Shown in pieces: positions 1 to 59,518 of a DNA stretch of 59,518 nucleotides. Within the stretch, counting starts at the first letter, position 1. Every line of letters begins with the position of its first letter. The stretch spans positions 46,099-105,616 of the forward strand of contig DYCH01000077.1 of NCBI GenBank assembly GCA_019418235.1, read 5' to 3'. The notes below the pieces were generated by a model. That model was not told the origin of the DNA. It saw nothing but the letters and a program-made list of their open reading frames with translations, and did not search any database. Source of the DNA: Sutterella sp. GTDB taxonomy: Bacteria; Pseudomonadota; Gammaproteobacteria; Burkholderiales; Burkholderiaceae_F. The position numbers were made by a program, and so were the translations under genes.

Positions 1-346
1 TCACGAAGTAGCTTGGTGCATGTCAAGGTCCAGTCACCTTGTTAATCCGCTGGAAAACAAATAAACGCCAATAACAAGCGTTTCGCTCTCGCCGCCTAAT
101 TAAGGCGAGGACCACACCGGTTTGCCTCTAGGCCGGGCTAGTTCGCTAGCAGTGGTTTTATACTAATACAGGCTGGATCACTACGAGGGCGCTGCGTAGT
201 GGTTGAGACTTAAAGAGTGTCTGGTCTGACCAGAGCCGGTTTGAGGGCGTGAAGTCAGATGAGATTTTTTAAATGTTCAAACTAAACATGTAGAGCCGGT
301 TATGGACGATTCTTGGACGCGGGTTCAATTCCCGCCGTCTCCACCA
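1..346 (+). ncRNA. ssrA: tmRNA (5' end cut off by the window edge)
   Basis: tRNA-like 3' end GGACGCGGGTTCAATTCCCGCCGTCTCCACCA ending in CCA at 346; internal tag frame ending ALAA-stop at 67-99. Confidence 0.96.
67..99 (+). other. tmRNA proteolysis tag reading frame, ANNKRFALAA*
   Basis: GCC AAT AAC AAG CGT TTC GCT CTC GCC GCC TAA following an A-rich resume context (ATAAAC). Confidence 0.9.
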
Positions 347-363
347 CACTCAAAAATCCAATG

Positions 364-398
364 CCTCGAGTTGATGTTTCAATTCGGGGTTATTTTTT
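364..398 (+). terminator. intrinsic terminator of ssrA
   Basis: CCTCGAGTTGA/TCAATTCGGGG stem with G-U pairs, then TTATTTTTT. Confidence 0.75.
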
Positions 399-468
399 GC
401 CAATTTCAAGAAAAATTTGTACGTTGATATTATGTTCTGTATGGACAACATTTTTTTCTTAACCCCAT

Positions 469-1176
469 ATGCGCAAAATTTCTTTTCCTCTGAAGTTGCT
501 ATTAGCTCTTATCCCCGTCACGGTTATGGGCGCAGACCTGACACCAGGCGACATCGTAAGCGCGTCTTCAATCGCTCAAGAAAAAGCGGCTTCCTATTTT
601 GTCGCTTCCCCGATTTCCAACGATATTTTTTCACGCATCAATAACAAATCCTGGAAAGAAATTTGTCACCATGACCGCAAAGATTTTCGTTATTTGACGG
701 CGCTGCATTACGACGGGCAAGGTCAAATTCGATTGGGTGAACTCATCGTCCACCAATCCATTGCCAAAGAAGTCTTGGATATCTTGAAAGAACTCTATAT
801 CGCCAAGTATCCAATCGAAAAAATGGTATTGATTGACAACTATGGCGCAGATGATGAATTAAGCATGACGGCGAATAACTCATCGGCTTTTAACTGTCGT
901 GTTGTAAAAGGAAGCAAAAAGCTCTCAGCTCATGCCAGAGGCATGGCCGTTGATATCAATCCGCTTTATAACCCCTACGTGAAAGTCAAAAACGGACAAA
1001 CAATCGTTCAACCCGAAGCAGGTCGCCCTTGGATAGTGCGCAATGCAACCGTCCCCTACAAAATTGATAAGAACGACCTTGCTTATAAGCTATTTAAAAA
1101 GCACGGTTGGGAATGGGGTGGTGATTGGAAGTCACTCAAGGACTACCAACACTTTGAAAAGACAAGGGCACCTTAA
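469..1176 (+). CDS. M15-family zinc peptidase (peptidoglycan peptidase / D-Ala-D-Ala carboxypeptidase-like), exported
   Basis: Signal peptide; SxHxxGxAxD motif (SAHARGMAVD), WGGDW and DYQHFE motifs. Confidence 0.88.
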   Translation: MRKISFPLKLLLALIPVTVMGADLTPGDIVSASSIAQEKAASYFVASPISNDIFSRINNKSWKEICHHDRKDFRYLTALHYDGQGQIRLGELIVHQSIAKEVLDILKELYIAKYPIEKMVLIDNYGADDELSMTANNSSAFNCRVVKGSKKLSAHARGMAVDINPLYNPYVKVKNGQTIVQPEAGRPWIVRNATVPYKIDKNDLAYKLFKKHGWEWGGDWKSLKDYQHFEKTRAP

Positions 1177-1188
1177 TGAAACCTCACC

Positions 1189-1216
1189 TTGAAAAACGAA
1201 ATCTAATTATTAGAAT
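1189..1216 (+). promoter_or_regulatory. putative sigma70 promoter (TTGAAA-N16-TAGAAT)
   Basis: Each hexamer matches consensus at 5/6; no + strand ORF downstream. Confidence 0.5.
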
Positions 1217-1222
1217 CTTTCA

Positions 1223-1311
1223 AAGTGGCAGTTAATGAAAGATTTAATTGTCAGGGCTGATCGAATGATCCTGGTCCACCTCCGGCGGGGATGTCCTCGC
1301 CATTTTATTTT
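1223..1311 (+). ncRNA. candidate ~85-90 nt small RNA
   Basis: Promoter, two hairpins, unpaired CCACCTCC, then terminator GGCGGGG-atgt-CCTCGCC-ATTTTATTTT. Confidence 0.4.
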
Positions 1312-1376
1312 CTGACTTAAGTTGAAAATCACACTACTTAAAGAAAGGATAACTTTCTTCAAAACTAAATATTAGC

Positions 1377-2354
1377 TTAGTGCTGTTGGCCGTGATGCTT
1401 ACTAGCGTGCAAAACCAATAAACCTCTAAACCATTGCATCACAGTGTCGTAATGCGTTCTTTCATGCCAAATCAAACGCGTCCAATAGGTGAAATTTTCA
1501 CTACTATCACCATAAGGAAGCAGTGCAATCTTTGCCCCATACGTTTGACTTAAAACTTGTGCCGTTTCATCGGGCAACAACACTGTTAAATCGGTCTTTT
1601 CAAGAATCGATGGAATCGGCACAAAATACGGTAATGACAATCCAATTTTTTGGCACTCTTGTCCTAGAAGATTAATTTCATCAAGTGAATAAACTTTAGC
1701 TTCACTACCCAATTGATTTGCAACAACAATCTTTCGATATTTTGCGATTTCTTCGAGGGGTAACACTTGGTGTTCTAACCAATATTTTTGGAGAGGATGG
1801 CCTTTTCTCACACAGAGTTTGTAGCGAACGGGATAAAGACGTCGCTCGTGAATTTTCGGAGGAATGTCCCGCGTTGAGGGATAAAAAGCCACATCTACAA
1901 GACCATCCTCGAGCTTTTGGAACATCCCCTGCCCTACCTGTTGAAACTCGAGAACAGCGTTCGGAGCAACTTCATAAAATTTATCAATGAAGTCTCTCAG
2001 CACAATCATAATGGCATTGTCTGCCGCCACAATCCGAAACCGTCTCGTCAGTGTTAACGGATCAAATTCCTCGCGCTCAGTCATGGCGCTCATACGAGCC
2101 AGGACATCTTCAATCTGAATCGCCAATTCATGCGCACGGTTCGTTGGTAAGAATTTGGGGTTGGAACGAATAAAAAGCGGATCGTCAAACACACCTCTTA
2201 ACTTTTTCAATACTCGAGAGGCGGCAGGCACCGTTAATTCGTATTTTTTAGCTGTATCTGTGATTGAACAAAGACGGTAGAGCGTCAAGAAAAACTCAAG
2301 CTCTGAAAACGTCAATGAACTAATTTGCGAATTTTGGTAAGAACGATTTGTCAC
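1377..2354 (-). CDS. LysR-family transcriptional regulator, divergent from assT copy 1
   Basis: N-terminal HTH (SITDTAKKYELTVPAASRVLKKLRGVFDDPLFIR) and C-terminal WHERT...QWFR motif of the NodD/LeuO-like subgroup. Confidence 0.92.
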   Translation of the reverse strand: MTNRSYQNSQISSLTFSELEFFLTLYRLCSITDTAKKYELTVPAASRVLKKLRGVFDDPLFIRSNPKFLPTNRAHELAIQIEDVLARMSAMTEREEFDPLTLTRRFRIVAADNAIMIVLRDFIDKFYEVAPNAVLEFQQVGQGMFQKLEDGLVDVAFYPSTRDIPPKIHERRLYPVRYKLCVRKGHPLQKYWLEHQVLPLEEIAKYRKIVVANQLGSEAKVYSLDEINLLGQECQKIGLSLPYFVPIPSILEKTDLTVLLPDETAQVLSQTYGAKIALLPYGDSSENFTYWTRLIWHERTHYDTVMQWFRGLLVLHASKHHGQQH

Positions 2355-2363
2355 AGAATGAAA
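2349..2363. promoter_or_regulatory. putative LysR T-N11-A box overlapping the lysR start codon
   Basis: TGTCA-N5-TGAAA, similar to CTTTCA-N5-TGAAAG upstream of the second lysR. Confidence 0.3.
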
Positions 2364-2476
2364 TTATCCAAAGAGAAATAACAATTTATTGATTTTAAAC
2401 AAAATTATACACTTCTAGTCATTGCCAAATTAGAAATTTGACATAAACGCTCTTCAAATTTTTTAAGGAAAATCCT

Positions 2477-4303
2477 ATGTTCCGCATATCTCTCGTCGCT
2501 GGTCTTGTCGTTTCGGCAACTCTTGCTTTTGCCGGTTCTGCTATGGCTGCTGGTGGCTCTTCTGGTCCGAAAGTTACCTATCCTACATCGGGTAAAATTG
2601 GCGCCGTCATCGTCAATCCCTATAACATTGCACCTTTGACGGCTGTCATTCGTAACGGTGGATACGTTGTCACGAATGCATCGGTGCGCATCGTTCCGAA
2701 AAAAGACGGTCAAGAAATTAAGTACAACGTCAGCGACACGCAAATCCGTACGCACGGCGGTATCCCCGTTTTCGGTCTTTATGCGGACTATCAAAACACG
2801 GTTGAAGTTTCTTATACGCGTACCTTAAACGGTAAGTCAGAACGCGTTGAAAAAGAAATCTACAAAATCTACGGTCAACCGGCCTCTATTCGTCACTCTG
2901 GTTACGCTGGTGTAAATAGCTCCTTCTTTGACGTCACGGTCAACAAGGTTGATCCGAAGTTTAGTGACCGTCTCATCCTTGTTAACAACATGGTCGGCGC
3001 CCCTGCCAATTCAACGCGCGCTGTTTGGAATAACCCGATGGGCGGTGCTTTGGAATGGAACCGTTATCCGATGAACGCCATCATTGATACCAAGGGTGAA
3101 ATCCGTTGGTACATGGATCCGACGAGCATCTATGACTTCGATAACATCTACAAGGCCGGCATCATGATGGGCTTCCGTCAAAATAAAGACGGTGCCTTTA
3201 GCTGGGGCTATGGACAACGTTACGTGAAGTATGACTTGATGGGTCGTGAAATCTTTAACCGTCGTTTACCTGATGGCTACAATGACTTCTCCCACGCTTT
3301 AGATCCGATGCAAAACGGTAACTATCTTGCTCGCGTTGCCTCGTCCGACCACAAGCTTGCTAACGGTAAGCATGTCCGTACGGTTCGAGACGTGATTATT
3401 GAAGTTGACCCCAACGGTAACGTGGTGGACGAATGGCGTCTCTTTGACATCCTTGACCCGTATCGTGACAACGTTCTTAAGGTGCTTGACCAAGGTGCTG
3501 TTTGCTTGAACATTGACGCTAGCCAAGCCGGTAAGACACTTTCTGCAGAAGACTTAGCGAAGATGGATGAATCGGATCACTTTGGCGATATCGTCGGTTC
3601 CGGTGCCGGTCGCAACTGGGTTCACGTTAACTCTGTCGACTATGACCCGACTGATGACTCCATCATCATTTCTTCTCGCCACCAATCGGCTTTGATTAAG
3701 ATTGGTCGCGACAAGAAGGTGAAATGGATTTTGGGCTCTCCGGAAGGTTGGAAGGGCGATTTTGCCAAGAAGGTGTTAACGCCGGTTGATAAGAACGGTA
3801 AGAAGATCGTTTGCGAAAACTCCAAGTGCGAAGGTTCTACCTTTGATTGGTCTTGGACGCAACACACCGGTTGGCGTATTGACCAAAAATCCAACAAGAA
3901 TGTCTTCTACTTATCTGTCTTCGATAACGGTGACGCACGTGGTATGGAACAACCTGCAATTCCTAGCATGAAGTACAGCCGTGCCGTTATTTACAAGATC
4001 GATCAAAAGAAGATGACTGTTCAACAAGTTTGGGAATACGGTAAAGAACGTGGTCATGAATGGTTTAGCCCTGTGACGTCCTTAACCGAATACCAAGCCG
4101 ATAAAGACTCTGTCTTCACATACTCTGCAACGGCTGGTGCAACGTACAACCTCGCAACGGGTGCCTTTGAATCCGCTCCGAATCCGTTTATCAACGAATT
4201 CAATTGGGGTGCAAAGGAACCGGGCCTTGAAATTCAATTGCACAACACCTCTGGCTACCAAGCCATGCCTGTTGATTTGAATAAGGCTTTTAACGCCAAG
4301 TAA
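2477..4303 (+). CDS. assT: periplasmic aryl-sulfate sulfotransferase, copy 1
   Basis: Signal peptide; DFSH, HVNS, SSRHQ and WTQH catalytic motifs; CENSKC Cys pair; followed by dsbL-dsbI. Confidence 0.93.
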   Translation: MFRISLVAGLVVSATLAFAGSAMAAGGSSGPKVTYPTSGKIGAVIVNPYNIAPLTAVIRNGGYVVTNASVRIVPKKDGQEIKYNVSDTQIRTHGGIPVFGLYADYQNTVEVSYTRTLNGKSERVEKEIYKIYGQPASIRHSGYAGVNSSFFDVTVNKVDPKFSDRLILVNNMVGAPANSTRAVWNNPMGGALEWNRYPMNAIIDTKGEIRWYMDPTSIYDFDNIYKAGIMMGFRQNKDGAFSWGYGQRYVKYDLMGREIFNRRLPDGYNDFSHALDPMQNGNYLARVASSDHKLANGKHVRTVRDVIIEVDPNGNVVDEWRLFDILDPYRDNVLKVLDQGAVCLNIDASQAGKTLSAEDLAKMDESDHFGDIVGSGAGRNWVHVNSVDYDPTDDSIIISSRHQSALIKIGRDKKVKWILGSPEGWKGDFAKKVLTPVDKNGKKIVCENSKCEGSTFDWSWTQHTGWRIDQKSNKNVFYLSVFDNGDARGMEQPAIPSMKYSRAVIYKIDQKKMTVQQVWEYGKERGHEWFSPVTSLTEYQADKDSVFTYSATAGATYNLATGAFESAPNPFINEFNWGAKEPGLEIQLHNTSGYQAMPVDLNKAFNAK

Positions 4304-4315
4304 TTTCTTAACGAA

Positions 4316-4346
4316 ACACAAGCAGGGGCTCCTCTCCTGCTTGTGT
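4316..4346 (+). other. intercistronic stem-loop between assT and dsbL
   Basis: ACACAAGCAGG/CCTGCTTGTGT 11-bp inverted repeat. Confidence 0.55.
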
Positions 4347-4400
4347 CAATTGGTTTTTAATAGTTTTAAAAACTACAAAACAAAGAAGAAGGATTTTCAA

Positions 4401-5048
4401 ATGTTTAAAAAATTCTTAGTAACGGCTGCCGCTTTAACGTGCTCTGCCATGGCGTTTGCCGCTCCCGTTGAAGGCACCGACTATGTGGTGTTGGATAAAC
4501 CCATCCCCAACGCTCAAGGCACCTTCATCAAGGTCTACTCCTACGACTGCCCCTTCTGCTATCGCTATGACAAGGGTGTCGTGCCCGTGATCAAGCAAAA
4601 GCTTGATAAAGAACTCAAGTTCTTGGACTACCACCTCCACACCAAAGGCAAGTACGGCAACGAAGGCGATGAAGTTTTGGCTACCCTTTGGGTTGAAGAC
4701 GAGGCCGCTGGACGCGATCCGGTCGCTGAAGGTTCCATGCACAAAAACGCTAAGTTCGCCCTTTATAAGGCCTACCACGATCAAAAAGAACGTTGGGATG
4801 CCGGTGCCGATGCTTTCATCAAGACCGCTCTTGACGCCGCAGGCATGAGCCGAGCTGATTTTGATGCTAAGAAGCAAGACCCGAAGGTGCAAGCTTTGGT
4901 TAAGGCTTGGAAGGACAGCACCTATGATGTTGCCAAGATCCAAGGGGTTCCCGCTTTTGTTGTGAACGGCAAGTACCTTTTAAAGACCGCTGCGATTCGC
5001 TCGATTGATAGCATGGTCGAGAACGTGCGTGAACTTTCCAAGAAGTAA
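4401..5048 (+). CDS. dsbL: DsbA-family thiol:disulfide oxidoreductase DsbL, copy 1
   Basis: CPFC active site, GVPAF cis-Pro loop, signal peptide; ATG at 4401 preceded by AAGGA. Confidence 0.9.
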   Translation: MFKKFLVTAAALTCSAMAFAAPVEGTDYVVLDKPIPNAQGTFIKVYSYDCPFCYRYDKGVVPVIKQKLDKELKFLDYHLHTKGKYGNEGDEVLATLWVEDEAAGRDPVAEGSMHKNAKFALYKAYHDQKERWDAGADAFIKTALDAAGMSRADFDAKKQDPKVQALVKAWKDSTYDVAKIQGVPAFVVNGKYLLKTAAIRSIDSMVENVRELSKK

Positions 5049-5389
5049 TCCGAGGCTCGAATGAAAGGCTTTTTTAAAGATTTCAAAACCGAGCCGATGA
5101 ACACATTGGCTCGGTGGCAAGACACGCGAGAGCCGTGGTTACTCTTTGCGATTACCTCTGTTCTTTTGGTGTTGATTGCCCACTACGTGTTCCAAGACTG
5201 GATGCACATGCTGCCTTGTGAGCAATGCGTCTATATCCGTTACGGCAATTTAGTGATGGCCTTGGGTGCATTCATTGTGGCGATTAAACCGCAATGGATT
5301 TGGGGCAAGATTGCCGGCGTGGGTATCTTCCTCTATGGTTTGATTTACACGATGCTTTGCTCGTGGAAATTGATCAAGATTCACGATGC
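4764..5389 (+). repeat. ~626-bp identical inverted repeat, left copy (dsbL 3' part plus dsbI 5' part)
   Basis: Matches the reverse complement of 24127-24752 base for base by eye; synonymous differences resume on both sides. Confidence 0.88.
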
Positions 5390-5729
5390 GGTGCACTCCG
5401 ATGACCCGATGGCGATGTTCGGTCTTCAAGGTTGCTCAACGGATGCGAAGTATCACTTTGGTCTTCCGTTAGATAAGTGGGCACCGGACTGGTTTAAGCC
5501 TACGGGTGACTGCGGTTACGATGCGCCTGTGGTAGCACCCGGCGTGGAATTATCCGACCTTCAACGCTGGTTTATTGAACTTTATCAATCAACGGATGGT
5601 TGGTACTTGATTCCGCAATGGAAGTTCATGGACATGGCCGAGTGCTGCATGTTGGCTTGTGTGTGCTATGCCATTTTATTGATTGCTCTGTTGTGGGCTT
5701 GGGTGAAACGTGATTTCTTGACGAAATAA
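5061..5729 (+). CDS. dsbI: DsbB-family disulfide oxidoreductase DsbI, copy 1
   Basis: PCEQCVYIR motif, transmembrane helices, GCS and PTGDCG periplasmic cysteines. Confidence 0.9.
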   Translation: MKGFFKDFKTEPMNTLARWQDTREPWLLFAITSVLLVLIAHYVFQDWMHMLPCEQCVYIRYGNLVMALGAFIVAIKPQWIWGKIAGVGIFLYGLIYTMLCSWKLIKIHDAVHSDDPMAMFGLQGCSTDAKYHFGLPLDKWAPDWFKPTGDCGYDAPVVAPGVELSDLQRWFIELYQSTDGWYLIPQWKFMDMAECCMLACVCYAILLIALLWAWVKRDFLTK

Positions 5730-5756
5730 ATATTTGTAGGAAAATCAAAGAGATTT

Positions 5757-5786
5757 AAGAGGTTTTGAGTTTCAAAACCTCTTTTT
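5757..5786 (+). terminator. intrinsic terminator after dsbI
   Basis: AAGAGGTTTTGA/TCAAAACCTCTT stem plus T run. Confidence 0.75.
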
Positions 5787-5847
5787 CGTTACGAAGGACA
5801 TTTCAGACAAATCGACACTCAGAGCAACCATATGATGATTTTTTAGC

Positions 5848-5914
5848 ATTTTTTCGACATATTTTCTTGATATGTCGATGGCATCGACATATCCCACGAA
5901 TGTGTCGAAAAAAT
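5848..5914. repeat. nested palindrome: two TCGACATAT-N7-ATRTGTCGA sites 30 bp apart
   Basis: Arms at 5854-5862, 5870-5878, 5884-5892 and 5900-5908; the whole unit is dyad-symmetric about 5881. Confidence 0.85.
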
Positions 5915-5961
5915 AATAATTTTCATCATTGCACAAAAAATATGCAAAAAAATAAGTTGAA

Positions 5962-6423
5962 TTAGGGACGATACCGAATCGGTCGTTGAATCCCTAATTC
6001 TTTGAGCTTCTCACTCTCTGGATCAATAATCGTAAAGCAACTCTTAATTTCTTCAGGTACTTCAATCGGCATACCGGTTTTAAAGTCAATGAACACCCAC
6101 GTTGTCGCACCAATGCACACCAAAGTGTCTCCTCGCTTAATCGCATAGCGACGCAATGAGCGAGAGGCGTGCCAACTATCGACCCAACTGTAGATCGTTA
6201 ACTCGTCGCCCTCGTAAGTAGGACGCAAATATTCAATCCAATGCTGCTTAGCCACCCAAACCTGTTGACGTTTAATAAGCGTTCGAGCGTCCCATCCGAG
6301 TTCTGCTGCATGAGCGCTTGCCGCATCTTCCATCCAACGTAAATACTCGCGATTATTCACATGACGAAAGACATCGATAGATTCTTTTCCGACAACAAAA
6401 TGATGTTCGTAAATTTCAGACAT
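5962..6423 (-). CDS. hotdog-fold acyl-CoA thioesterase (4HBT/YbgC-like)
   Basis: IDVFRHVNNREYLRWMEDA motif (D-x-x-x-H-V-N-N-x-x-Y). Confidence 0.85.
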   Translation of the reverse strand: MSEIYEHHFVVGKESIDVFRHVNNREYLRWMEDAASAHAAELGWDARTLIKRQQVWVAKQHWIEYLRPTYEGDELTIYSWVDSWHASRSLRRYAIKRGDTLVCIGATTWVFIDFKTGMPIEVPEEIKSCFTIIDPESEKLKELGIQRPIRYRP

Positions 6424-6533
6424 TTCAAACTTAAAAATAAACGTTAAAGCGAGGAAAAAGAATAAACCTTTTTTGCCTCATTAACACGCCCATTCACGTT
6501 TTGCAACAACTACACATTTGTACATTTGTTACT

Positions 6534-7316
6534 TTACTGGCGAATTTTGAACCCAACTTTCAATAAAGCAACCGCTCCACTAAAACACAACACCAAGACA
6601 ACGCTTCCCCACAAAGCCGACTCCCAGGGACTCGTTTCAAATCCTCCCAAAAAGCCGCCTCGAAACCCATCAATCAGATAAAACATGGGATTAAAAAACG
6701 TGAGCTGCTGCCACGTCTCCGGTAACGCTTTCGTGGAGTAAAAAACACCGGATAAAAACGTCAAAGGCATGATGATGAAGTTTTGAATCACGCCCATCTG
6801 TTCATAACGATCGGCCCAAATTGCGGTTATTAATCCGAGAGTTGCCATCATCATGGCGCCTTGAAGGGCAAAAACCGCAATCCACACAAAATTGTCAATC
6901 GTGGGACTCACCCAAAACATTGTCCCAACCCAAACGCACAAACCCACAAAAAGTCCTCTTAATGTCGCCGATAAAACATAAGCCAATGCAATCTGCGCGC
7001 TCGACAAGGGGGGCATCAAAATAAAACTCAATGTCCCCGAAATCTTTGACTGAATAAAAGACGATGACGTATTAGCAAAAGCGTTTTGCAAAACTGCCAT
7101 CATCACGAGCCCCGGAACCAAGAAGTCGAGGTAGGAATAGGAGTCGCTTACAACCATTCTTTCTTGAAGTACAGCACCAAACACGATCAAGTACAGTAAA
7201 GAGGACAAAACAGGAGCGGCTACCGTGTGAAAGGCCACCTTTTTAAAACGAATAATTTCCTTTTTCAAAAGCGTTAAAAAGGCAATGTGTGAATGAAAAA
7301 TCTGTGCGCGAACCAT
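6534..7316 (-). CDS. ABC-2 type transporter permease (YadH-like)
   Basis: YLDFLVPGLVMMAVLQNAFAN, PLTFLSGVFYS and NPMFYLIDGFR motifs. Confidence 0.85.
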   Translation of the reverse strand: MVRAQIFHSHIAFLTLLKKEIIRFKKVAFHTVAAPVLSSLLYLIVFGAVLQERMVVSDSYSYLDFLVPGLVMMAVLQNAFANTSSSFIQSKISGTLSFILMPPLSSAQIALAYVLSATLRGLFVGLCVWVGTMFWVSPTIDNFVWIAVFALQGAMMMATLGLITAIWADRYEQMGVIQNFIIMPLTFLSGVFYSTKALPETWQQLTFFNPMFYLIDGFRGGFLGGFETSPWESALWGSVVLVLCFSGAVALLKVGFKIRQ

Positions 7317-7319
7317 GCA

Positions 7320-8222
7320 CTACTCCGATAACAATTTCACGAAAACATCTTCCAGACTCGCTTGCGAAAGTGTGAGATTTTCTGGCGTTACGTTCGCCTT
7401 CAAAAGTGTCTGAAGAATACCGTTGAGGTCTTTTGTGTCTGCAAAAGAGAGAACATAATTGTGGTTTTGTTGTCGTAACACTTTTGATGCCAACTCTTTG
7501 GGAAGCTCAGCATTCGTAAGACGAAATTGCACAGTGCTTTGCTGAAAGTTCTCTAATAACCGATCGGTTTTATCTTGAGCGACTATTTCCCCGTGATTCA
7601 AAATGGCAACGTTAGAGCACAAATTTTGGGCTTCTTCCAAGTAGTGCGTCGTCAAGATGACGGTGTGACCTTTTTGATGCAAACGACCGATAAATTTCCA
7701 AAGTTGATGACGAAGTTCAACATCAACGCCTGCGGTGGGTTCATCAAGCACGATGACAGGAGGTTTATGCACCAACGCCTGAGCAACGAGTACGCGTCTT
7801 TTCATGCCACCGGATAACAAACGTGTCGGGGTTTGTGCCTTGTCTTGAAGGCCCAACTCGTGCAAGAGTTCATCAATCCAATCATCATTTTTTGCCAAGC
7901 CGTAATAACCGCTTTGAAAGCATAATGTTTCCCGCACCGATAAAAACGGATCGTAGATAATTTCTTGCGCAACCACGCCTAAATTCATGGACGCAGCGAC
8001 TCGATCAGAAACAATGTCTTTGCCAAGCACTTTCACGCTCCCCTTTGTCGGCAAAACCAGTCCGGAAAGCGTATTAATCAGAGTGGATTTACCGGCACCG
8101 TTTGGCCCTAAAAGCGCGAAAAAATCCCCCTCTTCGACTTTTAAAGAAATCCCTTTAAGCGCCTGAAATCCGTTTTTATAAGTTTTCTCTAATTGATCAA
8201 TTTCAATAGCAAAACGTTGCAT
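7320..8222 (-). CDS. ABC transporter ATP-binding protein (YadG-like)
   Basis: GPNGAGKST, LSGGMKRR, LDEPTAGVD. Confidence 0.9.
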   Translation of the reverse strand: MQRFAIEIDQLEKTYKNGFQALKGISLKVEEGDFFALLGPNGAGKSTLINTLSGLVLPTKGSVKVLGKDIVSDRVAASMNLGVVAQEIIYDPFLSVRETLCFQSGYYGLAKNDDWIDELLHELGLQDKAQTPTRLLSGGMKRRVLVAQALVHKPPVIVLDEPTAGVDVELRHQLWKFIGRLHQKGHTVILTTHYLEEAQNLCSNVAILNHGEIVAQDKTDRLLENFQQSTVQFRLTNAELPKELASKVLRQQNHNYVLSFADTKDLNGILQTLLKANVTPENLTLSQASLEDVFVKLLSE

Positions 8223-8225
8223 TTT

Positions 8226-8933
8226 TTAATCCATCTCATATCGAACGGGAATCACCAAAGCCACGGCCATTTTTGCGCTCGTCTGCAAGTTATTTAATGC
8301 TCTGGCAGCATCCATGGTTGCACGCCTAAAAAGGGCATTTCCACCCTCTTCAAGTCCATAATGCGTAACTCGGCCGTCACTACCCACCACCACTTTCAAA
8401 TGCGTGATGCCTTCTAAACCAATATCGCGGGCGCGCTTGGGATAACGCTTATGACGTTCAATCACATCAACGATTTCTTTAAGGGCAACGGCGGTAGGAT
8501 TCTCACTTCCGGAAGAGCCTTGAGTAGACATTGCCTTTTGTGCGCTACCTACGCTTTTTTGCACAGCCTTGGGCTTGACTTTCGTGGGTTTAGTAGGCTT
8601 TGTTTTCTTAACCACAGGCTTTTCAACCAACGGTTTCTTTTCTTTTTTAATAACGGGTTCATCTTCTTTGAGCTTCACCTGCCAGACGCTATCGGGCACG
8701 GTCATTAATACCCAATCGCGTTCAATTTGCATGGGATTGGCACTCAAATCCACTTTGACAGGTAATGCTGTTTTTAACGCTGCCTGTTGAGCGATTTTCA
8801 ATGGTTCAGACAGCGCCAAAAACGACAAAAAACAAAACCCAATCATCAACATCGTCACCGAGAGTTTGGCGGCCAAAGACGCTTCTTTGGCCTCAGAAAT
8901 GCGATCCTGTGATGGCTTTGTTAGTAATCTCAT
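8226..8933 (-). CDS. tonB: TonB-family energy transducer
   Basis: N-terminal TM, Lys/Pro-rich linker, C-terminal YPKRARDIGLEG TonB_C motif; downstream of exbBD. Confidence 0.82.
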   Translation of the reverse strand: MRLLTKPSQDRISEAKEASLAAKLSVTMLMIGFCFLSFLALSEPLKIAQQAALKTALPVKVDLSANPMQIERDWVLMTVPDSVWQVKLKEDEPVIKKEKKPLVEKPVVKKTKPTKPTKVKPKAVQKSVGSAQKAMSTQGSSGSENPTAVALKEIVDVIERHKRYPKRARDIGLEGITHLKVVVGSDGRVTHYGLEEGGNALFRRATMDAARALNNLQTSAKMAVALVIPVRYEMD

Positions 8934-9334
8934 TTCTTTGCTCTTGTGCTGATAACAAAGCGCCCCTCGTTTTTCTCTTTAGCCAAATCCACCAAAGAAA
9001 CAAAACGATTAAACGGAGCCTTGCTATCCATATGAATGTTTAAAACACTTTGCTTGACGCTTAAGATTTTCTTTTCCACATCCGCTAAAGAAACGGACTG
9101 ATTGTCCATCCAGTACGACCCGTCCTCACGAACAAAAACACTCATTTGTCGATCTGCCCGTTTGACTTCAGAGACCTTACTTTCAGGTAAAACGATTTCC
9201 AAAACCGGACGCGAAAAACTCATCGTTAAAACAAAGAAAATGATGAGCATGAAAAGGCAGTCAATGAGTGGCGTTAAATCGATCTGGGGCTCTTCATCCA
9301 AAGGAGAAAGGCCAGAAGACAAGAAAATACTCAT
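8930..9334 (-). CDS. exbD: ExbD/TolR biopolymer transport protein
   Basis: IDLTPLIDCLFMLIIFF motif. Confidence 0.9.
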   Translation of the reverse strand: MSIFLSSGLSPLDEEPQIDLTPLIDCLFMLIIFFVLTMSFSRPVLEIVLPESKVSEVKRADRQMSVFVREDGSYWMDNQSVSLADVEKKILSVKQSVLNIHMDSKAPFNRFVSLVDLAKEKNEGRFVISTRAKK

Positions 9335-9978
9335 TCGCCTTCCCCTTGTGAAACCTTTTGCGCATTTTGCGTTTTAGCGCGTAAGCGTTGCATCACCTCC
9401 AAAGCGCGATAGCTGTGCTCGACGGCTTCAATATGAAAGCCTCTAAACTTCAGCATCAAGGCGTAGTAGACCATCAAAGTCGGAATCGCTACACACAGCC
9501 CCATCACGGTCGTAATCAATGCCTGCCAAATGCCGCTTGCCAGAACTTCCGTGGAGGCCATTTCGGTGAAGGAAAGCGATTGGAAAACCGCCACCATGCC
9601 AAAGACCGTACCCAACAAACCAAGTAAAGGTGAAATGACGCTAATTAATTTGAGCCAACAAAGGCCATTGCTGACACTTTTGAAATTGCGATGAAAGAGG
9701 TAGGCGACTTCAGCTCGAACGTCATCGGAGTGAGCGCCGTGCGTGGCCACAATGTCGTAAATAATCCGAATCAAGGGATTGGCATTTTTGCGATCCAGGT
9801 CTTTCAGACAGCGATCTTTCCCATGCTCTAAATCCAAAAAGTCACGTCGGAAGTTTTTCCACACGCGCGACAAATAGACCGATAACCAAACGGAAAGATA
9901 AACGGCATAAAAGGCCACAAAAACCAATGCCACGCCCGCAGGCCCCAACAATTCATAAAGAGACTCGAGGTTTTGCAT
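9331..9978 (-). CDS. exbB: MotA/TolQ/ExbB proton channel protein
   Basis: SPLLGLLGTVFGM and GIWQALITTVMGLCVAIP motifs. Confidence 0.9.
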   Translation of the reverse strand: MQNLESLYELLGPAGVALVFVAFYAVYLSVWLSVYLSRVWKNFRRDFLDLEHGKDRCLKDLDRKNANPLIRIIYDIVATHGAHSDDVRAEVAYLFHRNFKSVSNGLCWLKLISVISPLLGLLGTVFGMVAVFQSLSFTEMASTEVLASGIWQALITTVMGLCVAIPTLMVYYALMLKFRGFHIEAVEHSYRALEVMQRLRAKTQNAQKVSQGEGE

Positions 9979-9986
9979 TTTTTGCT

Positions 9987-10496
9987 CTATTGGAAAATGG
10001 ATTTAAATGCATCAACGGCGTCTTGACAGTCCTTTTCATCGGGGTGAGAGGCCGCTGCCGCCCACGTGACTTCACGCTCCGGTGTGTAGTGAGCCGAATT
10101 TTGTCTAAATTGCTTCATCAAAATCGGACTTAATTTCCCACGGCAAAGAAACGTCCCTTTGATCGTATTGTTTTTCTCATTGCCCACAATTTTTTGGCAT
10201 TGGGCTTCAAACCATGTTTGTGCCTTGGGCGAGGTGGGATCGCCCGTCATCGTTGAAAAAATGCCCAACGTTTTATCGTGAATCAACGGCAACAATTCAT
10301 TTAAATCCGGTGGCAACCCACCCTTATCGCACCAAAAGCCCACAATCACCGTGTCACTGTCATTAATAAGTGCCGGATTAGTTTTCACATCCAACGTTCT
10401 GGCTAATTTCATCGTGGGGTAAGCGGCAACAATGGCTTGCGCCACTTTGTAGGTGTTACCCGTCACAGAACTCACAACAAGTACCGGATTTTTCAT
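9987..10496 (-). CDS. flavodoxin-superfamily protein (HmuF-like)
   Basis: SSVTGNT FMN loop, GFWCDKG, FLCRGK, C-terminal SHPDEKD and a His in the cap insert; heme-operon context. Confidence 0.75.
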   Translation of the reverse strand: MKNPVLVVSSVTGNTYKVAQAIVAAYPTMKLARTLDVKTNPALINDSDTVIVGFWCDKGGLPPDLNELLPLIHDKTLGIFSTMTGDPTSPKAQTWFEAQCQKIVGNEKNNTIKGTFLCRGKLSPILMKQFRQNSAHYTPEREVTWAAAASHPDEKDCQDAVDAFKSIFQ

Positions 10497-11002
10497 TATG
10501 CGTTCTCCTTGGTGCCGAATTGATTCTTTGCGTCCATGAAACCCTTTTTCACAGATTCAATCAGTTGATGATTTTCGCGACCGACATAAACACAGAAATG
10601 CAACTTTTCGTCTTTGCCGAAGAAAGCCACGTAGTGGGATTCACGCCCCATAAAAGGCATGGAAATAAACGCAATCGTGCCCAACGCATCGGCATTGATA
10701 TGACCGCCCACGACGGCATCTTTGTCAAAAATGTTGTAGTAGCCCATGCCACGTTTACCGGCAGAGAGCTTTGAGGCGATCTCAAAGACATGGCCTTCAT
10801 GAAGAATAAAAAGCGTCACTTTTTCCCACGTGCTCATGGTTTCCCAAAGATAATCAAACACATCAACATCGCGCGCAAAAACGCAGTGTTCACTACCCAA
10901 CATTTGGGCAGCTTTGAGATCCGTGCAACCGATCTCTTTCGCAATTAGTCCAAGCGTCACGGGACGTTTTGCATTCATCAGTTCTTGGATTTTTTCGTTC
11001 AT
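10496..11002 (-). CDS. hutX: cytosolic heme carrier HutX/ChuX
   Basis: GYYNI, GGHI, PFMGRES and VYVGR motifs. Confidence 0.88.
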   Translation of the reverse strand: MNEKIQELMNAKRPVTLGLIAKEIGCTDLKAAQMLGSEHCVFARDVDVFDYLWETMSTWEKVTLFILHEGHVFEIASKLSAGKRGMGYYNIFDKDAVVGGHINADALGTIAFISMPFMGRESHYVAFFGKDEKLHFCVYVGRENHQLIESVKKGFMDAKNQFGTKENA

Positions 11003-11018
11003 TTTCTTTTCCTTTCGT

Positions 11019-12491
11019 TTAAAAATTCTTTTTCAATTCATCCATTCTCAGAGCGTGTTGTGCACACAATTGCAAAAGCTCCAAGTCATGGGTAATCAAC
11101 AAAATGGCTTTGCCCTTTTGAGCTTGATCCTTTAAGCACCGAGCAACGCGTTGCATGTTGGCGCCATCGAGTCCACTCGTGGGCTCATCAAGAATCAAAA
11201 TGTCAGGGTCTTTTGCCAACGCACAGGCAATCACCAAGCGTTGCTTTTGACCACCGGATAACGACTGCGGATGACGCTGCGCCAGAGGCGTTAAATCAAA
11301 CGTCTGCATCAATTCATCAATGCGAGTGTGTAAGTGATCCCTTTGCCCCGCAGCGAAAAGGCAAGCACTGATTTCTTCACTGACGGTTTGCATTTGCAGT
11401 TGATGGTCAGCGTTTTGCAAAACAAGTCCGGCGTGTTTAAGTAAGTCGCTCGCCTTCGTTTCTTTCCCTTTTAAGTAAAACGTTCCACTGCCCTCATTGA
11501 GGCCCGTCATTAAACGAGCCAAGGTCGTTTTCCCTGTACCGTTTTCTCCAATCAATGCGGTGATGCCCGTCCCTAAAGAGAAGGAAATATTTTTTAAGAG
11601 TTCCGCTCGATGAGAGACTTTTTCAGGGGTTTTAAAAATTCGTTTAAAGCGAGAAAAACCGCCACTTTGATTGTTTTTCTCGTAGTCAAAACTCACGCTT
11701 GAAGCGACTAAAATCGGTGAGTCATCGAGCGCTTGAGCCAATGTCTTTCGAACATCTTCAACATGAGCTTCACGCAAACCGTACTCGCATCGGATGTCAT
11801 CGTTTGTTAAAAGTTCAAAATCGCCTCTTTGGCAAATTTCGCCCTCGCGCATTACTAAGACTTGATCGGCAATGCCACGAAGCCAATGAATACGGTGATC
11901 AACCACTAAAATGGCAAAGCCTTGGCTTTTGAGGTTTCTCAACTCCTGCGCCAAACGTTCAGTGGCCTCAGGATCCAAGTTGGCCGAGGGTTCATCAAGA
12001 ATTAAAACTTTGGGTAAAGTCACCAAAATTTCACCCAACGCCACTCTTTGTTTTTGTCCTTCAGAAAGGGCCGTGATGGAATGCGACAAAAGCGATTCAA
12101 TCTCTAAGCGTTGCGCTACTTTTTTAATTCGTGTGTCGACCTCCTGTGCATTCACGCCCGCAGCTTTCAGCGCAAACCCCATTTCATCCTTCACGCCTAA
12201 TGCGAAAAACTGATCTTCTGGATCTTGAAAAAGGGTGCCAACGGTTTGAGAGAGTTCCCCTACCGAGGCGTCTTTCGTTTCAACACCATTGATTTTCACT
12301 GAACCCGACAAAGTGCCGGCGTAGTAATGCGGGCAAAGACCGTTGGCAATGCGCATTAAGGTGGTTTTCCCACAACCTGAAGCACCGGTAACAAGGAGAA
12401 CGCTTCCCGCCTCAACCTTGAAACTTAAGTCTTTAACCGCACAATCTGACTGAAAAGCGTAGCGATAAGAAACGTTTTTAAATTCGATCAT
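11019..12491 (-). CDS. ECF transporter ATPase with two fused ABC domains
   Basis: Two Walker A motifs (GASGCGKTT, GENGTGKTT), FQDPEDQF Q-loop, LSEGQKQR and LSGGQKQR. Confidence 0.9.
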   Translation of the reverse strand: MIEFKNVSYRYAFQSDCAVKDLSFKVEAGSVLLVTGASGCGKTTLMRIANGLCPHYYAGTLSGSVKINGVETKDASVGELSQTVGTLFQDPEDQFFALGVKDEMGFALKAAGVNAQEVDTRIKKVAQRLEIESLLSHSITALSEGQKQRVALGEILVTLPKVLILDEPSANLDPEATERLAQELRNLKSQGFAILVVDHRIHWLRGIADQVLVMREGEICQRGDFELLTNDDIRCEYGLREAHVEDVRKTLAQALDDSPILVASSVSFDYEKNNQSGGFSRFKRIFKTPEKVSHRAELLKNISFSLGTGITALIGENGTGKTTLARLMTGLNEGSGTFYLKGKETKASDLLKHAGLVLQNADHQLQMQTVSEEISACLFAAGQRDHLHTRIDELMQTFDLTPLAQRHPQSLSGGQKQRLVIACALAKDPDILILDEPTSGLDGANMQRVARCLKDQAQKGKAILLITHDLELLQLCAQHALRMDELKKNF

Positions 12492-12502
12492 CCATGGCCT
12501 CC

Positions 12503-13279
12503 TTACATCACGCCGAAACGGGTGACATTAAGTCCCCATTCAATCCAATGAAGTTCGATATAAATCGCCATCACTACGGTGAAAAGAGAAGCGATAAAGA
12601 GCCATGCATCCGCTTTAGAAAAATCCGATTGATCCTGAAAATTCATCGCCCCTTTTCGTTGAAGTCCCCGATCCAGTCCCTTGAGTTCTGCAGCAACCCC
12701 CAACGCTTCACTGCTTTTTAAAGCTCGAAATAGAAGTGGCGTAAAAAGTAAACGGGTACTCAAATACGGATGCCTTAAAACGAAAACGAAACCCATCGCC
12801 CAACCACGGATTTTGAGTGTTTCCCAAACTTGGGCCACATCATTGGTGAAAGTCGAAATGAACCGAATCATCACGGTTGCGGGCAACGTCAACATGAAAG
12901 GCAATCGCAGTTGGGTCAGAGCACTCATGATGTTTTCAATTTTGGTCGTCAATGCCATCCCCATCACGCAATTCATCATGGTCAAACCACGCAGGAAGGG
13001 AATAACGAGACTGGCAAACGTTATTTCGCCTAAACTCGGAATGAAGGAGGCCATCACCCAAGTGCAAGCACTTGCGAGCACCATCATCGCCCCCATGAGT
13101 AAGTACAAGACGAAAACCAACAGAGGGCGATTGATCAGAAGCACCATGACAAAACTCACGGTAAAGAGCACCAATTGCGCCCCCAATGTTGAAAACGCAA
13201 TGGTGGCGATAGCTCCCAAAACCGTCAGCAAAATTTTGCTTCTGGCGTCGAGTTGATTTAAAACGGAATGCGCCATCAT
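12503..13279 (-). CDS. ECF transporter T component (CbiQ/EcfT family)
   Basis: LDARSKI N-terminus, IRFI and KIRG coupling motif; lies between S component and ATPase. Confidence 0.85.
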   Translation of the reverse strand: MMAHSVLNQLDARSKILLTVLGAIATIAFSTLGAQLVLFTVSFVMVLLINRPLLVFVLYLLMGAMMVLASACTWVMASFIPSLGEITFASLVIPFLRGLTMMNCVMGMALTTKIENIMSALTQLRLPFMLTLPATVMIRFISTFTNDVAQVWETLKIRGWAMGFVFVLRHPYLSTRLLFTPLLFRALKSSEALGVAAELKGLDRGLQRKGAMNFQDQSDFSKADAWLFIASLFTVVMAIYIELHWIEWGLNVTRFGVM

Positions 13280-13837
13280 TTAGCTCCTCACAATGCCCGC
13301 ATGACGCAATTCACGAAGGGAGCGGTAACCGGCATATAGCCCCATCAAAGAACCGATGTAACCGATCGCAATGATGGGAATGACGGACACCACCATGGCA
13401 GGCGTCTCTCGCATCATTAAATAAGAAACGCCTAAAGAAAAGACTTTGCTCGCGAGATCGTAAACAGCAACGCCAACAAAGGGCCCCCATGCTTTTTTCG
13501 CTCCGCCAACAATTAAAATGGCCACTTCTGCACAAAGCGCACCAACGATGGCTGCAGGCAACAAAGTAATGCTCGAACCCAATAGCAGCGCACTCACGAT
13601 CGTGGAGACGAGCGTAAAAACAACGAGCACACCGCTTTTACGAACCTTGGCCAATAAGACAATCAAAAGCGCCGAAAAAACAAGGTTTTTTAACATCAGA
13701 CTCACGGGATTCATGCCGCCACCGGCCAAAGCAATCAGTAGAGATGAAAGCTTGATGGCAGCAGCAAAAATCCCGATCGTCACGAGCTCTTGTGACTTCC
13801 AATAGGCCGTTTTCACGAGCTTATTTGTCATCGTCAA
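13280..13837 (-). CDS. putative ECF S component (MptD/Trep_Strep-like); alternative ATG at 13831
   Basis: ~185-aa hydrophobic protein with ELVTIGIF N-terminus, AKVRKSG and terminal RHAGIV; adjacent to EcfT and EcfAA. Confidence 0.75.
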   Translation of the reverse strand: MTMTNKLVKTAYWKSQELVTIGIFAAAIKLSSLLIALAGGGMNPVSLMLKNLVFSALLIVLLAKVRKSGVLVVFTLVSTIVSALLLGSSITLLPAAIVGALCAEVAILIVGGAKKAWGPFVGVAVYDLASKVFSLGVSYLMMRETPAMVVSVIPIIAIGYIGSLMGLYAGYRSLRELRHAGIVRS

Positions 13838-13843
13838 AGCGCT

Positions 13844-15892
13844 TTAGAAACGAGCATTGAGTTTGACGGCAAAATGACGACCCGCTTCGTAAATGGAGCC
13901 ATTATTTTGGTAGAGCTTATTGGTGATGTTGTAGAAACCGGCATCAAAGCTGTAGTTGCCTTGAGGACCGAAACTCACACCGCCCGTCAAATTGAAGGTC
14001 GTTGCACCACCGTAGCTGCTTTCGAGCTTGTCATCGGAGAAGTTCCATTGCTCGGTTGCCGATTGCGAGACGGCATAGGCGTCTAAACGAAGATCGTTGC
14101 CATAAATGCTCGTGCCATAGCGAACACCGTAGCGCGCGGTGATTGTCGGCGTTCCGGACTTCGTGCTCTTGATGCCGTTTTTGTTATATTCACGGCGCAA
14201 GAGGGTTAACGTGGTGTAGGGTTCAAAGTCACCCAACTTCAAACTAGTATCCAATTCAAAGCCGAGCGTTTTTGCACGACCGATGTTTTCGTAGTAATTG
14301 GCCACACCCCTTTGGATCGTTGCAATGTAGTTATCGGCATCGCTATAGAAAACCGCACCATCGATCGTGACAAGACCGGATTGATAACGAGCACCCACTT
14401 CAAAGTTATCTGACGTTTCAGGCTCTAAGTTCGGGTTGGCATAAGTTGTTGCGCCACCCATGGTGGTATCAATAAAGAGTTCTTGCAAGATCGGCGCACG
14501 ATAGCCTTGAGCCCAGTTAGCACGAAGCGTTAAATTATCCAGCGCACGGTAACTCAACCCTAAGTTAAAGACTGCCTTGCCGTCATCGTTCTTGTTCGAC
14601 GTTTGGGTGTGAGTCATTTGATTAGAAATATCCATGTCGTTGGATACCCAGGTGTAACGCACACCGTAATTGGCCGTCAACGCATCCGTTAAGGTGCTCT
14701 CCATCGTTGCAAACAAGGCATGACGAGTTTGATTACCATCGTAGTCTTCGTTTTTTGACCAATAGCTATCAGGAACAGGCATTGGTGAAACCTTTTTCAT
14801 GTATGTCTTGCTATTGGCATCCAAACTGTCATAGGTAAACTCGTAGCCGGTAATCAAATAGTGACGAGCGCCCAATGTCCAATCGGCTTGCACGCTTGCG
14901 CTGGTCGTATCCAAAACATTGTCAGCGAAGCTTTCAATGGCATACGGCATTCTCGGGCTCGGTCGAACATGATTGTTCATTTCCTTATCGTTTCGCTCTT
15001 GTGCGATATCGATACGAAGACGCGTTAAATAGTCATTGATGTTTTTAAATTCACCAAAGACGCTTCCACGCGTGCGCTTCCAAGACGGCACTTCGACATA
15101 AAAATCTTCCGCCGGATACAAAATGGAACCGGATTCAAAGTCGAGATCGTAGTGGCTCAAAGACAAACCGATCGTCTTATTGGGATCAATGTCATAGGAC
15201 AAAAAGGCATTGGCCGACTTTGAACTAAATTCGGTATTGGCCATCTTGCCTGCGGGCGTATCCAAGTTGTCGTAATCCTTTGTCGCGGCACCCAATCGAT
15301 AGTTCCAACCATTGACAGAACCTTGGATGGAAGCGGCCAAATCTTTACCGTTAGAAGCGGAATTAAAGCCAACAGAAGCGCTACCACCAAAAGGCGTATT
15401 GCCACCCTTTTTGGTAATGATGTTAATGGCGCCACCAATGGCATCAGAACCATACAAAACAGAAGCCGGTCCACGAATCACTTCAATGCGCTCGACTTGA
15501 GAGGGATCGATCAATAACGGAACACCCGACATGGATTTTTGTTCAGAAATTCGCTGACCATCGACCATCACAACGGTACGGAAAGCGTCTTCACCGCGAA
15601 TGGAAACACGGTCAATGCCTTGTCCGCCATCGTTTTGAATACGAATACCCGGCACGGTACTCTCTAGCAAATCGGCAATTGTCTTGGCTTGAGCATTGCG
15701 TTCAATCGTTTCGCGATCAATGACAGAAACACTCATATTGACGTCTGCCAAAGCCTTCTCAACGCGAGAAGCCGTGACAACCACATCTTGAGCATTTAAC
15801 GTTTCCATGGCAGAGACCGAGCCACTTGATAAAGCGGCAAAACTTAAAGCTAAAGCGGCCACTAACGGATTGGGAGTAAAACGAGGAGTCAT
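13844..15892 (-). CDS. TonB-dependent outer-membrane receptor, probably for heme
   Basis: DVVVTASR TonB-box region, IEVIRGPASVLYGSDAIGG plug motif, YRAP and NPNLEPE motifs typical of heme receptors, terminal Phe. Confidence 0.88.
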   Translation of the reverse strand: MTPRFTPNPLVAALALSFAALSSGSVSAMETLNAQDVVVTASRVEKALADVNMSVSVIDRETIERNAQAKTIADLLESTVPGIRIQNDGGQGIDRVSIRGEDAFRTVVMVDGQRISEQKSMSGVPLLIDPSQVERIEVIRGPASVLYGSDAIGGAINIITKKGGNTPFGGSASVGFNSASNGKDLAASIQGSVNGWNYRLGAATKDYDNLDTPAGKMANTEFSSKSANAFLSYDIDPNKTIGLSLSHYDLDFESGSILYPAEDFYVEVPSWKRTRGSVFGEFKNINDYLTRLRIDIAQERNDKEMNNHVRPSPRMPYAIESFADNVLDTTSASVQADWTLGARHYLITGYEFTYDSLDANSKTYMKKVSPMPVPDSYWSKNEDYDGNQTRHALFATMESTLTDALTANYGVRYTWVSNDMDISNQMTHTQTSNKNDDGKAVFNLGLSYRALDNLTLRANWAQGYRAPILQELFIDTTMGGATTYANPNLEPETSDNFEVGARYQSGLVTIDGAVFYSDADNYIATIQRGVANYYENIGRAKTLGFELDTSLKLGDFEPYTTLTLLRREYNKNGIKSTKSGTPTITARYGVRYGTSIYGNDLRLDAYAVSQSATEQWNFSDDKLESSYGGATTFNLTGGVSFGPQGNYSFDAGFYNITNKLYQNNGSIYEAGRHFAVKLNARF

Positions 15893-15942
15893 ATCAATTA
15901 AAGAGAAACAGTTATTGGCTTTTCTCTTGAGTTAAAAAACTT

Positions 15943-17358
15943 TTACTTGTATTGGGCTAAGCGGTGCGTGAGGACATTAAGAAGCAATTGACTCATCGTC
16001 ACGTGCCAAAACTGTCCCGCTAAGGTTTGCACCATCCAATCCCCGACCGGACGAATGAGACCCGCGTGAGTCCATTGCTCAAAAACATCTTGAGCAAGGC
16101 GACTCAAAGGAAGGTGGAAGCGCTCACTTAAAGCGTGAAGATTGATGCGGCCCAGTTCCATTTCAGAAGAAACCGTTTGAAGGCAATGCCAATGAGGCGA
16201 AGGCGCAGTTGCAAAGGCAATGGGTTTGATGCCCTCTAAGACCATCTTTTCCCATTCGTCATACTTGCGTTCCATCATGAAACTGTAGCCATTGATCTTG
16301 CCACCGGCCCCGGAGCCGAAAGCCAAACAGTCGGCTGCACTTTTGCCAAAACGGTTATAGAGGTTTCGCTCTCTAAACGTTTGTCCCCAGTGGTTGTTTG
16401 AAAGACGACGCCACTGGGCGTTAGAGAGAATTTCCACAGACTTTGCGAACATTTCGGATCGCTCGGCTTTGTCTGCCCCTGCAGGCAGTTTTCCATTCTG
16501 AATAAACTTGCCCAAAGGCGACTTTTCAAAGACATTGAGTTGATAGCAATCCACACCATCGAGCGGAAGGGAGGCTGCGGTTTTCACGTCGTCTTCCCAA
16601 ACTTCCATCGTTTGATACGGAAAGCCGTAAATGAGGTCACAAACGATGCTCGCTTGGTTATAAGAGGCTAACTTTTCAATCGCTGCAATTAAGCTCTCAC
16701 GATCATCAACTCGACGCATCGTTTGACGCACTTTGGCGTTGAAGGTTTGAACACCAAGAGAAATGCGGTTGACGCCTGCTTCAAAAGCAGCTTCCATTTT
16801 CTCTTCAGGGAAGTGATGAATTCGACCTTCAAGCGTAATTTCACAATCGTTGGCAAGGGGTAAATATTGACGAACGGCAGTGACCAATCGCTTGATATCA
16901 GCAGCCTCAAGAGCCGTCGGCGTACCGCCACCAAAATAAACAGCATGAAGAGGCGTTACTTGTTGAGCTTTTTTGTTTGACCAAAGTTGCAATTCTTTGA
17001 TTAACGTATCGGTATAGCGTTGACTGGAATCGCTTTGAAGCGGATTTTGATAAAAGAGGCAATAAAGGCAGCGTGTTTCACAAAATGGCACATGAATGTA
17101 GGCTAAGCCTGTTCCTTGGCGCTCGTTATCGAATTGCCCTTCAATGAGTTCTCGTGCCTCTTGACCCATGTAGGGACGCCCTGCCATTCGCGAGTGAACG
17201 GTGACTTTACTGTCAAAGGCATGCTTTAAAGGTTCATCCGTGACGGTGGCTTTAAAATCTGTAATTTCTTCAATTTGAGCGACGCCATTCATCATGCGCT
17301 TTTGACCGGCTTCAAATGAAGCGTGGGCATGATGAGGACATTTTTGAGGCTTTTCCAT
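15943..17358 (-). CDS. hutW: anaerobic heme-degrading class C radical SAM methyltransferase ChuW/HutW
   Basis: YIHVPFCETRCLYC (CxxxCxxC), YFGGGTPT, PLANDCEITLEGR, HW...ERNLYN; hutX in the same operon. Confidence 0.9.
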   Translation of the reverse strand: MEKPQKCPHHAHASFEAGQKRMMNGVAQIEEITDFKATVTDEPLKHAFDSKVTVHSRMAGRPYMGQEARELIEGQFDNERQGTGLAYIHVPFCETRCLYCLFYQNPLQSDSSQRYTDTLIKELQLWSNKKAQQVTPLHAVYFGGGTPTALEAADIKRLVTAVRQYLPLANDCEITLEGRIHHFPEEKMEAAFEAGVNRISLGVQTFNAKVRQTMRRVDDRESLIAAIEKLASYNQASIVCDLIYGFPYQTMEVWEDDVKTAASLPLDGVDCYQLNVFEKSPLGKFIQNGKLPAGADKAERSEMFAKSVEILSNAQWRRLSNNHWGQTFRERNLYNRFGKSAADCLAFGSGAGGKINGYSFMMERKYDEWEKMVLEGIKPIAFATAPSPHWHCLQTVSSEMELGRINLHALSERFHLPLSRLAQDVFEQWTHAGLIRPVGDWMVQTLAGQFWHVTMSQLLLNVLTHRLAQYK

Positions 17359-17387
17359 AATTAATCCTGTAAGAAAATCTCACATTT

Positions 17388-17406
17388 GTAAATGAGAATC
17401 ATTATC
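17388..17406. promoter_or_regulatory. Fur box, proximal to the heme operon
   Basis: GTAAATGAGAATCATTATC, 16/19 match to GATAATGATAATCATTATC, ~30 bp upstream of hutW. Confidence 0.8.
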
Positions 17407-17495
17407 GTTTTGAGAATATTAATTATGAAAAGAGTTTTTTCAAGCAGAAACTACTTAGTTAATAGACGATAGCTATCAAATGTTGAAAATTGATA

Positions 17496-17520
17496 GTTAA
17501 TATTAATGATTATCGTTTTC
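17496..17520. promoter_or_regulatory. distal overlapping Fur boxes
   Basis: GTTAATATTAATGATTATC (15/19) overlapping ATTAATGATTATCGTTTTC (14/19). Confidence 0.55.
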
Positions 17521-17531
17521 ATTAAATGCAT

Positions 17532-17569
17532 AGAAAATGCCGTAGAACAATCGCCTACGGCATCTTTCT
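17532..17569 (-). terminator. terminator of the AspT/YidE gene
   Basis: ATGCCGTAG/CTACGGCAT stem followed by a T run on the minus strand. Confidence 0.65.
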
Positions 17570-17591
17570 CAGGAGCAATCATCACCAAAAG

Positions 17592-19271
17592 CTAGAACAC
17601 GTACGACCACATGGCTAGCAAAATCAATTGACCCGTAATGATGCGCAAGAACATGGCTAACGGATAAACCGTCGAATAGGCCACGGGCGCGGCATTCTTT
17701 TCAGACAAGGTGGAGGCGTACGCCAAGATGGGAGAGTTCGTGCCTAAGCCAATCAAGAGACCCACGATGCTGTGGTAATTCAGTTTGCAGAAGACGCGAG
17801 CGATAATCCCCACCACCAATTGCGGCACGATCGTAATACAGCACCCGATCAACGCAAAAAGAAGACCGTTACCCGTAATCAAAGCGTTCACAAACGTATC
17901 GCCTGCCGACAACCCGACACTTGCCAAGAAAAGAGAAATCCCAATTTCTCGACTCATTAAGTTCGAGGACGGCGTCATGTAGGTGGAAAGGTGCAAAGAC
18001 GCCCCATAGCGACCCAACAAAATGGCAATGATCAAGGGGCCACCGGCCATCCCTAATTTAATCGGTGTGGGCATGCCCGGAATGGCTAACGGCAAGGAAC
18101 CAAAAATAATCCCCAAGGTCATCCCCATAAAGATGGCGGCAATATTGGGTTGATCCAAGTGCTTGGCTTGATTGCCTAAACGACCTTCGAGGCGTTTCAC
18201 GGCGTTCTCTGGCCCCACACACTGCAGCACGTCACCCACTTGAATGTGCAAGTTCGGATGCGGGAAAAGTTCAGTACCGGCACGGAACACACGCGTAATG
18301 TTGACGCCATCGGTGGCAGCCAACGACAAACTGTCAATCGTTCTGCCGCTCAAAGATGACAAGGACACCAAGAATTTGGCACGAACCAACGGTGTATGCG
18401 CCGTTTCCAAATTGATGCGTTCATCTTCTTTACCGAAAGCAGCAATGATGTCGCGCTTATGTTCCGGCGTTGAAACCACACGAATCGTATCGCCAACATG
18501 CAAAACGGTCTCCGGCAGCGGACTGATGATTTCGCCCGCATGCATCACACGCGAACAAATGAAGGGACGCGGAATACGTTGGTGCGATTGCGTGATCGTC
18601 ACACCATCCAACAAGTGATTCGTGATGTAGATGTGAAAAGACACCGGCGCTTGACTGATCTCACGCTCTTCAACATCCCAATGACGGTCTTCTTCAGCCA
18701 TGTCGATTTTGAAGATCCAACGCAAGAAAATCGACACGCCGATAATCGCTGTCAAGCCTAAGGGATAAGCACAAGCGTAGGCGGCTGCAATGTCATTGCC
18801 TTGATAGTTCAATTGATTTAAGGCTTCTTGCGTGGCACCAAGACCGGGCGTATTGGTGATAGCGCCGTAGTGGATACCTAAAATCTCAGGTAATGAAACC
18901 GTGTCAGAGAATAAAAAGAACGCACTGATGGTAATGATGATACTGAGCGCCCAACCGAAAACCATGAGGGAATTGAGCACCACCCCTACACTCTTAAACG
19001 ACGAGAAAAAGGAAGGACCGACTTGCAACCCAATAAAGAAAATAAAGATGATGAGGCCAAAATCTTTGGCAAAGGCCAACACGTCCATGTTGACGCGAAC
19101 ACCAAAATAGCTAAAAGCCAACCCCACGAACAAAACAACGATGGAGCCCAAAGAAATGCCAAAGAATTTGATGCGCCCAATCCCCAAACCAATTGAGATG
19201 ATGGCCATGTAAACGAGGACAATATGGGCAATGGAATTAGGGTCTGTTAGAAGAGTATTGAGCCACTGCAT
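17592..19271 (-). CDS. AspT/YidE/YbjL-family transporter with two TrkA-C domains
   Basis: GLQVGPSFF, GAITNTPGLGA, KLGMAGGPL and YSTVYPLAMFLRI motifs; start set at the ATG of MQWL. Confidence 0.88.
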   Translation of the reverse strand: MQWLNTLLTDPNSIAHIVLVYMAIISIGLGIGRIKFFGISLGSIVVLFVGLAFSYFGVRVNMDVLAFAKDFGLIIFIFFIGLQVGPSFFSSFKSVGVVLNSLMVFGWALSIIITISAFFLFSDTVSLPEILGIHYGAITNTPGLGATQEALNQLNYQGNDIAAAYACAYPLGLTAIIGVSIFLRWIFKIDMAEEDRHWDVEEREISQAPVSFHIYITNHLLDGVTITQSHQRIPRPFICSRVMHAGEIISPLPETVLHVGDTIRVVSTPEHKRDIIAAFGKEDERINLETAHTPLVRAKFLVSLSSLSGRTIDSLSLAATDGVNITRVFRAGTELFPHPNLHIQVGDVLQCVGPENAVKRLEGRLGNQAKHLDQPNIAAIFMGMTLGIIFGSLPLAIPGMPTPIKLGMAGGPLIIAILLGRYGASLHLSTYMTPSSNLMSREIGISLFLASVGLSAGDTFVNALITGNGLLFALIGCCITIVPQLVVGIIARVFCKLNYHSIVGLLIGLGTNSPILAYASTLSEKNAAPVAYSTVYPLAMFLRIITGQLILLAMWSYVF

Positions 19272-19431
19272 AGCGGTCACCGAAAAACCAGAACAACAAC
19301 AGATTAAGTGTAGACCCAAGCCACTCAAAAAAATCAAAACTAAGCATAAACCATTAGTCTTTTGAGACCATTGACATCACTTCGAAATTAACAGTTGTGG
19401 CGATTGCCAAAAAAATAGTTGACTACAAAAG

Positions 19432-19466
19432 AAAAAGGCTTGAGGACGACTCTCAATCCCCAAGCC
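19432..19466 (-). terminator. terminator after metQ
   Basis: Minus-strand GGCTTGGGGA/TCCTCAAGCC stem plus TTTTT. Confidence 0.7.
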
Positions 19467-19483
19467 CGTTCTCAATTTAATAT

Positions 19484-20350
19484 CTATTTACCTAGATTAT
19501 ATTTTTCGGCACCTTCCCAAGCAGCTTCATAGGCGCCCTTGTAAGCCTTCAAAATTGTCTTTGCGGTCTCGGGCGAATTGTAGGCCTTCACCACCTTTTG
19601 ATAGACCTCGTTGTCTTTGTCTTTCGTGCGAGCCACAATGACGTTGACAAGTTGTCCCACATTGGGATTGGTCTTCGGATTAATGTCTTCCGAATAGATA
19701 GCATCCTTCATGGGATCTAACCCGGCCGTCAACGCATTACCACCGTTAATCAACGCCGCCGTGAAGTCAGGCAAAAGGCGTGCCAAAATGCCGGACTCGG
19801 CTTCACGAATCTTGATCTTGACCTTGTATTCCGTGATGTCTAACTTCGTAGGAACGTAGCCCTTAGAAGGATCAACCTTAACAAGACCGGCCTTTTCCAA
19901 AAGCTTAATGGCGCGACCACCATTGGTTAAGTCAGACGGAATGGCAATCACGGCACCATCTTTAATGTCGGCAAGCGACTTGATTTTGTCCTTATTGTTA
20001 TAGATACGAAGCGGCGTAATAATCGTGTCGCCAATCGCAACGATCTTGTAACCGTTACGAGCGATATCATTGGCCAAAAACGCTTTGTGTTGGAAGGCAT
20101 TTAAATCCAAGTCGCCATCGGCTAAAGCACGATTGGGCGTTGCGTAGTCGCTAAACTTCACAAGCTTGACCCGGATATTGTCTTTGGCCAACAATTCGTT
20201 CACGGTTTCCCACTGATCGTTATAGTCACCGACCACACCGACTTTAACCACTTTAACATCAGCCGCTGCAGCTTGACCGACCAAACTTAAGGAAAGACCC
20301 ACCGTCACAAACGTAGCGGCAATGCTCTTAATAAAGGTACGTTTATTCAT
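19484..20350 (-). CDS. metQ: methionine ABC transporter substrate-binding protein (MetQ/NlpA family)
   Basis: FSDYATPNRALADGDLDLNAFQH and IPSDLTNGGRA motifs; signal peptide without a lipobox Cys. Confidence 0.9.
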   Translation of the reverse strand: MNKRTFIKSIAATFVTVGLSLSLVGQAAAADVKVVKVGVVGDYNDQWETVNELLAKDNIRVKLVKFSDYATPNRALADGDLDLNAFQHKAFLANDIARNGYKIVAIGDTIITPLRIYNNKDKIKSLADIKDGAVIAIPSDLTNGGRAIKLLEKAGLVKVDPSKGYVPTKLDITEYKVKIKIREAESGILARLLPDFTAALINGGNALTAGLDPMKDAIYSEDINPKTNPNVGQLVNVIVARTKDKDNEVYQKVVKAYNSPETAKTILKAYKGAYEAAWEGAEKYNLGK

Positions 20351-20378
20351 AATCAATACTCCTTGACGTTTTATGAAA

Positions 20379-21059
20379 TTAGTGTTGGTTTTTGCGAATC
20401 ACCCATTGGCCTACGAATTGGAAGGCACTGATGATGGCAAGAATGATGAGAACGGTTAACCAAATCATGTCGCGATAGCCCATTTGGTAGCCGTAGCGAA
20501 TAGCGAAGTCCCCGATACCACCGGCGCCGATTGCTCCGGCAATCGCCGTAATACCGATGAAGGACACAAAGGTAATCATCGTGACGCGAGTGATGCCTGC
20601 AATGCTTTCTTTGAGGTACACACCGAAGATAATTTGCAAGGGTGAAAAGCCCATGGCAAGACTGGCTTCAATGAGGCCATATTCCAAGTCCGATAAGACC
20701 GATTCCACTTGTCGGGCAAAAAAGGGCACCGTGCCAAAAACCAAAGCCACAAAGGAGCCCGTCACCCCCGATCCTGTCCCAACGAGGAAGCGAGAAAGCG
20801 GAATCAAAAGCACAATCAAAATAATGAAAGGAATGGAGCGGATAATGTCGATCGAGCGATCAAAAAACGTAAACACCCAACGATTTTCGCAAATGGCGCC
20901 CGGTCGCGTGACGACCAACAAAACACCGATCGCAATCCCAATGATCCAAGCCAAAGTACCCGACACTGCCACCATCGTGAAGGTTTGACCCAAACACTCC
21001 CAAAGTTCCGGTGCCAAACGTTCTAAATTCGGAAATAACGTATAAAGAAACGAAGTCAT
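20379..21059 (-). CDS. metI: methionine ABC transporter permease
   Basis: RSIPFIIL, PFFARQVE and GAGGIGDFAIRYGYQ motifs. Confidence 0.92.
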   Translation of the reverse strand: MTSFLYTLFPNLERLAPELWECLGQTFTMVAVSGTLAWIIGIAIGVLLVVTRPGAICENRWVFTFFDRSIDIIRSIPFIILIVLLIPLSRFLVGTGSGVTGSFVALVFGTVPFFARQVESVLSDLEYGLIEASLAMGFSPLQIIFGVYLKESIAGITRVTMITFVSFIGITAIAGAIGAGGIGDFAIRYGYQMGYRDMIWLTVLIILAIISAFQFVGQWVIRKNQH

Positions 21060-22084
21060 TTCAAAACCTCCACACCCACACCACTTGCTAAGAGAAATTG
21101 ACGGGCACTTTCAATGTTGTCCAATGAACCCTTAATACCAACGCCCAATTTGCCGAGCGTCTCACCTTTTAAGAAATCGATGTTACCGTAGACAATGTTG
21201 GATTCGACTTCAAAGCGTTTATAAAGCTCTGTCATGAGTGATTCGCCTGCTACTCGACCACGGTAAGTTAAAAGCCAAACCGTACTGTCTTCTTCAAGTC
21301 CCGGAATCGCCCCGGGCGTCTCTAACAGCTCAAAAAACGTCCCCATGTTGCTCGCCGTTTCGATAAAACTTTTCGTAATCGGTGCTTGAGGGTGACTAAA
21401 GACATCCATGACCGCCCCTTCTTCAACGACTTCACCGGTTTGCATCACGGCCACGCGATCGCAAATTTCTTTAATCACGGCCATTTGGTGCGTGATGATG
21501 ACAAGCGTCAGACCCAACTTGCGATTGACTTCCTTCAATAACCCCAAAATGGATTGTGTCGTTTGCGGATCCAATGCGCTTGTCGCTTCATCGCACAAAA
21601 GCACCTTCGGGTCATTGGCAAGCGCTCGGGCAATAGCCACGCGTTGCTTTTGACCTCCGGAGAGTTGTGACGGATATACATCGCGTTTGTCAGACAAACC
21701 CACTAACTGCAACAAGTTAAGGACTTTTTGAGCGCGTTCTTGTGCGTTAAGCGACGTGAGTTTTAAAGGAAGTTCGATGTTTTCAAACACCGTTCGGGAA
21801 GGCATGAGATTGAAGTGTTGAAAGATCATTCCGATCTGTTGACGTACTTGGCGTAGGGCCTGAGCGGGAAGTTTCGTGAGTTCAGTACCATCCAAAATCA
21901 CTTCGCCTGATGTCGGTCTTTCCAGCAAATTAATGCATCGCACAAGCGTGGATTTACCGGCGCCGGAAAAACCGATAATGCCGTAGATTTCGCCTTTTCG
22001 AATGTGCAAAGAAACATCATTGACGGCTCGCACACACTGATGCTCGACATCAAATTCTTTAACGATATGTTCTAACTTAATCAT
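21056..22084 (-). CDS. metN: methionine ABC transporter ATP-binding protein
   Basis: GFSGAGKSTLVRCINLLE, LLCDEATSALDP and a C-terminal NIL domain. Confidence 0.93.
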   Translation of the reverse strand: MIKLEHIVKEFDVEHQCVRAVNDVSLHIRKGEIYGIIGFSGAGKSTLVRCINLLERPTSGEVILDGTELTKLPAQALRQVRQQIGMIFQHFNLMPSRTVFENIELPLKLTSLNAQERAQKVLNLLQLVGLSDKRDVYPSQLSGGQKQRVAIARALANDPKVLLCDEATSALDPQTTQSILGLLKEVNRKLGLTLVIITHQMAVIKEICDRVAVMQTGEVVEEGAVMDVFSHPQAPITKSFIETASNMGTFFELLETPGAIPGLEEDSTVWLLTYRGRVAGESLMTELYKRFEVESNIVYGNIDFLKGETLGKLGVGIKGSLDNIESARQFLLASGVGVEVLK

Positions 22085-22211
22085 GATGATTGCATCCCTT
22101 TCTCTGCCGATCCGTTAACCCATTTTGAGTGTATTTCCAGATCTCGAATGCAATGGCACCATGCCGGCATTCTCTGCAGTTAAAAATCGATGAATTGTTT
22201 ATTGGGGAGAT

Positions 22212-22253
22212 AAAAAAATCATCACTTGATTAGGACCTTCCAAGTGATGATTT
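22212..22253 (-). terminator. leader (attenuator) terminator upstream of metN
   Basis: 13-bp stem AAATCATCACTTG/CAAGTGATGATTT, 12-nt loop, U7 run, ~125 nt before the metN start. Confidence 0.85.
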
Positions 22254-22281
22254 CTGGCGGAGCAAGGGTGCTCCGAAGGTC

Positions 22282-22383
22282 TTAGAGCACCATCATCATG
22301 TGACACATTCGCATTTCCATAGCAAAAGCCGTCGCGCTTAAATGAAGCGACGTTTTTTGCGAAATGGTGAATGCGTTTTGCAT
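22282..22383 (-). CDS. putative Met-rich leader peptide MQNAFTISQKTSLHLSATAFAMEMRMCHMMMVL
   Basis: AAAGGG 9 nt before ATG 22383; 6 Met and 1 Cys in the last 12 codons; stop 28 nt before the terminator. Confidence 0.7.
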   Translation of the reverse strand: MQNAFTISQKTSLHLSATAFAMEMRMCHMMMVL

Positions 22384-22612
22384 CAATGACAACCCTTTGT
22401 CTAAGAAAGAAAATGCAGACCTCTCAATGAGGCGTGTTTTTAGATTATCAAATTTTTTCGCTTTGAAAAGCGCCAAGTTTAAGAATCATAGGTGATATTG
22501 CTTAAGTCAATAATTTATCTGTTAATGATATTTCCAAAAAGTTAAAGGAATTTACAGTGCTTTTATTGATAGTTACGCGCTTTTAAAGAATGAACAAAGC
22601 AACAAAGAAGTT

Positions 22613-22641
22613 AAAAAAGAGGTCCTTCAACTAAGAACCTC
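22613..22641 (-). terminator. terminator after the GNAT gene
   Basis: Minus-strand GAGGTTCTT/AAGGACCTC stem plus TTTTTT. Confidence 0.65.
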
Positions 22642-22660
22642 CTCCTAGACTCTCATTCAA

Positions 22661-23167
22661 TTATTTTGTTAAATTGCTGTACTTGCAATGACACTCCCAC
22701 GTTTCGTGAAACATTTCCCTTGTGGTGTCCCATTCGTTATAAAATTCACTTTCTGTCTTACAAAAACCAAACTTTGAATAGAGATGTCGAGCTGGTTTCA
22801 AAATATCAAGAGTACCTAAAATAATATGCGAATACCCCTTTTCTTTACAAAACGCCATTGCAATTTCTAATAATTTTGAACCTAATCCCTGTCCCTGAAA
22901 ATCCGCATCAACCCCAAACCAACGCAATTGTGCTTGATCATTACCTCTCCTGATAATAGCGATATCCCCCACAATATTTCCTTTGCATTCTGCTATCCAC
23001 ATTTGACTACCTTCCAAATCATTGTAAAGTTCAGCCATTCCAGACAACATCTCTTTTTCATAGAAGCCATTAAAACCATACATTTTCTTGTACAGTTGAT
23101 ATTGAAAGTAGCAAACCTTACTGGGATCACCAGGTTCATAAGTACGAATTACAACATTGTTTTCCAT
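22661..23167 (-). CDS. GNAT-family N-acetyltransferase
   Basis: QLRWFGVDADFQGQGLGSKLL acetyl-CoA motif A and ARHLYSKFGF motif B. Confidence 0.9.
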   Translation of the reverse strand: MENNVVIRTYEPGDPSKVCYFQYQLYKKMYGFNGFYEKEMLSGMAELYNDLEGSQMWIAECKGNIVGDIAIIRRGNDQAQLRWFGVDADFQGQGLGSKLLEIAMAFCKEKGYSHIILGTLDILKPARHLYSKFGFCKTESEFYNEWDTTREMFHETWECHCKYSNLTK

Positions 23168-23616
23168 GATAACTTCTCTCCCTTGTCATTGTCTCGCAAA
23201 GTCTCTTCAATAAACGACATTGCCTCACAAAGTTTTTCGAACGTCTCTTGATCAAGATATTTGAGTTTATCTTGAATCTGTTGTGTACCATGCATGTCAA
23301 TTTTCAAAGCTTCGTTTTCTCCCCTTGTTGTCAAAACAATCGTTTTCAGCCCCTTACTTCCAACAACGAGTCTCCTCGTTAAGAAACCATCTTTCTCAAA
23401 TTTTCGAATAATCCGACTCACGTACCCCTTATCCATCTTCAGATGCTCGCATAGATCCGTTGCCGTAATATTGGGACAAAGATAAACCTCAAACAGTACT
23501 CTTGACTCAGGCCACGCTAACTCTGTCCCTAAATAGTCTTTGTTCATTACCTCTAACCAAACAGTGTAGTAGCGATTAAAAGAACGTATCTTTTTGATTA
23601 GACAATCTCTCATCAT
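23149..23616 (-). CDS. MarR-family transcriptional regulator
   Basis: IRSFNRYYT and MDKGYVSRII winged-helix motif; overlaps the GNAT start. Confidence 0.88.
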   Translation of the reverse strand: MMRDCLIKKIRSFNRYYTVWLEVMNKDYLGTELAWPESRVLFEVYLCPNITATDLCEHLKMDKGYVSRIIRKFEKDGFLTRRLVVGSKGLKTIVLTTRGENEALKIDMHGTQQIQDKLKYLDQETFEKLCEAMSFIEETLRDNDKGEKLSWKTML

Positions 23617-23643
23617 TTCCTCTCTAACGTACTGTTAGAAAAC

Positions 23644-23677
23644 AGTTTATTTTAAAGAGTTGACATTGTCAACTCTT
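23644..23677 (-). promoter_or_regulatory. marR promoter (TTGACA-N17-TAAACT) with an overlapping perfect palindromic operator
   Basis: AAGAGTTGACA-T-TGTCAACTCTT at 23655-23677 covers the -35 box (23667-23672); -10 at 23644-23649. Confidence 0.75.
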
Positions 23678-23716
23678 AAGCATTTTCTTGTCTCTATATC
23701 GTAAGCATAAAAATGA

Positions 23717-23745
23717 TCCTCAATTCTTTGACCAAGAATTGAGGA
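23717..23745 (-). terminator. terminator after dsbI copy 2
   Basis: TCCTCAATTCTT/AAGAATTGAGGA 12-bp stem, then TCATTTTT on the minus strand. Confidence 0.65.
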
Positions 23746-23786
23746 CCACATCAAACTAAAAACCTCTTTCCAGACTCTCATCCAAT

Positions 23787-24455
23787 TTATTTTGTCAAAT
23801 AGTCGCGTCGCACCCAAGCCCACAACAGTGCAATCAGCAAAATGGCGTAGCACACACAAGCCAACATGCAACACTCAGCCATGTCCATGAACTTCCATTG
23901 CGGAATCAAGTACCAACCATCCGTGGATTGATAAAGTTCAATGAACCAGCGTTGAAGGTCGGATAATTCCACGCCGGGTGCTACGACTGGTGCATCGTAA
24001 CCACAGTCCCCCGTGGGCTTAAACCAATCCGGTGCCCACTTGTCTAACGGAAGACCAAAGTGGTATTTCGCATCCGTTGAGCAGCCTTGAAGACCGAACA
24101 TTGCCATCGGGTCATCCGAGTGCACTGCATCGTGAATCTTGATCAATTTCCACGAGCAAAGCATCGTGTAAATCAAACCATAGAGGAAGATACCCACGCC
24201 GGCAATCTTGCCCCAAATCCATTGCGGTTTAATCGCCACAATGAATGCACCCAAGGCCATCACTAAATTGCCGTAACGGATATAGACGCATTGCTCACAA
24301 GGCAGCATGTGCATCCAGTCTTGGAACACGTAGTGGGCAATCAACACCAAAAGAACAGAGGTAATCGCAAAGAGTAACCACGGCTCTCGCGTGTCTTGCC
24401 ACCGAGCCAATGTGTTCATCGGCTCGGTTTTGAAATCTTTAAAAAAGCCTTTCAT
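23787..24455 (-). CDS. dsbI: DsbI, copy 2
   Basis: Protein identical to copy 1 except two C-terminal residues (RRDYL vs KRDFL). Confidence 0.9.
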   Translation of the reverse strand: MKGFFKDFKTEPMNTLARWQDTREPWLLFAITSVLLVLIAHYVFQDWMHMLPCEQCVYIRYGNLVMALGAFIVAIKPQWIWGKIAGVGIFLYGLIYTMLCSWKLIKIHDAVHSDDPMAMFGLQGCSTDAKYHFGLPLDKWAPDWFKPTGDCGYDAPVVAPGVELSDLQRWFIELYQSTDGWYLIPQWKFMDMAECCMLACVCYAILLIALLWAWVRRDYLTK

Positions 24456-24752
24456 TCGAGCCTCGGATTACTTCTTGGAAAGTTCACGCACGTTCTCGAC
24501 CATGCTATCAATCGAGCGAATCGCAGCGGTCTTTAAAAGGTACTTGCCGTTCACAACAAAAGCGGGAACCCCTTGGATCTTGGCAACATCATAGGTGCTG
24601 TCCTTCCAAGCCTTAACCAAAGCTTGCACCTTCGGGTCTTGCTTCTTAGCATCAAAATCAGCTCGGCTCATGCCTGCGGCGTCAAGAGCGGTCTTGATGA
24701 AAGCATCGGCACCGGCATCCCAACGTTCTTTTTGATCGTGGTAGGCCTTATA
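24127..24752 (-). repeat. ~626-bp identical inverted repeat, right copy
   Basis: Reverse complement of 4764-5389. Confidence 0.88.
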
Positions 24753-25115
24753 GAGAGCAAACTTTGCTTTTTTGTGCATAGAACCTTCTGCGACCGGATC
24801 GCGACCAGCGGCTTCGTCTTCAACCCAAAGGGTGGCTAAGACTTCATCGCCTTCGTTACCGTACTTGCCCTTGGTGTGGAGGTGATAGTCCAAGAACTTG
24901 AGTTCTTTATCAAGTTTTTGTTTGATCACAGGCACAACACCCTTGTCATAGCGATAGCAGAAGGGGCAGTCGTAGGAGTAGACCTTGATAAACGTGCCTT
25001 GAGCGTTAGGGATAGGCTTATCGAGCACGATATAGTCGGTGCCTTCAACGGGAGCAGCGAAAGCCATGGCAGAGCACGTTAAAGCAGCGGCCGTTACTAA
25101 GAATTTCTTAAACAT
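24468..25115 (-). CDS. dsbL: DsbL, copy 2
   Basis: CPFC motif; start at 25115 by alignment with copy 1; two amino-acid differences seen. Confidence 0.9.
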   Translation of the reverse strand: MFKKFLVTAAALTCSAMAFAAPVEGTDYIVLDKPIPNAQGTFIKVYSYDCPFCYRYDKGVVPVIKQKLDKELKFLDYHLHTKGKYGNEGDEVLATLWVEDEAAGRDPVAEGSMHKKAKFALYKAYHDQKERWDAGADAFIKTALDAAGMSRADFDAKKQDPKVQALVKAWKDSTYDVAKIQGVPAFVVNGKYLLKTAAIRSIDSMVENVRELSKK

Positions 25116-25185
25116 GGTTTTTATATCCTTATCGTTTAGTGAGGGCGATTGAATTGAATCAATCCCCCTCACCTCTCTCATGTTG

Positions 25186-27000
25186 TTACTTGGTGTTGAA
25201 GGCCTTTTCTGCGCTAATCGGCATGGCTTGGTAGCCCATCGTGTCCAACAATTGGATTTCAACAGCAGGCTTCGTTTCACCCCACTTGAATTCATCAATG
25301 AACGGATGCGGAGCAACGTTGTTGGTGAACTTGGCGCCCATACCGGCCGTGGCGGAGTAAACCATCACAGAGTTCTTATCGGCGTAGTACTTCGTCAAGG
25401 ACGTGACAGGGCTATACCAGTCATTGCCACGTTCTTCACCGTATTGCCAAACTTGTTGAACCGTTCCCTTCTTTTGATCGATCTTATAGACAACGGCGCG
25501 GCTGTACTTCATGCTAGGAATAGCGGGTTGTTCCATATGACGACCGTCACCATTGTCAAAAGCCGTGATGTAGATCACATCCTTATTGGATTTTTCATCA
25601 ATACGGAAGGCGGTGTGTTGCGTCCAAGTCCAATCGAACCCTTCTGCACACTTGTTGTTTTCACACTTGATCTTCTTGCCCTTAGCATTCACAGGCGTCA
25701 AAACCTTTTCAGCCCAACCCTTCTTCCAACCTTGCGGAGAAGAAAGAATCCACTTCACCTTCTTATCACGACCGATCTTAATAATGGCCGATTGGTGACG
25801 AGAGGAAATGATGATGGAGTCATCAGACGGGTCATAGTCGACAGAGTTGACGTGAGCCCAGTTACGACCGGCCCCGGAACCCGTGATATCACCGAAGTTA
25901 TCGCTTTCATCCATCTTCGCTAAGTCTTCAGCAGAAAGCGTTTGACCGGACTTACTAGCATCAATATTAAGACAAACAGCGCCTTGGTCCAACGTCTTTA
26001 ACACATCGTCACGATATTGGTCCAAGATTTCCCACAAGCGGAATTCATCAGCCACTTGCCCTTGTTCGTCCAATTCAACGATAACGTCACGAACCGTGTG
26101 AACACGCTTACCATCCGGACGACGGTAGTCAGAGGAGGCTACACGCAAGAACGTATGACCGTTTTGTGCATTATCAAAGGAGTGAGAAAAGTCGGAATAA
26201 GAGGCCGGTAAGCGACGGTTGTAAATTTCACGACCCATCAAATCGTACTTCACGTAGCGTTGACCAAAGCCCCAAGAGATATTACCGTTGTTGTCTTGTT
26301 GGAAGCCCATCATCACGCCCGAGTTATAGACGCTTTCGGCATCGTAAATGGACTCAACATTCATGTACCAACGCACTTCGCCCGCCGTATCGATAATGGC
26401 ATTTTGCGGATAGAAGTTCCATTGCAAAGCGCCACCCATCGGGTTATTCCAAACCGTACGGCTTGCCTTTGCATAGTTTTGCATTAAGTTATTGACTAAA
26501 TACAAACGATCTTTAAAGGCAGGATCAACGGCATTGACTTTCGTTTTAAACATCGTTGATTTTTGAGACTTCATCCCGTTGGTTGCCGTATAAACGGGAG
26601 GCGCATACATTTGATAGGATTCAGAAATCTTTTCTTTTTTACCGTTGAAGTTACGGGTATAGGTCACTTCAACCGTATTGACATAGTCAGGATACAAGCC
26701 AAAAACAGGAATACCAGCATGAGTCATCAACTGACGCTTGCTCACGTTGTATTTCAGATCAGCACCGCCTTCTTTAGGCACGATATGCACAGAAGCATCT
26801 TCAATAACATAACCGCCATTGCGAATCACAGCCGTCAAAGGTGCAATTTTGTACGGGTTCATCACAATTTCACCGAGTTGTCCCTGAACAGCAAAAGCAA
26901 CGACAGGGCCAGAGGCTCCCCCTGCTGCCTGAACAGTGGTGGGTAAAACAGAAAACGCTAAGGGAATAGCGACAGCTAAAGAAGCAAGTTTGAGATTCAT
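25186..27000 (-). CDS. assT: aryl-sulfate sulfotransferase, copy 2 (diverged paralog)
   Basis: DFSH, HVNS, SSRHQ and WTQH motifs; CENNKC Cys pair; signal peptide. Confidence 0.93.
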   Translation of the reverse strand: MNLKLASLAVAIPLAFSVLPTTVQAAGGASGPVVAFAVQGQLGEIVMNPYKIAPLTAVIRNGGYVIEDASVHIVPKEGGADLKYNVSKRQLMTHAGIPVFGLYPDYVNTVEVTYTRNFNGKKEKISESYQMYAPPVYTATNGMKSQKSTMFKTKVNAVDPAFKDRLYLVNNLMQNYAKASRTVWNNPMGGALQWNFYPQNAIIDTAGEVRWYMNVESIYDAESVYNSGVMMGFQQDNNGNISWGFGQRYVKYDLMGREIYNRRLPASYSDFSHSFDNAQNGHTFLRVASSDYRRPDGKRVHTVRDVIVELDEQGQVADEFRLWEILDQYRDDVLKTLDQGAVCLNIDASKSGQTLSAEDLAKMDESDNFGDITGSGAGRNWAHVNSVDYDPSDDSIIISSRHQSAIIKIGRDKKVKWILSSPQGWKKGWAEKVLTPVNAKGKKIKCENNKCAEGFDWTWTQHTAFRIDEKSNKDVIYITAFDNGDGRHMEQPAIPSMKYSRAVVYKIDQKKGTVQQVWQYGEERGNDWYSPVTSLTKYYADKNSVMVYSATAGMGAKFTNNVAPHPFIDEFKWGETKPAVEIQLLDTMGYQAMPISAEKAFNTK

Positions 27001-27134
27001 GATCAGATCCTCAAGAGTTTAATGAGAGATGCAAATAGGTATTTGCTCTGAACAGTCTATGAGGAATCCGGTACCCAACCTAGGGGGATTAACTATCAAA
27101 AATAATAAAAAAGTGTCTTATCAACTTTCATTTT

Positions 27135-28100
27135 TTAAAAGCGATTTTTCTGTTCATAAAGGGCGCCAGACTCTGTTTGGGCATTCAACTTAAATTGACT
27201 TCGAATCCATTGCATTGCCGGATCATTGTGAACCCGATCGTGCCAAAATAAACAGGTGACAATTGAGCCTTGCTTGGCTGACGGGAACGGAAGAATCGCA
27301 ATATTGGGGTTTCTTTCAGCCACAAATTCCGCTGTTTCTCGGGGCATCGTTACCGTTAAATCCGACGTTTCAACAAAGATAAAAGAACCTAAAAAATAAG
27401 GTGAAATCACGCTCGTTTTCTGACTTGTTTTTTCGGTCGAAAAATGTCGATCGTAGTAACTTAAACTGTAGTCTTCTTCTGGGTTATTAATCAGACTGAT
27501 GTTATTGAGCACTCTTCCATAGGGTTCAAGATCAGCCACATCAAGGCGCCCCTTTTCATTAAAAATTTCCACCAACGGATGATGACGTCGCACGACAAGA
27601 ACTTGCTCAAAGACGTGTAAAGGCAAGTAATGATAGCCTTGCATACCCAGTGCTTTGGGACGAATCAGAAAATCAATCACGCCTTTTTGCAAATCCTCAA
27701 AGCTCGAAAAATTCGAAAAAGTAAACGCAAGAGTACATTGTGGCGCCCCTTCATTGATGGCCTTAACGACAGGAGCTAAAAGGTAGGGAACGGCGTTGTC
27801 GGGACTAGCAATTCTGATAATACGTTTCAGGGTCTTCGGGTCAAAAACACGATGGCGACTGAGCGCCATTAATTTTGTGTTGGCCTGTAAAACATCACCA
27901 ATAATTTCCGTTGCAAAACTCGTCGGAATTAGCCCTTGAGGAGAACGCACAAAACAAGGATCTCCAAAAATTTCTTTTAATCTTGCCACTCGTCGAGAAG
28001 CCGTGGGCAACGTTAAATTAAGCTCTTGGGCGGCAAGCGTAATGCTTCGTTTTTCCCACAAGGCGATGAAAAGTTGAAGGTCTTCTTGTGAAATATTCAT
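27135..28100 (-). CDS. LysR-family transcriptional regulator, co-oriented upstream of assT copy 2
   Basis: SITLAAQELNLTLPTASRR HTH and WHDRVHNDPAMQWIR; start set at MNISQ. Confidence 0.9.
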   Translation of the reverse strand: MNISQEDLQLFIALWEKRSITLAAQELNLTLPTASRRVARLKEIFGDPCFVRSPQGLIPTSFATEIIGDVLQANTKLMALSRHRVFDPKTLKRIIRIASPDNAVPYLLAPVVKAINEGAPQCTLAFTFSNFSSFEDLQKGVIDFLIRPKALGMQGYHYLPLHVFEQVLVVRRHHPLVEIFNEKGRLDVADLEPYGRVLNNISLINNPEEDYSLSYYDRHFSTEKTSQKTSVISPYFLGSFIFVETSDLTVTMPRETAEFVAERNPNIAILPFPSAKQGSIVTCLFWHDRVHNDPAMQWIRSQFKLNAQTESGALYEQKNRF

Positions 28101-28141
28101 GACTATCTCGATTTCAAAATTTCCAATTTCCAGTATACAGA

Positions 28142-28158
28142 CTTTCAGAAATTGAAAG
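28142..28158. promoter_or_regulatory. putative LysR box upstream of lysR copy 2
   Basis: CTTTCA-N5-TGAAAG dyad containing T-N11-A. Confidence 0.4.
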
Positions 28159-28207
28159 CGCCTCTCCATCAAAGACAGAAAGGCGCTCAAAAAAGGTTTG
28201 AAACCGA

Positions 28208-29464
28208 TTAGCCGCGAACTTGTCCGTTACCCGTCACTAAATACTTATAAGACGTTAATTCCGGTAACGCCATTGGGCCTCGGGCATGAAGCTTTTGCGT
28301 ACTGATACCGATTTCTGCACCAAAACCAAATTCAAAGCCATCTGTAAATCGAGTGGAAGCATTGACATAGACAGCCGCCGCATCAATTGAGCATTGGAAG
28401 ATCTGAGCATTTGTTGCGTCTTCGGTGACAATGCATTCAGAATGCTTTGTACTAAAGCGTGCGATGTGGTCAATTGCCTCTTCTAACCCTTCAACAATCT
28501 TCACCGACAATCGCAAATCACCGTATTCCGTGGCCCAATCTTCCTCGGTCGCAGGAACCACTCGTGCGTCAAAGGCTTGCACCTTCTCGCACCCCATGAT
28601 CGTTACACCGGCTTCAAAATAATCTTTAAGCATTGCAGGTAAGAAGGTTTGCGCCACATCCTTATGAACCAAAAGCGTTTCCATGGCATTGCAAACAGAA
28701 GGACGTTGCACCTTGGCGTTAAAGGCGATCTTTCGCGCTTTATCGCAATCGGCCGTAGCATCGACAAAGGTATGGCAAACACCCGACCCCGTTTCAATCA
28801 CAGGGACAGAGGCATTTTGAACCACGAAACGAATCAAACCTGCGCCACCACGCGGAATGACCACGTCAACATAATCATTCATGCGAATAAGGTGCGTCAC
28901 CGCCTCACGATCGGTCACGTCAATGAGTTGAATGGCGCCAACAGGGATCCCATTGGCGTAAGCCGCCTGCGTCAAAACCTTAGCAATCGCAACGTTGGAA
29001 GATAATGCTTCGCTACCGCCCTTTAACACAACGGCATTGCCCGACTTCACACAAAGACCGATGGCATCCGCTGTCACATTGGGGCGGGCTTCATAAATAA
29101 TACCAATCACCCCCAAAGGCACTTGAACCTTTTGAATATGAAGGCCGTTATCCAACGTTCGATCCGATAAAACGTCGCCCACAGGGTCGGCAAGGTCTGC
29201 GACTTGACGTAGACCCTCAGCCATCCCTTCAATGCGCTTTACGGTCAATTGAAGGCGATCCAACATGGAAGACTTCATCCCGTTAGCACGAGCGCGTTCC
29301 ATGTCTTTTTCGTTTTCAGTCAAAATGAAATCACTTTGAGCCAACAAGGCATCGGCCATGGCTAAAAGCGCACGATTTTTGGTCTCGGTGTCAACCAAGG
29401 CCAATCGTCTTTCGGCCTCATGCGCCAAACGGGCTTTATCGCGCACCAAATCATAAGTACTCAT
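28208..29464 (-). CDS. proA: gamma-glutamyl phosphate reductase
   Basis: IIYEARPNVT, PSVCNAMET, NASTRFTDG and GISTQKLHARGPM; GGAGG SD upstream. Confidence 0.96.
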   Translation of the reverse strand: MSTYDLVRDKARLAHEAERRLALVDTETKNRALLAMADALLAQSDFILTENEKDMERARANGMKSSMLDRLQLTVKRIEGMAEGLRQVADLADPVGDVLSDRTLDNGLHIQKVQVPLGVIGIIYEARPNVTADAIGLCVKSGNAVVLKGGSEALSSNVAIAKVLTQAAYANGIPVGAIQLIDVTDREAVTHLIRMNDYVDVVIPRGGAGLIRFVVQNASVPVIETGSGVCHTFVDATADCDKARKIAFNAKVQRPSVCNAMETLLVHKDVAQTFLPAMLKDYFEAGVTIMGCEKVQAFDARVVPATEEDWATEYGDLRLSVKIVEGLEEAIDHIARFSTKHSECIVTEDATNAQIFQCSIDAAAVYVNASTRFTDGFEFGFGAEIGISTQKLHARGPMALPELTSYKYLVTGNGQVRG

Positions 29465-30608
29465 CACTGGCCTCCAAACCGAAAATCACTAAATCATCAC
29501 GGTGAACCACTTCATCAAACGCTTTGTGACCCAAGCGCATTTCAATTTCATCACTGTGGCAACCTAAAATCTTTTGAATTTCATCGGATGCGTAGTGCGA
29601 TAAGCCACGGGCCAATTCCTCGCCACTTTCGTTGACAATGCTCACCGTGTTACCTGGTTCAAATTCGCCTTCCACAGCCTTGATACCCACAGGCAAAATG
29701 CTGCAACCGCCGGCTTTTTTCATTGCCTTGGCACACCCATCATCCACCGTCAACTTGCCCTTAATACGAGCACCAAAGGCCAACCATTTCTTTCTAAATT
29801 GCAAACGGTTTTCTCGAGAAACGAAAAGGGTACCGATATTTTCGCCATTGAGAATGCGGGTAACGGAATCAAGTTCTTCACCAGAGGCAATCACCAAGTT
29901 AATGCCAGAGGTGGTTGCGTTTTTAGCAGCCTGCAATTTCGTTGCCATCCCGCCCGTACCGACGCTACTGCCTGCGCCACCGGCGCTCGCTTCAATCGCT
30001 GGCGTAATCTCTTCGACTTCGCTCACAAGCTTGGCATCCGGATGCGTTTGAGGATTTGCCGTATAAAGACCGTCAACGTCAGACAAAATAATGACCAAAT
30101 CGGCTTCAACAATGCCCGCCACCAAAGCTGACAAGTTGTCATTGTCACCGATCTTTAATTCGTCTAAAGCCACCACGTCATTTTCATTGACAATCGGAAT
30201 CACACGGCTCTTTAAGAGCTCTTTAAAGGTGTTACGAGCATTGATATAGCGATGACGATCCACCGTCTCTTGGCGAGTAATCAAAACTTGAGCCGTGATT
30301 TGCCCGTATTCTGAGAAAAATTTGTCGTAGGTGTGCATCAAGATGCCTTGCCCCACAGCAGCGGCAGCTTGCTTACCCGGAATGGTTTTTGGCTTCTCGG
30401 TAAGACCCAAACGATCAACCCCCACGGCCACGGCGCCCGAGGTCACCAAAATCATTTCTTTGCCTTGATTTTGAAGGTCTGAAAGCTCTCTAGCCAAACG
30501 ATCCATTCGTGCAAAATCACGCTTGCCATTGGCATGCGTAATCGTGCTGGAACCAACTTTAACCACAATTCGTTTAGCGTTTTTTAATTCTGAGCGAGAA
30601 ATCAACAT
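29451..30608 (-). CDS. proB: glutamate 5-kinase with PUA domain
   Basis: VVKVGSS, PIVNENDVV, GDNDNLSA, GTGGMATK and VVHRDDL. Confidence 0.96.
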   Translation of the reverse strand: MLISRSELKNAKRIVVKVGSSTITHANGKRDFARMDRLARELSDLQNQGKEMILVTSGAVAVGVDRLGLTEKPKTIPGKQAAAAVGQGILMHTYDKFFSEYGQITAQVLITRQETVDRHRYINARNTFKELLKSRVIPIVNENDVVALDELKIGDNDNLSALVAGIVEADLVIILSDVDGLYTANPQTHPDAKLVSEVEEITPAIEASAGGAGSSVGTGGMATKLQAAKNATTSGINLVIASGEELDSVTRILNGENIGTLFVSRENRLQFRKKWLAFGARIKGKLTVDDGCAKAMKKAGGCSILPVGIKAVEGEFEPGNTVSIVNESGEELARGLSHYASDEIQKILGCHSDEIEMRLGHKAFDEVVHRDDLVIFGLEASDEYL

Positions 30609-30654
30609 AAGGTCACCCGTTTTAGAAGAATTCTTCCATTATATTCAAAGATTT

Positions 30655-32001
30655 TCACAAGCATCCCGTCATATACACAGGCAACACCACGAGATCTCCA
30701 TCAACTTTAAGATCCTTCGTGCAGATGATGTAACGCTTGCCTAACCTATCGCGATATTTGTTAACAAAGTAGTCCAATGAAGTATGCTTGCGATAGTCGC
30801 CAGACTTCACCTCAATCGGACAGATTTTTTTCATTTGACGAATCAAGAAATCAATTTCGATATTTTTGCGACTCGCATCGTCCTTGGTCTCTGTATAAAA
30901 GTAGAGTTGATGCCCTTTGGCTCTGAGCTGTTGAGCAACGACATTTTCAAAGAACATTCCTTCATTGAGACTTAGTTTTCCGTACAAAATACCGTTAATG
31001 ACCTCTTCCTCAAGAGAGGGACCACTTTGCGTTGCTGTCACCGTCAAAAGCCCCGTGTCGGCCATGTAGCATTTGAGTGTTGAACGACCGATATTGAGCT
31101 TTAGACCAATCGTTGGATCCGTTGAGTTGTACGCACAATTGACGATTTTTGAATCCGACAACCACATAAAGGCATCTTCATAAGTACGCATTCGGGCGTC
31201 TTTTTTAAGACTGGCCAATTTAAAGCGTTTCTGATGCGATGAAAGCTGCGACGGAATATCATCAAAAATCAATCTGACTTTCATTTCGCTTTCACCGGCG
31301 TAGCGAGAGATATCCTCACGGTAAAGAGCCAAAATATTTTGTTGAATTCTCCTCACACCAAGAAAATCTTTTGTTTCCGCATAGTGACTGACAGCCTGAG
31401 GCATTCCACCAACTAGCATATAGGTGCGGAACAACTTCATAATCTCTCGATGCACACCGTCGCCAAGAGGCATAAGCGACTCGTAATGTGAATGAATGGT
31501 CTCTTTAATCATGCCGCTTTCGTCAATCACATCGAGAAACTCTTCAAAGTCCAATGGATTGAGGGCCATACGGATTTCTTCAGATGGCAGAACAATATCT
31601 GCAATGTTGCTCTTGATACTAATGAGCGACCCCGTTTCAATGTAGTCATAACGGCCGTCAGCGACAAGGTGCTTAATGAGTTGCCTTGCGAGAGGGAAAA
31701 GCTGCACTTCGTCAAAAATAATGCAGGATTGACGGCGATACAGTGGCGTTCTGAAAAGTAAAGACAGTCGAGAGAAGAATTCATCAAGGTCGTATGAAAA
31801 CTCCCTGAATATCTCCAACAATCTTGGATGAGGACGAGAAAAATCGATGTAAAGATAGCTCTTATACTCTTTAGAGGCGAAATCTTTTGCTAAAAAACTC
31901 TTTCCTACACGTCGCGCACCCTCTATCAACATGGCAGTTGTTCCTTGGTCTCGCATCTTCCAAGCCAGTAGTTCCTCATATCCTTTTCTTTTCATATACA
32001 T
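30655..32001 (-). CDS. AAA_14-type ATPase with C-terminal DUF4143 (PD-(D/E)XK-like) domain
   Basis: GARRVGKS, IFDEVQ, ETGS, VGGMPQAV, KCYMADTGL and EIDFL...PIEVKS. Confidence 0.85.
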   Translation of the reverse strand: MYMKRKGYEELLAWKMRDQGTTAMLIEGARRVGKSFLAKDFASKEYKSYLYIDFSRPHPRLLEIFREFSYDLDEFFSRLSLLFRTPLYRRQSCIIFDEVQLFPLARQLIKHLVADGRYDYIETGSLISIKSNIADIVLPSEEIRMALNPLDFEEFLDVIDESGMIKETIHSHYESLMPLGDGVHREIMKLFRTYMLVGGMPQAVSHYAETKDFLGVRRIQQNILALYREDISRYAGESEMKVRLIFDDIPSQLSSHQKRFKLASLKKDARMRTYEDAFMWLSDSKIVNCAYNSTDPTIGLKLNIGRSTLKCYMADTGLLTVTATQSGPSLEEEVINGILYGKLSLNEGMFFENVVAQQLRAKGHQLYFYTETKDDASRKNIEIDFLIRQMKKICPIEVKSGDYRKHTSLDYFVNKYRDRLGKRYIICTKDLKVDGDLVVLPVYMTGCL

Positions 32002-32026
32002 ACAATAATTCTCCTAGCTTAAAAAA

Positions 32027-32138
32027 CACGATGCGCCAATTCATTTTATCCATATTTTGCACGTTCCGCCAACATAAAAATACGTAAAAATACACATTCC
32101 GCCAATATAAAACATGAGATTTTTACACGTCCCGCTCA
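32027..32138. repeat. four phased direct repeats, 33-bp period
   Basis: CACGATGCGCCAA (32027), CACGTTCCGCCAA (32060), CACATTCCGCCAA (32093), CACGTCCCGCTCA (32126). Confidence 0.8.
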
Positions 32139-33535
32139 TTCAGTGTATCCAAAATCTCTCGGTAAGTGACAAGCGAAACATTTCCAAGTTCTCGTGCTTT
32201 TGCCTCACAAGCCGGAGTAAATCCCGTCTTTGAGAAAAGATAGAAATGCGGATTATTGCTATTGAACATGTGGCTTCGCTCTAGCAAAGTCTGCAAAACA
32301 CCCAAATCCACTTTTTCATTAGTCCACTTGCATTCGGCAAAGAGAACCGATTTTTTACCGTCAGAACCGACGATATCAATTTCCTCTTGTTCTCTTGTCT
32401 TCGGATTTGTTCCCCACCAACGCCCCAAATCATTGAAATCAACGGGACTGAGCCCTTGAAAAAGCGTTTCCCAAAGATATTGCTTACAGATATCCTCAAA
32501 CACTGCTCCGGAAAATTCCGATAGATGTGGTTCAATTCTGCGAAATGCCAGTGTTGATGCGCCACGAGCAATGAGTTGTTGGTTTTCTGGAACAAATCTA
32601 AACCAGAATCGGAAAAGATTATCGGCAATAGAATAAATCGATTTCCGGGAATTTTTCTCTCCAAAGGGCACCTCTTTTTTCACCAACCCCAGCATCATGA
32701 GATTTTTTAAGTACGCTGTGCAAACAGAAGTCTCTTCTCCGACTTTCGTAGAAATCTCGTTCATTCGGGAGGCGCCACCTGCGATCGCACTCATCAAAGC
32801 GTAGTAAAGTGCAGCCTCTCTGACTTCTTGTTTGAGCAAATTCTCAGGCTCTTCATAGATTGAAGAAGTAGGATTCAAAAAAGTCTGGCAAATGTTCTCT
32901 TCAATGGACAAGCGATCATTCAGTTGCAACAGGTACTGTGGCGTACCCCCCATCATCGCGTAAGCCAAGATTTTCGCTTCATCCGAAAAACCTTTCAGGT
33001 AGCGACACGTATCGGCAAAATCAAAGGGTTCTACCTTCATCTGTGCTGTACGACGACCGTAAAGGGGCGCCTTATACGACAACACATGATCCTCAATGTA
33101 CGACATCGAGGATCCGCACAAAATCAACATTAATTTGGAATGATCTTTGTATTGATCAATTAGGCGTTGAAGTGTTGATGCCAAACTCTTTGAAGACCTT
33201 GCCACATAGGGATACTCATCAATCACCAACACTAAACGTTCATCTTGAGCTTGTTTAAATACGTATTCCAAAGCGGCTTGAAAGCTCGTAAAAACACTTC
33301 CTTCCAATCCCTTTTCTAAGGTCGAATCGAAAATACTTTGACTGAAGTTTTCCAAATTTTGCTTCGCATTACTTTCCACGCCCATGAAATAGACGGCTTT
33401 TTTGTTTTTGATGAATTCTGTGATGAGTGCTGTTTTTCCCACTCGTCGCCGCCCATAGATCACTGCAAATTCAAACTTCTCAGAGTTATAGAGCGATTCC
33501 AAAGACTTTAGCTCTTTCTCACGACCGATAAACAT
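32123..33535 (-). CDS. archaeal-type ATPase (ATPase_2) with C-terminal DUF234 nuclease-like domain
   Basis: MFIGREKEL, YGRRRVGKT, VIDEYPY, CGSS, PLYGRRT, GRWWG and EIDIV...AECKW. Confidence 0.85.
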   Translation of the reverse strand: MFIGREKELKSLESLYNSEKFEFAVIYGRRRVGKTALITEFIKNKKAVYFMGVESNAKQNLENFSQSIFDSTLEKGLEGSVFTSFQAALEYVFKQAQDERLVLVIDEYPYVARSSKSLASTLQRLIDQYKDHSKLMLILCGSSMSYIEDHVLSYKAPLYGRRTAQMKVEPFDFADTCRYLKGFSDEAKILAYAMMGGTPQYLLQLNDRLSIEENICQTFLNPTSSIYEEPENLLKQEVREAALYYALMSAIAGGASRMNEISTKVGEETSVCTAYLKNLMMLGLVKKEVPFGEKNSRKSIYSIADNLFRFWFRFVPENQQLIARGASTLAFRRIEPHLSEFSGAVFEDICKQYLWETLFQGLSPVDFNDLGRWWGTNPKTREQEEIDIVGSDGKKSVLFAECKWTNEKVDLGVLQTLLERSHMFNSNNPHFYLFSKTGFTPACEAKARELGNVSLVTYREILDTLNERDV

Positions 33536-33563
33536 TTTCCAACTTCCTTAATCATTAGACTGA

Positions 33564-33617
33564 GATTTAGTCTAGCACGATTTAGTAATTTACGATTTAC
33601 TAATTTGTGATTATATT
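33564..33617. repeat. direct repeats with 15-bp period upstream of the DUF234 ATPase
   Basis: GATTTAGTCTAGCAC (33564), GATTTAGTAATTTAC (33579), GATTTACTAATTTGT (33594), degenerate GATTATATT (33609). Confidence 0.7.
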
Positions 33618-33630
33618 ATATGAAAAAGTT

Positions 33631-33674
33631 AAAAGAAATCCCGTATCACAACCGTTTCCGACGCGATACGGGAT
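33631..33674 (-). terminator. terminator after the amidohydrolase
   Basis: ATCCCGTATC/GATACGGGAT stem then TTCTTTT on the minus strand. Confidence 0.65.
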
Positions 33675-33692
33675 GGAATAACCGATTAAGAA

Positions 33693-34859
33693 CTAGCTAT
33701 TTAAGAAGTCCACTGCGACTTGCACATGCGTCAATGCAGCATCCATCAAAACGGATTCATCGACCTTAAAGCACGTGGAGTGTTGCGGGTGAACGGCATC
33801 GCATTCAGGATTGCGGATACCAAACATCGTCATCACACCCGGCACCGTCAATTGGTAATTACCGAAGTCTTCACCACCCATGGAGATGGGATAGTCATAG
33901 AGACAGTTTTCGCCCAAAACTTTCTTGGCTGCACCACGAACGATTTCAGCTAACTTCGGGTCATTAATGGTAGGCGGTACCATTTGCGTCGTAATCACTT
34001 CAGCTTCACCACGATAAGCCTTAGCCGTTTCTTCGCAAACGCGCGTCATGGCAGCAGGAATTTGAGCGCGAACTTCGTTACTGAAGCAACGCGTCGTACC
34101 CGTCAACTTGGCCTTACCGGCAATCACGTTCCAACGCGTACCGGCATTGATCGTACCGACAGAAATCACCGCCGTTTGCGTCGGGTCGATTTCACGAGCA
34201 ACAATCGATTGGAGGTTTTGCACAATAGCAGAAGCAATCACAACAGCATCTTTCGTTAAATGCGGTTGAGAGCCGTGACCGTCTTGACCCTTGATGTTGA
34301 CTTCAAACATGTCAGCAGAAGCCATCGTGGGGCCGCTACGCACAGAGATTTGACCGGCAGGAACATCAGCCCAAACGTGTGTACCGTAGCAAGCATCAAC
34401 GCCATCCAAAATACCTTCAGCGATCATGGCCGGAGCGCCCGTACCCATTTCTTCACTCGGTTGGAAGGCCAAGACGACCGTACCACAGAGCTCATCTTTA
34501 ATGTCGTTTAAGATGGCAGCCGCCGTCAATAAGCAAGACATGTGGCAGTCGTGGCCACAGGCGTGGCTCACGCCTTCATTTTCAGAGGCAAATTCATAAC
34601 CCGTTTCTTCAGGTACGCTCAATGCGTCCATGTCGGCGCGCAACATGATGCACTTACCGGGCTTGGCACCGCGAATCGTTGCCTTAATCCCCGTCTTCAA
34701 ACCACAGGGAACCCATTCAATGCCCATACGGTCAAGTTCAGCCTTGATGTGGGCAGACGTATTGAATTCTTGTTCGCTCACTTCAGGGTGAGCATGGAAC
34801 CAACGACGTTGTTCGATCAAATAGTCGTTGTAGCGACTTTTCATTGCTTCATAATTCAT
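33693..34859 (-). CDS. M20D-family amidohydrolase (aminoacylase/hippurate hydrolase-like)
   Basis: HAHPE, LRADMDAL, HACGHD, FQPSEE and MGGEDF motifs. Confidence 0.9.
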   Translation of the reverse strand: MNYEAMKSRYNDYLIEQRRWFHAHPEVSEQEFNTSAHIKAELDRMGIEWVPCGLKTGIKATIRGAKPGKCIMLRADMDALSVPEETGYEFASENEGVSHACGHDCHMSCLLTAAAILNDIKDELCGTVVLAFQPSEEMGTGAPAMIAEGILDGVDACYGTHVWADVPAGQISVRSGPTMASADMFEVNIKGQDGHGSQPHLTKDAVVIASAIVQNLQSIVAREIDPTQTAVISVGTINAGTRWNVIAGKAKLTGTTRCFSNEVRAQIPAAMTRVCEETAKAYRGEAEVITTQMVPPTINDPKLAEIVRGAAKKVLGENCLYDYPISMGGEDFGNYQLTVPGVMTMFGIRNPECDAVHPQHSTCFKVDESVLMDAALTHVQVAVDFLNS

Positions 34860-34880
34860 TTCAAATACCTCTGTTCATAG

Positions 34881-34914
34881 AAAAATCTCGCAAGCCTTTC
34901 GACCTGCGAGATTT
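34881..34914 (-). other. intercistronic hairpin (possible partial terminator)
   Basis: AAATCTCGCA/TGCGAGATTT stem with a short T run on the minus strand. Confidence 0.5.
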
Positions 34915-34925
34915 AAGGAGTTCAA

Positions 34926-36113
34926 TTACAAGAGATTGACGAAGACACCGGCAATCACGACAGAGGCAATCGTCACTGTCACGAAGCCACCCACGATCAT
35001 CGAGGGGAACATCTTACTCATCAAGAATTCTTCTTCTTCCTTCGTTTGAGCCATGGCCTTACAGGTCGATTCCGTAATAATGGCGTTAAACGGGAAGCCG
35101 TAGAGTGCCGTCAAGCAGTTGGCAAAACTCATTGCGAAGGATTGCTTCAAAACCTTAGCAATCACGTAGGCAAAGATTGCCATACCGGCCACACCGATCA
35201 CAATCATGATAACCATCGGCGTGATGATGCCCAACAACATTTCAGGCGTGCAATCCTTCAAACCTTGGAAGACGAACATCGTCAAAGCAAACATCAAGAT
35301 GTTAAAGGAGTTAGCGCGGTGCAATGCGTCCGTTTCCAGGAAACCCAAGGAGCAGAAAATCACACCGTAGACCAATGCCCAAACAGCACCGCTCACGCCC
35401 GTCCACGTACCCGTCATGAAGGCCAACCAAGCAACGATACCCATCTTCGTGAGGATCACAACCGGAGAGTTCCAGCTTTCGGGCAAAGCCAAAGGACCAC
35501 GACGTTCGCTAGAAGGAAGAGCCGTCACGGACTTCACAGCAGCCAATTCGGCAGCGTCAACACGTTGACCACCACGGTATTCGGCCAAAAGGCGCTTACC
35601 TTCCATCTTCATGCAGATGGCCGTCAACGGATAACCGGCAAAACCTTGAATACAGTACATGGAAATAGCAAACACGGCTGCGGTCTTAAGGCCTTGAGCT
35701 TCAGCAGCGGCTTGCATCATCGTGGCAGCCACCACACCACCCGTTAACGGCGGCAAACCGGTGATCACCAAAGCATGATCCATGAAGAACGGGCAGAGGT
35801 AGTAAACGGCCAAACACATGCCGACCAAACCTGCCAAACAAATGGTCACGGTACGCCATTGTTCCATCAAGGTCTTCAAACTGATCACCGTCCCCATGTG
35901 GACGATCAAAAGGAAAATACCCAAAGTAGAACCAAACGGCACGAGGAACGAGTCCTTGACCAAGTCATACGGCAAAACGGTCCAATAACCCACCAACAAA
36001 ATGCAGGCAGATGCAAATACTGATGGGACCCAAGCCTTTGTTAATGTGGAGATGACTTCACCTAAGATGATGACGCCACCGCAGATAACGAATGCGGTAA
36101 GAAAGTTATACAT
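34926..36113 (-). CDS. polytopic membrane protein, putative secondary transporter
   Basis: About 10-11 hydrophobic segments; PPLTGGVVAA and LYGFP Gly/Pro-rich loops; upstream of the amidohydrolase; start set at MYNFL. Confidence 0.65.
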   Translation of the reverse strand: MYNFLTAFVICGGVIILGEVISTLTKAWVPSVFASACILLVGYWTVLPYDLVKDSFLVPFGSTLGIFLLIVHMGTVISLKTLMEQWRTVTICLAGLVGMCLAVYYLCPFFMDHALVITGLPPLTGGVVAATMMQAAAEAQGLKTAAVFAISMYCIQGFAGYPLTAICMKMEGKRLLAEYRGGQRVDAAELAAVKSVTALPSSERRGPLALPESWNSPVVILTKMGIVAWLAFMTGTWTGVSGAVWALVYGVIFCSLGFLETDALHRANSFNILMFALTMFVFQGLKDCTPEMLLGIITPMVIMIVIGVAGMAIFAYVIAKVLKQSFAMSFANCLTALYGFPFNAIITESTCKAMAQTKEEEEFLMSKMFPSMIVGGFVTVTIASVVIAGVFVNLL

Positions 36114-36276
36114 AATAAGTCTCTGACAGGAAAAAGAGGTTCCTTCCATTATAGGATTGAGACTTATCGAGGCTTATGGGGCAAACACCCTAGATAACAC
36201 CCCTCTCTAAGGCTTTATTCTTAGGGGATTGTTACCAAGACAGGAAAAATGAGAGACTTTTTGGGCAGAAAATGAC

Positions 36277-36304
36277 AAAAGGGACCTTAGTTGCCTAAAG
36301 TCCC
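36277..36304 (-). terminator. terminator of the rpsA-ihfB transcript
   Basis: Minus-strand GGGACTTTAG-gcaa-CTAAGGTCCC-TTTT. Confidence 0.75.
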
Positions 36305-36328
36305 CTTTGTACTTGTTGACGTAAAAAA

Positions 36329-36631
36329 TTACTTACTTAATTGATCCTGCAATGCAGCATCAACGCGTTCGCGCAATTCCTTACCCGCCTTGAAGTGAGG
36401 CACAAACTTCTCAGGAACCATCACGCTTTCGCCGCTCTTCGGATTGCGTCCGACGCGACTCGGGCGATGATTCAACGTGAAGCTGCCAAACCCGCGGATC
36501 TCGATGCGACTGCCGTTGGCCATAGCCGACGTCATTGCATCCAAGACCGCCTTGACGGTTTCGTCAACGTCGCGTGCCGTAACACGCGGATTTTGGTTAG
36601 CGAGCCGTTCAATCAGCTCGGATTTGGTCAT
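36329..36631 (-). CDS. ihfB: integration host factor beta subunit (alternative start 36643)
   Basis: [25 protein letters not shown] and [13 protein letters not shown]; follows rpsA. Confidence 0.95.
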
Positions 36632-36653
36632 GGCATCCACCATGCTTCTCCGA

Positions 36654-38348
<1,695 letters not shown>

Positions 38349-38463
38349 GTTCTAAGATAAAAACAGCGTACTTCAAACACATGTGTTTGTGAGTTCGCTG
38401 GGTTGGTTAAAAAATCGGGCCGACCCCATTGTCGGTTTACCGATTGGCTTGATTTCTCAGGCC

Positions 38464-39123
38464 TTATTGTTGTGACTCTTTATACCATTGAAGGACTTGA
38501 GCCACGGTTTCTTCGATCCCCAAATTTGAGGAATCTAGAATCTTTGCATCGACTGCGGGTGCCAAAGGACACACGGCGCGCTCCATATCTCGACGGTCGC
38601 GTTCACGCAAGTCGTGCGTAAGGGTGTCAATATTAGCGGAAATTCCCTTTTGTTTCAACTGATTATATCGGCGCAGTGCACGAGCCTCGGCGCTGGCCGT
38701 TAAAAAGACTTTCAGAGGCGCTTCAGGAAAGATCACACTGCCCATATCACGGCCGTCTGCGACAAGGCCCGGTGCTTGAGCGGCGCGCTTTTGTACGCTC
38801 ACTAAAGCCTTACGAACCTCTCCCAGTGCCGCCACTTTACTGGCAGCAATTCCCACTTCTTCTTGACGAATGGCGTTCGTTACCGTTTCACCATCTAAAT
38901 AAATTTCACCATCTTTAAAGGTTGGTTGCATTTCAAGGGCAAGCTTGGCAACGTCGGCCGCATTATCTAAAGCAACATTATTTTTTAATGCACGATAGGC
39001 CGTTAAACGGTACAAGGCACCACTATCTAAATAGTGAAAACCCAAAGCCTCGGCCACACGAGAGGCCACGGTACCTTTACCGGAAGCCGTCGGCCCATCA
39101 ATCGTAATTACAGTTACTGTCAT
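38464..39123 (-). CDS. cmk: cytidylate kinase
   Basis: [21 protein letters not shown] and ADGRDMG. Confidence 0.96.
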
Positions 39124-40166
39124 TTTTCTGCCCGTAAAGTTTGAAATGTTTGCATCCAGTCGACCAAGGCCTTCACGCCCTCAATCGGCATGGCATTATA
39201 AATTGAAGCTCGAATACCGCCCGCACTACGATGCCCACGAAGGTTTAATAAACCGCGCGCTTGAGCCCCCTTGAGGAATTCTTCTAATAGCGTCCCATTG
39301 GGTAAATCAAACACCACATTCATGCGACTGCGAATTTCCCCTTTAACGCGAGGACGGTAAAAACCGTTACTCTCATCGATGGTTTTATATATTAGTGCGG
39401 CTTTTTGAGTGTTGACGCTTTCCATCGCCTTAATACCACCCGTGTCCTCAATCCAATCGAGCACACACTTAACCGCACCGATAGCGAGCGTGGGTGGTGT
39501 CACCAACATGCTGCCTGCTTTTGCATGGGCTTTATAAGAATAGAGGTGATCTTTTTCGCCGACTTCGGCTTTAGCTAAAAAGTCTTTATGAATGACAACA
39601 ATGGTCACGCCGGCAATACCGGCATTTTTCTGAGCACCGGCCATCAGTAAACCGACGCCCGTCATGTCCATCGGACGCGAAAAAATGTTGCTTGATGCAT
39701 CCACAACCCAAGGAACGGAGATTTTGGGCAAATGATGAAATTCAATCCCATCAATCGTTTCGTTAACGCAAACAAACGCATAATCGGCGTGAGAGGCATC
39801 GGTTGTCTCAGTGATCGCATCCAAAGAGGTCACTTCACCAAAGGGTTTTGCCATCTCGGCAGCCATTTTTGACCAATGGCCACTGGCCCAATAAAGCGCA
39901 CCCTTTTTTAAGAAGTTACGAGCAATCCAATCAAATTGCTGTCTGGCCCCACCCATTAAAAAGAGAACCTCGTAGTCCTCGCTAATATTTAAAAGGCGAC
40001 GAACACCTTGACGCGTTTGTTCGACAAGCGCTTCAAATGCAGGACTGCGATGGGGGTATTCGGCTAACGATAAACCGTCAGTCCAATCCAATACCATCGC
40101 AGCCAGTTTTTCTTTTACCGCCGGGGCCAAAACCGAAGGCCCCGGCGCAAAGTTATAAAGCGTCAT
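39120..40166 (-). CDS. serC: phosphoserine aminotransferase
   Basis: [21 protein letters not shown] and [15 protein letters not shown]. Confidence 0.94.
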
Positions 40167-40174
40167 ATGCGTGT

Positions 40175-42913
40175 TTACTCAGAAGCGGTTTCTCCGCCTT
40201 CTTCTTGAACCTCAGGGGTTTGAGCTTCAGGCGCAGCGACTTCCGTCGTTGCCTCTTGAGCACCCTCGACCTTTTCCTCTTCGTCCATGTCCTCTTCGGC
40301 AATACGAGAGATCGCAGCCAAGCTGTCGTCCTTTAAGGCAATCAACGTCACACCTTGCGTGGCGCGCTTGAGCACTCGGATGTCCTTCACAGCCGTTCTC
40401 ACGATCTTGCCCTTTTGGGTCAACATCATGATTTCATCCGTATCGTGAACCAAGGTCGCAGCCACCACCTTACCGTTACGTTCGCTCGTTTGGATGGCGA
40501 TCATCCCCTTCGTACCACGACCGTGACGGGTGTACTCAGCGATATCGGTGCGCTTACCAAAACCGTTTTCCGTTGCGGTCAACACCGTTTGCGTTTCGTC
40601 TTCGGCCACCAACATGGCAATGACTTGTTGACCGTCTTCTAACATCATGCCGCGAACACCACGAGCATTACGGCCCATCGGGCGAACGTCAGACTCGGCA
40701 AAGCGAACTGACTTACCGGCATCAGAAAAGAGCATCACATCATGTTCACCATCGGTAATGGCCACACCAATTAAGTGGTCACCGTCGTCTAAGCCTGCGG
40801 CATTGATACCGGAGCGACGAACATTAGCGAAGTCAATCAAGCGGGTCTTTTTCACAACACCGTTGGCCGTTGCCATAAACACATAGTGCTTATCATCAAA
40901 GTCCGTGATCGGCAACACCACCGTGATGCGTTCACCTTCGCTCAAGGGCACGGAGTTGATGATAGGACGGCCCTTGGAAGTACGAGAGCCTTCTGGCAAG
41001 GAGTACACATCCAAGCAGTACATACGACCAAAATTGCTAAAGCACAAAATACGGTCGTGAGAATTGGCAATAAAGAGTTGATCAATCAAGTCCCCTTCCT
41101 TCATCGTTGCGGCCTTCTTACCTTGGCCGCCACGGCGTTGGGCTTGATAGTCAGACACTTGTTGCGTCTTGATATAACCGTCACGCGTCAAAGTCACCAC
41201 CATTTCGCGACGCGGGATCAAATCACGCGGGTCGAAGTTGGGGTCGCCCGTCGGGTCGATTTCACTGCGACGATCATCGTTGTATTCGGTCTTAATTTCC
41301 AAGAGATCATCTTCGATGATCTTACGAACACGCTCGGGCTTGGCCAAAATGTCCAACAAATCGATGATGTTGAGCGTAACGTTCTTGTACTCTTGAAGAA
41401 TCTTGTCTTGTTCAAGGCCCGTCAAACGTTGCAAGCGCATTTGCAAAATGCTGTCAGCTTGCGTTTCGCTTAAATAGTAGCGTTGTTCATCAACGTGCAT
41501 ACCGTAGTGAGCATCCAAGCCTTCAGGACGGAAGCCATCGACGTTTTCACCGGCGCGTGACAAAAGATCGGTCACAAAAGCAGAACCCCAACCGCGGCTC
41601 ATTAAGCCTGTCTTTGCCACTTCAGGCGTCGGGGCATTACGAATGATTTCGATGAAGTCATCAATATTGGCTAAAGCAACAGCCAAACCTTCCAAAATGT
41701 GGCAACGACCACGCGCTTCACGCAAGTCAAAGATGCAACGACGCGTGATCACTTCACGGCGATGCATCAAGAAAGCTTCGATGATTTGCTTCAAGTTGAG
41801 CAATTGCGGTTGACCGTCAACCAAAGCAACCATGTTGATACCGAACGAGTCTTGCAACTGCGTCATCTTGTAGAGGTTATTTAAAACCACATCGGCAACA
41901 ACACCGACCTTCAAATCCATCACCACGCGAACGCCGTCTTTATCGGTTTCATCGCGTAAGTCAGAAATGCCCTCAATGCGCTTTTCATTAATTAAGTGAG
42001 CGATGCTCTCAACGAGCACTTTCTTATTGACTTGGTACGGGATTTCGTCCACAACGATACGCGTGCGACGACCCTTGTCGTACTCTTCGTAGTGAGTCTT
42101 GGCGCGCATCACCACACGACCGCGACCTGTGCGATAGCCGTCAACGACACCCTTTAAACCAAAGATGATGCCGCCGGTAGGAAAGTCCGGAGCCGGCATA
42201 AATTTGATCAAATCGTCAATCGTGGCTTGCGGGTTATTCAATAAATGCACGCAAGCGTCCACCGTTTCACCCAAGTTGTGCGGCGGGATGTTCGTAGCCA
42301 TCCCCACAGCAATACCTGCACTACCGTTAATCAACAAGTGAGGTAAGCGCGTCGGCAACACCGTCGGCTCTTTTTCGGAGTTGTCATAGTTAGGAACAAA
42401 GTCCACCGTGCCGCGACGGATATCGGCCAACATTTCACCGGCCAACTTCTGCAACTTCACTTCCGTGTAACGCATGGCAGCAGCGGAGTCACCATCCAAG
42501 CTACCGAAGTTACCTTGACCGTAAACCAAGGGGTAACGAAGGGAGAAAGGTTGAGCCATACGAACAATCGTTTCGTAGGCAGCGGAGTCACCGTGCGGGT
42601 GGTATTTACCGATCACGTCACCGACCACACGAGCCGACTTCTTGGTCGGACGGTTGTAAGTGTTGCCCATTTGTTCCATGGCGTAGAGCACACGACGGTG
42701 CACAGGCTTTAAACCGTCACGAACGTCAGGCAATGCACGACCGACAATCACACTCATCGCATAGTCAAGATAAGCGCGCTTCATTTCGGTTTCAAGCGAA
42801 ACCGGCAAAAGCTCCTGAGCAATATCGACCATGGAGCCGATCTCAGAACCTTCCGTTTGTTCTTCCTCTTCAATCAACGTATCTTCGTTTTTGATATCTT
42901 CGTTATCCGACAT
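40175..42913 (-). CDS. gyrA: DNA gyrase subunit A (alternative start 42832)
   Basis: [31 protein letters not shown] and GyrA-box QRRGGQG. Confidence 0.97.
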
Positions 42914-43164
42914 TGATGAGTTTCCCGTTTAATAGAAATATAACCTGTTGATTTTATCAGAAATTGACCGAAAAAATCCCCATCAAAACCCATCATTTTC
43001 TCCTTTAAAAACAATGCGTTAGAAAGACACTTTTCGATACAACTTAAAAGTTTCAGAGAGTTTCGCTCGTTTTTTGCCAAAAAAGTCGTTCAGGTTCAAC
43101 AAAATAGGGACGATGCCCCCTGAGCTTGATACAATCTCAGAATCATTATCCAAAGAGGTCAAAC

Positions 43165-44475
43165 ATGCGAGTTCAAACCCTTATTCACGCCGGTTGGGTG
43201 ATGCCCATGGCACCTAAAGGTGCTGTTTTAGCGCAGCACTCCGTTTTGATTGATGACGGCAAAATTGTGGCGATCGTGCCGACAGCCGAAACAGCCGATG
43301 TTGAAGCTCAAACGGTTTATAACTTACCCAACCAAATCGTGTTGCCGGGCTTAGTGAATGCTCACTCTCACGCCCCGATGAATATTTTGCGTGGCATGGG
43401 TGCTGACCTTCCGTTGATGGATTGGTTAACGACCAAGATTTGGCCGGCAGAGGGCAAACTCATGAGTCCGGAATTTTGCTACGAAGGCTCTTTGTTGGCC
43501 GGCGAAGAAATGTTGCGCTCGGGCATCACCTGCACCAACGACCACTATTTCTTCCCCATTGATGTTGCTCGAGGCCTCAACGAGGCCGGCATGAAGTGCA
43601 CGGTCTCGGCCCTCTTTATCGGCTTTCCGTCTGCCATGGCTAAAGACGCCGATGAATACTACGCCTGCGCCGAAGAGGTGTTAAATCACTTCCAAGGTCA
43701 TCGCACTACGCGCGTCTCGGTTGGTCCTCACGCTCCCTACACGGTCGATGATGCGACGCTCGTTCGCTGTCGCGATTTGGCCGATAAGTACGACACGAAA
43801 CTTCACATGCACGTCGATGAAACGCAAAACGAAATCGAAACATCTATGAAAGAGTACGGCATGCGTCCTGTTGAACGCTTGCAAAAATTGGGCTTTTTGT
43901 CCGATCGTTTAGTCTCTGTGCATACCGTTCATCCTGACGAAAATGAAATGCAACTTTTAGCCAAGGCCGGTGCCAGCGTCTGTCATTGCCCGTGCTCGAA
44001 CTTGAAGTTAGCGAGCGGCTTTTCTCCCATCGCTCACATGATGGATTTGGGCATCAACATTGCGATTGGCACCGATAGCGTGGCCAGTAACGACAAGTTG
44101 GATTTATTGGGTGAAACGCGATTGGCGGCCATGCTCGGTAAAGCCGTCTCGGGCGAGCCCACAAGCATGAAGGTTGAAGATTTGCTCTACGCCGCTACGA
44201 TGGGTGGCGCAAAAGCGATTGGTTGGGATGATCGTATCGGGTCATTAGAAGCCGGCAAGGACGCTGACATCATTGCCATTGACTTGGCAGGCGTTAATAC
44301 CGTCCCTGTTTTTGACGCACACACGCAACTGCTCTATAGTGCAGGACGCGAGGACATTACTCATGTGTGGGTGGACGGTAAATTGGTTGTTAAAAAACAA
44401 CAATGCGTTGAACTAAGACATCTGACTAACATAAAAGCCCATGAACTTGCCCAAAAGTGGCACAATAGAGTCTGA
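43165..44475 (+). CDS. TRZ/ATZ-family metal-dependent deaminase (MTA/SAH deaminase MtaD-like)
   Basis: PGLVNAHSH, PHAPYTV, HMHVDET, SNLKLASG and GTDSVASN; GAGG SD before ATG 43165. Confidence 0.85.
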   Translation: MRVQTLIHAGWVMPMAPKGAVLAQHSVLIDDGKIVAIVPTAETADVEAQTVYNLPNQIVLPGLVNAHSHAPMNILRGMGADLPLMDWLTTKIWPAEGKLMSPEFCYEGSLLAGEEMLRSGITCTNDHYFFPIDVARGLNEAGMKCTVSALFIGFPSAMAKDADEYYACAEEVLNHFQGHRTTRVSVGPHAPYTVDDATLVRCRDLADKYDTKLHMHVDETQNEIETSMKEYGMRPVERLQKLGFLSDRLVSVHTVHPDENEMQLLAKAGASVCHCPCSNLKLASGFSPIAHMMDLGINIAIGTDSVASNDKLDLLGETRLAAMLGKAVSGEPTSMKVEDLLYAATMGGAKAIGWDDRIGSLEAGKDADIIAIDLAGVNTVPVFDAHTQLLYSAGREDITHVWVDGKLVVKKQQCVELRHLTNIKAHELAQKWHNRV

Positions 44476-44595
44476 TTAATGGTTTTTCGTCTCACGGTAA
44501 GCCACTCGCGAGGGCTGTGAGATTGTGAAAACCACGGGCGTAACGGTTCGCCTGTATTTTAGAAATAACCGTAGAAATCCAATTGGAGATTAGAT

Positions 44596-45162
44596 ATGAA
44601 AAAAACTATCGCTTTGAGCGCCGCATTGGTTGCTATGCTTGCTACCTCTGGTATCGCCGCTGCTGCTGATTCTTTCCCGTATGTCCGTTCTACCTCTAAG
44701 GCTACGGTGATGACGAACTACAACGAATGTGTTCGTACTGGTTACTGGACCCCGGCTTTGGCCGAAGGCGTCGAATGTGACTCTGACGTTGCTTCCGGCA
44801 AGATCGTTTTGGCTGCTGACATGCTCTTTAACTTCGGTTCTGCCAACTTGAAGGCCGAAGGTAAGGCCATGCTCGAAGAACTCGTTGCTCGTATGGCTGG
44901 CTTGAATGTTGAAGTCGTGATGGCTACGGGTTACACCGACCGCATCGGTTCTGACGCCGTTAACCAACGCTTGTCCGAACGTCGTGCTAACGCTGTGAAG
45001 ACCTTCATGGTCGGTCAAGGCGTTCCGGCTGACAAGGTCCAAACCGAAGGTAAGGGCAGTGCTGAACCGGTCGTGACGTGTGAAGATGGCAAGGGCTTGA
45101 TCAAGTGCTTGGCTCCGAACCGTCGTGCTGTTGTCGAAGTTGTCGGCACGCGCGCTCAATAA
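44596..45162 (+). CDS. ompA: short OmpA-family protein with peptidoglycan-binding OmpA_C domain
   Basis: CVRTGYWTP, GYTDRIGS...NQRLSERRA and PNRR; position near gyrA. Confidence 0.9.
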   Translation: MKKTIALSAALVAMLATSGIAAAADSFPYVRSTSKATVMTNYNECVRTGYWTPALAEGVECDSDVASGKIVLAADMLFNFGSANLKAEGKAMLEELVARMAGLNVEVVMATGYTDRIGSDAVNQRLSERRANAVKTFMVGQGVPADKVQTEGKGSAEPVVTCEDGKGLIKCLAPNRRAVVEVVGTRAQ

Positions 45163-45202
45163 TAACGTTTAGAGTTTGACTCTTTAATCGTTAAATAGAG
45201 AA

Positions 45203-45230
45203 AGGCGCTCAATCGAGCGCCTCTTTTTTT
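45203..45230 (+). terminator. ompA terminator
   Basis: AGGCGCTC-aatc-GAGCGCCT-CTTTTTTT. Confidence 0.8.
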
Positions 45231-45246
45231 CACTCCTTCAATCGCA

Positions 45247-45915
45247 ATGAAACCGTTAATTCTTTTTGATCTTGACGGCACCTTGGTCGATAGTGCACCG
45301 GGCTTGGTTGATGCCGTCAATCGTCTTCGTCAAAGACGCCATCTCGATCCCCTTCCCTACACCACCGTCCGTCCTTTTGCCGGCATGGGAGCTCGCGGGT
45401 TACTCAAAATCGGTCTTGATATGCCCGATACCGATCCCCTTTTTGAAGAAACGAAAAAAGAGTTTCTTGACGACTATGAAGCTCACTGCACGGAAAACAT
45501 TGAAACGTTTCCCGGCGTCAATGAACTTCTTTCTCAAATTGAAAAACAGGGCTGGCATTGGGGCATTGTCACCAATAAATTTGAGTGCTTTGCCAAACCC
45601 ATTTTGGAAAAGCTCGAACTCTTTGATCGCGCAACCGTCTTGGTTTGCGGCGATGCCACTATGAAGTTAAAACCCCATCCGGATAACCTCATTCTTGCAT
45701 TGCAAAAAACGGCTCGGGAAGCTACGGAATGTGTCTACGTCGGTGATGATATTCGTGATGCACAAGCTGCGGGCAAATTGCCCATGCCGTTTGCGGCCGC
45801 CTCTTGGGGCTATTTGGGTCAAGTTCAAGACATTGGCGAATGGAGTGCGCAATACGTTGCGACCGATCCGTTGGATTTGATGGAGTGGCTCATTTCCGTT
45901 TTTCGAAAAGCTTAA
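45247..45915 (+). CDS. gph: HAD-IA hydrolase, phosphoglycolate phosphatase-like
   Basis: FDLDGTLVDS, VTNK, KPHP and YVGDDIRD. Confidence 0.8.
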   Translation: MKPLILFDLDGTLVDSAPGLVDAVNRLRQRRHLDPLPYTTVRPFAGMGARGLLKIGLDMPDTDPLFEETKKEFLDDYEAHCTENIETFPGVNELLSQIEKQGWHWGIVTNKFECFAKPILEKLELFDRATVLVCGDATMKLKPHPDNLILALQKTAREATECVYVGDDIRDAQAAGKLPMPFAAASWGYLGQVQDIGEWSAQYVATDPLDLMEWLISVFRKA

Positions 45916-46111
45916 ATTTTAGGCAATTGAAACGAAATTCCCCTACAATCACCCTTTTGCCCAAAAATTGTCCGAAATTCTCTCTCGGATATTAGTAGAA
46001 ACGATAGGTTTTTAGGTCATCCAATCGTCTGCTTTTCGTTTTAGGCTTAAACATTAAGATTTTTTTGCGCAAAATTAAAATAGATTTTGGGCGAAAAGTT
46101 AGGAGAAAAAC

Positions 46112-46648
46112 ATGAAATCTGTGCTCGTGGTTTATCACAGCCGAGATGGGCACACGGCCCGTATTTCGCGCCGTATTTGGGAAACGGTGATTGCCGAAGG
46201 TAACCAAGCCGACATGATGGATGTCATTGAAGCCGATCGTGAAGGTCTCAATTGGGACAAGTACGACTTGGTCATTGTTGGCGCTCCGGTTCTTTACGGT
46301 AAATACGCTCAACCCTTCATGGATTTTATTGCCAAAAACAAAGACGTTTTGGAAAAAAAACCGCACAGCTTTTTCAATGTCACGGTGCTTGCTCGCGTGC
46401 CTGCAAAGGCCACGCCCGAGGGCAACACTTACATGCAAAAGTTCTTAAAGAAGTCTCCGTGGACGCCTCGTGATGTGAAGTGTTTCGCCGGCAAAATCGA
46501 CTACCCGAATTGGGGTTGGTTTGAAACGAAACTCGTTCAAATGATCATGAAGGCCACCAAGGGCCCGACCGATCCTAAGACAGTGATTGATTACACCGAT
46601 TGGGAAGATGTTAAGAGCTACGCTCGTCATTGTTTGACGTTGGCATAA
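46112..46648 (+). CDS. hemG: menaquinone-dependent protoporphyrinogen IX dehydrogenase (flavodoxin fold)
   Basis: YHSRDGHT, IVGAPVLYG, FFNVTVLAR, FAGKIDYP and GPTD...YTDW. Confidence 0.88.
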   Translation: MKSVLVVYHSRDGHTARISRRIWETVIAEGNQADMMDVIEADREGLNWDKYDLVIVGAPVLYGKYAQPFMDFIAKNKDVLEKKPHSFFNVTVLARVPAKATPEGNTYMQKFLKKSPWTPRDVKCFAGKIDYPNWGWFETKLVQMIMKATKGPTDPKTVIDYTDWEDVKSYARHCLTLA

Positions 46649-46672
46649 AAACTGCTGTGCTCAAAATTCGAT

Positions 46673-46695
46673 AAGCGAGACTAAATGTCTCGCTT
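46673..46695 (+). terminator. hairpin after hemG
   Basis: AAGCGAGAC/GTCTCGCTT stem, weak T tail. Confidence 0.5.
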
Positions 46696-46764
46696 GTTAC
46701 TGAAAAATACGCTAATCTGTTATTTAGCAATACCAGATTAAAACTCAAATTTTTGGAAGTTAAA

Positions 46765-48447
46765 ATGACCGAATTTCCTTGGCTTGCTCAGTACCCGAAG
46801 GGTATCCCCGCTACGATTGATCCCGATGGTTTTGCGAGTATCCCTGCTGTGCTCGATAAGATTGTCAACGATCGCCCCCAAACCCCGATTTTCACGAACA
46901 TGGGCGTAACGCTCACGGCACAAGAAACGTTTGATATGTCAAATGATTTGGGTGCTTACTTGCAATCGTTGCCCGGTATGCAAAAAGGCGACCGCGTTGC
47001 CATCATGATGCCCAACCTCTTGCAATACCCCGTGTCTTTATTTGGCATTTTGCGCGCTGGTTTCGTCGTTGTGAACGTCAATCCCCTTTACACCGCTCGT
47101 GAGCTTGAACACCAACTCAAGGACTCTGGTGCCAAGGCCATTATCATCATTGAAAACTTCGCTAAAACGCTCGAACGCGTCATTGATCGCACGCCCGTTA
47201 AGCATGTGATCACCACACAAGTGGGCGACCTTTTCCCGTTTGCCAAACGCTTATTGGTCAACGCTGTTATTAAGCACGTCAAAAAGATGATCCCTCAGTG
47301 GAATCTTCCCAATGCCGTCACTTTCCGTGAAGCCATGGAAAAGGGGCACGCACGAGGCTTAACGCCCGTTGAACTCAATAACGAAGATATCGCTCTTTTG
47401 CAATACACGGGTGGTACCACGGGCGTCTCCAAGGGTGCCATGCTCACGCACCGCAATGTCATTGCTAACGTCTTCCAAACGGGCCACTGGATTAGCCTTA
47501 AGTTTGAGATGTACAAAGAAGTGGCAATGACGGCTCTGCCCCTTTACCACATCTTTGCTTGCACGGCGATGCTCTCTTTCTTAAATTGGGGGGCTCGTAG
47601 CGTCTTGATCACCAATCCCCGTGACATGAAGGGTTTGGTCAAAGAATGTCAAAAGTGGAAATTCTCCATTTATACGGGCGTCAATACGCTCTATAACGCC
47701 TTATTAAATACCGAAGGCTTTAAAGACGTGGACTTTTCTCACATCAAAATGTCCGTTGCTGGTGGCACGCAAATTCAACAAGTCGTCGCCGAACGCTGGA
47801 AGAGCACCACGGGTTGCGGCATTTTGGAAGCTTACGGTTTAACGGAAACGAGCCCCGGTGTTTGCGGCAACTTAGCCAATGCACCTTGGGACGGCTCTGT
47901 GGGCTATCCGGTGCCTTCCACCGAAGTGACGATCCGTGGCGAAGGCTTTAAAGATTTGGGCGTTTGCGATGATCCGAGCCGTATTCCGGAATTCACGGGT
48001 GAAATCTGCGTGAAGGGCCCGCAAGTCATGAAGGGCTATTGGAATCGTCCTGAAGAAACCGCCGGCGTCTTCCGCGACGGTTGGTTGCGCACGGGTGACG
48101 TGGGCTTTATGGATGCCACCGGTAAGATCACGATCACGGATCGTAAGAAAGACATGATTTTGGTCTCGGGCTTTAACGTCTATCCGAACGAAGTCGAAGG
48201 CGTGATTGCCTCGATGCCCGGTGTCTTGGAATGCGGTGTTGTGGGTGTCCCTCATGAACGCTCCGGTGAAACCGTTAAGGCCGTGATTGTCTTAAAGGAT
48301 CCTTCGATCACGAAGGACGATGTCGTGAAGTATTGCCGCACGCAATTGACGGGCTACAAGATTCCGCGTCAAATCATCTTTGTTGACTCATTACCGAAGA
48401 CCGCTGTCGGTAAGATTTTGCGTCGTGAATTGAAAGACATCAAATAA
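46765..48447 (+). CDS. fadD: long-chain-fatty-acid--CoA ligase
   Basis: QYTGGTTGVSKG, EAYGLTET, GWLRTGD and DRKKDMILVSGFNVYPNE. Confidence 0.9.
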   Translation: MTEFPWLAQYPKGIPATIDPDGFASIPAVLDKIVNDRPQTPIFTNMGVTLTAQETFDMSNDLGAYLQSLPGMQKGDRVAIMMPNLLQYPVSLFGILRAGFVVVNVNPLYTARELEHQLKDSGAKAIIIIENFAKTLERVIDRTPVKHVITTQVGDLFPFAKRLLVNAVIKHVKKMIPQWNLPNAVTFREAMEKGHARGLTPVELNNEDIALLQYTGGTTGVSKGAMLTHRNVIANVFQTGHWISLKFEMYKEVAMTALPLYHIFACTAMLSFLNWGARSVLITNPRDMKGLVKECQKWKFSIYTGVNTLYNALLNTEGFKDVDFSHIKMSVAGGTQIQQVVAERWKSTTGCGILEAYGLTETSPGVCGNLANAPWDGSVGYPVPSTEVTIRGEGFKDLGVCDDPSRIPEFTGEICVKGPQVMKGYWNRPEETAGVFRDGWLRTGDVGFMDATGKITITDRKKDMILVSGFNVYPNEVEGVIASMPGVLECGVVGVPHERSGETVKAVIVLKDPSITKDDVVKYCRTQLTGYKIPRQIIFVDSLPKTAVGKILRRELKDIK

Positions 48448-48463
48448 TTCTTGTCCTTAGTCT

Positions 48464-48497
48464 AAAAAGCCTCGAATCCAACGTTCGAGGCTTTTTT
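48464..48497 (+). terminator. fadD terminator
   Basis: AAAAAGCCTCGAA/TTCGAGGCTTTTT. Confidence 0.8.
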
Positions 48498-48667
48498 GCG
48501 TCTCAACTTGTACCAAAGTATTAAGTACCTTTGTGTAGGGGTAGGCAATTTTTTTGCGTTATTTCATCTTCGTACAACAAACCCCCTATGTTTTATACAA
48601 CCTTTTGTCGACCGATCTCCTAGAATGGAAAAACGCTTTTTTAAAACAAACATAAAGGTATTTGATC

Positions 48668-49999
48668 ATGTCAACATCCGATTCCGCCTGGAGTTCGCGG
48701 TTAGGCTTTATTCTTGCTTCGGCAAGCTCCGCGATTGGCTTGGGCGCCATTTGGAAGTTCCCCTACTGGGCGGGCACCAATGGCGGCGCTGCCTTCATTA
48801 TCCCGTTCTTGATTTTCACGTTCACCATTGGTGTGGTATTGGTGATGGCCGAATGTGCCATGGGCCGTGCCGGTCGTGGCTCCGCCGTTCACGCTTTGAA
48901 AAATTTAGGGGGTCCCGTTTTTGCCTTCGTCGGGGGCTTGGCGGTATTAAATGCCTACATTATTTTGACCTACTATAGCGTTATCGGCGGTTGGTGCGTC
49001 TCTTACCTCTTTGAATCCATTTTGGGCAATGTCTTGAGCAATGATGCCAAGGTCTTGACCGATCAATTCAATGGCTTAGTGACCGACGGTCCGACCAATG
49101 TCTTTTTCATGTTCCTCTTCCTCACCGCTACTTGTGGCGTTGTGGCTTTGGGCGTGGAAAAGGGCATTGAAATGATTGCCAAGTATTTGATGCCCCTTTT
49201 GTTCGTCTTGATGGTTTTGATCATCATCCGTACGATGATGATGCCTAACGCTTGGGAAGGCATGCAATTCCTCTTCTCCTTTAATTGGGAACAAGTGAGC
49301 ACTCAATCCATTTTGAATGCTATGGGCTTTACCTTCTTCTCGCTCTCACTTGGCGCCGGCATCTTGGTGACCTATGGTGCCTATTTGAGTAAGAACACGG
49401 ACATTCCGAGTTCCTCCGTTTGGGTGGCCTTTTTGTCTACGCAAGCTGCCCTTTTGGCTGGCGTGATGATTATTCCGGCTGCTTTTGCTTTCGGCATGGA
49501 CCCGGCTGCCGGTCCCGGCCTTGTCTTCATCACGATTCCGATGATCTTTGAACACATGCCCGCCGGTGCTTTCTTGGCTGTTGCTTTCTACGTCTGCTTG
49601 GGCATTGCTGCTATTACGAGCTCTGTGTCCTTGTTGGAAGTGGTTGTCGCTTACCTCATTAACGAATGGCACATGCATCGTCGCTCTGCAACGATCCTTT
49701 GCTGGGGAACGCTCTTTGTGTTTGCTAGCTTCCAAGCTTTAGGTTTCAGCACTTTTGCTGACTTTACGATTGCCGGTATGTCGTTGCTCGACTTCTCCGA
49801 CTATGTTTGCTCCAACATCTTGATGCCGTTGGGCGGTTTGAGTATCGCTGCTTTGGCCGGTTGGATTGCATGGCCCACGATGAAGGCTCAAATGGTCATG
49901 ATCAAAGATCACAACCCCCTTTACATCAGTTGGATTCGCTTGACCATTACGATTTTGGCTCCGGCCTTGGTTGCCATCGTGTTGATTTCAGGGATTTAA
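48668..49999 (+). CDS. sodium-dependent transporter, NSS/SLC6 family, paralog 1
   Basis: WSSRLGFILA, GLGAIWKFPY, FFSLSLG and GPGLVF. Confidence 0.92.
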   Translation: MSTSDSAWSSRLGFILASASSAIGLGAIWKFPYWAGTNGGAAFIIPFLIFTFTIGVVLVMAECAMGRAGRGSAVHALKNLGGPVFAFVGGLAVLNAYIILTYYSVIGGWCVSYLFESILGNVLSNDAKVLTDQFNGLVTDGPTNVFFMFLFLTATCGVVALGVEKGIEMIAKYLMPLLFVLMVLIIIRTMMMPNAWEGMQFLFSFNWEQVSTQSILNAMGFTFFSLSLGAGILVTYGAYLSKNTDIPSSSVWVAFLSTQAALLAGVMIIPAAFAFGMDPAAGPGLVFITIPMIFEHMPAGAFLAVAFYVCLGIAAITSSVSLLEVVVAYLINEWHMHRRSATILCWGTLFVFASFQALGFSTFADFTIAGMSLLDFSDYVCSNILMPLGGLSIAALAGWIAWPTMKAQMVMIKDHNPLYISWIRLTITILAPALVAIVLISGI

Positions 50000-50027
50000 T
50001 CCAACAAACTTCGATAATCAACAGTAA

Positions 50028-50069
50028 AATGATGCGCCTTAGTGCCTCAATAGCCTAAGGCGCATTATT
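50028..50069 (+). other. intercistronic 15-bp stem-loop
   Basis: AATGATGCGCCTTAG/CTAAGGCGCATTATT. Confidence 0.55.
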
Positions 50070-50104
50070 ATTTGAAAATAACAACATCTATAAGGGTTCT
50101 TTCT

Positions 50105-51442
50105 ATGTCTCAAAGTCGTTCTACCTGGGGCTCTAAAATCGGGTTCGTGCTCGCAAGCGCCGGCGCTTCGGTCGGCCTTGGGGCCATTTGGAAGTTCCCC
50201 TACTTGGTGGGCTCTAACGGTGGCTCAGCTTTCTTATTCCCCTTCATTTTGTTAACGCTCACCGTGGGCTTGGTTTTGCTTATTGCTGAACTGGCTTTGG
50301 GTCGCGCAGGTGCGGGCTCCATCGTTACGGGCTTTCGTAAGTTGGGTGGCAAGTCTTGGGGACGCGCAGGCTACCTCGGTGTCATCACGGGCTTTTTGGT
50401 TTTGAGTTTTTACTCAGCCATTGGCGGTTGGACCATTGCTTACTTCATTAATGCCTGTTTAGGTAACGGGCTTGTGGCCGACCAAGCACAGTTAGGCGCT
50501 CACTTTGGCCGTATTGCCGGCACGCCTGAAATGGCAATTGGCTTTCAAGCACTCTTTTTGGTGATGACCGGTTGGGTGGTGGCCTATGGCGTCAGTAGCG
50601 GCATTGAACGACTCTCCAAGGTACTCATGCCCCTGCTTTTCATTTTGATGCTTGTTTTAATCGTCCGCTCGCTATTCTTGCCGGGTGCTGAAAAAGGTTT
50701 GGCTTACCTCTTTAGTTGGAACCCCGAAGCCTTTACGGTCGACGCTTTACTGTCTGCCATGGGCTTTACGTTCTTCTCTTTGTGTTTGGGCAGTGGCTGT
50801 ATGCTCACCTATGGTAGCTACCTCGATAAAGATACCGACTTGGTTTATTCCTCCGCTTGGATTGCCGGTTTGACGATTTTGAGTTCTTTGCTCGGCGCCT
50901 TAATGGTGATGCCCTCGGTCTTTGCCTTTGGTTTAGATCCGACGGCGGGCCCCGGCTTAACCTTCGTAACGATGCCGGCCATTTTTGCGCAAATGCCCGC
51001 AGGTCACCTCTTTGCCATTGCGTTTTATGCTTGCTTACTCGTTGCGGCCATCACAAGTTCCGTCTCTATGCTTGAAATCGATGTTGCGTTCTTGCACGAT
51101 GAATGGCACTGGTCTCGTCCCAAGGCCGTTGTGGTGACGACCGCTTTATTGATGTTTGTAGGGAGTTTTAGCGCACTTTCCTTTGGCCCCTTGGCTGACG
51201 ATAAATGGATGGGACGCAACTTCTTTGATTGGGTTGACTATTTGACCTCTAACATCAGTTTGCCCATTGGCGGTTTGATGGTGGCGATTCTCTCAAGCTG
51301 GCTTGTGTGGGATAAGGTTAAACCGGCCATTTCGGGAGCCAATCACGAAATGCGTAGCGCCACTACTTACAAAGTGCTTCGCATCGGTATTGCCGTTTTT
51401 GCTCCGATCTTGGTGATTACGGTTTTGTTGACGGGCATTTAG
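50105..51442 (+). CDS. NSS-family transporter, paralog 2
   Basis: WGSKIGFVLA, GLGAIWKFPY and GPGLTF; start set at MSQSR. Confidence 0.92.
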   Translation: MSQSRSTWGSKIGFVLASAGASVGLGAIWKFPYLVGSNGGSAFLFPFILLTLTVGLVLLIAELALGRAGAGSIVTGFRKLGGKSWGRAGYLGVITGFLVLSFYSAIGGWTIAYFINACLGNGLVADQAQLGAHFGRIAGTPEMAIGFQALFLVMTGWVVAYGVSSGIERLSKVLMPLLFILMLVLIVRSLFLPGAEKGLAYLFSWNPEAFTVDALLSAMGFTFFSLCLGSGCMLTYGSYLDKDTDLVYSSAWIAGLTILSSLLGALMVMPSVFAFGLDPTAGPGLTFVTMPAIFAQMPAGHLFAIAFYACLLVAAITSSVSMLEIDVAFLHDEWHWSRPKAVVVTTALLMFVGSFSALSFGPLADDKWMGRNFFDWVDYLTSNISLPIGGLMVAILSSWLVWDKVKPAISGANHEMRSATTYKVLRIGIAVFAPILVITVLLTGI

Positions 51443-51467
51443 GTACAAACCCTCGTCTCTAAGGAAA

Positions 51468-51505
51468 AGAGCTCATTGCGGTCTTCGTAATGAGCTTTTT
51501 CTTTT
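51468..51505 (+). terminator. terminator after NSS paralog 2
   Basis: AGAGCTCATTGCG/CGTAATGAGCTTT plus T run. Confidence 0.75.
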
Positions 51506-51668
51506 GAGTTTCATAAGCCCTTTGACTTATGAATTGACTAGAAGTTCCTCCAATGAAGGGGCAAAATTTTTCTTACGTCACCTGTTTGGGTGACCAAACC
51601 GAGAAATTGGACGACAAAGAAACCCGGTTAAGGGATGTCGGACCGAACCTACAATAAGAGGGATACAA

Positions 51669-52637
51669 ATGATTAAACAGCGATCTTTAGCCATCGCCGT
51701 CACCGCCATTTTAGGCATGACAGGCATGACGTTAACAACGGCACATGCCGCTCCGGTACCAACAACGGTCGGTTTAGTGCAATTAGTTGAACACCCGGCA
51801 TTGGATGCCGCCAATAAAGGGATTGTCGATGCGATGAAGGCACGTGGTTTAAACGTCACGTTTGACCAGCAAAACGCCCAAGCCGACCAATCCAACTTGA
51901 GTAATATTTCTCAACGTTTTGTCACCCAAAAGTATCCTCTCATTTTTGCCATTGCAACGCCTGCTGCTCAGTCCGTTGCCAATGCCACCGATAAAACGCC
52001 TATTGTGGCCACTGCCGTCACAGATTTCGCTGTTGCAAAACTCGTAAAAGACAATGCAAAACCCGGCACCAACGTCACGGGTTCCTCTGACTTAAACCCC
52101 GTGGCCGCACAGTTGGACCTTTTGATGCAATTGGTTCCTAATGCCAAAACCATCGGTACGATTTACAACTCCTCTGAAATTAACTCAGAATTCCAAATCG
52201 CCATTTTGAGAAAAGAGTTGGCTCGCTATAACTTAAAGCTTGTTGAGCTCACCGTCTCCAACATTAACGACGTACAACAAACGGCTCGTAGCATGGTGGG
52301 CAAGGTTGACGCCATTTATGTCCCGACCGATAACGTCATTGCTTCTGCCATGCCCGTTCTTGCCAAGATCACCAATCGCGCAAAGATTCCTGTGATTACC
52401 GGTGAAGAAGGTATGTGCGCCAATGGTGGTCTCGCCACCGTTGGTGTTGATTACTACAACTTGGGCAAGATTGCCGGGAACATGGGTGCGGACATCCTTG
52501 AAGGCAAGGGCCAACCGCAAACCATGCCCATCCGTTATCAAACCGAATTTAAGGCCAAAATTAACGAAAAGACGGCCAAACGCATTGGCATCAAGATCCC
52601 TGAATCTGTCACGAAATACGCTGAATTTATTAAGTAG
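51669..52637 (+). CDS. ABC transporter substrate-binding protein (TrpX/ABC_sub_bind-like, aromatic amino acid candidate)
   Basis: QLVEHPALD, QNAQAD, IATPAAQ, YNSSEINS and PTDN motifs. Confidence 0.82.
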   Translation: MIKQRSLAIAVTAILGMTGMTLTTAHAAPVPTTVGLVQLVEHPALDAANKGIVDAMKARGLNVTFDQQNAQADQSNLSNISQRFVTQKYPLIFAIATPAAQSVANATDKTPIVATAVTDFAVAKLVKDNAKPGTNVTGSSDLNPVAAQLDLLMQLVPNAKTIGTIYNSSEINSEFQIAILRKELARYNLKLVELTVSNINDVQQTARSMVGKVDAIYVPTDNVIASAMPVLAKITNRAKIPVITGEEGMCANGGLATVGVDYYNLGKIAGNMGADILEGKGQPQTMPIRYQTEFKAKINEKTAKRIGIKIPESVTKYAEFIK

Positions 52638-52712
52638 TGATATTGGATGGTCGCAATAGACTCCCCAAAGAGTCTATTGCCCACTTCGTTTTTTATTTTT
52701 GGGGATAGTTTC

Positions 52713-53582
52713 ATGATTGATATTTTGATACCCACCATCGGCCAAGGGTTGTTGTGGGCCATTTTAGCCATCGGCGTATTCATTACATTCCGCGTTTTAG
52801 ATTTAGCTGACTTGTCCGTTGAAGGGTCTTTCCCTTTGGGTGCTGCGGTGGCTGCTAGCGCATTGGTCTCGGGCTACAGCATCACGGTGGCCTTTGTTCT
52901 TGCCATGATCGCGGGCGCCCTGGCCGGTGTCGTGACGGGGATCTTAACCACTAAACTCAAAATTCCTGCCCTCTTAGCCGGGATTTTGACCATGATTGCA
53001 CTTTACTCTATCAATCTTCATGTGATGGGACGAGCCAATATAGCCCTTTTACGTGTCGATACGATTTTCTCCATCATTACCGATTGGGAGTTAACGGAAG
53101 ACATGACTTCGCTCTTAGTAGGGGCTCTCGCTGTGGGTATCGTCGGTTGCGTTGTCTATTGGTTCTTTGGCACTGAACTTGGAACCGCCATTCGTGCCAC
53201 CGGATGCAACGATCAGATGGCCCGTGCGCAAGGTGTCAATACCAATTCCATGATTGTTTTGGGGCTTTTAATCAGTAACGCTTTAGTTGCCCTTTCGGGT
53301 GCTCTTGTCGCTCAAAGTAACGGCTTTGCCGATGTGGGCATGGGTGTGGGCACCATCGTGATTGGCCTGGCTTCTGTCATCATTGGTGAAGTTCTCTTCG
53401 GTGCGAAAAGTTTTCTCAATAGCCTCATCGCTGTCATTTTGGGCTCCATCGTCTACCGTTTGGTCATTGCCATCGTTTTGCAAATGGGGATGCCGCCCAA
53501 CGATTTAAAACTTTTCACGGCGGTGTTGGTCGCCTTTGCTTTGGCACTTCCCCTCATCCGCGAGCGCTTTGCTCATCGTTAA
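52713..53582 (+). CDS. ABC transporter permease (TrpY-like)
   Basis: DLSVEGSFPLG, ALYSINL, GFADVGMGVG and DLKL; start set at MIDIL. Confidence 0.85.
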   Translation: MIDILIPTIGQGLLWAILAIGVFITFRVLDLADLSVEGSFPLGAAVAASALVSGYSITVAFVLAMIAGALAGVVTGILTTKLKIPALLAGILTMIALYSINLHVMGRANIALLRVDTIFSIITDWELTEDMTSLLVGALAVGIVGCVVYWFFGTELGTAIRATGCNDQMARAQGVNTNSMIVLGLLISNALVALSGALVAQSNGFADVGMGVGTIVIGLASVIIGEVLFGAKSFLNSLIAVILGSIVYRLVIAIVLQMGMPPNDLKLFTAVLVAFALALPLIRERFAHR

Positions 53583-53601
53583 TGACTTTTAGGACAATGC
53601 C

Positions 53602-54390
53602 ATGCTTATCGTTAAAGATGTTAAAAAGACGTTCTTTCCTGGAAGCGTCAACGAGAAAAAAGCCCTTCAAGGGGTCAACCTCACCCTCAACGACGGCGAT
53701 TTCGTCACCGTCATCGGCAGTAACGGTGCCGGTAAATCCACTTTTTTAAATTCCGTGGCCGGCGCTTTCCCGGTCGATTCTGGCACTATCACGATTGACG
53801 GCGTGGATGTGACGCGTATGCCCGAACACGTCCGTGCCCAATACATCGGTCGCGTGTTCCAAGACCCGATGCGAGGGACCGCAGCCAAAATGATGATTGA
53901 AGAAAATCTCGCCATGGCCTCTCGCCGTGGTAAGCGCCTGGGCCTTAAGTGGAGTGCTCAAACAGAAGAAACTGCACACTTTCAAGAACTTTTAAAGCTC
54001 TTGGACTTGGGGCTTGAAAATCGCATGACCGCTCGCGTCGGACTTTTGTCGGGCGGTCAACGCCAAGCTTTAACCCTTTTGATGGCAACGCTCGTTCGAC
54101 CCAAACTTTTGTTGCTTGACGAACACACCGCGGCGCTCGACCCCAAAACGGCTGAAAAGGTTTTGCAGTTAACCGATCGCTTCGTTAAAGAGCAACAACT
54201 CACTACGCTCATGATTACGCACAACATGCGTGACGCACTGCGTTTTGGCAATCGTTTGTGCATGATGCATAACGGCAGAATCATTGTTGATGTGGCCGGT
54301 CAAGAAAAAGAAAAATTGACCGTACAAGATCTTTTGGGCTTATTTGAAAAGGCCGCTGGCGAAGTAAGCGACGCCATGATTTTGGGTTAG
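53602..54390 (+). CDS. ABC transporter ATP-binding protein (TrpZ-like)
   Basis: GSNGAGKST, RVFQDP, LSGGQRQ and LDEHTAALDP. Confidence 0.9.
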   Translation: MLIVKDVKKTFFPGSVNEKKALQGVNLTLNDGDFVTVIGSNGAGKSTFLNSVAGAFPVDSGTITIDGVDVTRMPEHVRAQYIGRVFQDPMRGTAAKMMIEENLAMASRRGKRLGLKWSAQTEETAHFQELLKLLDLGLENRMTARVGLLSGGQRQALTLLMATLVRPKLLLLDEHTAALDPKTAEKVLQLTDRFVKEQQLTTLMITHNMRDALRFGNRLCMMHNGRIIVDVAGQEKEKLTVQDLLGLFEKAAGEVSDAMILG

Positions 54391-54508
54391 AGCACATTTA
54401 GGGATACAATAGTTAGATTCTTTCTCAAAAAAAGCTTGAATAACCTTCTTGAGACTGACGGGGATCCGCACTGGTTATTCTCATGCTACTAACAATAGGA
54501 CTCTAACC

Positions 54509-55855
54509 ATGTCTACATCTACGATCACGCGATCCGTTTGGGGATCGCGTTTGGGCTTTATTTTAGCCAGTGCTGGCTCTGCGGTCGGCCTCGGTGCCAT
54601 CTGGAAATTCCCCTACATGGCTGGCACCAATGGCGGTTCAGCCTTTATTCTCCCCTACATCTTACTGACCATTGCCGTGGGCCTCGTTGTGATGCTCATT
54701 GAAATGTCTCTTGGCCGTGCTGCCCGTGGCGGCCCCGCTCGAGCGCTTCCTCATTTCGGAGGTAAACACTGGAGCATTGTGGGCATCATCAGCGTCTTGG
54801 CGGGCTTTCTTATCATGGCCTTTTACCAGGTCATCGGTGGCTGGTGCTTAAATTATCTTGTCGATGCGCTCATGGGGCGCGGTCTCATTAGCGATACCTC
54901 TCAACTCGGCGGTGCTTTTGATCAGTTTGTGACCAACGGCCCCAAAGTGATTGGTATGCAAATCTCGTTCCTGCTTTTGAGCGTTGCTGTCATCGCCTTT
55001 GGTGTTGAAAAGGGCATTGAACGCATCTCCAAAATTTTGATGCCGACGCTCTTTCTTTTAATGCTCTTATTGATCGTCCGTGGGTTAACGTTGCCCGGCG
55101 CTTGGGACGGTGTCAACTTCATGTTTAAGTTTGACCCTTCCGTTTTTAACGGCGATTCTCTTTTAAACGCTTTGGGCTTTGCCTTTTTCTCGCTTTCTTT
55201 AGGTTCGGGTTCCATGATGAACTATGGCTCGTACTTAAGTGACGACGTCAACCTTCCTACGTCCGTGGCTTGGATTACGTTCTTGGCTGTCATTGCGGCT
55301 ATTTTGGGTGGCTTAATGATCATGCCTGCTGTTTTTGCCTTTGGGTTAAATCCTGCTGCTGGCCCCGGTTTGACGTTCGTGACGATGCCGGCCGTTTTTG
55401 CTCAATTGCCCTTGGGACAATTCTTTGCCATCTTGTTTTATGCGTGTTTGACGGTGGCGGCTTTGACGAGCGCCATCAGCATGATTGAGATGAGTGTGCA
55501 GTTTTTGGTTGATCAATACAGATTAGCCCGTAAGCAAAGTATCCTAGTCGTAACTATCGTTTTGGCCGCAATTGGGGTAATCTGCTCATTGAGCTTCAGC
55601 ACCTTATCTGATGTGAAATTTGCGGGTAGAACATTCTTCGATTTACTCGACTACCTCACCAGTAATATTGGTATGCCGATTGGAGCGATGGGTATTGCTA
55701 TTGTGGGTGGCTACTTAGCTTGGCCCACAATGAAAGACCAATTACAAACGGTTCGCCCCATGAATACAACACTTTTGAACATCATTGCCTTCTCAATTCG
55801 ATTTATCGTGCCCTGCGTGATTGTTGTCATCGCACTCGCAGGGCTACTTGGATAA
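54509..55855 (+). CDS. NSS-family transporter, paralog 3
   Basis: WGSRLGFILA and GLGAIWKFPY; AGGA SD before ATG 54509. Confidence 0.92.
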   Translation: MSTSTITRSVWGSRLGFILASAGSAVGLGAIWKFPYMAGTNGGSAFILPYILLTIAVGLVVMLIEMSLGRAARGGPARALPHFGGKHWSIVGIISVLAGFLIMAFYQVIGGWCLNYLVDALMGRGLISDTSQLGGAFDQFVTNGPKVIGMQISFLLLSVAVIAFGVEKGIERISKILMPTLFLLMLLLIVRGLTLPGAWDGVNFMFKFDPSVFNGDSLLNALGFAFFSLSLGSGSMMNYGSYLSDDVNLPTSVAWITFLAVIAAILGGLMIMPAVFAFGLNPAAGPGLTFVTMPAVFAQLPLGQFFAILFYACLTVAALTSAISMIEMSVQFLVDQYRLARKQSILVVTIVLAAIGVICSLSFSTLSDVKFAGRTFFDLLDYLTSNIGMPIGAMGIAIVGGYLAWPTMKDQLQTVRPMNTTLLNIIAFSIRFIVPCVIVVIALAGLLG

Positions 55856-55891
55856 GCACTTAAAAGAGCTTTCCTTCTGATGTCTTCTCTA

Positions 55892-55922
55892 GGCAGAGAA
55901 AAATGTCTTGTTTTTCTCTGCC
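55892..55922 (+). other. intercistronic 12-bp stem-loop
   Basis: GGCAGAGAAAAA/TTTTTCTCTGCC with no U tail. Confidence 0.5.
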
Positions 55923-56005
55923 GACACTGTCTTTCATCATTAAAAATTTGACTGCTATTTATCAGTGTTTATGCAGTCTTTGCCCCTTAAAAGAGGTAAT
56001 TTATC

Positions 56006-57334
56006 ATGGCTAAACGTGACTTATGGACGTCCCGTCTCGGGTTCATTCTCGCGAGCGCCGGCGCCGCTGTCGGTCTTGGCGCTATTTGGAAATTCCCCTA
56101 CATGGCCGGTACCAATGGTGGTGCTGCCTTTATCATTCCTTACATTGTCTTTTGCTTTACGATCGGGATGTTCTTACTCTTAGCGGAACTCGTAGTAGGT
56201 CGGGCCGGGCGCGCCGCCAGCATCAAAAGCATGATTCGAGTCGGTAAGTCTCGCACCTGGGGGATTTTCGGTCTCATCGGTGTGCTCACGGGCTTTTTCA
56301 TTTTGACGTTCTACTCCACCGTGGGCGGTTGGTGCGTGGCCTACGCCGTTGATGCCGTGATGGGTAAGGGCCTAATCACCGATTTAAGTCAATTAGGCAA
56401 CTACTTTGGCCAATTTATCGGTAATCCCCTCTTGGGCATCTTCTATCAATTGGTCTTCATGTTGATGACCGCCGGTACCGTGGTCTTTGGTGTGCAACGC
56501 GGGATTGAACGCTTGGCAAAGTATTTGATGCCCACGCTTTTCATCTTGATGTTGGTTTTGATTATCCGTGGCTTGACGCTTCCGGGCGCATGGGCCGGTG
56601 TCGAATTCATGTTCAGTTTCAACTGGGAAGACTTCAATGCCGACTCCCTTTTTAACGCCATGGGTTTCTGCTTCTTCTCCTTGTCCGTGGGTGCCGGTAC
56701 GTTGATTGTTTACGCGTCTTACCTCTCGGACGGAGCGGATCTTCCGCGCTCGACGGCTTGGATCGCTTTCTTAGGCATTATCGCCGCCCTCTTAGGTGGC
56801 TTAATGGTAATGCCCCCTGTGTTTGCTTTCGGTCTTGAACCCACAGCTGGCCCCGGTTTAACGTTCGTGACGATGCCTGCCGTATTCGCTCACATGCCCT
56901 TTGGTCAATTCTTTGCCATTCTCTTTTATGTCTGCTTGATTGTGGCCGCTTTAACGAGCTCGGTGAGTATTTTTGAAGCCGTCACGGCCGCTTTAAATGA
57001 CATTAATATTCCCCGTCGCACGGCCGTCCCCGTTGCCTTTGTCTCCATGATGGCGGTGGGCGTTTTCTGCACGATGTCCTTTGGTCCTTTGGCCGACTTC
57101 AAGATTTTCGGCAAGACCATTTTTGACCTTTTGGACTACTTAACGAGTAACGTCGGGATGCCGGTCACCGCTTTAGGTTTGGCCATCATTGCCGCTTGGG
57201 TCAACTGGAAAGAAACGCACAAGCAATTAACGAGTGCTCAAGGTCTTTCTCCTTGGATGCTTAACCTCATCCGTATCGGTATCGGTGTGATTTCTCCGAT
57301 CGTGATTGTGACGGTTGTGCTTCGCAGTATTTAA
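56006..57334 (+). CDS. NSS-family transporter, paralog 4
   Basis: WTSRLGFILA, GLGAIWKFPY and GPGLTF. Confidence 0.92.
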   Translation: MAKRDLWTSRLGFILASAGAAVGLGAIWKFPYMAGTNGGAAFIIPYIVFCFTIGMFLLLAELVVGRAGRAASIKSMIRVGKSRTWGIFGLIGVLTGFFILTFYSTVGGWCVAYAVDAVMGKGLITDLSQLGNYFGQFIGNPLLGIFYQLVFMLMTAGTVVFGVQRGIERLAKYLMPTLFILMLVLIIRGLTLPGAWAGVEFMFSFNWEDFNADSLFNAMGFCFFSLSVGAGTLIVYASYLSDGADLPRSTAWIAFLGIIAALLGGLMVMPPVFAFGLEPTAGPGLTFVTMPAVFAHMPFGQFFAILFYVCLIVAALTSSVSIFEAVTAALNDINIPRRTAVPVAFVSMMAVGVFCTMSFGPLADFKIFGKTIFDLLDYLTSNVGMPVTALGLAIIAAWVNWKETHKQLTSAQGLSPWMLNLIRIGIGVISPIVIVTVVLRSI

Positions 57335-57350
57335 GCGACAGGCCTTAATT

Positions 57351-57389
57351 CGAAAAGAGGCTTCTCCAAATGGGGAAGCCTCGTTTTCG
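57351..57389. terminator. bidirectional terminator between NSS paralog 4 and the dipeptidase
   Basis: GAGGCTTCTCC/GGGGAAGCCTC flanked by AAAA and TTTT. Confidence 0.8.
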
Positions 57390-57427
57390 TTATAAAGCAA
57401 ACGATTTAGTCGTTAGCTAATTTTCAA

Positions 57428-58930
57428 TTAGTCCTTCTTCTTACGGTTAGCAAAGAAATTCGCCTTTTGGATATCTTCCGTACGAATCGTAAAGACCTCA
57501 TTCGTCAATTTTTCAGTCAGAGCCTCTGCATCCTTAATGACCTTCAGGTTGTAGTCATTTAAGAGTTTATTAGCGGCCTTAGGATTTTTCTTGACGACCT
57601 TCATGTACTCTTGTTCCATGGTCACTTGGCTCTTTGCCGTTTCGTCTTCAAAGTTCTTATAAGCAACCTTCACAATCGGAGCCAACTTTTGATAGTCCGT
57701 CATCACAAGCGTTTGAAGCTTGCGATACTTCCAGTAAATGGATTCGCTATCGGCCTTATCCGTACCCATTCCATAGTTTGCGGGGAAGGCCTTCAATCCG
57801 TGATAGTAGGGAACGTAGAGCGAGAGATCTGCCATACCAATACCGACATAGGTCACTGAACCAATTGCCATCGGCATCCAAGGACGAACTTGCATCACAT
57901 GCGATTCGTACGTGCGGAATACGCTAATCGGACGCCAGGGTTCGTTACCATTGAGTTCGGGCGAATATGGATCGTGGTCGGTACCATCGTAGTGGTTACG
58001 CAACACCGTCTTCATATCAGCAACAGTGAGTTTCTTTTCCGGCGTGAGATAAACTGGGAATTGACGGCCATCCGTTACCTTTTGCTTCAAACTCGGGTTA
58101 AACATCTTTTGGATTTGCCAAACACGCGGATCGTTATAGTCGCGGTCACGATAGTCATCGCGGTGATATGCCTTGGCAAAATTAAATTCGCCATCCTTCT
58201 TCGGGTCGTAAAAACCGTTCTTGGTTGCGAACTCAATCAAGGTCTTTGACCCCATAAAGTTAGGATCATTGAGTTTGTATTCTTGGAAACGACCTTGGTT
58301 GCCAGAGGCGAAATACTTGTCTTTGGGAGTGCGATGAGCCATCCATTGGTGACCCGTCCCCGTTTCAAAGTACCAAATTTCCTTTTGGTCGACGAACACA
58401 ACGCCAAAACCTTCACCGGCACCAATCGTTTCAACAATTGAACCCAAGGTAGCAATGGCTTCTCGAGCCGTCTTGGAGCGAGACAAAAGAACATCAGGAA
58501 TATCATCTTCCGTAATGCCCGTTTCTTCGTTATAGGGGTCGATCTTCAAAGCATCATCACGAGCATAAATCGACTCCGTTCCTGAGATACCTACACCAAG
58601 TTCATTAAAACCCGTTGCTCCATGCAACTGCGTTTTCCAATTAGGAACCGTTGTATAGCGCAAAGAATTTTTCGGCAACGGATACTCGAAATTTGTGGCA
58701 CCGTCGTAATCCTTCGTGCGATACATTCCTTTTTGATTCTTCTTTGCCGGATGAACAACAAAGTGTTGTGCTTTTAATGCACTGCTGTCAGCAGCGCGAG
58801 CAATCAAGAAGGAACCGTCAGCCGTAGCACCTTCGCCAACAACAACCGTTGTGCAAGCCAAAGCCGAAGCAGACAATGCGGTCGATACTGCAGCTGCTAA
58901 GACGAGTTTTTTGAAAAACATGAGTCGCAT
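57428..58930 (-). CDS. C69-family dipeptidase (Ntn hydrolase), exported
   Basis: Signal peptide ending ALA then nucleophile CTTVVVG; GFNELGV, YNDPRVW, LRNHY and RPIS motifs. Confidence 0.88.
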   Translation of the reverse strand: MRLMFFKKLVLAAAVSTALSASALACTTVVVGEGATADGSFLIARAADSSALKAQHFVVHPAKKNQKGMYRTKDYDGATNFEYPLPKNSLRYTTVPNWKTQLHGATGFNELGVGISGTESIYARDDALKIDPYNEETGITEDDIPDVLLSRSKTAREAIATLGSIVETIGAGEGFGVVFVDQKEIWYFETGTGHQWMAHRTPKDKYFASGNQGRFQEYKLNDPNFMGSKTLIEFATKNGFYDPKKDGEFNFAKAYHRDDYRDRDYNDPRVWQIQKMFNPSLKQKVTDGRQFPVYLTPEKKLTVADMKTVLRNHYDGTDHDPYSPELNGNEPWRPISVFRTYESHVMQVRPWMPMAIGSVTYVGIGMADLSLYVPYYHGLKAFPANYGMGTDKADSESIYWKYRKLQTLVMTDYQKLAPIVKVAYKNFEDETAKSQVTMEQEYMKVVKKNPKAANKLLNDYNLKVIKDAEALTEKLTNEVFTIRTEDIQKANFFANRKKKD

Positions 58931-58996
58931 CTCCTAAAAGAGAAGCCTTAAGAGAGGGAGGTGAGTCGCATTTGCCTGTGTACGAAAACACAAAAC

Positions 58997-59029
58997 AAAA
59001 ATGAAAACCGCAGTACTGATAGCGGTTTT
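58997..59029 (-). terminator. terminator-like hairpin upstream of the dipeptidase
   Basis: AAAACCGC-N10-GCGGTTTT then CATTTTTGTTTT on the minus strand. Confidence 0.55.
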
Positions 59030-59092
59030 GCGGCGGATCTCGAAGACTTAAAGCGAAAAAATGAATATAGGTGGAATTAGCTTCCGGCTTTC

Positions 59093-59121
59093 AAGATATG
59101 CTACTTTCATCACAATGTCAA
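59093..59121 (-). promoter_or_regulatory. putative sigma70 promoter (TTGACA-N17-TATCTT)
   Basis: Perfect -35, 17-bp spacer, 4/6 -10. Confidence 0.6.
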
Positions 59122-59194
59122 CGATATATTGCGTTTTTACACTAAGCAAAATCCCTTATATCAAAAACCTTGCTTTATTAATTTAATATCAAAA

Positions 59195-59446
59195 TCAATC
59201 TTCGATTAACTCGTGCTGGCTGAGCTTTTTGCCAGCCTTTAAATCCGCAAGAACACATTTCAGATGCTCAATATTGCCTTTACCATAGAAAGGCTCAGAC
59301 AACGGTTCAAAAGGTAAGTCATTGCGGTGAATCATTTCCCCAATAAAAAGCTGAACTGCCATTTCCAAATCCATTCCTCGTGTTCCTGCTATTGACTGTG
59401 CCTTCGCGAAAATCTCATCATCCAATTGAATTTCGATGATTGCCAT
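59195..59446 (-). CDS. RelB/DinJ-family antitoxin with no adjacent downstream toxin
   Basis: IEIQLDD...GMDLEMAVQLF...LPFE ribbon-helix-helix pattern and C-terminal PFY...N..HL...HELIED. Confidence 0.75.
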   Translation of the reverse strand: MAIIEIQLDDEIFAKAQSIAGTRGMDLEMAVQLFIGEMIHRNDLPFEPLSEPFYGKGNIEHLKCVLADLKAGKKLSQHELIED

Positions 59447-59518
59447 TGTCTTCTCCACGATTATTTAATCATTAACGGTTCAATCGGTTGCTCATTGACA
59501 CTATCCAACGGCATCACC

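Follow-up and report, generated by a model that had tools for sequence, protein, structure and literature searches.

The window analyzed here, that is, the whole 59,518-nt stretch of Sutterella sp. DNA, carries ten genes on its minus strand between positions 8226 and 17358, in the order hutW, receptor, ecfS, ecfT, ecfAA, hutX, flavodoxin, exbB, exbD, and tonB. The intergenic distances, from hutW to tonB, are 50, 6, 0, 11, 16, -1, 8, -4, and -4 nt. An earlier note on this DNA had claimed this gene set and its tight spacing; all ten genes were found where it placed them, with gaps of at most 50 nt. The features are as follows:

17496..17520, minus strand: distal Fur-box-like site (15/19 versus the E. 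coli consensus)
17416..17443, minus strand: sigma-70-like promoter candidate TTGAAA-16-TAATAT (consensus match only)
17388..17412, minus strand: proximal Fur-box-like site (19-mer 17388-17406, 16/19 versus the E. coli consensus)
15943..17358, minus strand: hutW/chuW, radical-SAM anaerobic haem-degrading methyltransferase (anaerobilin synthase; TIGR04107 512.8 bits, cut-off 400; PF04055)
13844..15892, minus strand: TonB-dependent receptor, probably for haem (Plug and barrel; best NCBIfam TIGR01785, haem/haemoglobin receptor, 232.9 bits, below the cut-off of 316.85)
13280..13837, minus strand: ECF S component, MptD/Trep_Strep-like, proposed haem-binding subunit (PF09605 Trep_Strep 31.5 bits, cut-off 28.7)
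12503..13279, minus strand: EcfT transmembrane coupling subunit (PF02361 CbiQ 56.3 bits)
11019..12491, minus strand: fused EcfA-EcfA' ATPase (two ABC_tran stretches; TIGR01166 257.1 bits, cut-off 211.8)
10496..11002, minus strand: hutX/chuX cytoplasmic haem carrier (TIGR04108 117.3 bits, cut-off 110)
9987..10496, minus strand: HmuF/FldH-like flavodoxin, proposed haem-trafficking anaerobilin reductase (PF12641 105.4 bits)
9331..9978, minus strand: exbB (PF01618 83.7 bits)
8930..9334, minus strand: exbD (PF02472 83 bits)
8226..8933, minus strand: tonB (PF03544 32.7 bits)
6534..8222, minus strand: ABC-2 type exporter pair, ATPase 7320-8222 and permease 6534-7316 (PF00005 and PF13732; PF01061)

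The HutW translation shows a CxxxCxxC motif, and the fused ATPase scores 310.1 bits against TIGR04520, under the cut-off of 315. The receptor translation shows a TonB-box-like DVVVTAS and the element YRAP-18-NPNL as well as a signal peptide. In the PDB it matches, through its plug, a mixed set (CirA, PhuR, BtuB, ShuA). A loose FRAP/NPNL-like pattern occurs in 34 of 75 receptor orthologues, and the spacer His in none. HutX, whose translation lacks a signal peptide, matches PDB entries 5exv (E 1.2e-19) and 2ovi (ChuX; E 5.3e-16). The flavodoxin matches 8G64 (FldH; E 1.5e-7), and its orthologues retain the TGNT loop (75/75) and an H-P...D motif (74/75). An equivalent of the FldH axial His is present in the window flavodoxin, yet it is unconserved across the 75 orthologues. 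In 9 loci labelled Deferribacteres, chiefly Mucispirillum, HutX and the flavodoxin form a single fused protein of 405 aa, in line with coupling of the two. Profile searches for the HugZ family (TIGR04109) and HemS (PF05171) gave no match anywhere in the host genome; the missing ChuY/HutZ would be accounted for by the HmuF/FldH-like flavodoxin.

Potential control of the operon was assessed with the E. coli Fur consensus, against which every 19-mer of the 1.87 Mb genome was scored. Matches of at least 15/19 number 15, in approximately 10 distinct places by hand count, and two of those places fall within the hutW leader, which spans 233 nt. The Fur boxes previously claimed ahead of hutW are represented by two Fur-box-like sites. 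Both are copies of one 24-nt direct repeat (D5), 108 nt apart, and the proximal copy adjoins the promoter-like site, immediately downstream of its -10. Promoter-like sites in the region total 15, versus 15.5 expected by chance. A DtxR-family repressor gene adjoins the operon in 25 of 80 related loci. Together, the Fur-like sites here and the DtxR-family gene there suggest an iron-controlled operon with a role in iron supply.

Those 80 loci were retrieved with an S-component profile, and presence was counted only where the flank was long enough. By record title (hand count), Sutterellaceae account for 35, Desulfovibrionaceae for 23 (Bilophila wadsworthia ATCC 49260 among them), Mucispirillum/Deferribacteres for 11, and Succinivibrionaceae for 3; 8 titles are unspecific. 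Assessable loci carry, in the same order, hutW (69/69), the receptor (72/73), ecfT (78/78), ecfAA (73/73), and hutX (71/72), and they carry the flavodoxin in 68/70, exbB in 59/68, exbD in 58/66, and tonB in 59/61 cases. Co-occurrence of hutW, ECF genes, and receptor, for which the earlier note had suggested a neighbourhood survey, is thus conserved in 80 loci across three phyla. What had been presented as a single hybrid is instead a widespread module, common to many gut anaerobes. ORF clustering of the 80 loci yielded no additional family in most loci; therefore, no conserved periplasmic binding protein or other transporter gene lies nearby. Among 232 genomes of the GTDB family, the S gene is present in 64, hutW in 67, and both in 56 (hand count).

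The ABC-2 ATPase gene begins 3 nt past tonB, placing two genes beyond the ten first listed. The pair scores 202.6 bits against NF011648 (cut-off 225). With the operon, it constitutes one insertion/deletion unit of ~11.2 kb, and the whole block is missing in a same-genus genome (G021). Linkage of the pair to the operon occurs in 24/80 loci, all Sutterellaceae-type. Its candidate role is possibly efflux of haem or of a tetrapyrrole product.

The S, T, and AA genes are a genuine dedicated ECF module: the sole EcfT (CbiQ-family) gene and the sole Trep_Strep gene of the host genome are those of the operon. The AF2 model of the S component has 6 helices (pLDDT 79.6). Foldseek ranks 5edl first (prob 1.00, TMq 0.63). 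In a VIA-align search, ECF S components fill the first 12 rows (Z 8.6-10.7), and BtuM is among the fold matches (Z 6.2). The designation "MptD-like" holds in part: the Pfam model PF09605 is just exceeded, whereas the NCBIfam MptD model TIGR02185 gives only 22 bits, far under its cut-off of 76.45. Relatives are labelled "MptD family putative ECF transporter S component" in source records, and no substrate is known to have been assigned to the MptD/Trep_Strep family. The clade here is small and distinct: out of 1.84 billion proteins, the matches at E<=1e-3 form 115 representative clusters. The S component may in fact start two residues later, at the ATG of residue 3. No His is invariant across the 80 loci; H179, present in 70/80, lies within a predicted cytoplasmic tail. 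Tyr160 is invariant and is a candidate ligand only.

Complex prediction for S with T gave a score of 0.59 versus 0.00 for the best control, graded "weak support". The pass mark is reached by 58/80 solved complexes and 2/110 mismatched pairs, and passing scores of 0.60 or lower were obtained for 7/80 solved complexes and for both passing mismatched pairs. Runs agreed in at least 90% of contacts, with a partner pLDDT of at least 73. A haem ligand was included in the prediction; the score covers the proteins, not haem. The pass may reflect likeness to solved ECF complexes rather than binding.

Genome context leads us to assign a probability of roughly 70% to the reading that the island of this Sutterellaceae gut bacterium is a Fur-repressed system for haem acquisition and utilisation in which the ECF module acts as the inner-membrane haem importer. 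The context consists of what is established here: gene identities, operon structure, conservation, and, in some genomes, a lack of alternatives. Weighing against it are the receptor's score under cut-off and its mixed PDB matches, the lack of an invariant His in S, the low MptD score of S, and the unconserved equivalent of the FldH axial His.

One alternative is that the ECF module imports another need of the pathway, such as a metal, a compound related to SAM, or a flavin that the flavodoxin would use, and that haem uses a different inner-membrane transporter. ECF transporters classically bring in vitamins and metals, the MptD score of S is low, and a sequence search gave S no solved relative. 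Moreover, two genomes (G182 and G208, both 96% complete) harbor the S gene without hutW, and in G182 the S-T-AA genes stand alone, with neither hutW nor receptor. However, nearly all assessable loci place this narrow S clade between receptor and hutX, S has no match to the RibU, BioY, or CbiM families in Pfam, and the neighbourhood offers no other conserved transporter gene. Furthermore, five carriers (G196, G197, G203, G205, G223; 91-97% complete) have neither FecCD nor Peripla_BP_2 genome-wide; the full operon was confirmed in four of them, four having been checked. A cargo other than haem is, we believe, improbable.

The same five genomes bear on the next possibility, namely that in the host a FecCD-type ABC system or a Dpp/Opp-type system moves haem, leaving the ECF module an accessory or redundant part, or one that handles haem or the product. 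The earlier note described the cluster as free of a periplasmic-binding-protein ABC system, and it does carry neither a Peripla_BP_2 nor a FecCD gene. Elsewhere, the host genome has one FecCD/binding-protein/ATPase system, on contig C44, away from the operon. Its ATPase has as best NCBIfam name "heme ABC transporter ATP-binding protein" (173.5 bits, cut-off 261). FecCD-type systems are the rule in Gram-negative haem loci, according to the available portion of PMC10404700. By contrast, the C44 binding protein scores best as ferrichrome-type (90.9 bits, cut-off 374), no receptor gene adjoins the system, and the same operon is found in genomes devoid of FecCD and Peripla_BP_2. ECF transporters, moreover, are not known to be anything but importers. 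The earlier note had asked whether a separate HmuTUV elsewhere is needed. Such a system is generally unavailable: FecCD permease occurs within the flanks of 1/80 loci and is missing in 8/64 S-gene genomes of the GTDB family, among them the five genomes above; the host itself does have the C44 system. We judge this reading unlikely.

Finally, the operon could serve uptake of porphyrins and metalloporphyrins beyond haem b (for example protoporphyrin, coproporphyrin, or other dietary or host tetrapyrroles), with haem one substrate among others or not the principal one. ChuW and HutW take several metal-free porphyrins (PMC10114669); the receptor falls under the haem-receptor cut-off and misses the spacer His, and S has no invariant His. 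Against this, control by Fur and DtxR suggests iron supply, relatives of HutX and HmuF/FldH bind haem, and the host requires haem itself. Specifically, its genome (98.85% complete) has no ALAD and no ferrochelatase, and the two genomes nearest to it, G010 and G019 (each 99% complete), likewise lack ALAD. Yet the host encodes cytochrome bd subunit I (572.5 bits) and has three genes for b-type cytochromes over cut-off; therefore, it probably must import intact haem. The host appears incapable of tetrapyrrole synthesis, and the ECF route probably also delivers haem as cofactor. ALAD is present in 213/232 GTDB-family genomes, most operon carriers included, and thus auxotrophy is not general among operon carriers. 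Broad porphyrin uptake has, in our estimation, a low probability.

Returning to haem import by the ECF module, we envision the following pathway. The TonB-dependent receptor would take haem over the outer membrane, powered by the island's ExbB-ExbD-TonB. The membrane-embedded S component would pick up periplasmic haem directly, without a soluble binding protein, and EcfT-EcfAA would drive it into the cytoplasm using ATP. There, HutX and the HmuF-like flavodoxin would bind haem, HutW would open the ring independently of O2 and set the iron free, and the flavodoxin would reduce toxic anaerobilin, standing in for ChuY/HutZ. We infer haem as the S substrate from the neighbourhood, and the direct hand-over from periplasm to S and the division of labour among HutX, flavodoxin, and HutW are likewise proposals. 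The earlier suggestion that haem travels via an ECF S component without a periplasmic binding protein gains support, its computable predictions having held, with haem binding suggested by context. The literature searched contained no description of this architecture, in keeping with the earlier note, which knew of no characterised example.

Among known systems, SiaFGH of Streptococcus pyogenes is reportedly an iron-regulated ECF module within a haem-acquisition locus. In Staphylococcus lugdunensis, LhaSTA is an iron-regulated ECF module in which LhaS binds haem, and haem iron is supplied (PMC7299338). By description, both resemble the present case as dedicated iron-regulated S-T-A modules inside haem loci. 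They differ in being Gram-positive, with no outer membrane, TonB receptor, or hutW/hutX/flavodoxin, whereas the present module is flanked by a TonB-dependent receptor on one side and genes of anaerobic degradation on the other. LhaS spectra pointed to His ligation (PMC7299338), unlike the present S clade with its lack of an invariant His.

The hmuTRUVWF (Fusobacterium nucleatum), chu (E. coli O157:H7), and hut (Vibrio cholerae) loci are alike in having a TonB-dependent haem receptor, often with ExbBD-TonB. The available portion of PMC10404700 also describes for them an HmuW/ChuW/HutW enzyme, a cytoplasmic haem carrier, and an anaerobilin reductase, and the HmuF-type flavodoxin is common to the Fusobacterium hmu locus and the present operon. 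They differ at one slot: where they have a binding protein, FecCD-type permease, and ATPase (HmuTUV/ChuTUV), the present operon has ecfS-ecfT-ecfAA. The notion is that, in this gut-bacterium haem cluster, the usual inner-membrane pump has been swapped for a vitamin-type ECF importer.

An analogy for the proposed hand-over is BtuM, an S-component-like Gram-negative cobalamin transporter co-localised with btuB in genomes without BtuCDF (PMC6072759). BtuM has no ECF module and binds cobalamin via Cys, whereas the present locus encodes a full T-AA and its inferred cargo is haem. Shared by both is a TonB-dependent receptor leading to an S-type membrane binder of a tetrapyrrole, with no periplasmic binding protein and no pump of the BtuCDF type. 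BtuB/BtuM is a solved cobalamin precedent for the idea that a TonB receptor can deliver to an S-type membrane protein.

Between 8226 and 17358 the minus strand carries ten genes, all in one direction and all among those listed in the earlier note; ORF listing and family scans agree on the gene set, and the successive gaps (50, 6, 0, 11, 16, -1, 8, -4 and -4 nt) are as tight as the 50 nt or less that it described. The cluster and its downstream neighbor comprise the following features, in operon order:

8226-17358, minus strand: the ten-gene cluster
minus strand: hutW, TIGR04107 at 512.8 bits (cut-off 400), radical-SAM CxxxCxxC in the translation
minus strand: TonB-dependent receptor, plug plus barrel; best model TIGR01785 for haem/haemoglobin receptors, 232.9 bits, below the cut-off of 316.85
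minus strand: ecfS, a 185-aa membrane protein, PF09605 (Trep_Strep) at 31.5 bits (cut-off 28.7)
minus strand: ecfT, PF02361 (CbiQ family) at 56.3 bits
minus strand: fused ecfAA, 490 aa, two ABC_tran stretches; TIGR01166 at 257.1 bits (cut-off 211.8)
minus strand: hutX, TIGR04108 at 117.3 bits (cut-off 110), with matches to ChuX/HutX structures in the PDB
minus strand: flavodoxin, Flavodoxin_3 match
minus strand: exbB, exbD and tonB, by family scans; the 3' end of the cluster
6534-8222, minus strand: YadGH-like ABC-2 exporter pair, starting 3 nt after tonB

Against TIGR04520, EcfAA scores 310.1 bits, slightly under the cut-off of 315. The cluster was also said to lack a binding-protein ABC system, and family scans reveal neither a PF01497 protein nor a FecCD permease within it. 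The receptor translation begins with a signal peptide and contains a TonB-box-like stretch, and inspection by eye of the HutX and flavodoxin translations finds no signal peptide in either. Thus, none of the cluster's products resembles a periplasmic binding protein. Our reading is that the ECF module imports haem, with a probability of about 0.7.

Fur boxes had been noted ahead of hutW. Every 19-mer of the 1.87 Mb genome was scored against the Fur consensus of E. coli. Fifteen matches reach 15/19 or better, hand-counted as about ten distinct places, and two of these places lie in the hutW leader, at 17388-17406 (16/19) and 17496-17520 (15/19). The two sites are copies of a direct repeat of 24 nt, spaced by 108 nt, and the proximal one adjoins a promoter-like TTGAAA-16-TAATAT; this promoter call is weak because promoter-like sites are no commoner in the region than expected by chance. 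No convincing minus-strand terminator interrupts the cluster, and the next strong hairpin is at 5757-5783. At 25 of the 80 loci that best match the S profile, a gene for a DtxR/iron-dependent repressor stands beside the operon (e.g., L049:16982-17539), where the window has Fur boxes instead. A MatE pump gene is found at 16 of the 80, often together with the DtxR gene.

The S, T and AA components constitute a real, dedicated ECF module of the group I type. Profile searches find a single CbiQ-family gene and a single Trep_Strep gene in the genome. The AlphaFold model of S (19-row alignment, pLDDT 79.6) has six helices, and its best PDB match by Foldseek is the ECF S component 5edl (probability 1.00, TMq 0.63, E 2.4e-3). 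VIA-align, which is independent of Foldseek and covered 48,161 chains, returns ECF S components in all of its first 12 rows (Z 8.6-10.7, 153-173 residues aligned), with YkoE-type 5edl, ThiT, BioY, PanT, RibU, CbiM and FolT at the top; CbrT (Z 6.4) and BtuM (Z 6.2) score lower. Co-folding EcfT with S, with haem present and unscored, gave "weak support" (0.59 versus 0.00 for the best control), a result that may reflect likeness alone since solved ECF complexes exist. Of 80 solved complexes, 58 reach the mark, as do 2 of 110 mismatches; scores of 0.60 or less came from 7 of those 80 and from both passing mismatches. At least 90% of contacts agree between runs, and partner pLDDT is at least 73.

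The identity of S is less sharply drawn. Its description as MptD-like stands at the level of PF09605 but not at that of the MptD model itself, TIGR02185, where S scores 22 bits against a cut-off of 76.45. No other NCBIfam model matches S, and a profile search found no relative among solved chains at E≤10. Relatives in the Atlas fall exclusively in MptD-named clusters, and ten distant matches, looked up by cluster, are "MptD family" or nameless. The 90% cluster database holds 460 relatives at E≤1e-3, the named ones from Sutterella and Desulfovibrio; the 50% representative library holds 115 clusters at the same threshold, and thus the S clade is narrow.

Conservation among the 80 best-matching proteins was used to look for candidate ligands in S. 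The invariant polar residues are K50, N51, E104, D127, R143, E144 and Y160; K29 is present in 79 of 80. The sole well-conserved histidine, H179 (70 of 80), lies in a basic C-terminal tail that the positive-inside pattern predicts to be cytoplasmic. For LhaS, spectra suggested histidine ligation of haem (PMC7299338). Set against the residues conserved here, this means that the present clade would have to bind haem differently. Tyr160 is a candidate ligand, by conservation. The notion is that S would take haem directly in the periplasm, perhaps via Tyr160, with lysine and arginine residues partnering the propionates.

A scan of the genome collection with the S profile confirmed at least 114 relatives, from which the best 80 loci were kept. 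By label and hand count, these comprise 35 Sutterellaceae (Aphodousia, Sutterella, Duodenibacillus, Parasutterella, Turicimonas and Dakarella), 23 Desulfovibrionaceae (Desulfovibrio, Bilophila, Mailhella and Lawsonia-labelled), 11 Mucispirillum/Deferribacteres, 3 Succinivibrionaceae and 8 unspecific loci. Two of the unspecific loci bear Firmicutes family labels, yet have a receptor and exbBD and are similar to Sutterella loci. The closest of the 80, at 97% identity, is from Candidatus Aphodousia sp. Cultured carriers include Bilophila wadsworthia ATCC 49260, Parasutterella muris DSM 111000, Sutterella parvirubra YIT 11816 and Succinatimonas hippei YIT 12066.

The earlier note had called for a survey of hutW, ECF and receptor co-occurrence, on which the loci fetched with the S profile bear. 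Counting by tblastn with window proteins and by all-against-all ORF clustering, and only where flanks are long enough, the best 80 loci have hutW in 69/69, the receptor in 72/73, ecfT in 78/78 and ecfAA in 73/73. Likewise present are hutX (71/72), the flavodoxin (68/70), exbB (59/68), exbD (58/66) and tonB (59/61). Gene order is identical to that of the window across the assessable loci, and ORF clustering discloses no further family, antisense shadow ORFs aside, in most of the 80. In a midpoint-rooted FastTree of 76 EcfAA sequences, Deferribacteres, Desulfovibrionaceae and Succinivibrionaceae each form one clade and Sutterellaceae split in two, a topology that would fit few transfers between lineages and that we take as indicative only.

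Within the window's GTDB family (232 genomes), the S gene occurs in 64 genomes, spanning 8 of 26 genera and 12 of 23 genomes of the window's genus, and hutW occurs in 67; a hand count puts both in 56. The eight S-positive genomes without hutW consist of one 21-bit match, likely spurious, one fragment, four genomes of 80-85% completeness, and two of 96% (G182 and G208) that look like real exceptions. The locus from G182, a complete Sutterella-type genome (L091, G182:C1:1066000-1085900), has ecfS-ecfT-ecfAA with neither hutW nor receptor. A second EcfAA-like gene follows after about 3 kb; the membrane ORFs ahead of it match no Pfam family, and it may belong to a second, divergent ECF-like module.

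The borders of the island emerge from comparison with G021, a genome of the same genus without the operon. There, the thioesterase gene (5972-6426 in the window) directly adjoins the YidE/YbjL-type transporter gene (17599-19272), so 6427-17598 is a single block. The operon and the genes for the ABC-2 ATPase and permease are thus parts of one unit of about 11.2 kb. No flanking repeats were found at the island borders. The ABC-2 pair is present at 24 of the 80 best loci, all Sutterellaceae, where it lies downstream of the operon or divergently upstream; the Desulfovibrionaceae and Mucispirillum loci lack it. As a guess, it may export haem or the linear tetrapyrrole. The stretch 357-5971 also has no counterpart beside the thioesterase gene in G021, and it may be a second indel next to the haem island. 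Beyond the island, 23787-27000 (minus strand) holds the gene for an arylsulfotransferase (ASST, 443 bits) and, after it, genes for DsbA-like and DsbB-like proteins, a layout of the AssT-DsbL-DsbI type, and a low-GC stretch at 22661-23616 contains a GNAT acetyltransferase and a MarR gene.

Why the window's species might need such a system is suggested by the rest of its genome, which is 98.85% complete and in which we found no match to ALAD, ferrochelatase or HemS. ALAD is also missing from the two closest relatives (99% complete). Yet the gene for cytochrome bd subunit I is intact (572.5 bits), and three genes for b-type cytochromes score above cut-off. Gene content thus points to a species that probably requires imported, intact haem, and the haem island is the sole recognizable haem system of this genome. 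Auxotrophy as a general trait of carriers is rejected because 213 of the family's 232 genomes have ALAD; most other carriers more likely use the operon to supply iron. A Cytochrom_C_asm match (53.7 bits) on another contig of the genome (C21:14392-14952) contains a TAG stop. It had suggested c-type cytochromes, an idea dropped because only two ORFs have two or more CxxCH motifs; given this near absence of CxxCH-rich ORFs, the match may be what is left of a cytochrome c system since lost.

One alternative is that a separate HmuTUV, the usual Gram-negative pump of binding protein, FecCD permease and ATPase, imports the haem from elsewhere in the genome. The window's own genome does possess one such system, on contig C44, and it may act as a haem importer there: the best match of its ATPase is "heme ABC ATPase". 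That match and the ferrichrome-type best match of its binding protein are both below cut-offs, and no receptor lies beside the system. Among the best 80 loci, the fetched flanks hold a FecCD permease at one and a homolog of this genome's own binding protein at none. Across the family, FecCD is absent from 26 of 232 genomes, eight of them S-positive, and Peripla_BP_2 is absent as well from five of those eight (G196, G197, G203, G205 and G223; 91-97% complete). Four of the five were fetched and contain the whole operon, ABC-2 pair included; in G203, hutW and the S gene are on different contigs. These genomes have no binding-protein/FecCD haem pump, which leaves the ECF module as the sole transporter linked to their haem genes.

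Haem receptors are recognized by a FRAP/NPNL box with a conserved histidine. The window receptor has YRAP-18-NPNL and no histidine in the spacer; a loose pattern for the box is passed by 34 of 75 orthologs, and the spacer histidine by none of the 75. PDB sequence matches, driven by the plug domain, were uninformative, and we dropped them as a guide to specificity.

The flavodoxin has one solved relative by sequence, 8G64 (FldH; E 1.5e-7). FldH is a paralog of HmuF from Fusobacterium nucleatum, and both flavodoxins are reported in PMC10404700 to bind haem as well as FMN, to carry the haem to HmuW and to act as anaerobilin reductases. The FldH linker residues named there as conserved, A147, H150, P151 and D155, align with identical residues in the window flavodoxin at a 3-residue offset. 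Of 75 orthologs from related loci, all have the FMN loop TGNT and 74 have the H-P...D pattern. The axial His134 of FldH also aligns with a histidine; this column varies among the orthologs (G 24, D 16, gap 9 and others), and exceptions to the axial histidine are likewise reported in PMC10404700. The lack of HutZ noted earlier is borne out by the absence of a HugZ match in the 98.85% complete genome, and the HmuF/FldH-like flavodoxin would account for the "missing" ChuY/HutZ. Moreover, nine Deferribacteres-labelled loci among the best 80, mostly Mucispirillum, encode HutX and the flavodoxin as one protein of about 405 aa, which supports the idea that the two work together:

L047:12782-13999: HutX-flavodoxin fusion, ChuX_HutX at residues 87-210 and Flavodoxin_3 at 237-396; further fusions at loci L040, L048, L051, L056, L063, L065, L071 and L072

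Several family genomes, among them G011, G223 and G175, harbor a second HutW paralog, 47-50% identical and above the TIGR04107 cut-off:

L088:8997-10367, L092:9093-10463 and L093:9606-10976: HutW paralogs

In G011, the paralog has housekeeping neighbors (genes for MetK, a nitroreductase, TyrS and AdoHcy hydrolase) and no transporters near, and we reject it as part of the haem-ECF system; in G175, it has the ABC-2 pair on one side and the main operon on the other, and points away from the operon.

With somewhat less assurance than for haem import itself, we still think it probable that these loci represent a widespread, undescribed class of Gram-negative haem importer. In gut anaerobes (Sutterella, Parasutterella, Bilophila, Desulfovibrio, Mucispirillum and Succinatimonas), an ECF module with its own S clade would have displaced the binding-protein ABC pump and would serve as the sole cofactor route in at least one haem-auxotrophic lineage. 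If so, diderm bacteria have a third way of bringing haem across the inner membrane, in addition to pumps of the HmuTUV type and systems of the Dpp type, and the MptD-like family, an orphan S-component clade, gains a first substrate. Bilophila, Desulfovibrio, Mucispirillum and Sutterella are tied to inflammation and to meat- or haem-rich diets; thus, haem scavenging could bear on their ecology. The arrangement also raises the question of how hydrophobic, toxic haem crosses the periplasm with no chaperone, which the cultured carriers make directly testable.

In keeping with the earlier note, we found neither a Gram-negative ECF haem importer nor such an operon in the full-text literature, mostly outside subscription journals and supplements, and given that coverage, an earlier bioinformatic prediction may exist. 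Apparent overlaps of anaerobilin or HutX with ECF were irrelevant (EcFldA, ECF sigma factors and histidine HutXYZ). The locus is built like a chu/hut/hmu locus, but the inner-membrane pump is swapped for an ECF module. By locus make-up, it is likened to LhaSTA and SiaFGH, but here the module operates behind an outer membrane; haem-ECF transport, so far a matter of two Gram-positive pathogens, would thereby extend to anaerobes abundant in the gut. Precedent for the proposed receptor-to-S hand-over comes from cobalamin uptake, in which, as PMC6072759 describes, delivery from the TonB receptor BtuB to the S-type membrane binding protein BtuM is established with no periplasmic binding protein in between.

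Follow-up and report, generated by a model that had tools for sequence, protein, structure and literature searches.

Leader-peptide transcription attenuators described by the Yanofsky model control the trp, his, leu, thr, pheA and ilv operons of Proteobacteria, and codon-counting attenuators are textbook cases for Trp, His, Leu, Thr, Phe and Ile/Val. A comparative survey of such leader-peptide attenuators was reportedly made by Vitreschak et al. in 2004. TnaC (tryptophan) and SpeFL (ornithine) are arrest peptides that sense a ligand.

For methionine and cysteine the described cases are few. A "metL" leader peptide was predicted upstream of metNIQ in S. lividans TK24 from transcript maps only (PMC8079986, in its available part), a translational attenuator with a polycysteine leaderless sORF was described in mycobacteria (available text of bioRxiv 10.1101/834739), and a study of Actinobacteria, as far as its accessible text goes, found no RNA element for methionine operons and predicted Cys leader peptides without terminators (PMC1262725). 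The accessible portion of PMC2965389 mentions no Met leader. Our search of the full-text literature (subscription journals being mostly outside it, and supplements aside) failed to identify any experimentally tested Met-codon attenuator and returned only the untested Streptomyces prediction.

The window analysed here is a 59,518-nt stretch of DNA from Sutterella sp. (GCA_019418235.1 DYCH01000077.1:46099-105616). A previous examination of its letters made without database searches (hereafter, the sequence-only reading) had proposed a Met-codon leader peptide and attenuator upstream of metNIQ and knew of no experimentally characterised Met-codon transcription attenuator; as to novelty, the untested metL of S. 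lividans TK24 is an earlier prediction of the kind (PMC8079986, available part). We consider it probable, though well short of certain, that the element is a ribosome-mediated attenuator, in which a 33-codon leader reads the supply of methionyl-tRNA and sets transcription into metNIQ.

Results

The leader and its genomic context

On the minus strand, the locus consists of a Met-rich leader ORF followed by two competing small hairpins, the hairpin T with a U7 tract and the genes metN-metI-metQ (Table 1). The matches of the three gene products to MetN, MetI and MetQ (19484..22084) were all under the curated cut-offs, which makes them family-level assignments only. The leader stop codon lies 197 nt from the metN start, and the end of T about 127-128 nt from it.

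Table 1. Features of the leader and the metNIQ operon in the window, in the direction of transcription.
Feature	Position	Strand	Description
Small 5' hairpin	22419..22433	-	GCCUC-AUUGA-GAGGU; flagged in scan, folded
Long hairpin	22281..22405	-	over the whole leader ORF; from per-sequence folds
SD-like AAAGGG	22393..22398	-	10 nt before the ATG at 22383
Leader ORF	22282..22383	-	MQNAFTISQKTSLHLSATAFAMEMRMCHMMMVL, 33 codons plus UAA (stop 22284-22282); C-terminal end MEMRMCHMMMVL
Regulatory codon cluster	22285..22320	-	Met codons 22, 24, 26, 29, 30, 31; Cys codon 27
HA	22267..22291	-	GGUGCUC (22291-22285, last codons) with GAGCACC (22273-22267); duplex -11.4 kcal/mol; X1 in its loop
X1	22271..22281	-	post-stop segment GACCUUCGGAG (core 22281-22275), complementary to the T loop
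HB	22258..22275	-	CGGAGCA (22275-22269) with UGCUCCG (22264-22258); in every MFE fold
T	22212..22255	-	15-bp hairpin (22255-22241 with 22228-22214), 12-nt loop, U7 (22218-22212); -16.6 kcal/mol
X2	22234..22244	-	CUUG (top of the T 5' arm) plus GAAGGUC (5' half of the T loop); partner of X1
Structured spacer T-metN	22085..22211	-	closing helix adjoins the metN SD (AAGGGA, about 22100-22095)
metN	22084-21056	-	best NCBIfam match MetN (1.2e-122)
metI	21059-20379	-	best NCBIfam match MetI (9.2e-50)
metQ	20356-19484	-	best NCBIfam match MetQ (6.1e-56)

The leader described in the sequence-only reading (an SD-like AAAGGG, its ATG and a 33-aa ORF with six Met and one Cys in the last 12 codons) was confirmed in all its coordinates. 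In a six-frame scan of the 1.87-Mb genome it was the sole stop-delimited frame with six ATG codons in the last 12, at least four being found before the stop in 19 frames; at the genomic Met frequency of 2.58% the density of Met at the leader end corresponds to a binomial P of 2.4e-7. Relatives have four to six Met codons in the matching 12-codon span. The small 5' hairpin is probably at or close to the 5' end of the leader transcript. A hairpin with other stem letters is present at the matching place in relatives (judged by eye, without a formal count) and, in the main clade of these (see below), it stands directly 3' of a conserved candidate promoter-like pair, TTGAAN-17-TAACCT, also recognized by eye.

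Searches of the host genome (98.85% complete) failed to identify either metE or metH, both of which were detected in the controls. This bacterium is probably unable to make methionine and, as no methionine synthase was found in the genome, import is probably the only source of Met for the cell. The usual enterobacterial repressor MetJ was likewise not found in the host genome: its family model (PF01340) gave no match there and detected MetJ in the E. coli control.

In total, the element was found at 69 loci (31 unique cores), exclusively in the genus CAG-521 / Ca. Aphodousia, with a single copy in the genome under study. A DNA search of 60 related genomes identified the leader in 18 of 23 further members of the genus and in none of the 37 from outside it, and a covariance model of the core, run on 151 genomes of the family, matched 11, all from this one genus. 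A pattern scan over one genome per species (185,579 species) returned 18 stretches, titled uncultured Sutterella, Ca. Aphodousia or uncultured Burkholderiaceae, and a metagenome scan contributed 32 further stretches. The search for Met-rich uORFs with covarying helices upstream of metN in relatives, which the sequence-only reading had suggested, was successful within one genus, where the leader is conserved and T covaries, but gave nothing in 25 other genera of the family.

Within the genus, the element is always located upstream of one particular metN paralogue, and each of the 19 genomes that have this paralogue also has the element. Five members lack it, four of which (G005, G008, G009 and G015) possess only the other metN paralogue, the fifth (G014, 68% complete) giving no match. 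This second paralogue is 49-51% identical, and no Met-rich leader was found upstream of its representative in the genome under study. An inspection of 13 regions preceding other metN genes in relatives, together with a scan of 26 regions from 22 genomes of the order, yielded only one Met-rich candidate (in G059), which was rejected, having neither an SD nor relatives for comparison.

The post-stop segment and the loop of the T hairpin

The sequence-only reading had noticed that the segment directly behind the leader stop codon, here termed X1, can pair with a part of the terminator hairpin (X2). This observation stood up well. X1 pairs with CUUGGAAGGUC at 10 of 11 positions (duplex -14.0 kcal/mol) and was the best upstream partner of the T loop in 12 of 12 lineages (-11.9 to -13.2 kcal/mol), where only 2-15 of 300 shuffled loops performed as well, so that the actual pairing was stronger than 285-298 of them. 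Both X1 (the first 8-11 nt behind the stop) and X2 (GGAAGGUC) are invariant in 31 of 31 unique cores, the stem of T and the 3' half of its loop being variable, and the 32 metagenome stretches contained no variant of either. Since neither segment ever varies, there is no covariation for this pair. The footprint of a ribosome at a stop codon spans the nucleotides that immediately follow it, including the position of X1; as X1 is separated from the stop codon by only 0-1 nt in every copy, a terminating ribosome must cover it.

How the exposure of X1 would translate into read-through is less straightforward. According to the sequence-only reading, stalling at Met codons frees the antiterminator, whereas a ribosome at the stop codon covers it. 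The folds of transcript prefixes ending before the 3' arm of T, chosen to represent the RNA available at the moment of decision, agree with this proposal: X1:X2 together with HB is the MFE structure without a ribosome or with a ribosome at codons 24, 26, 29, 30 or 31, but not with a ribosome on the stop codon. On the other hand, constrained folding with ribosome footprints (nested equilibrium folding) gave a T pair probability of 0.95-0.96 with the ribosome masked at any of 15 positions from codon 20 to the stop, or absent. Because T persists at every masked ribosome position, a trp-type equilibrium switch between terminator and antiterminator was rejected. Of the 15 nt in the 5' arm of T, no more than the top 4 are shared with X1:X2. 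As modelled, it would be a pseudoknot-type block that could coexist with the T stem and, since a pseudoknot with the stem intact may be sterically possible, the antitermination step is one that we infer by a kinetic argument.

A second pairing of the sequence-only reading, between the Met-codon run UGAUGAU (22298-22292) and AUCAUCA in the T 5' arm (22251-22245), had been offered as a route to read-through. In 11 of 12 lineages no other upstream segment pairs with this arm better than the Met codons do, with a mismatch in L005 and L006; the pairing was dropped as being at chance level, 64-251 of 300 shuffled arms pairing as well.

The T hairpin and its counterparts in sister clades

T has every sequence feature of an intrinsic terminator. 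A simple terminator scan missed it, its loop being longer than 8 nt. The sequence-only reading had described a 13-bp U7 terminator (22253-22212), and the hairpin proved to be real and slightly longer (15 bp, 22255-22212), with compensatory changes in 7 of 12 stem pairs across 14 lineages. In contrast, the U tract (U6-7) was found only in the clade of the window (6 of 31 unique cores). Termination at T is likely in that clade, but for the same reason it is not the conserved output of the element.

The remaining 25 unique cores, belonging to sister clades, have no clean U tract after T. In the main clade (21 unique cores), T is followed by a U/C-rich tail, and the 3' half of its loop shows a complementarity of 7-11 nt to a stretch located 44-59 nt downstream (in 21 of 21). 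Two pairs of this helix have changed on both sides (alignment of 11 sequences), the score of the whole structure was reached by none of 500 shuffles, and a further helix closes right beside the metN SD. The third clade (that of L007, four unique cores) shows neither a U tract nor the docking segment of the main clade. As half of the loop pairs downstream in the main clade, the T loop appears to be a docking hub, and the sensor is coupled to an output part that differs between clades. A complementarity of X1 (CCUUCGG) to the metN SD region (CCGAAGG) was also seen by eye in the sister clades.

This diversity raises the possibility that metN is controlled mainly at a post-transcriptional level (translation initiation, Rho or RNA decay), the U7 hairpin being a leaky or constitutive stop that sets the basal level. 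It is supported by the sister clades, which lack a clean U tract and yet have a conserved structure reaching the metN SD, as well as by the 127-nt spacer of the window, which is itself structured with a helix closing beside the SD (folding revealed an architecture common to the window and L006). The G-poor, C-rich tract that follows the hairpin in all clades (by eye) and the existence of a translational Cys attenuator in mycobacteria (bioRxiv 10.1101/834739, available text) point in the same direction. However, the hairpin of the window is complete as an intrinsic terminator, and the masking or freeing of the docking segment shifted the predicted SD accessibility by no more than 0.06 in 12 of 12 sister-clade sequences, although this folding result carries little information. 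We regard mainly post-transcriptional control as unlikely.

Conservation of the leader peptide

The analysis of reading frames used 29 full copies, as contig ends truncate two of the 31 unique cores. The leader frame is open in 29 of these 29, but only 11 are uninterrupted when read in frame +1 and 5 in frame +2; the ATG stands 69, 72, 75 or 78 nt from the conserved motif, a distance that changes in steps of three; and a purine run of the AGG(A/G/T) type is present within 16 nt before the ATG in 28 of 29 (L017 has GAGG further upstream). The copies encode 24 distinct full-length peptides with a common C-terminus, their N-terminal two-thirds being almost wholly lineage-specific. Of the 31 unique cores, 30 retain the C-terminal motif M-R-M-C-(H/M)-M-(M/T)-M-V-L-stop, the exception (L015) lacking the (H/M) codon and having M-R repeated upstream. 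Synonymous changes were observed for Cys (UGU/UGC) and Thr (ACG/ACA). The preserved frame, the lengths in steps of three and the variable N-terminus with a fixed end argue that the ORF is under selection as a leader peptide, unlike a riboswitch or a conserved small protein. Overall, the existence of a translated Met-codon leader peptide and its link to metNIQ, as proposed in the sequence-only reading, are well supported.

The same conservation could be interpreted differently, with the nascent peptide itself acting as the sensor: in the presence of free methionine or SAM, MRMC.M.MVL-stop would hold the ribosome in place on the stop codon or close to it, keeping X1 covered and favouring termination, while at low ligand a fast release would free X1. 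The R, C, V and L of the leader end are as invariant as its Met codons, with the stop always directly behind; the Cys is kept through synonymous change; a C-terminus rich in Met, Cys and Arg is also seen in the predicted S. lividans metL (PMC8079986, available part); and the output logic would equal that of a tRNA-sensing attenuator. A codon-counting model accounts for the invariance of R, C, V and L only via overlapping RNA pairings. Such pairings do exist, since the nucleotides of the leader end also take part in conserved pairings (the long hairpin and HA), which is enough to explain their invariance, and the positions -6 (H/M) and -4 (M/T) differ between clades. A peptide sensor is thus quite unlikely in our estimation.

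Folding of the leader RNA

The leader folds far better than its dinucleotide shuffles (z = -6.6). RNAalifold applied to a MAFFT alignment missed the long hairpin, as its variable part does not align, and the folds were therefore computed per sequence. The 5' strand of the long hairpin comprises the 5' UTR, the start codon and the second codon, and its 3' strand the Cys-Met codons together with the last codons and the stop; the SD is placed in an internal loop. This architecture recurs in 16 of 16 lineage representatives, the AUG being paired in all of them (z from -2.9 to -8.2) and the enclosed sequence differing. The two small hairpins, HA and HB, which the sequence-only reading had described as competing, were both found and are mutually exclusive. 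The only variant in HA, an A to G change in L014, keeps the pair as G-U; as there is no compensatory change, HA is a predicted and unproven helix. Five of the six pairs of HB never vary, its basal pair is broken in one of 11 sequences, and its loop letters vary.

A comparison with Rfam covariance models over the region 21800-22900, including SAM-I to SAM-VI, SAM/SAH and the Met T-box, failed to reveal any match with E<1 (six matches at E 1.3-9.1 were to eukaryotic or archaeal snoRNAs, a microRNA and CyaR), and the same search at five sister loci gave nothing relevant. As to transcription, a 158-nt contig of an oligo-dT metatranscriptome assembly covers only 22260-22415 of the 801 nt compared. 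Being a single contig of low depth, from a library that may contain DNA, it hints only weakly that the leader exists as RNA. Three further sequencing runs compared with the leader are probably DNA, and assembled contigs show neither ends nor expression levels.

Could the element be a structured non-coding RNA, either a riboswitch or a trans-acting sRNA ending at the U7 hairpin, with the ORF being incidental? The excess of folding stability in the window and in all 16 lineages, the pairing of the start codon in the folded form and the short contig covering the leader alone would fit this explanation. However, neither the preservation of the frame and the step-of-three lengths in 29 of 29 copies, and of the SD likewise, nor the failure to match any Rfam model is expected from it, and the 5' side of the variable part of the hairpin has no conserved internal-loop letters except the SD; we consider a non-coding RNA very unlikely. 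The idea of a small protein gene with its own terminator, which would precede a separately transcribed metN by chance, draws on the strong terminator and on the annotation of one peptide copy in the public record as a hypothetical protein of Sutterella sp. CAG:521, but is highly improbable in view of the N-terminal two-thirds being not conserved, the restriction to one metN paralogue and the result of a sequence scan of 22085..22211, in which no promoter-like minus-strand site was found between the hairpin and metN.

Proposed mechanism

On the preferred interpretation, attenuation by a ribosome reading Met codons, the following sequence of events can be envisaged. When Met is plentiful, the first ribosome would load while the start codon is still unpaired and would reach the stop codon, where it would cover X1 as the polymerase makes T; with its loop free, T would close, and transcription would stop at the U tract. 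When Met-tRNA is scarce, the ribosome would pause on the Met codons, which lie 3 to 12 codons ahead of the stop, leaving X1 bare. X1 could then pair with X2 the moment the loop appears, in a helix stacked on HB, and this would trap the 5' arm of T inside a closed loop. From that point, T could form only as a strained pseudoknot or after the melting of X1:X2, which may be too slow to prevent read-through into metNIQ. An untranslated leader (due to a failure of initiation in the absence of Met-tRNAfMet) would also have X1 bare and thus be read through. Later ribosomes would find the start codon shut by the long hairpin of the ORF, which would leave the sensing of the supply to the first, polymerase-coupled ribosome alone.

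Discussion

A more general version of this proposal treats the element as a sensor of the initiator amino acid. In this version, termination would occur only with a ribosome on the stop codon, while stalling and failed initiation would both switch the importer on; the signal would be conveyed by the docking of the post-stop segment on the loop of a static hairpin; and one sensor (ORF, X1, HB and loop) would be combined with three outputs in one genus, namely an intrinsic terminator, a pseudoknot relay from the loop to a downstream segment towards the metN SD, and a third form. We put this version forward tentatively, as a possibility on the doubtful side when taken as a whole. Its attraction is that starvation for Met threatens initiation as well, so that the classical rule (no translation leads to termination) would be counter-productive, and the layout of the element suggests a way round. 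A common, uncultured gut bacterium, which is a probable Met auxotroph, appears to tune its Met importer by tRNA charging.

The comparative support for the element is strong (69 loci and 24 distinct full-length leader peptides) and, at about 220 nt, it is small enough for reporter and in vitro assays. The genus offers a natural evolutionary series with one sensor joined to different output modules. If true, the series of three output platforms would resemble riboswitch aptamers that swap their expression platforms.

Among the described systems, the predicted metL of S. lividans is similar in being a short ORF before metNIQ with a Met/Cys/Arg-rich C-terminus, and it was likewise read as methionine-dependent attenuation (a prediction; PMC8079986, available part). 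It differs in being leaderless, 29 aa long and having 2 Met and 3 Cys in its last 10 residues; in the available part of the same article, its authors found no Rho-independent terminator, and the organism belongs to another phylum, the likeness being drawn here by description. The mycobacterial and actinobacterial Cys leaders (bioRxiv 10.1101/834739 and PMC1262725, in their accessible text) share with our element a uORF with codons for a sulfur amino acid that senses tRNA charging (as proposed here), an unusually stable leader duplex and the lack of a classical terminator/antiterminator pair. In those leaders, however, control is exerted on translation, the codon tract pairing directly with the downstream gene's SD region, whereas here an intrinsic terminator is present and the sensor segment follows the stop codon. 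The resemblance to TnaC and SpeFL lies in a conserved C-terminus that ends directly at the stop codon and in the decisive role of the ribosome position at the stop for the downstream outcome; unlike in those cases, the density of Met codons, as judged from the sequence, points to tRNA sensing.

Attenuators of the trp/his type are also close to the element. The sequence-only reading had assigned the locus to the trp/his/thr/leu-type layout, and this assignment holds for the short, SD-preceded leader ORF with cognate codons clustered near its 3' end, for a stop codon whose position lets a terminating ribosome cover the segment that would pair next and for the intrinsic terminator before the first gene, but not for the switch itself, as there is neither a nested antiterminator nor an equilibrium switch. 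Instead, the freed segment would find its partner in the loop and, within the terminator 5' arm, in no more than the top 4 nt. Furthermore, the amino acid is methionine, which is also the initiator of every protein, the controlled genes encode an importer rather than a biosynthetic pathway, the whole ORF is folded into a long hairpin that buries its own start codon and, unlike in the super-attenuation of trp/his-type operons, an untranslated leader is predicted to be read through. Overall, methionine as the amino acid, loop docking in place of a nested antiterminator and a self-closing ORF hairpin are the features that would be new in ribosome-mediated attenuation.

Structured spacer between the terminator and metN

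The segment separating the terminator from metN (22211-22085, minus strand) is itself structured, containing a hairpin GAAUGC...GCAUUC and a helix that closes beside the Shine-Dalgarno (SD) sequence. The same layout is present at a related locus (L006), although the sequence there has changed. The spacer could constitute a second layer of control.

A conserved module occupies the corresponding interval, between the hairpin and metN, in the main sister clade, a group of same-genus copies of the leader element with a U/C-rich tail after the hairpin (L009-L019; e.g. L009:1342-1558, minus strand). In these loci a segment located ~50 nt downstream pairs with the hairpin loop, with compensatory AU/UA changes, and a GUCACACC/GGUGUGAC helix closes adjoining the metN SD, which is in addition complementary to a CCUUC tract downstream of the hairpin.

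Genomic neighborhood of the leader and the operon

In contigs of related strains, the match to the window runs as far as 22510 and resumes at 22613; the intervening 22511-22612 is represented in them by ~100 nt of equal length and diverged sequence. The conservation of the leader region begins at TTGACT (22510-22505). Flanking features are listed in the table.

Features flanking the leader and metNIQ in the window
Feature	Coordinates	Strand	Position
YidE/YbjL-family transporter	17592-19337	minus	directly after metQ
Terminator-like hairpin belonging to the GNAT gene	22646-22614		
GNAT acetyltransferase	22661-23167	minus	upstream of leader/operon
MarR-like regulator	23149-23616	minus	upstream of leader/operon
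DsbI-like oxidoreductase	23787-24455	minus	upstream of leader/operon

Second metN paralogue and methionine supply

A second, 49% identical metN paralogue is encoded outside the window in the same genome (L045, G000:C40:24945-25970), and the two occur together in most genomes of this genus. Inspection of the region upstream of L045 revealed no Met-rich leader; this paralogue is preceded by a tRNA gene as well as a terminator-like hairpin.

Across the whole genome (assembly 98.85% complete) no match to metE, metH or MetJ was found, and the organism is therefore probably a methionine auxotroph, as judged from these genes. Elsewhere in this genome, the SAM_alpha (SAM-II) riboswitch model gave a sub-threshold match at G000:C41:1332-1408, minus strand (E = 8.2e-4; 25.6 bits, where the gathering score is 36).

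A candidate leader in another genome of the order

At locus L053 (G059:C1:442020-442900, minus strand), from a 0.9-Mb genome within the same order, a metN homologue is preceded at a distance of ~100 nt by a short ORF, MAFFARVMCMC*, which has no clear SD. The alternation of Met and Cys in the candidate peptide is reminiscent of metL, the predicted Met leader peptide upstream of metNIQ in Streptomyces lividans TK24 (PMC8079986).
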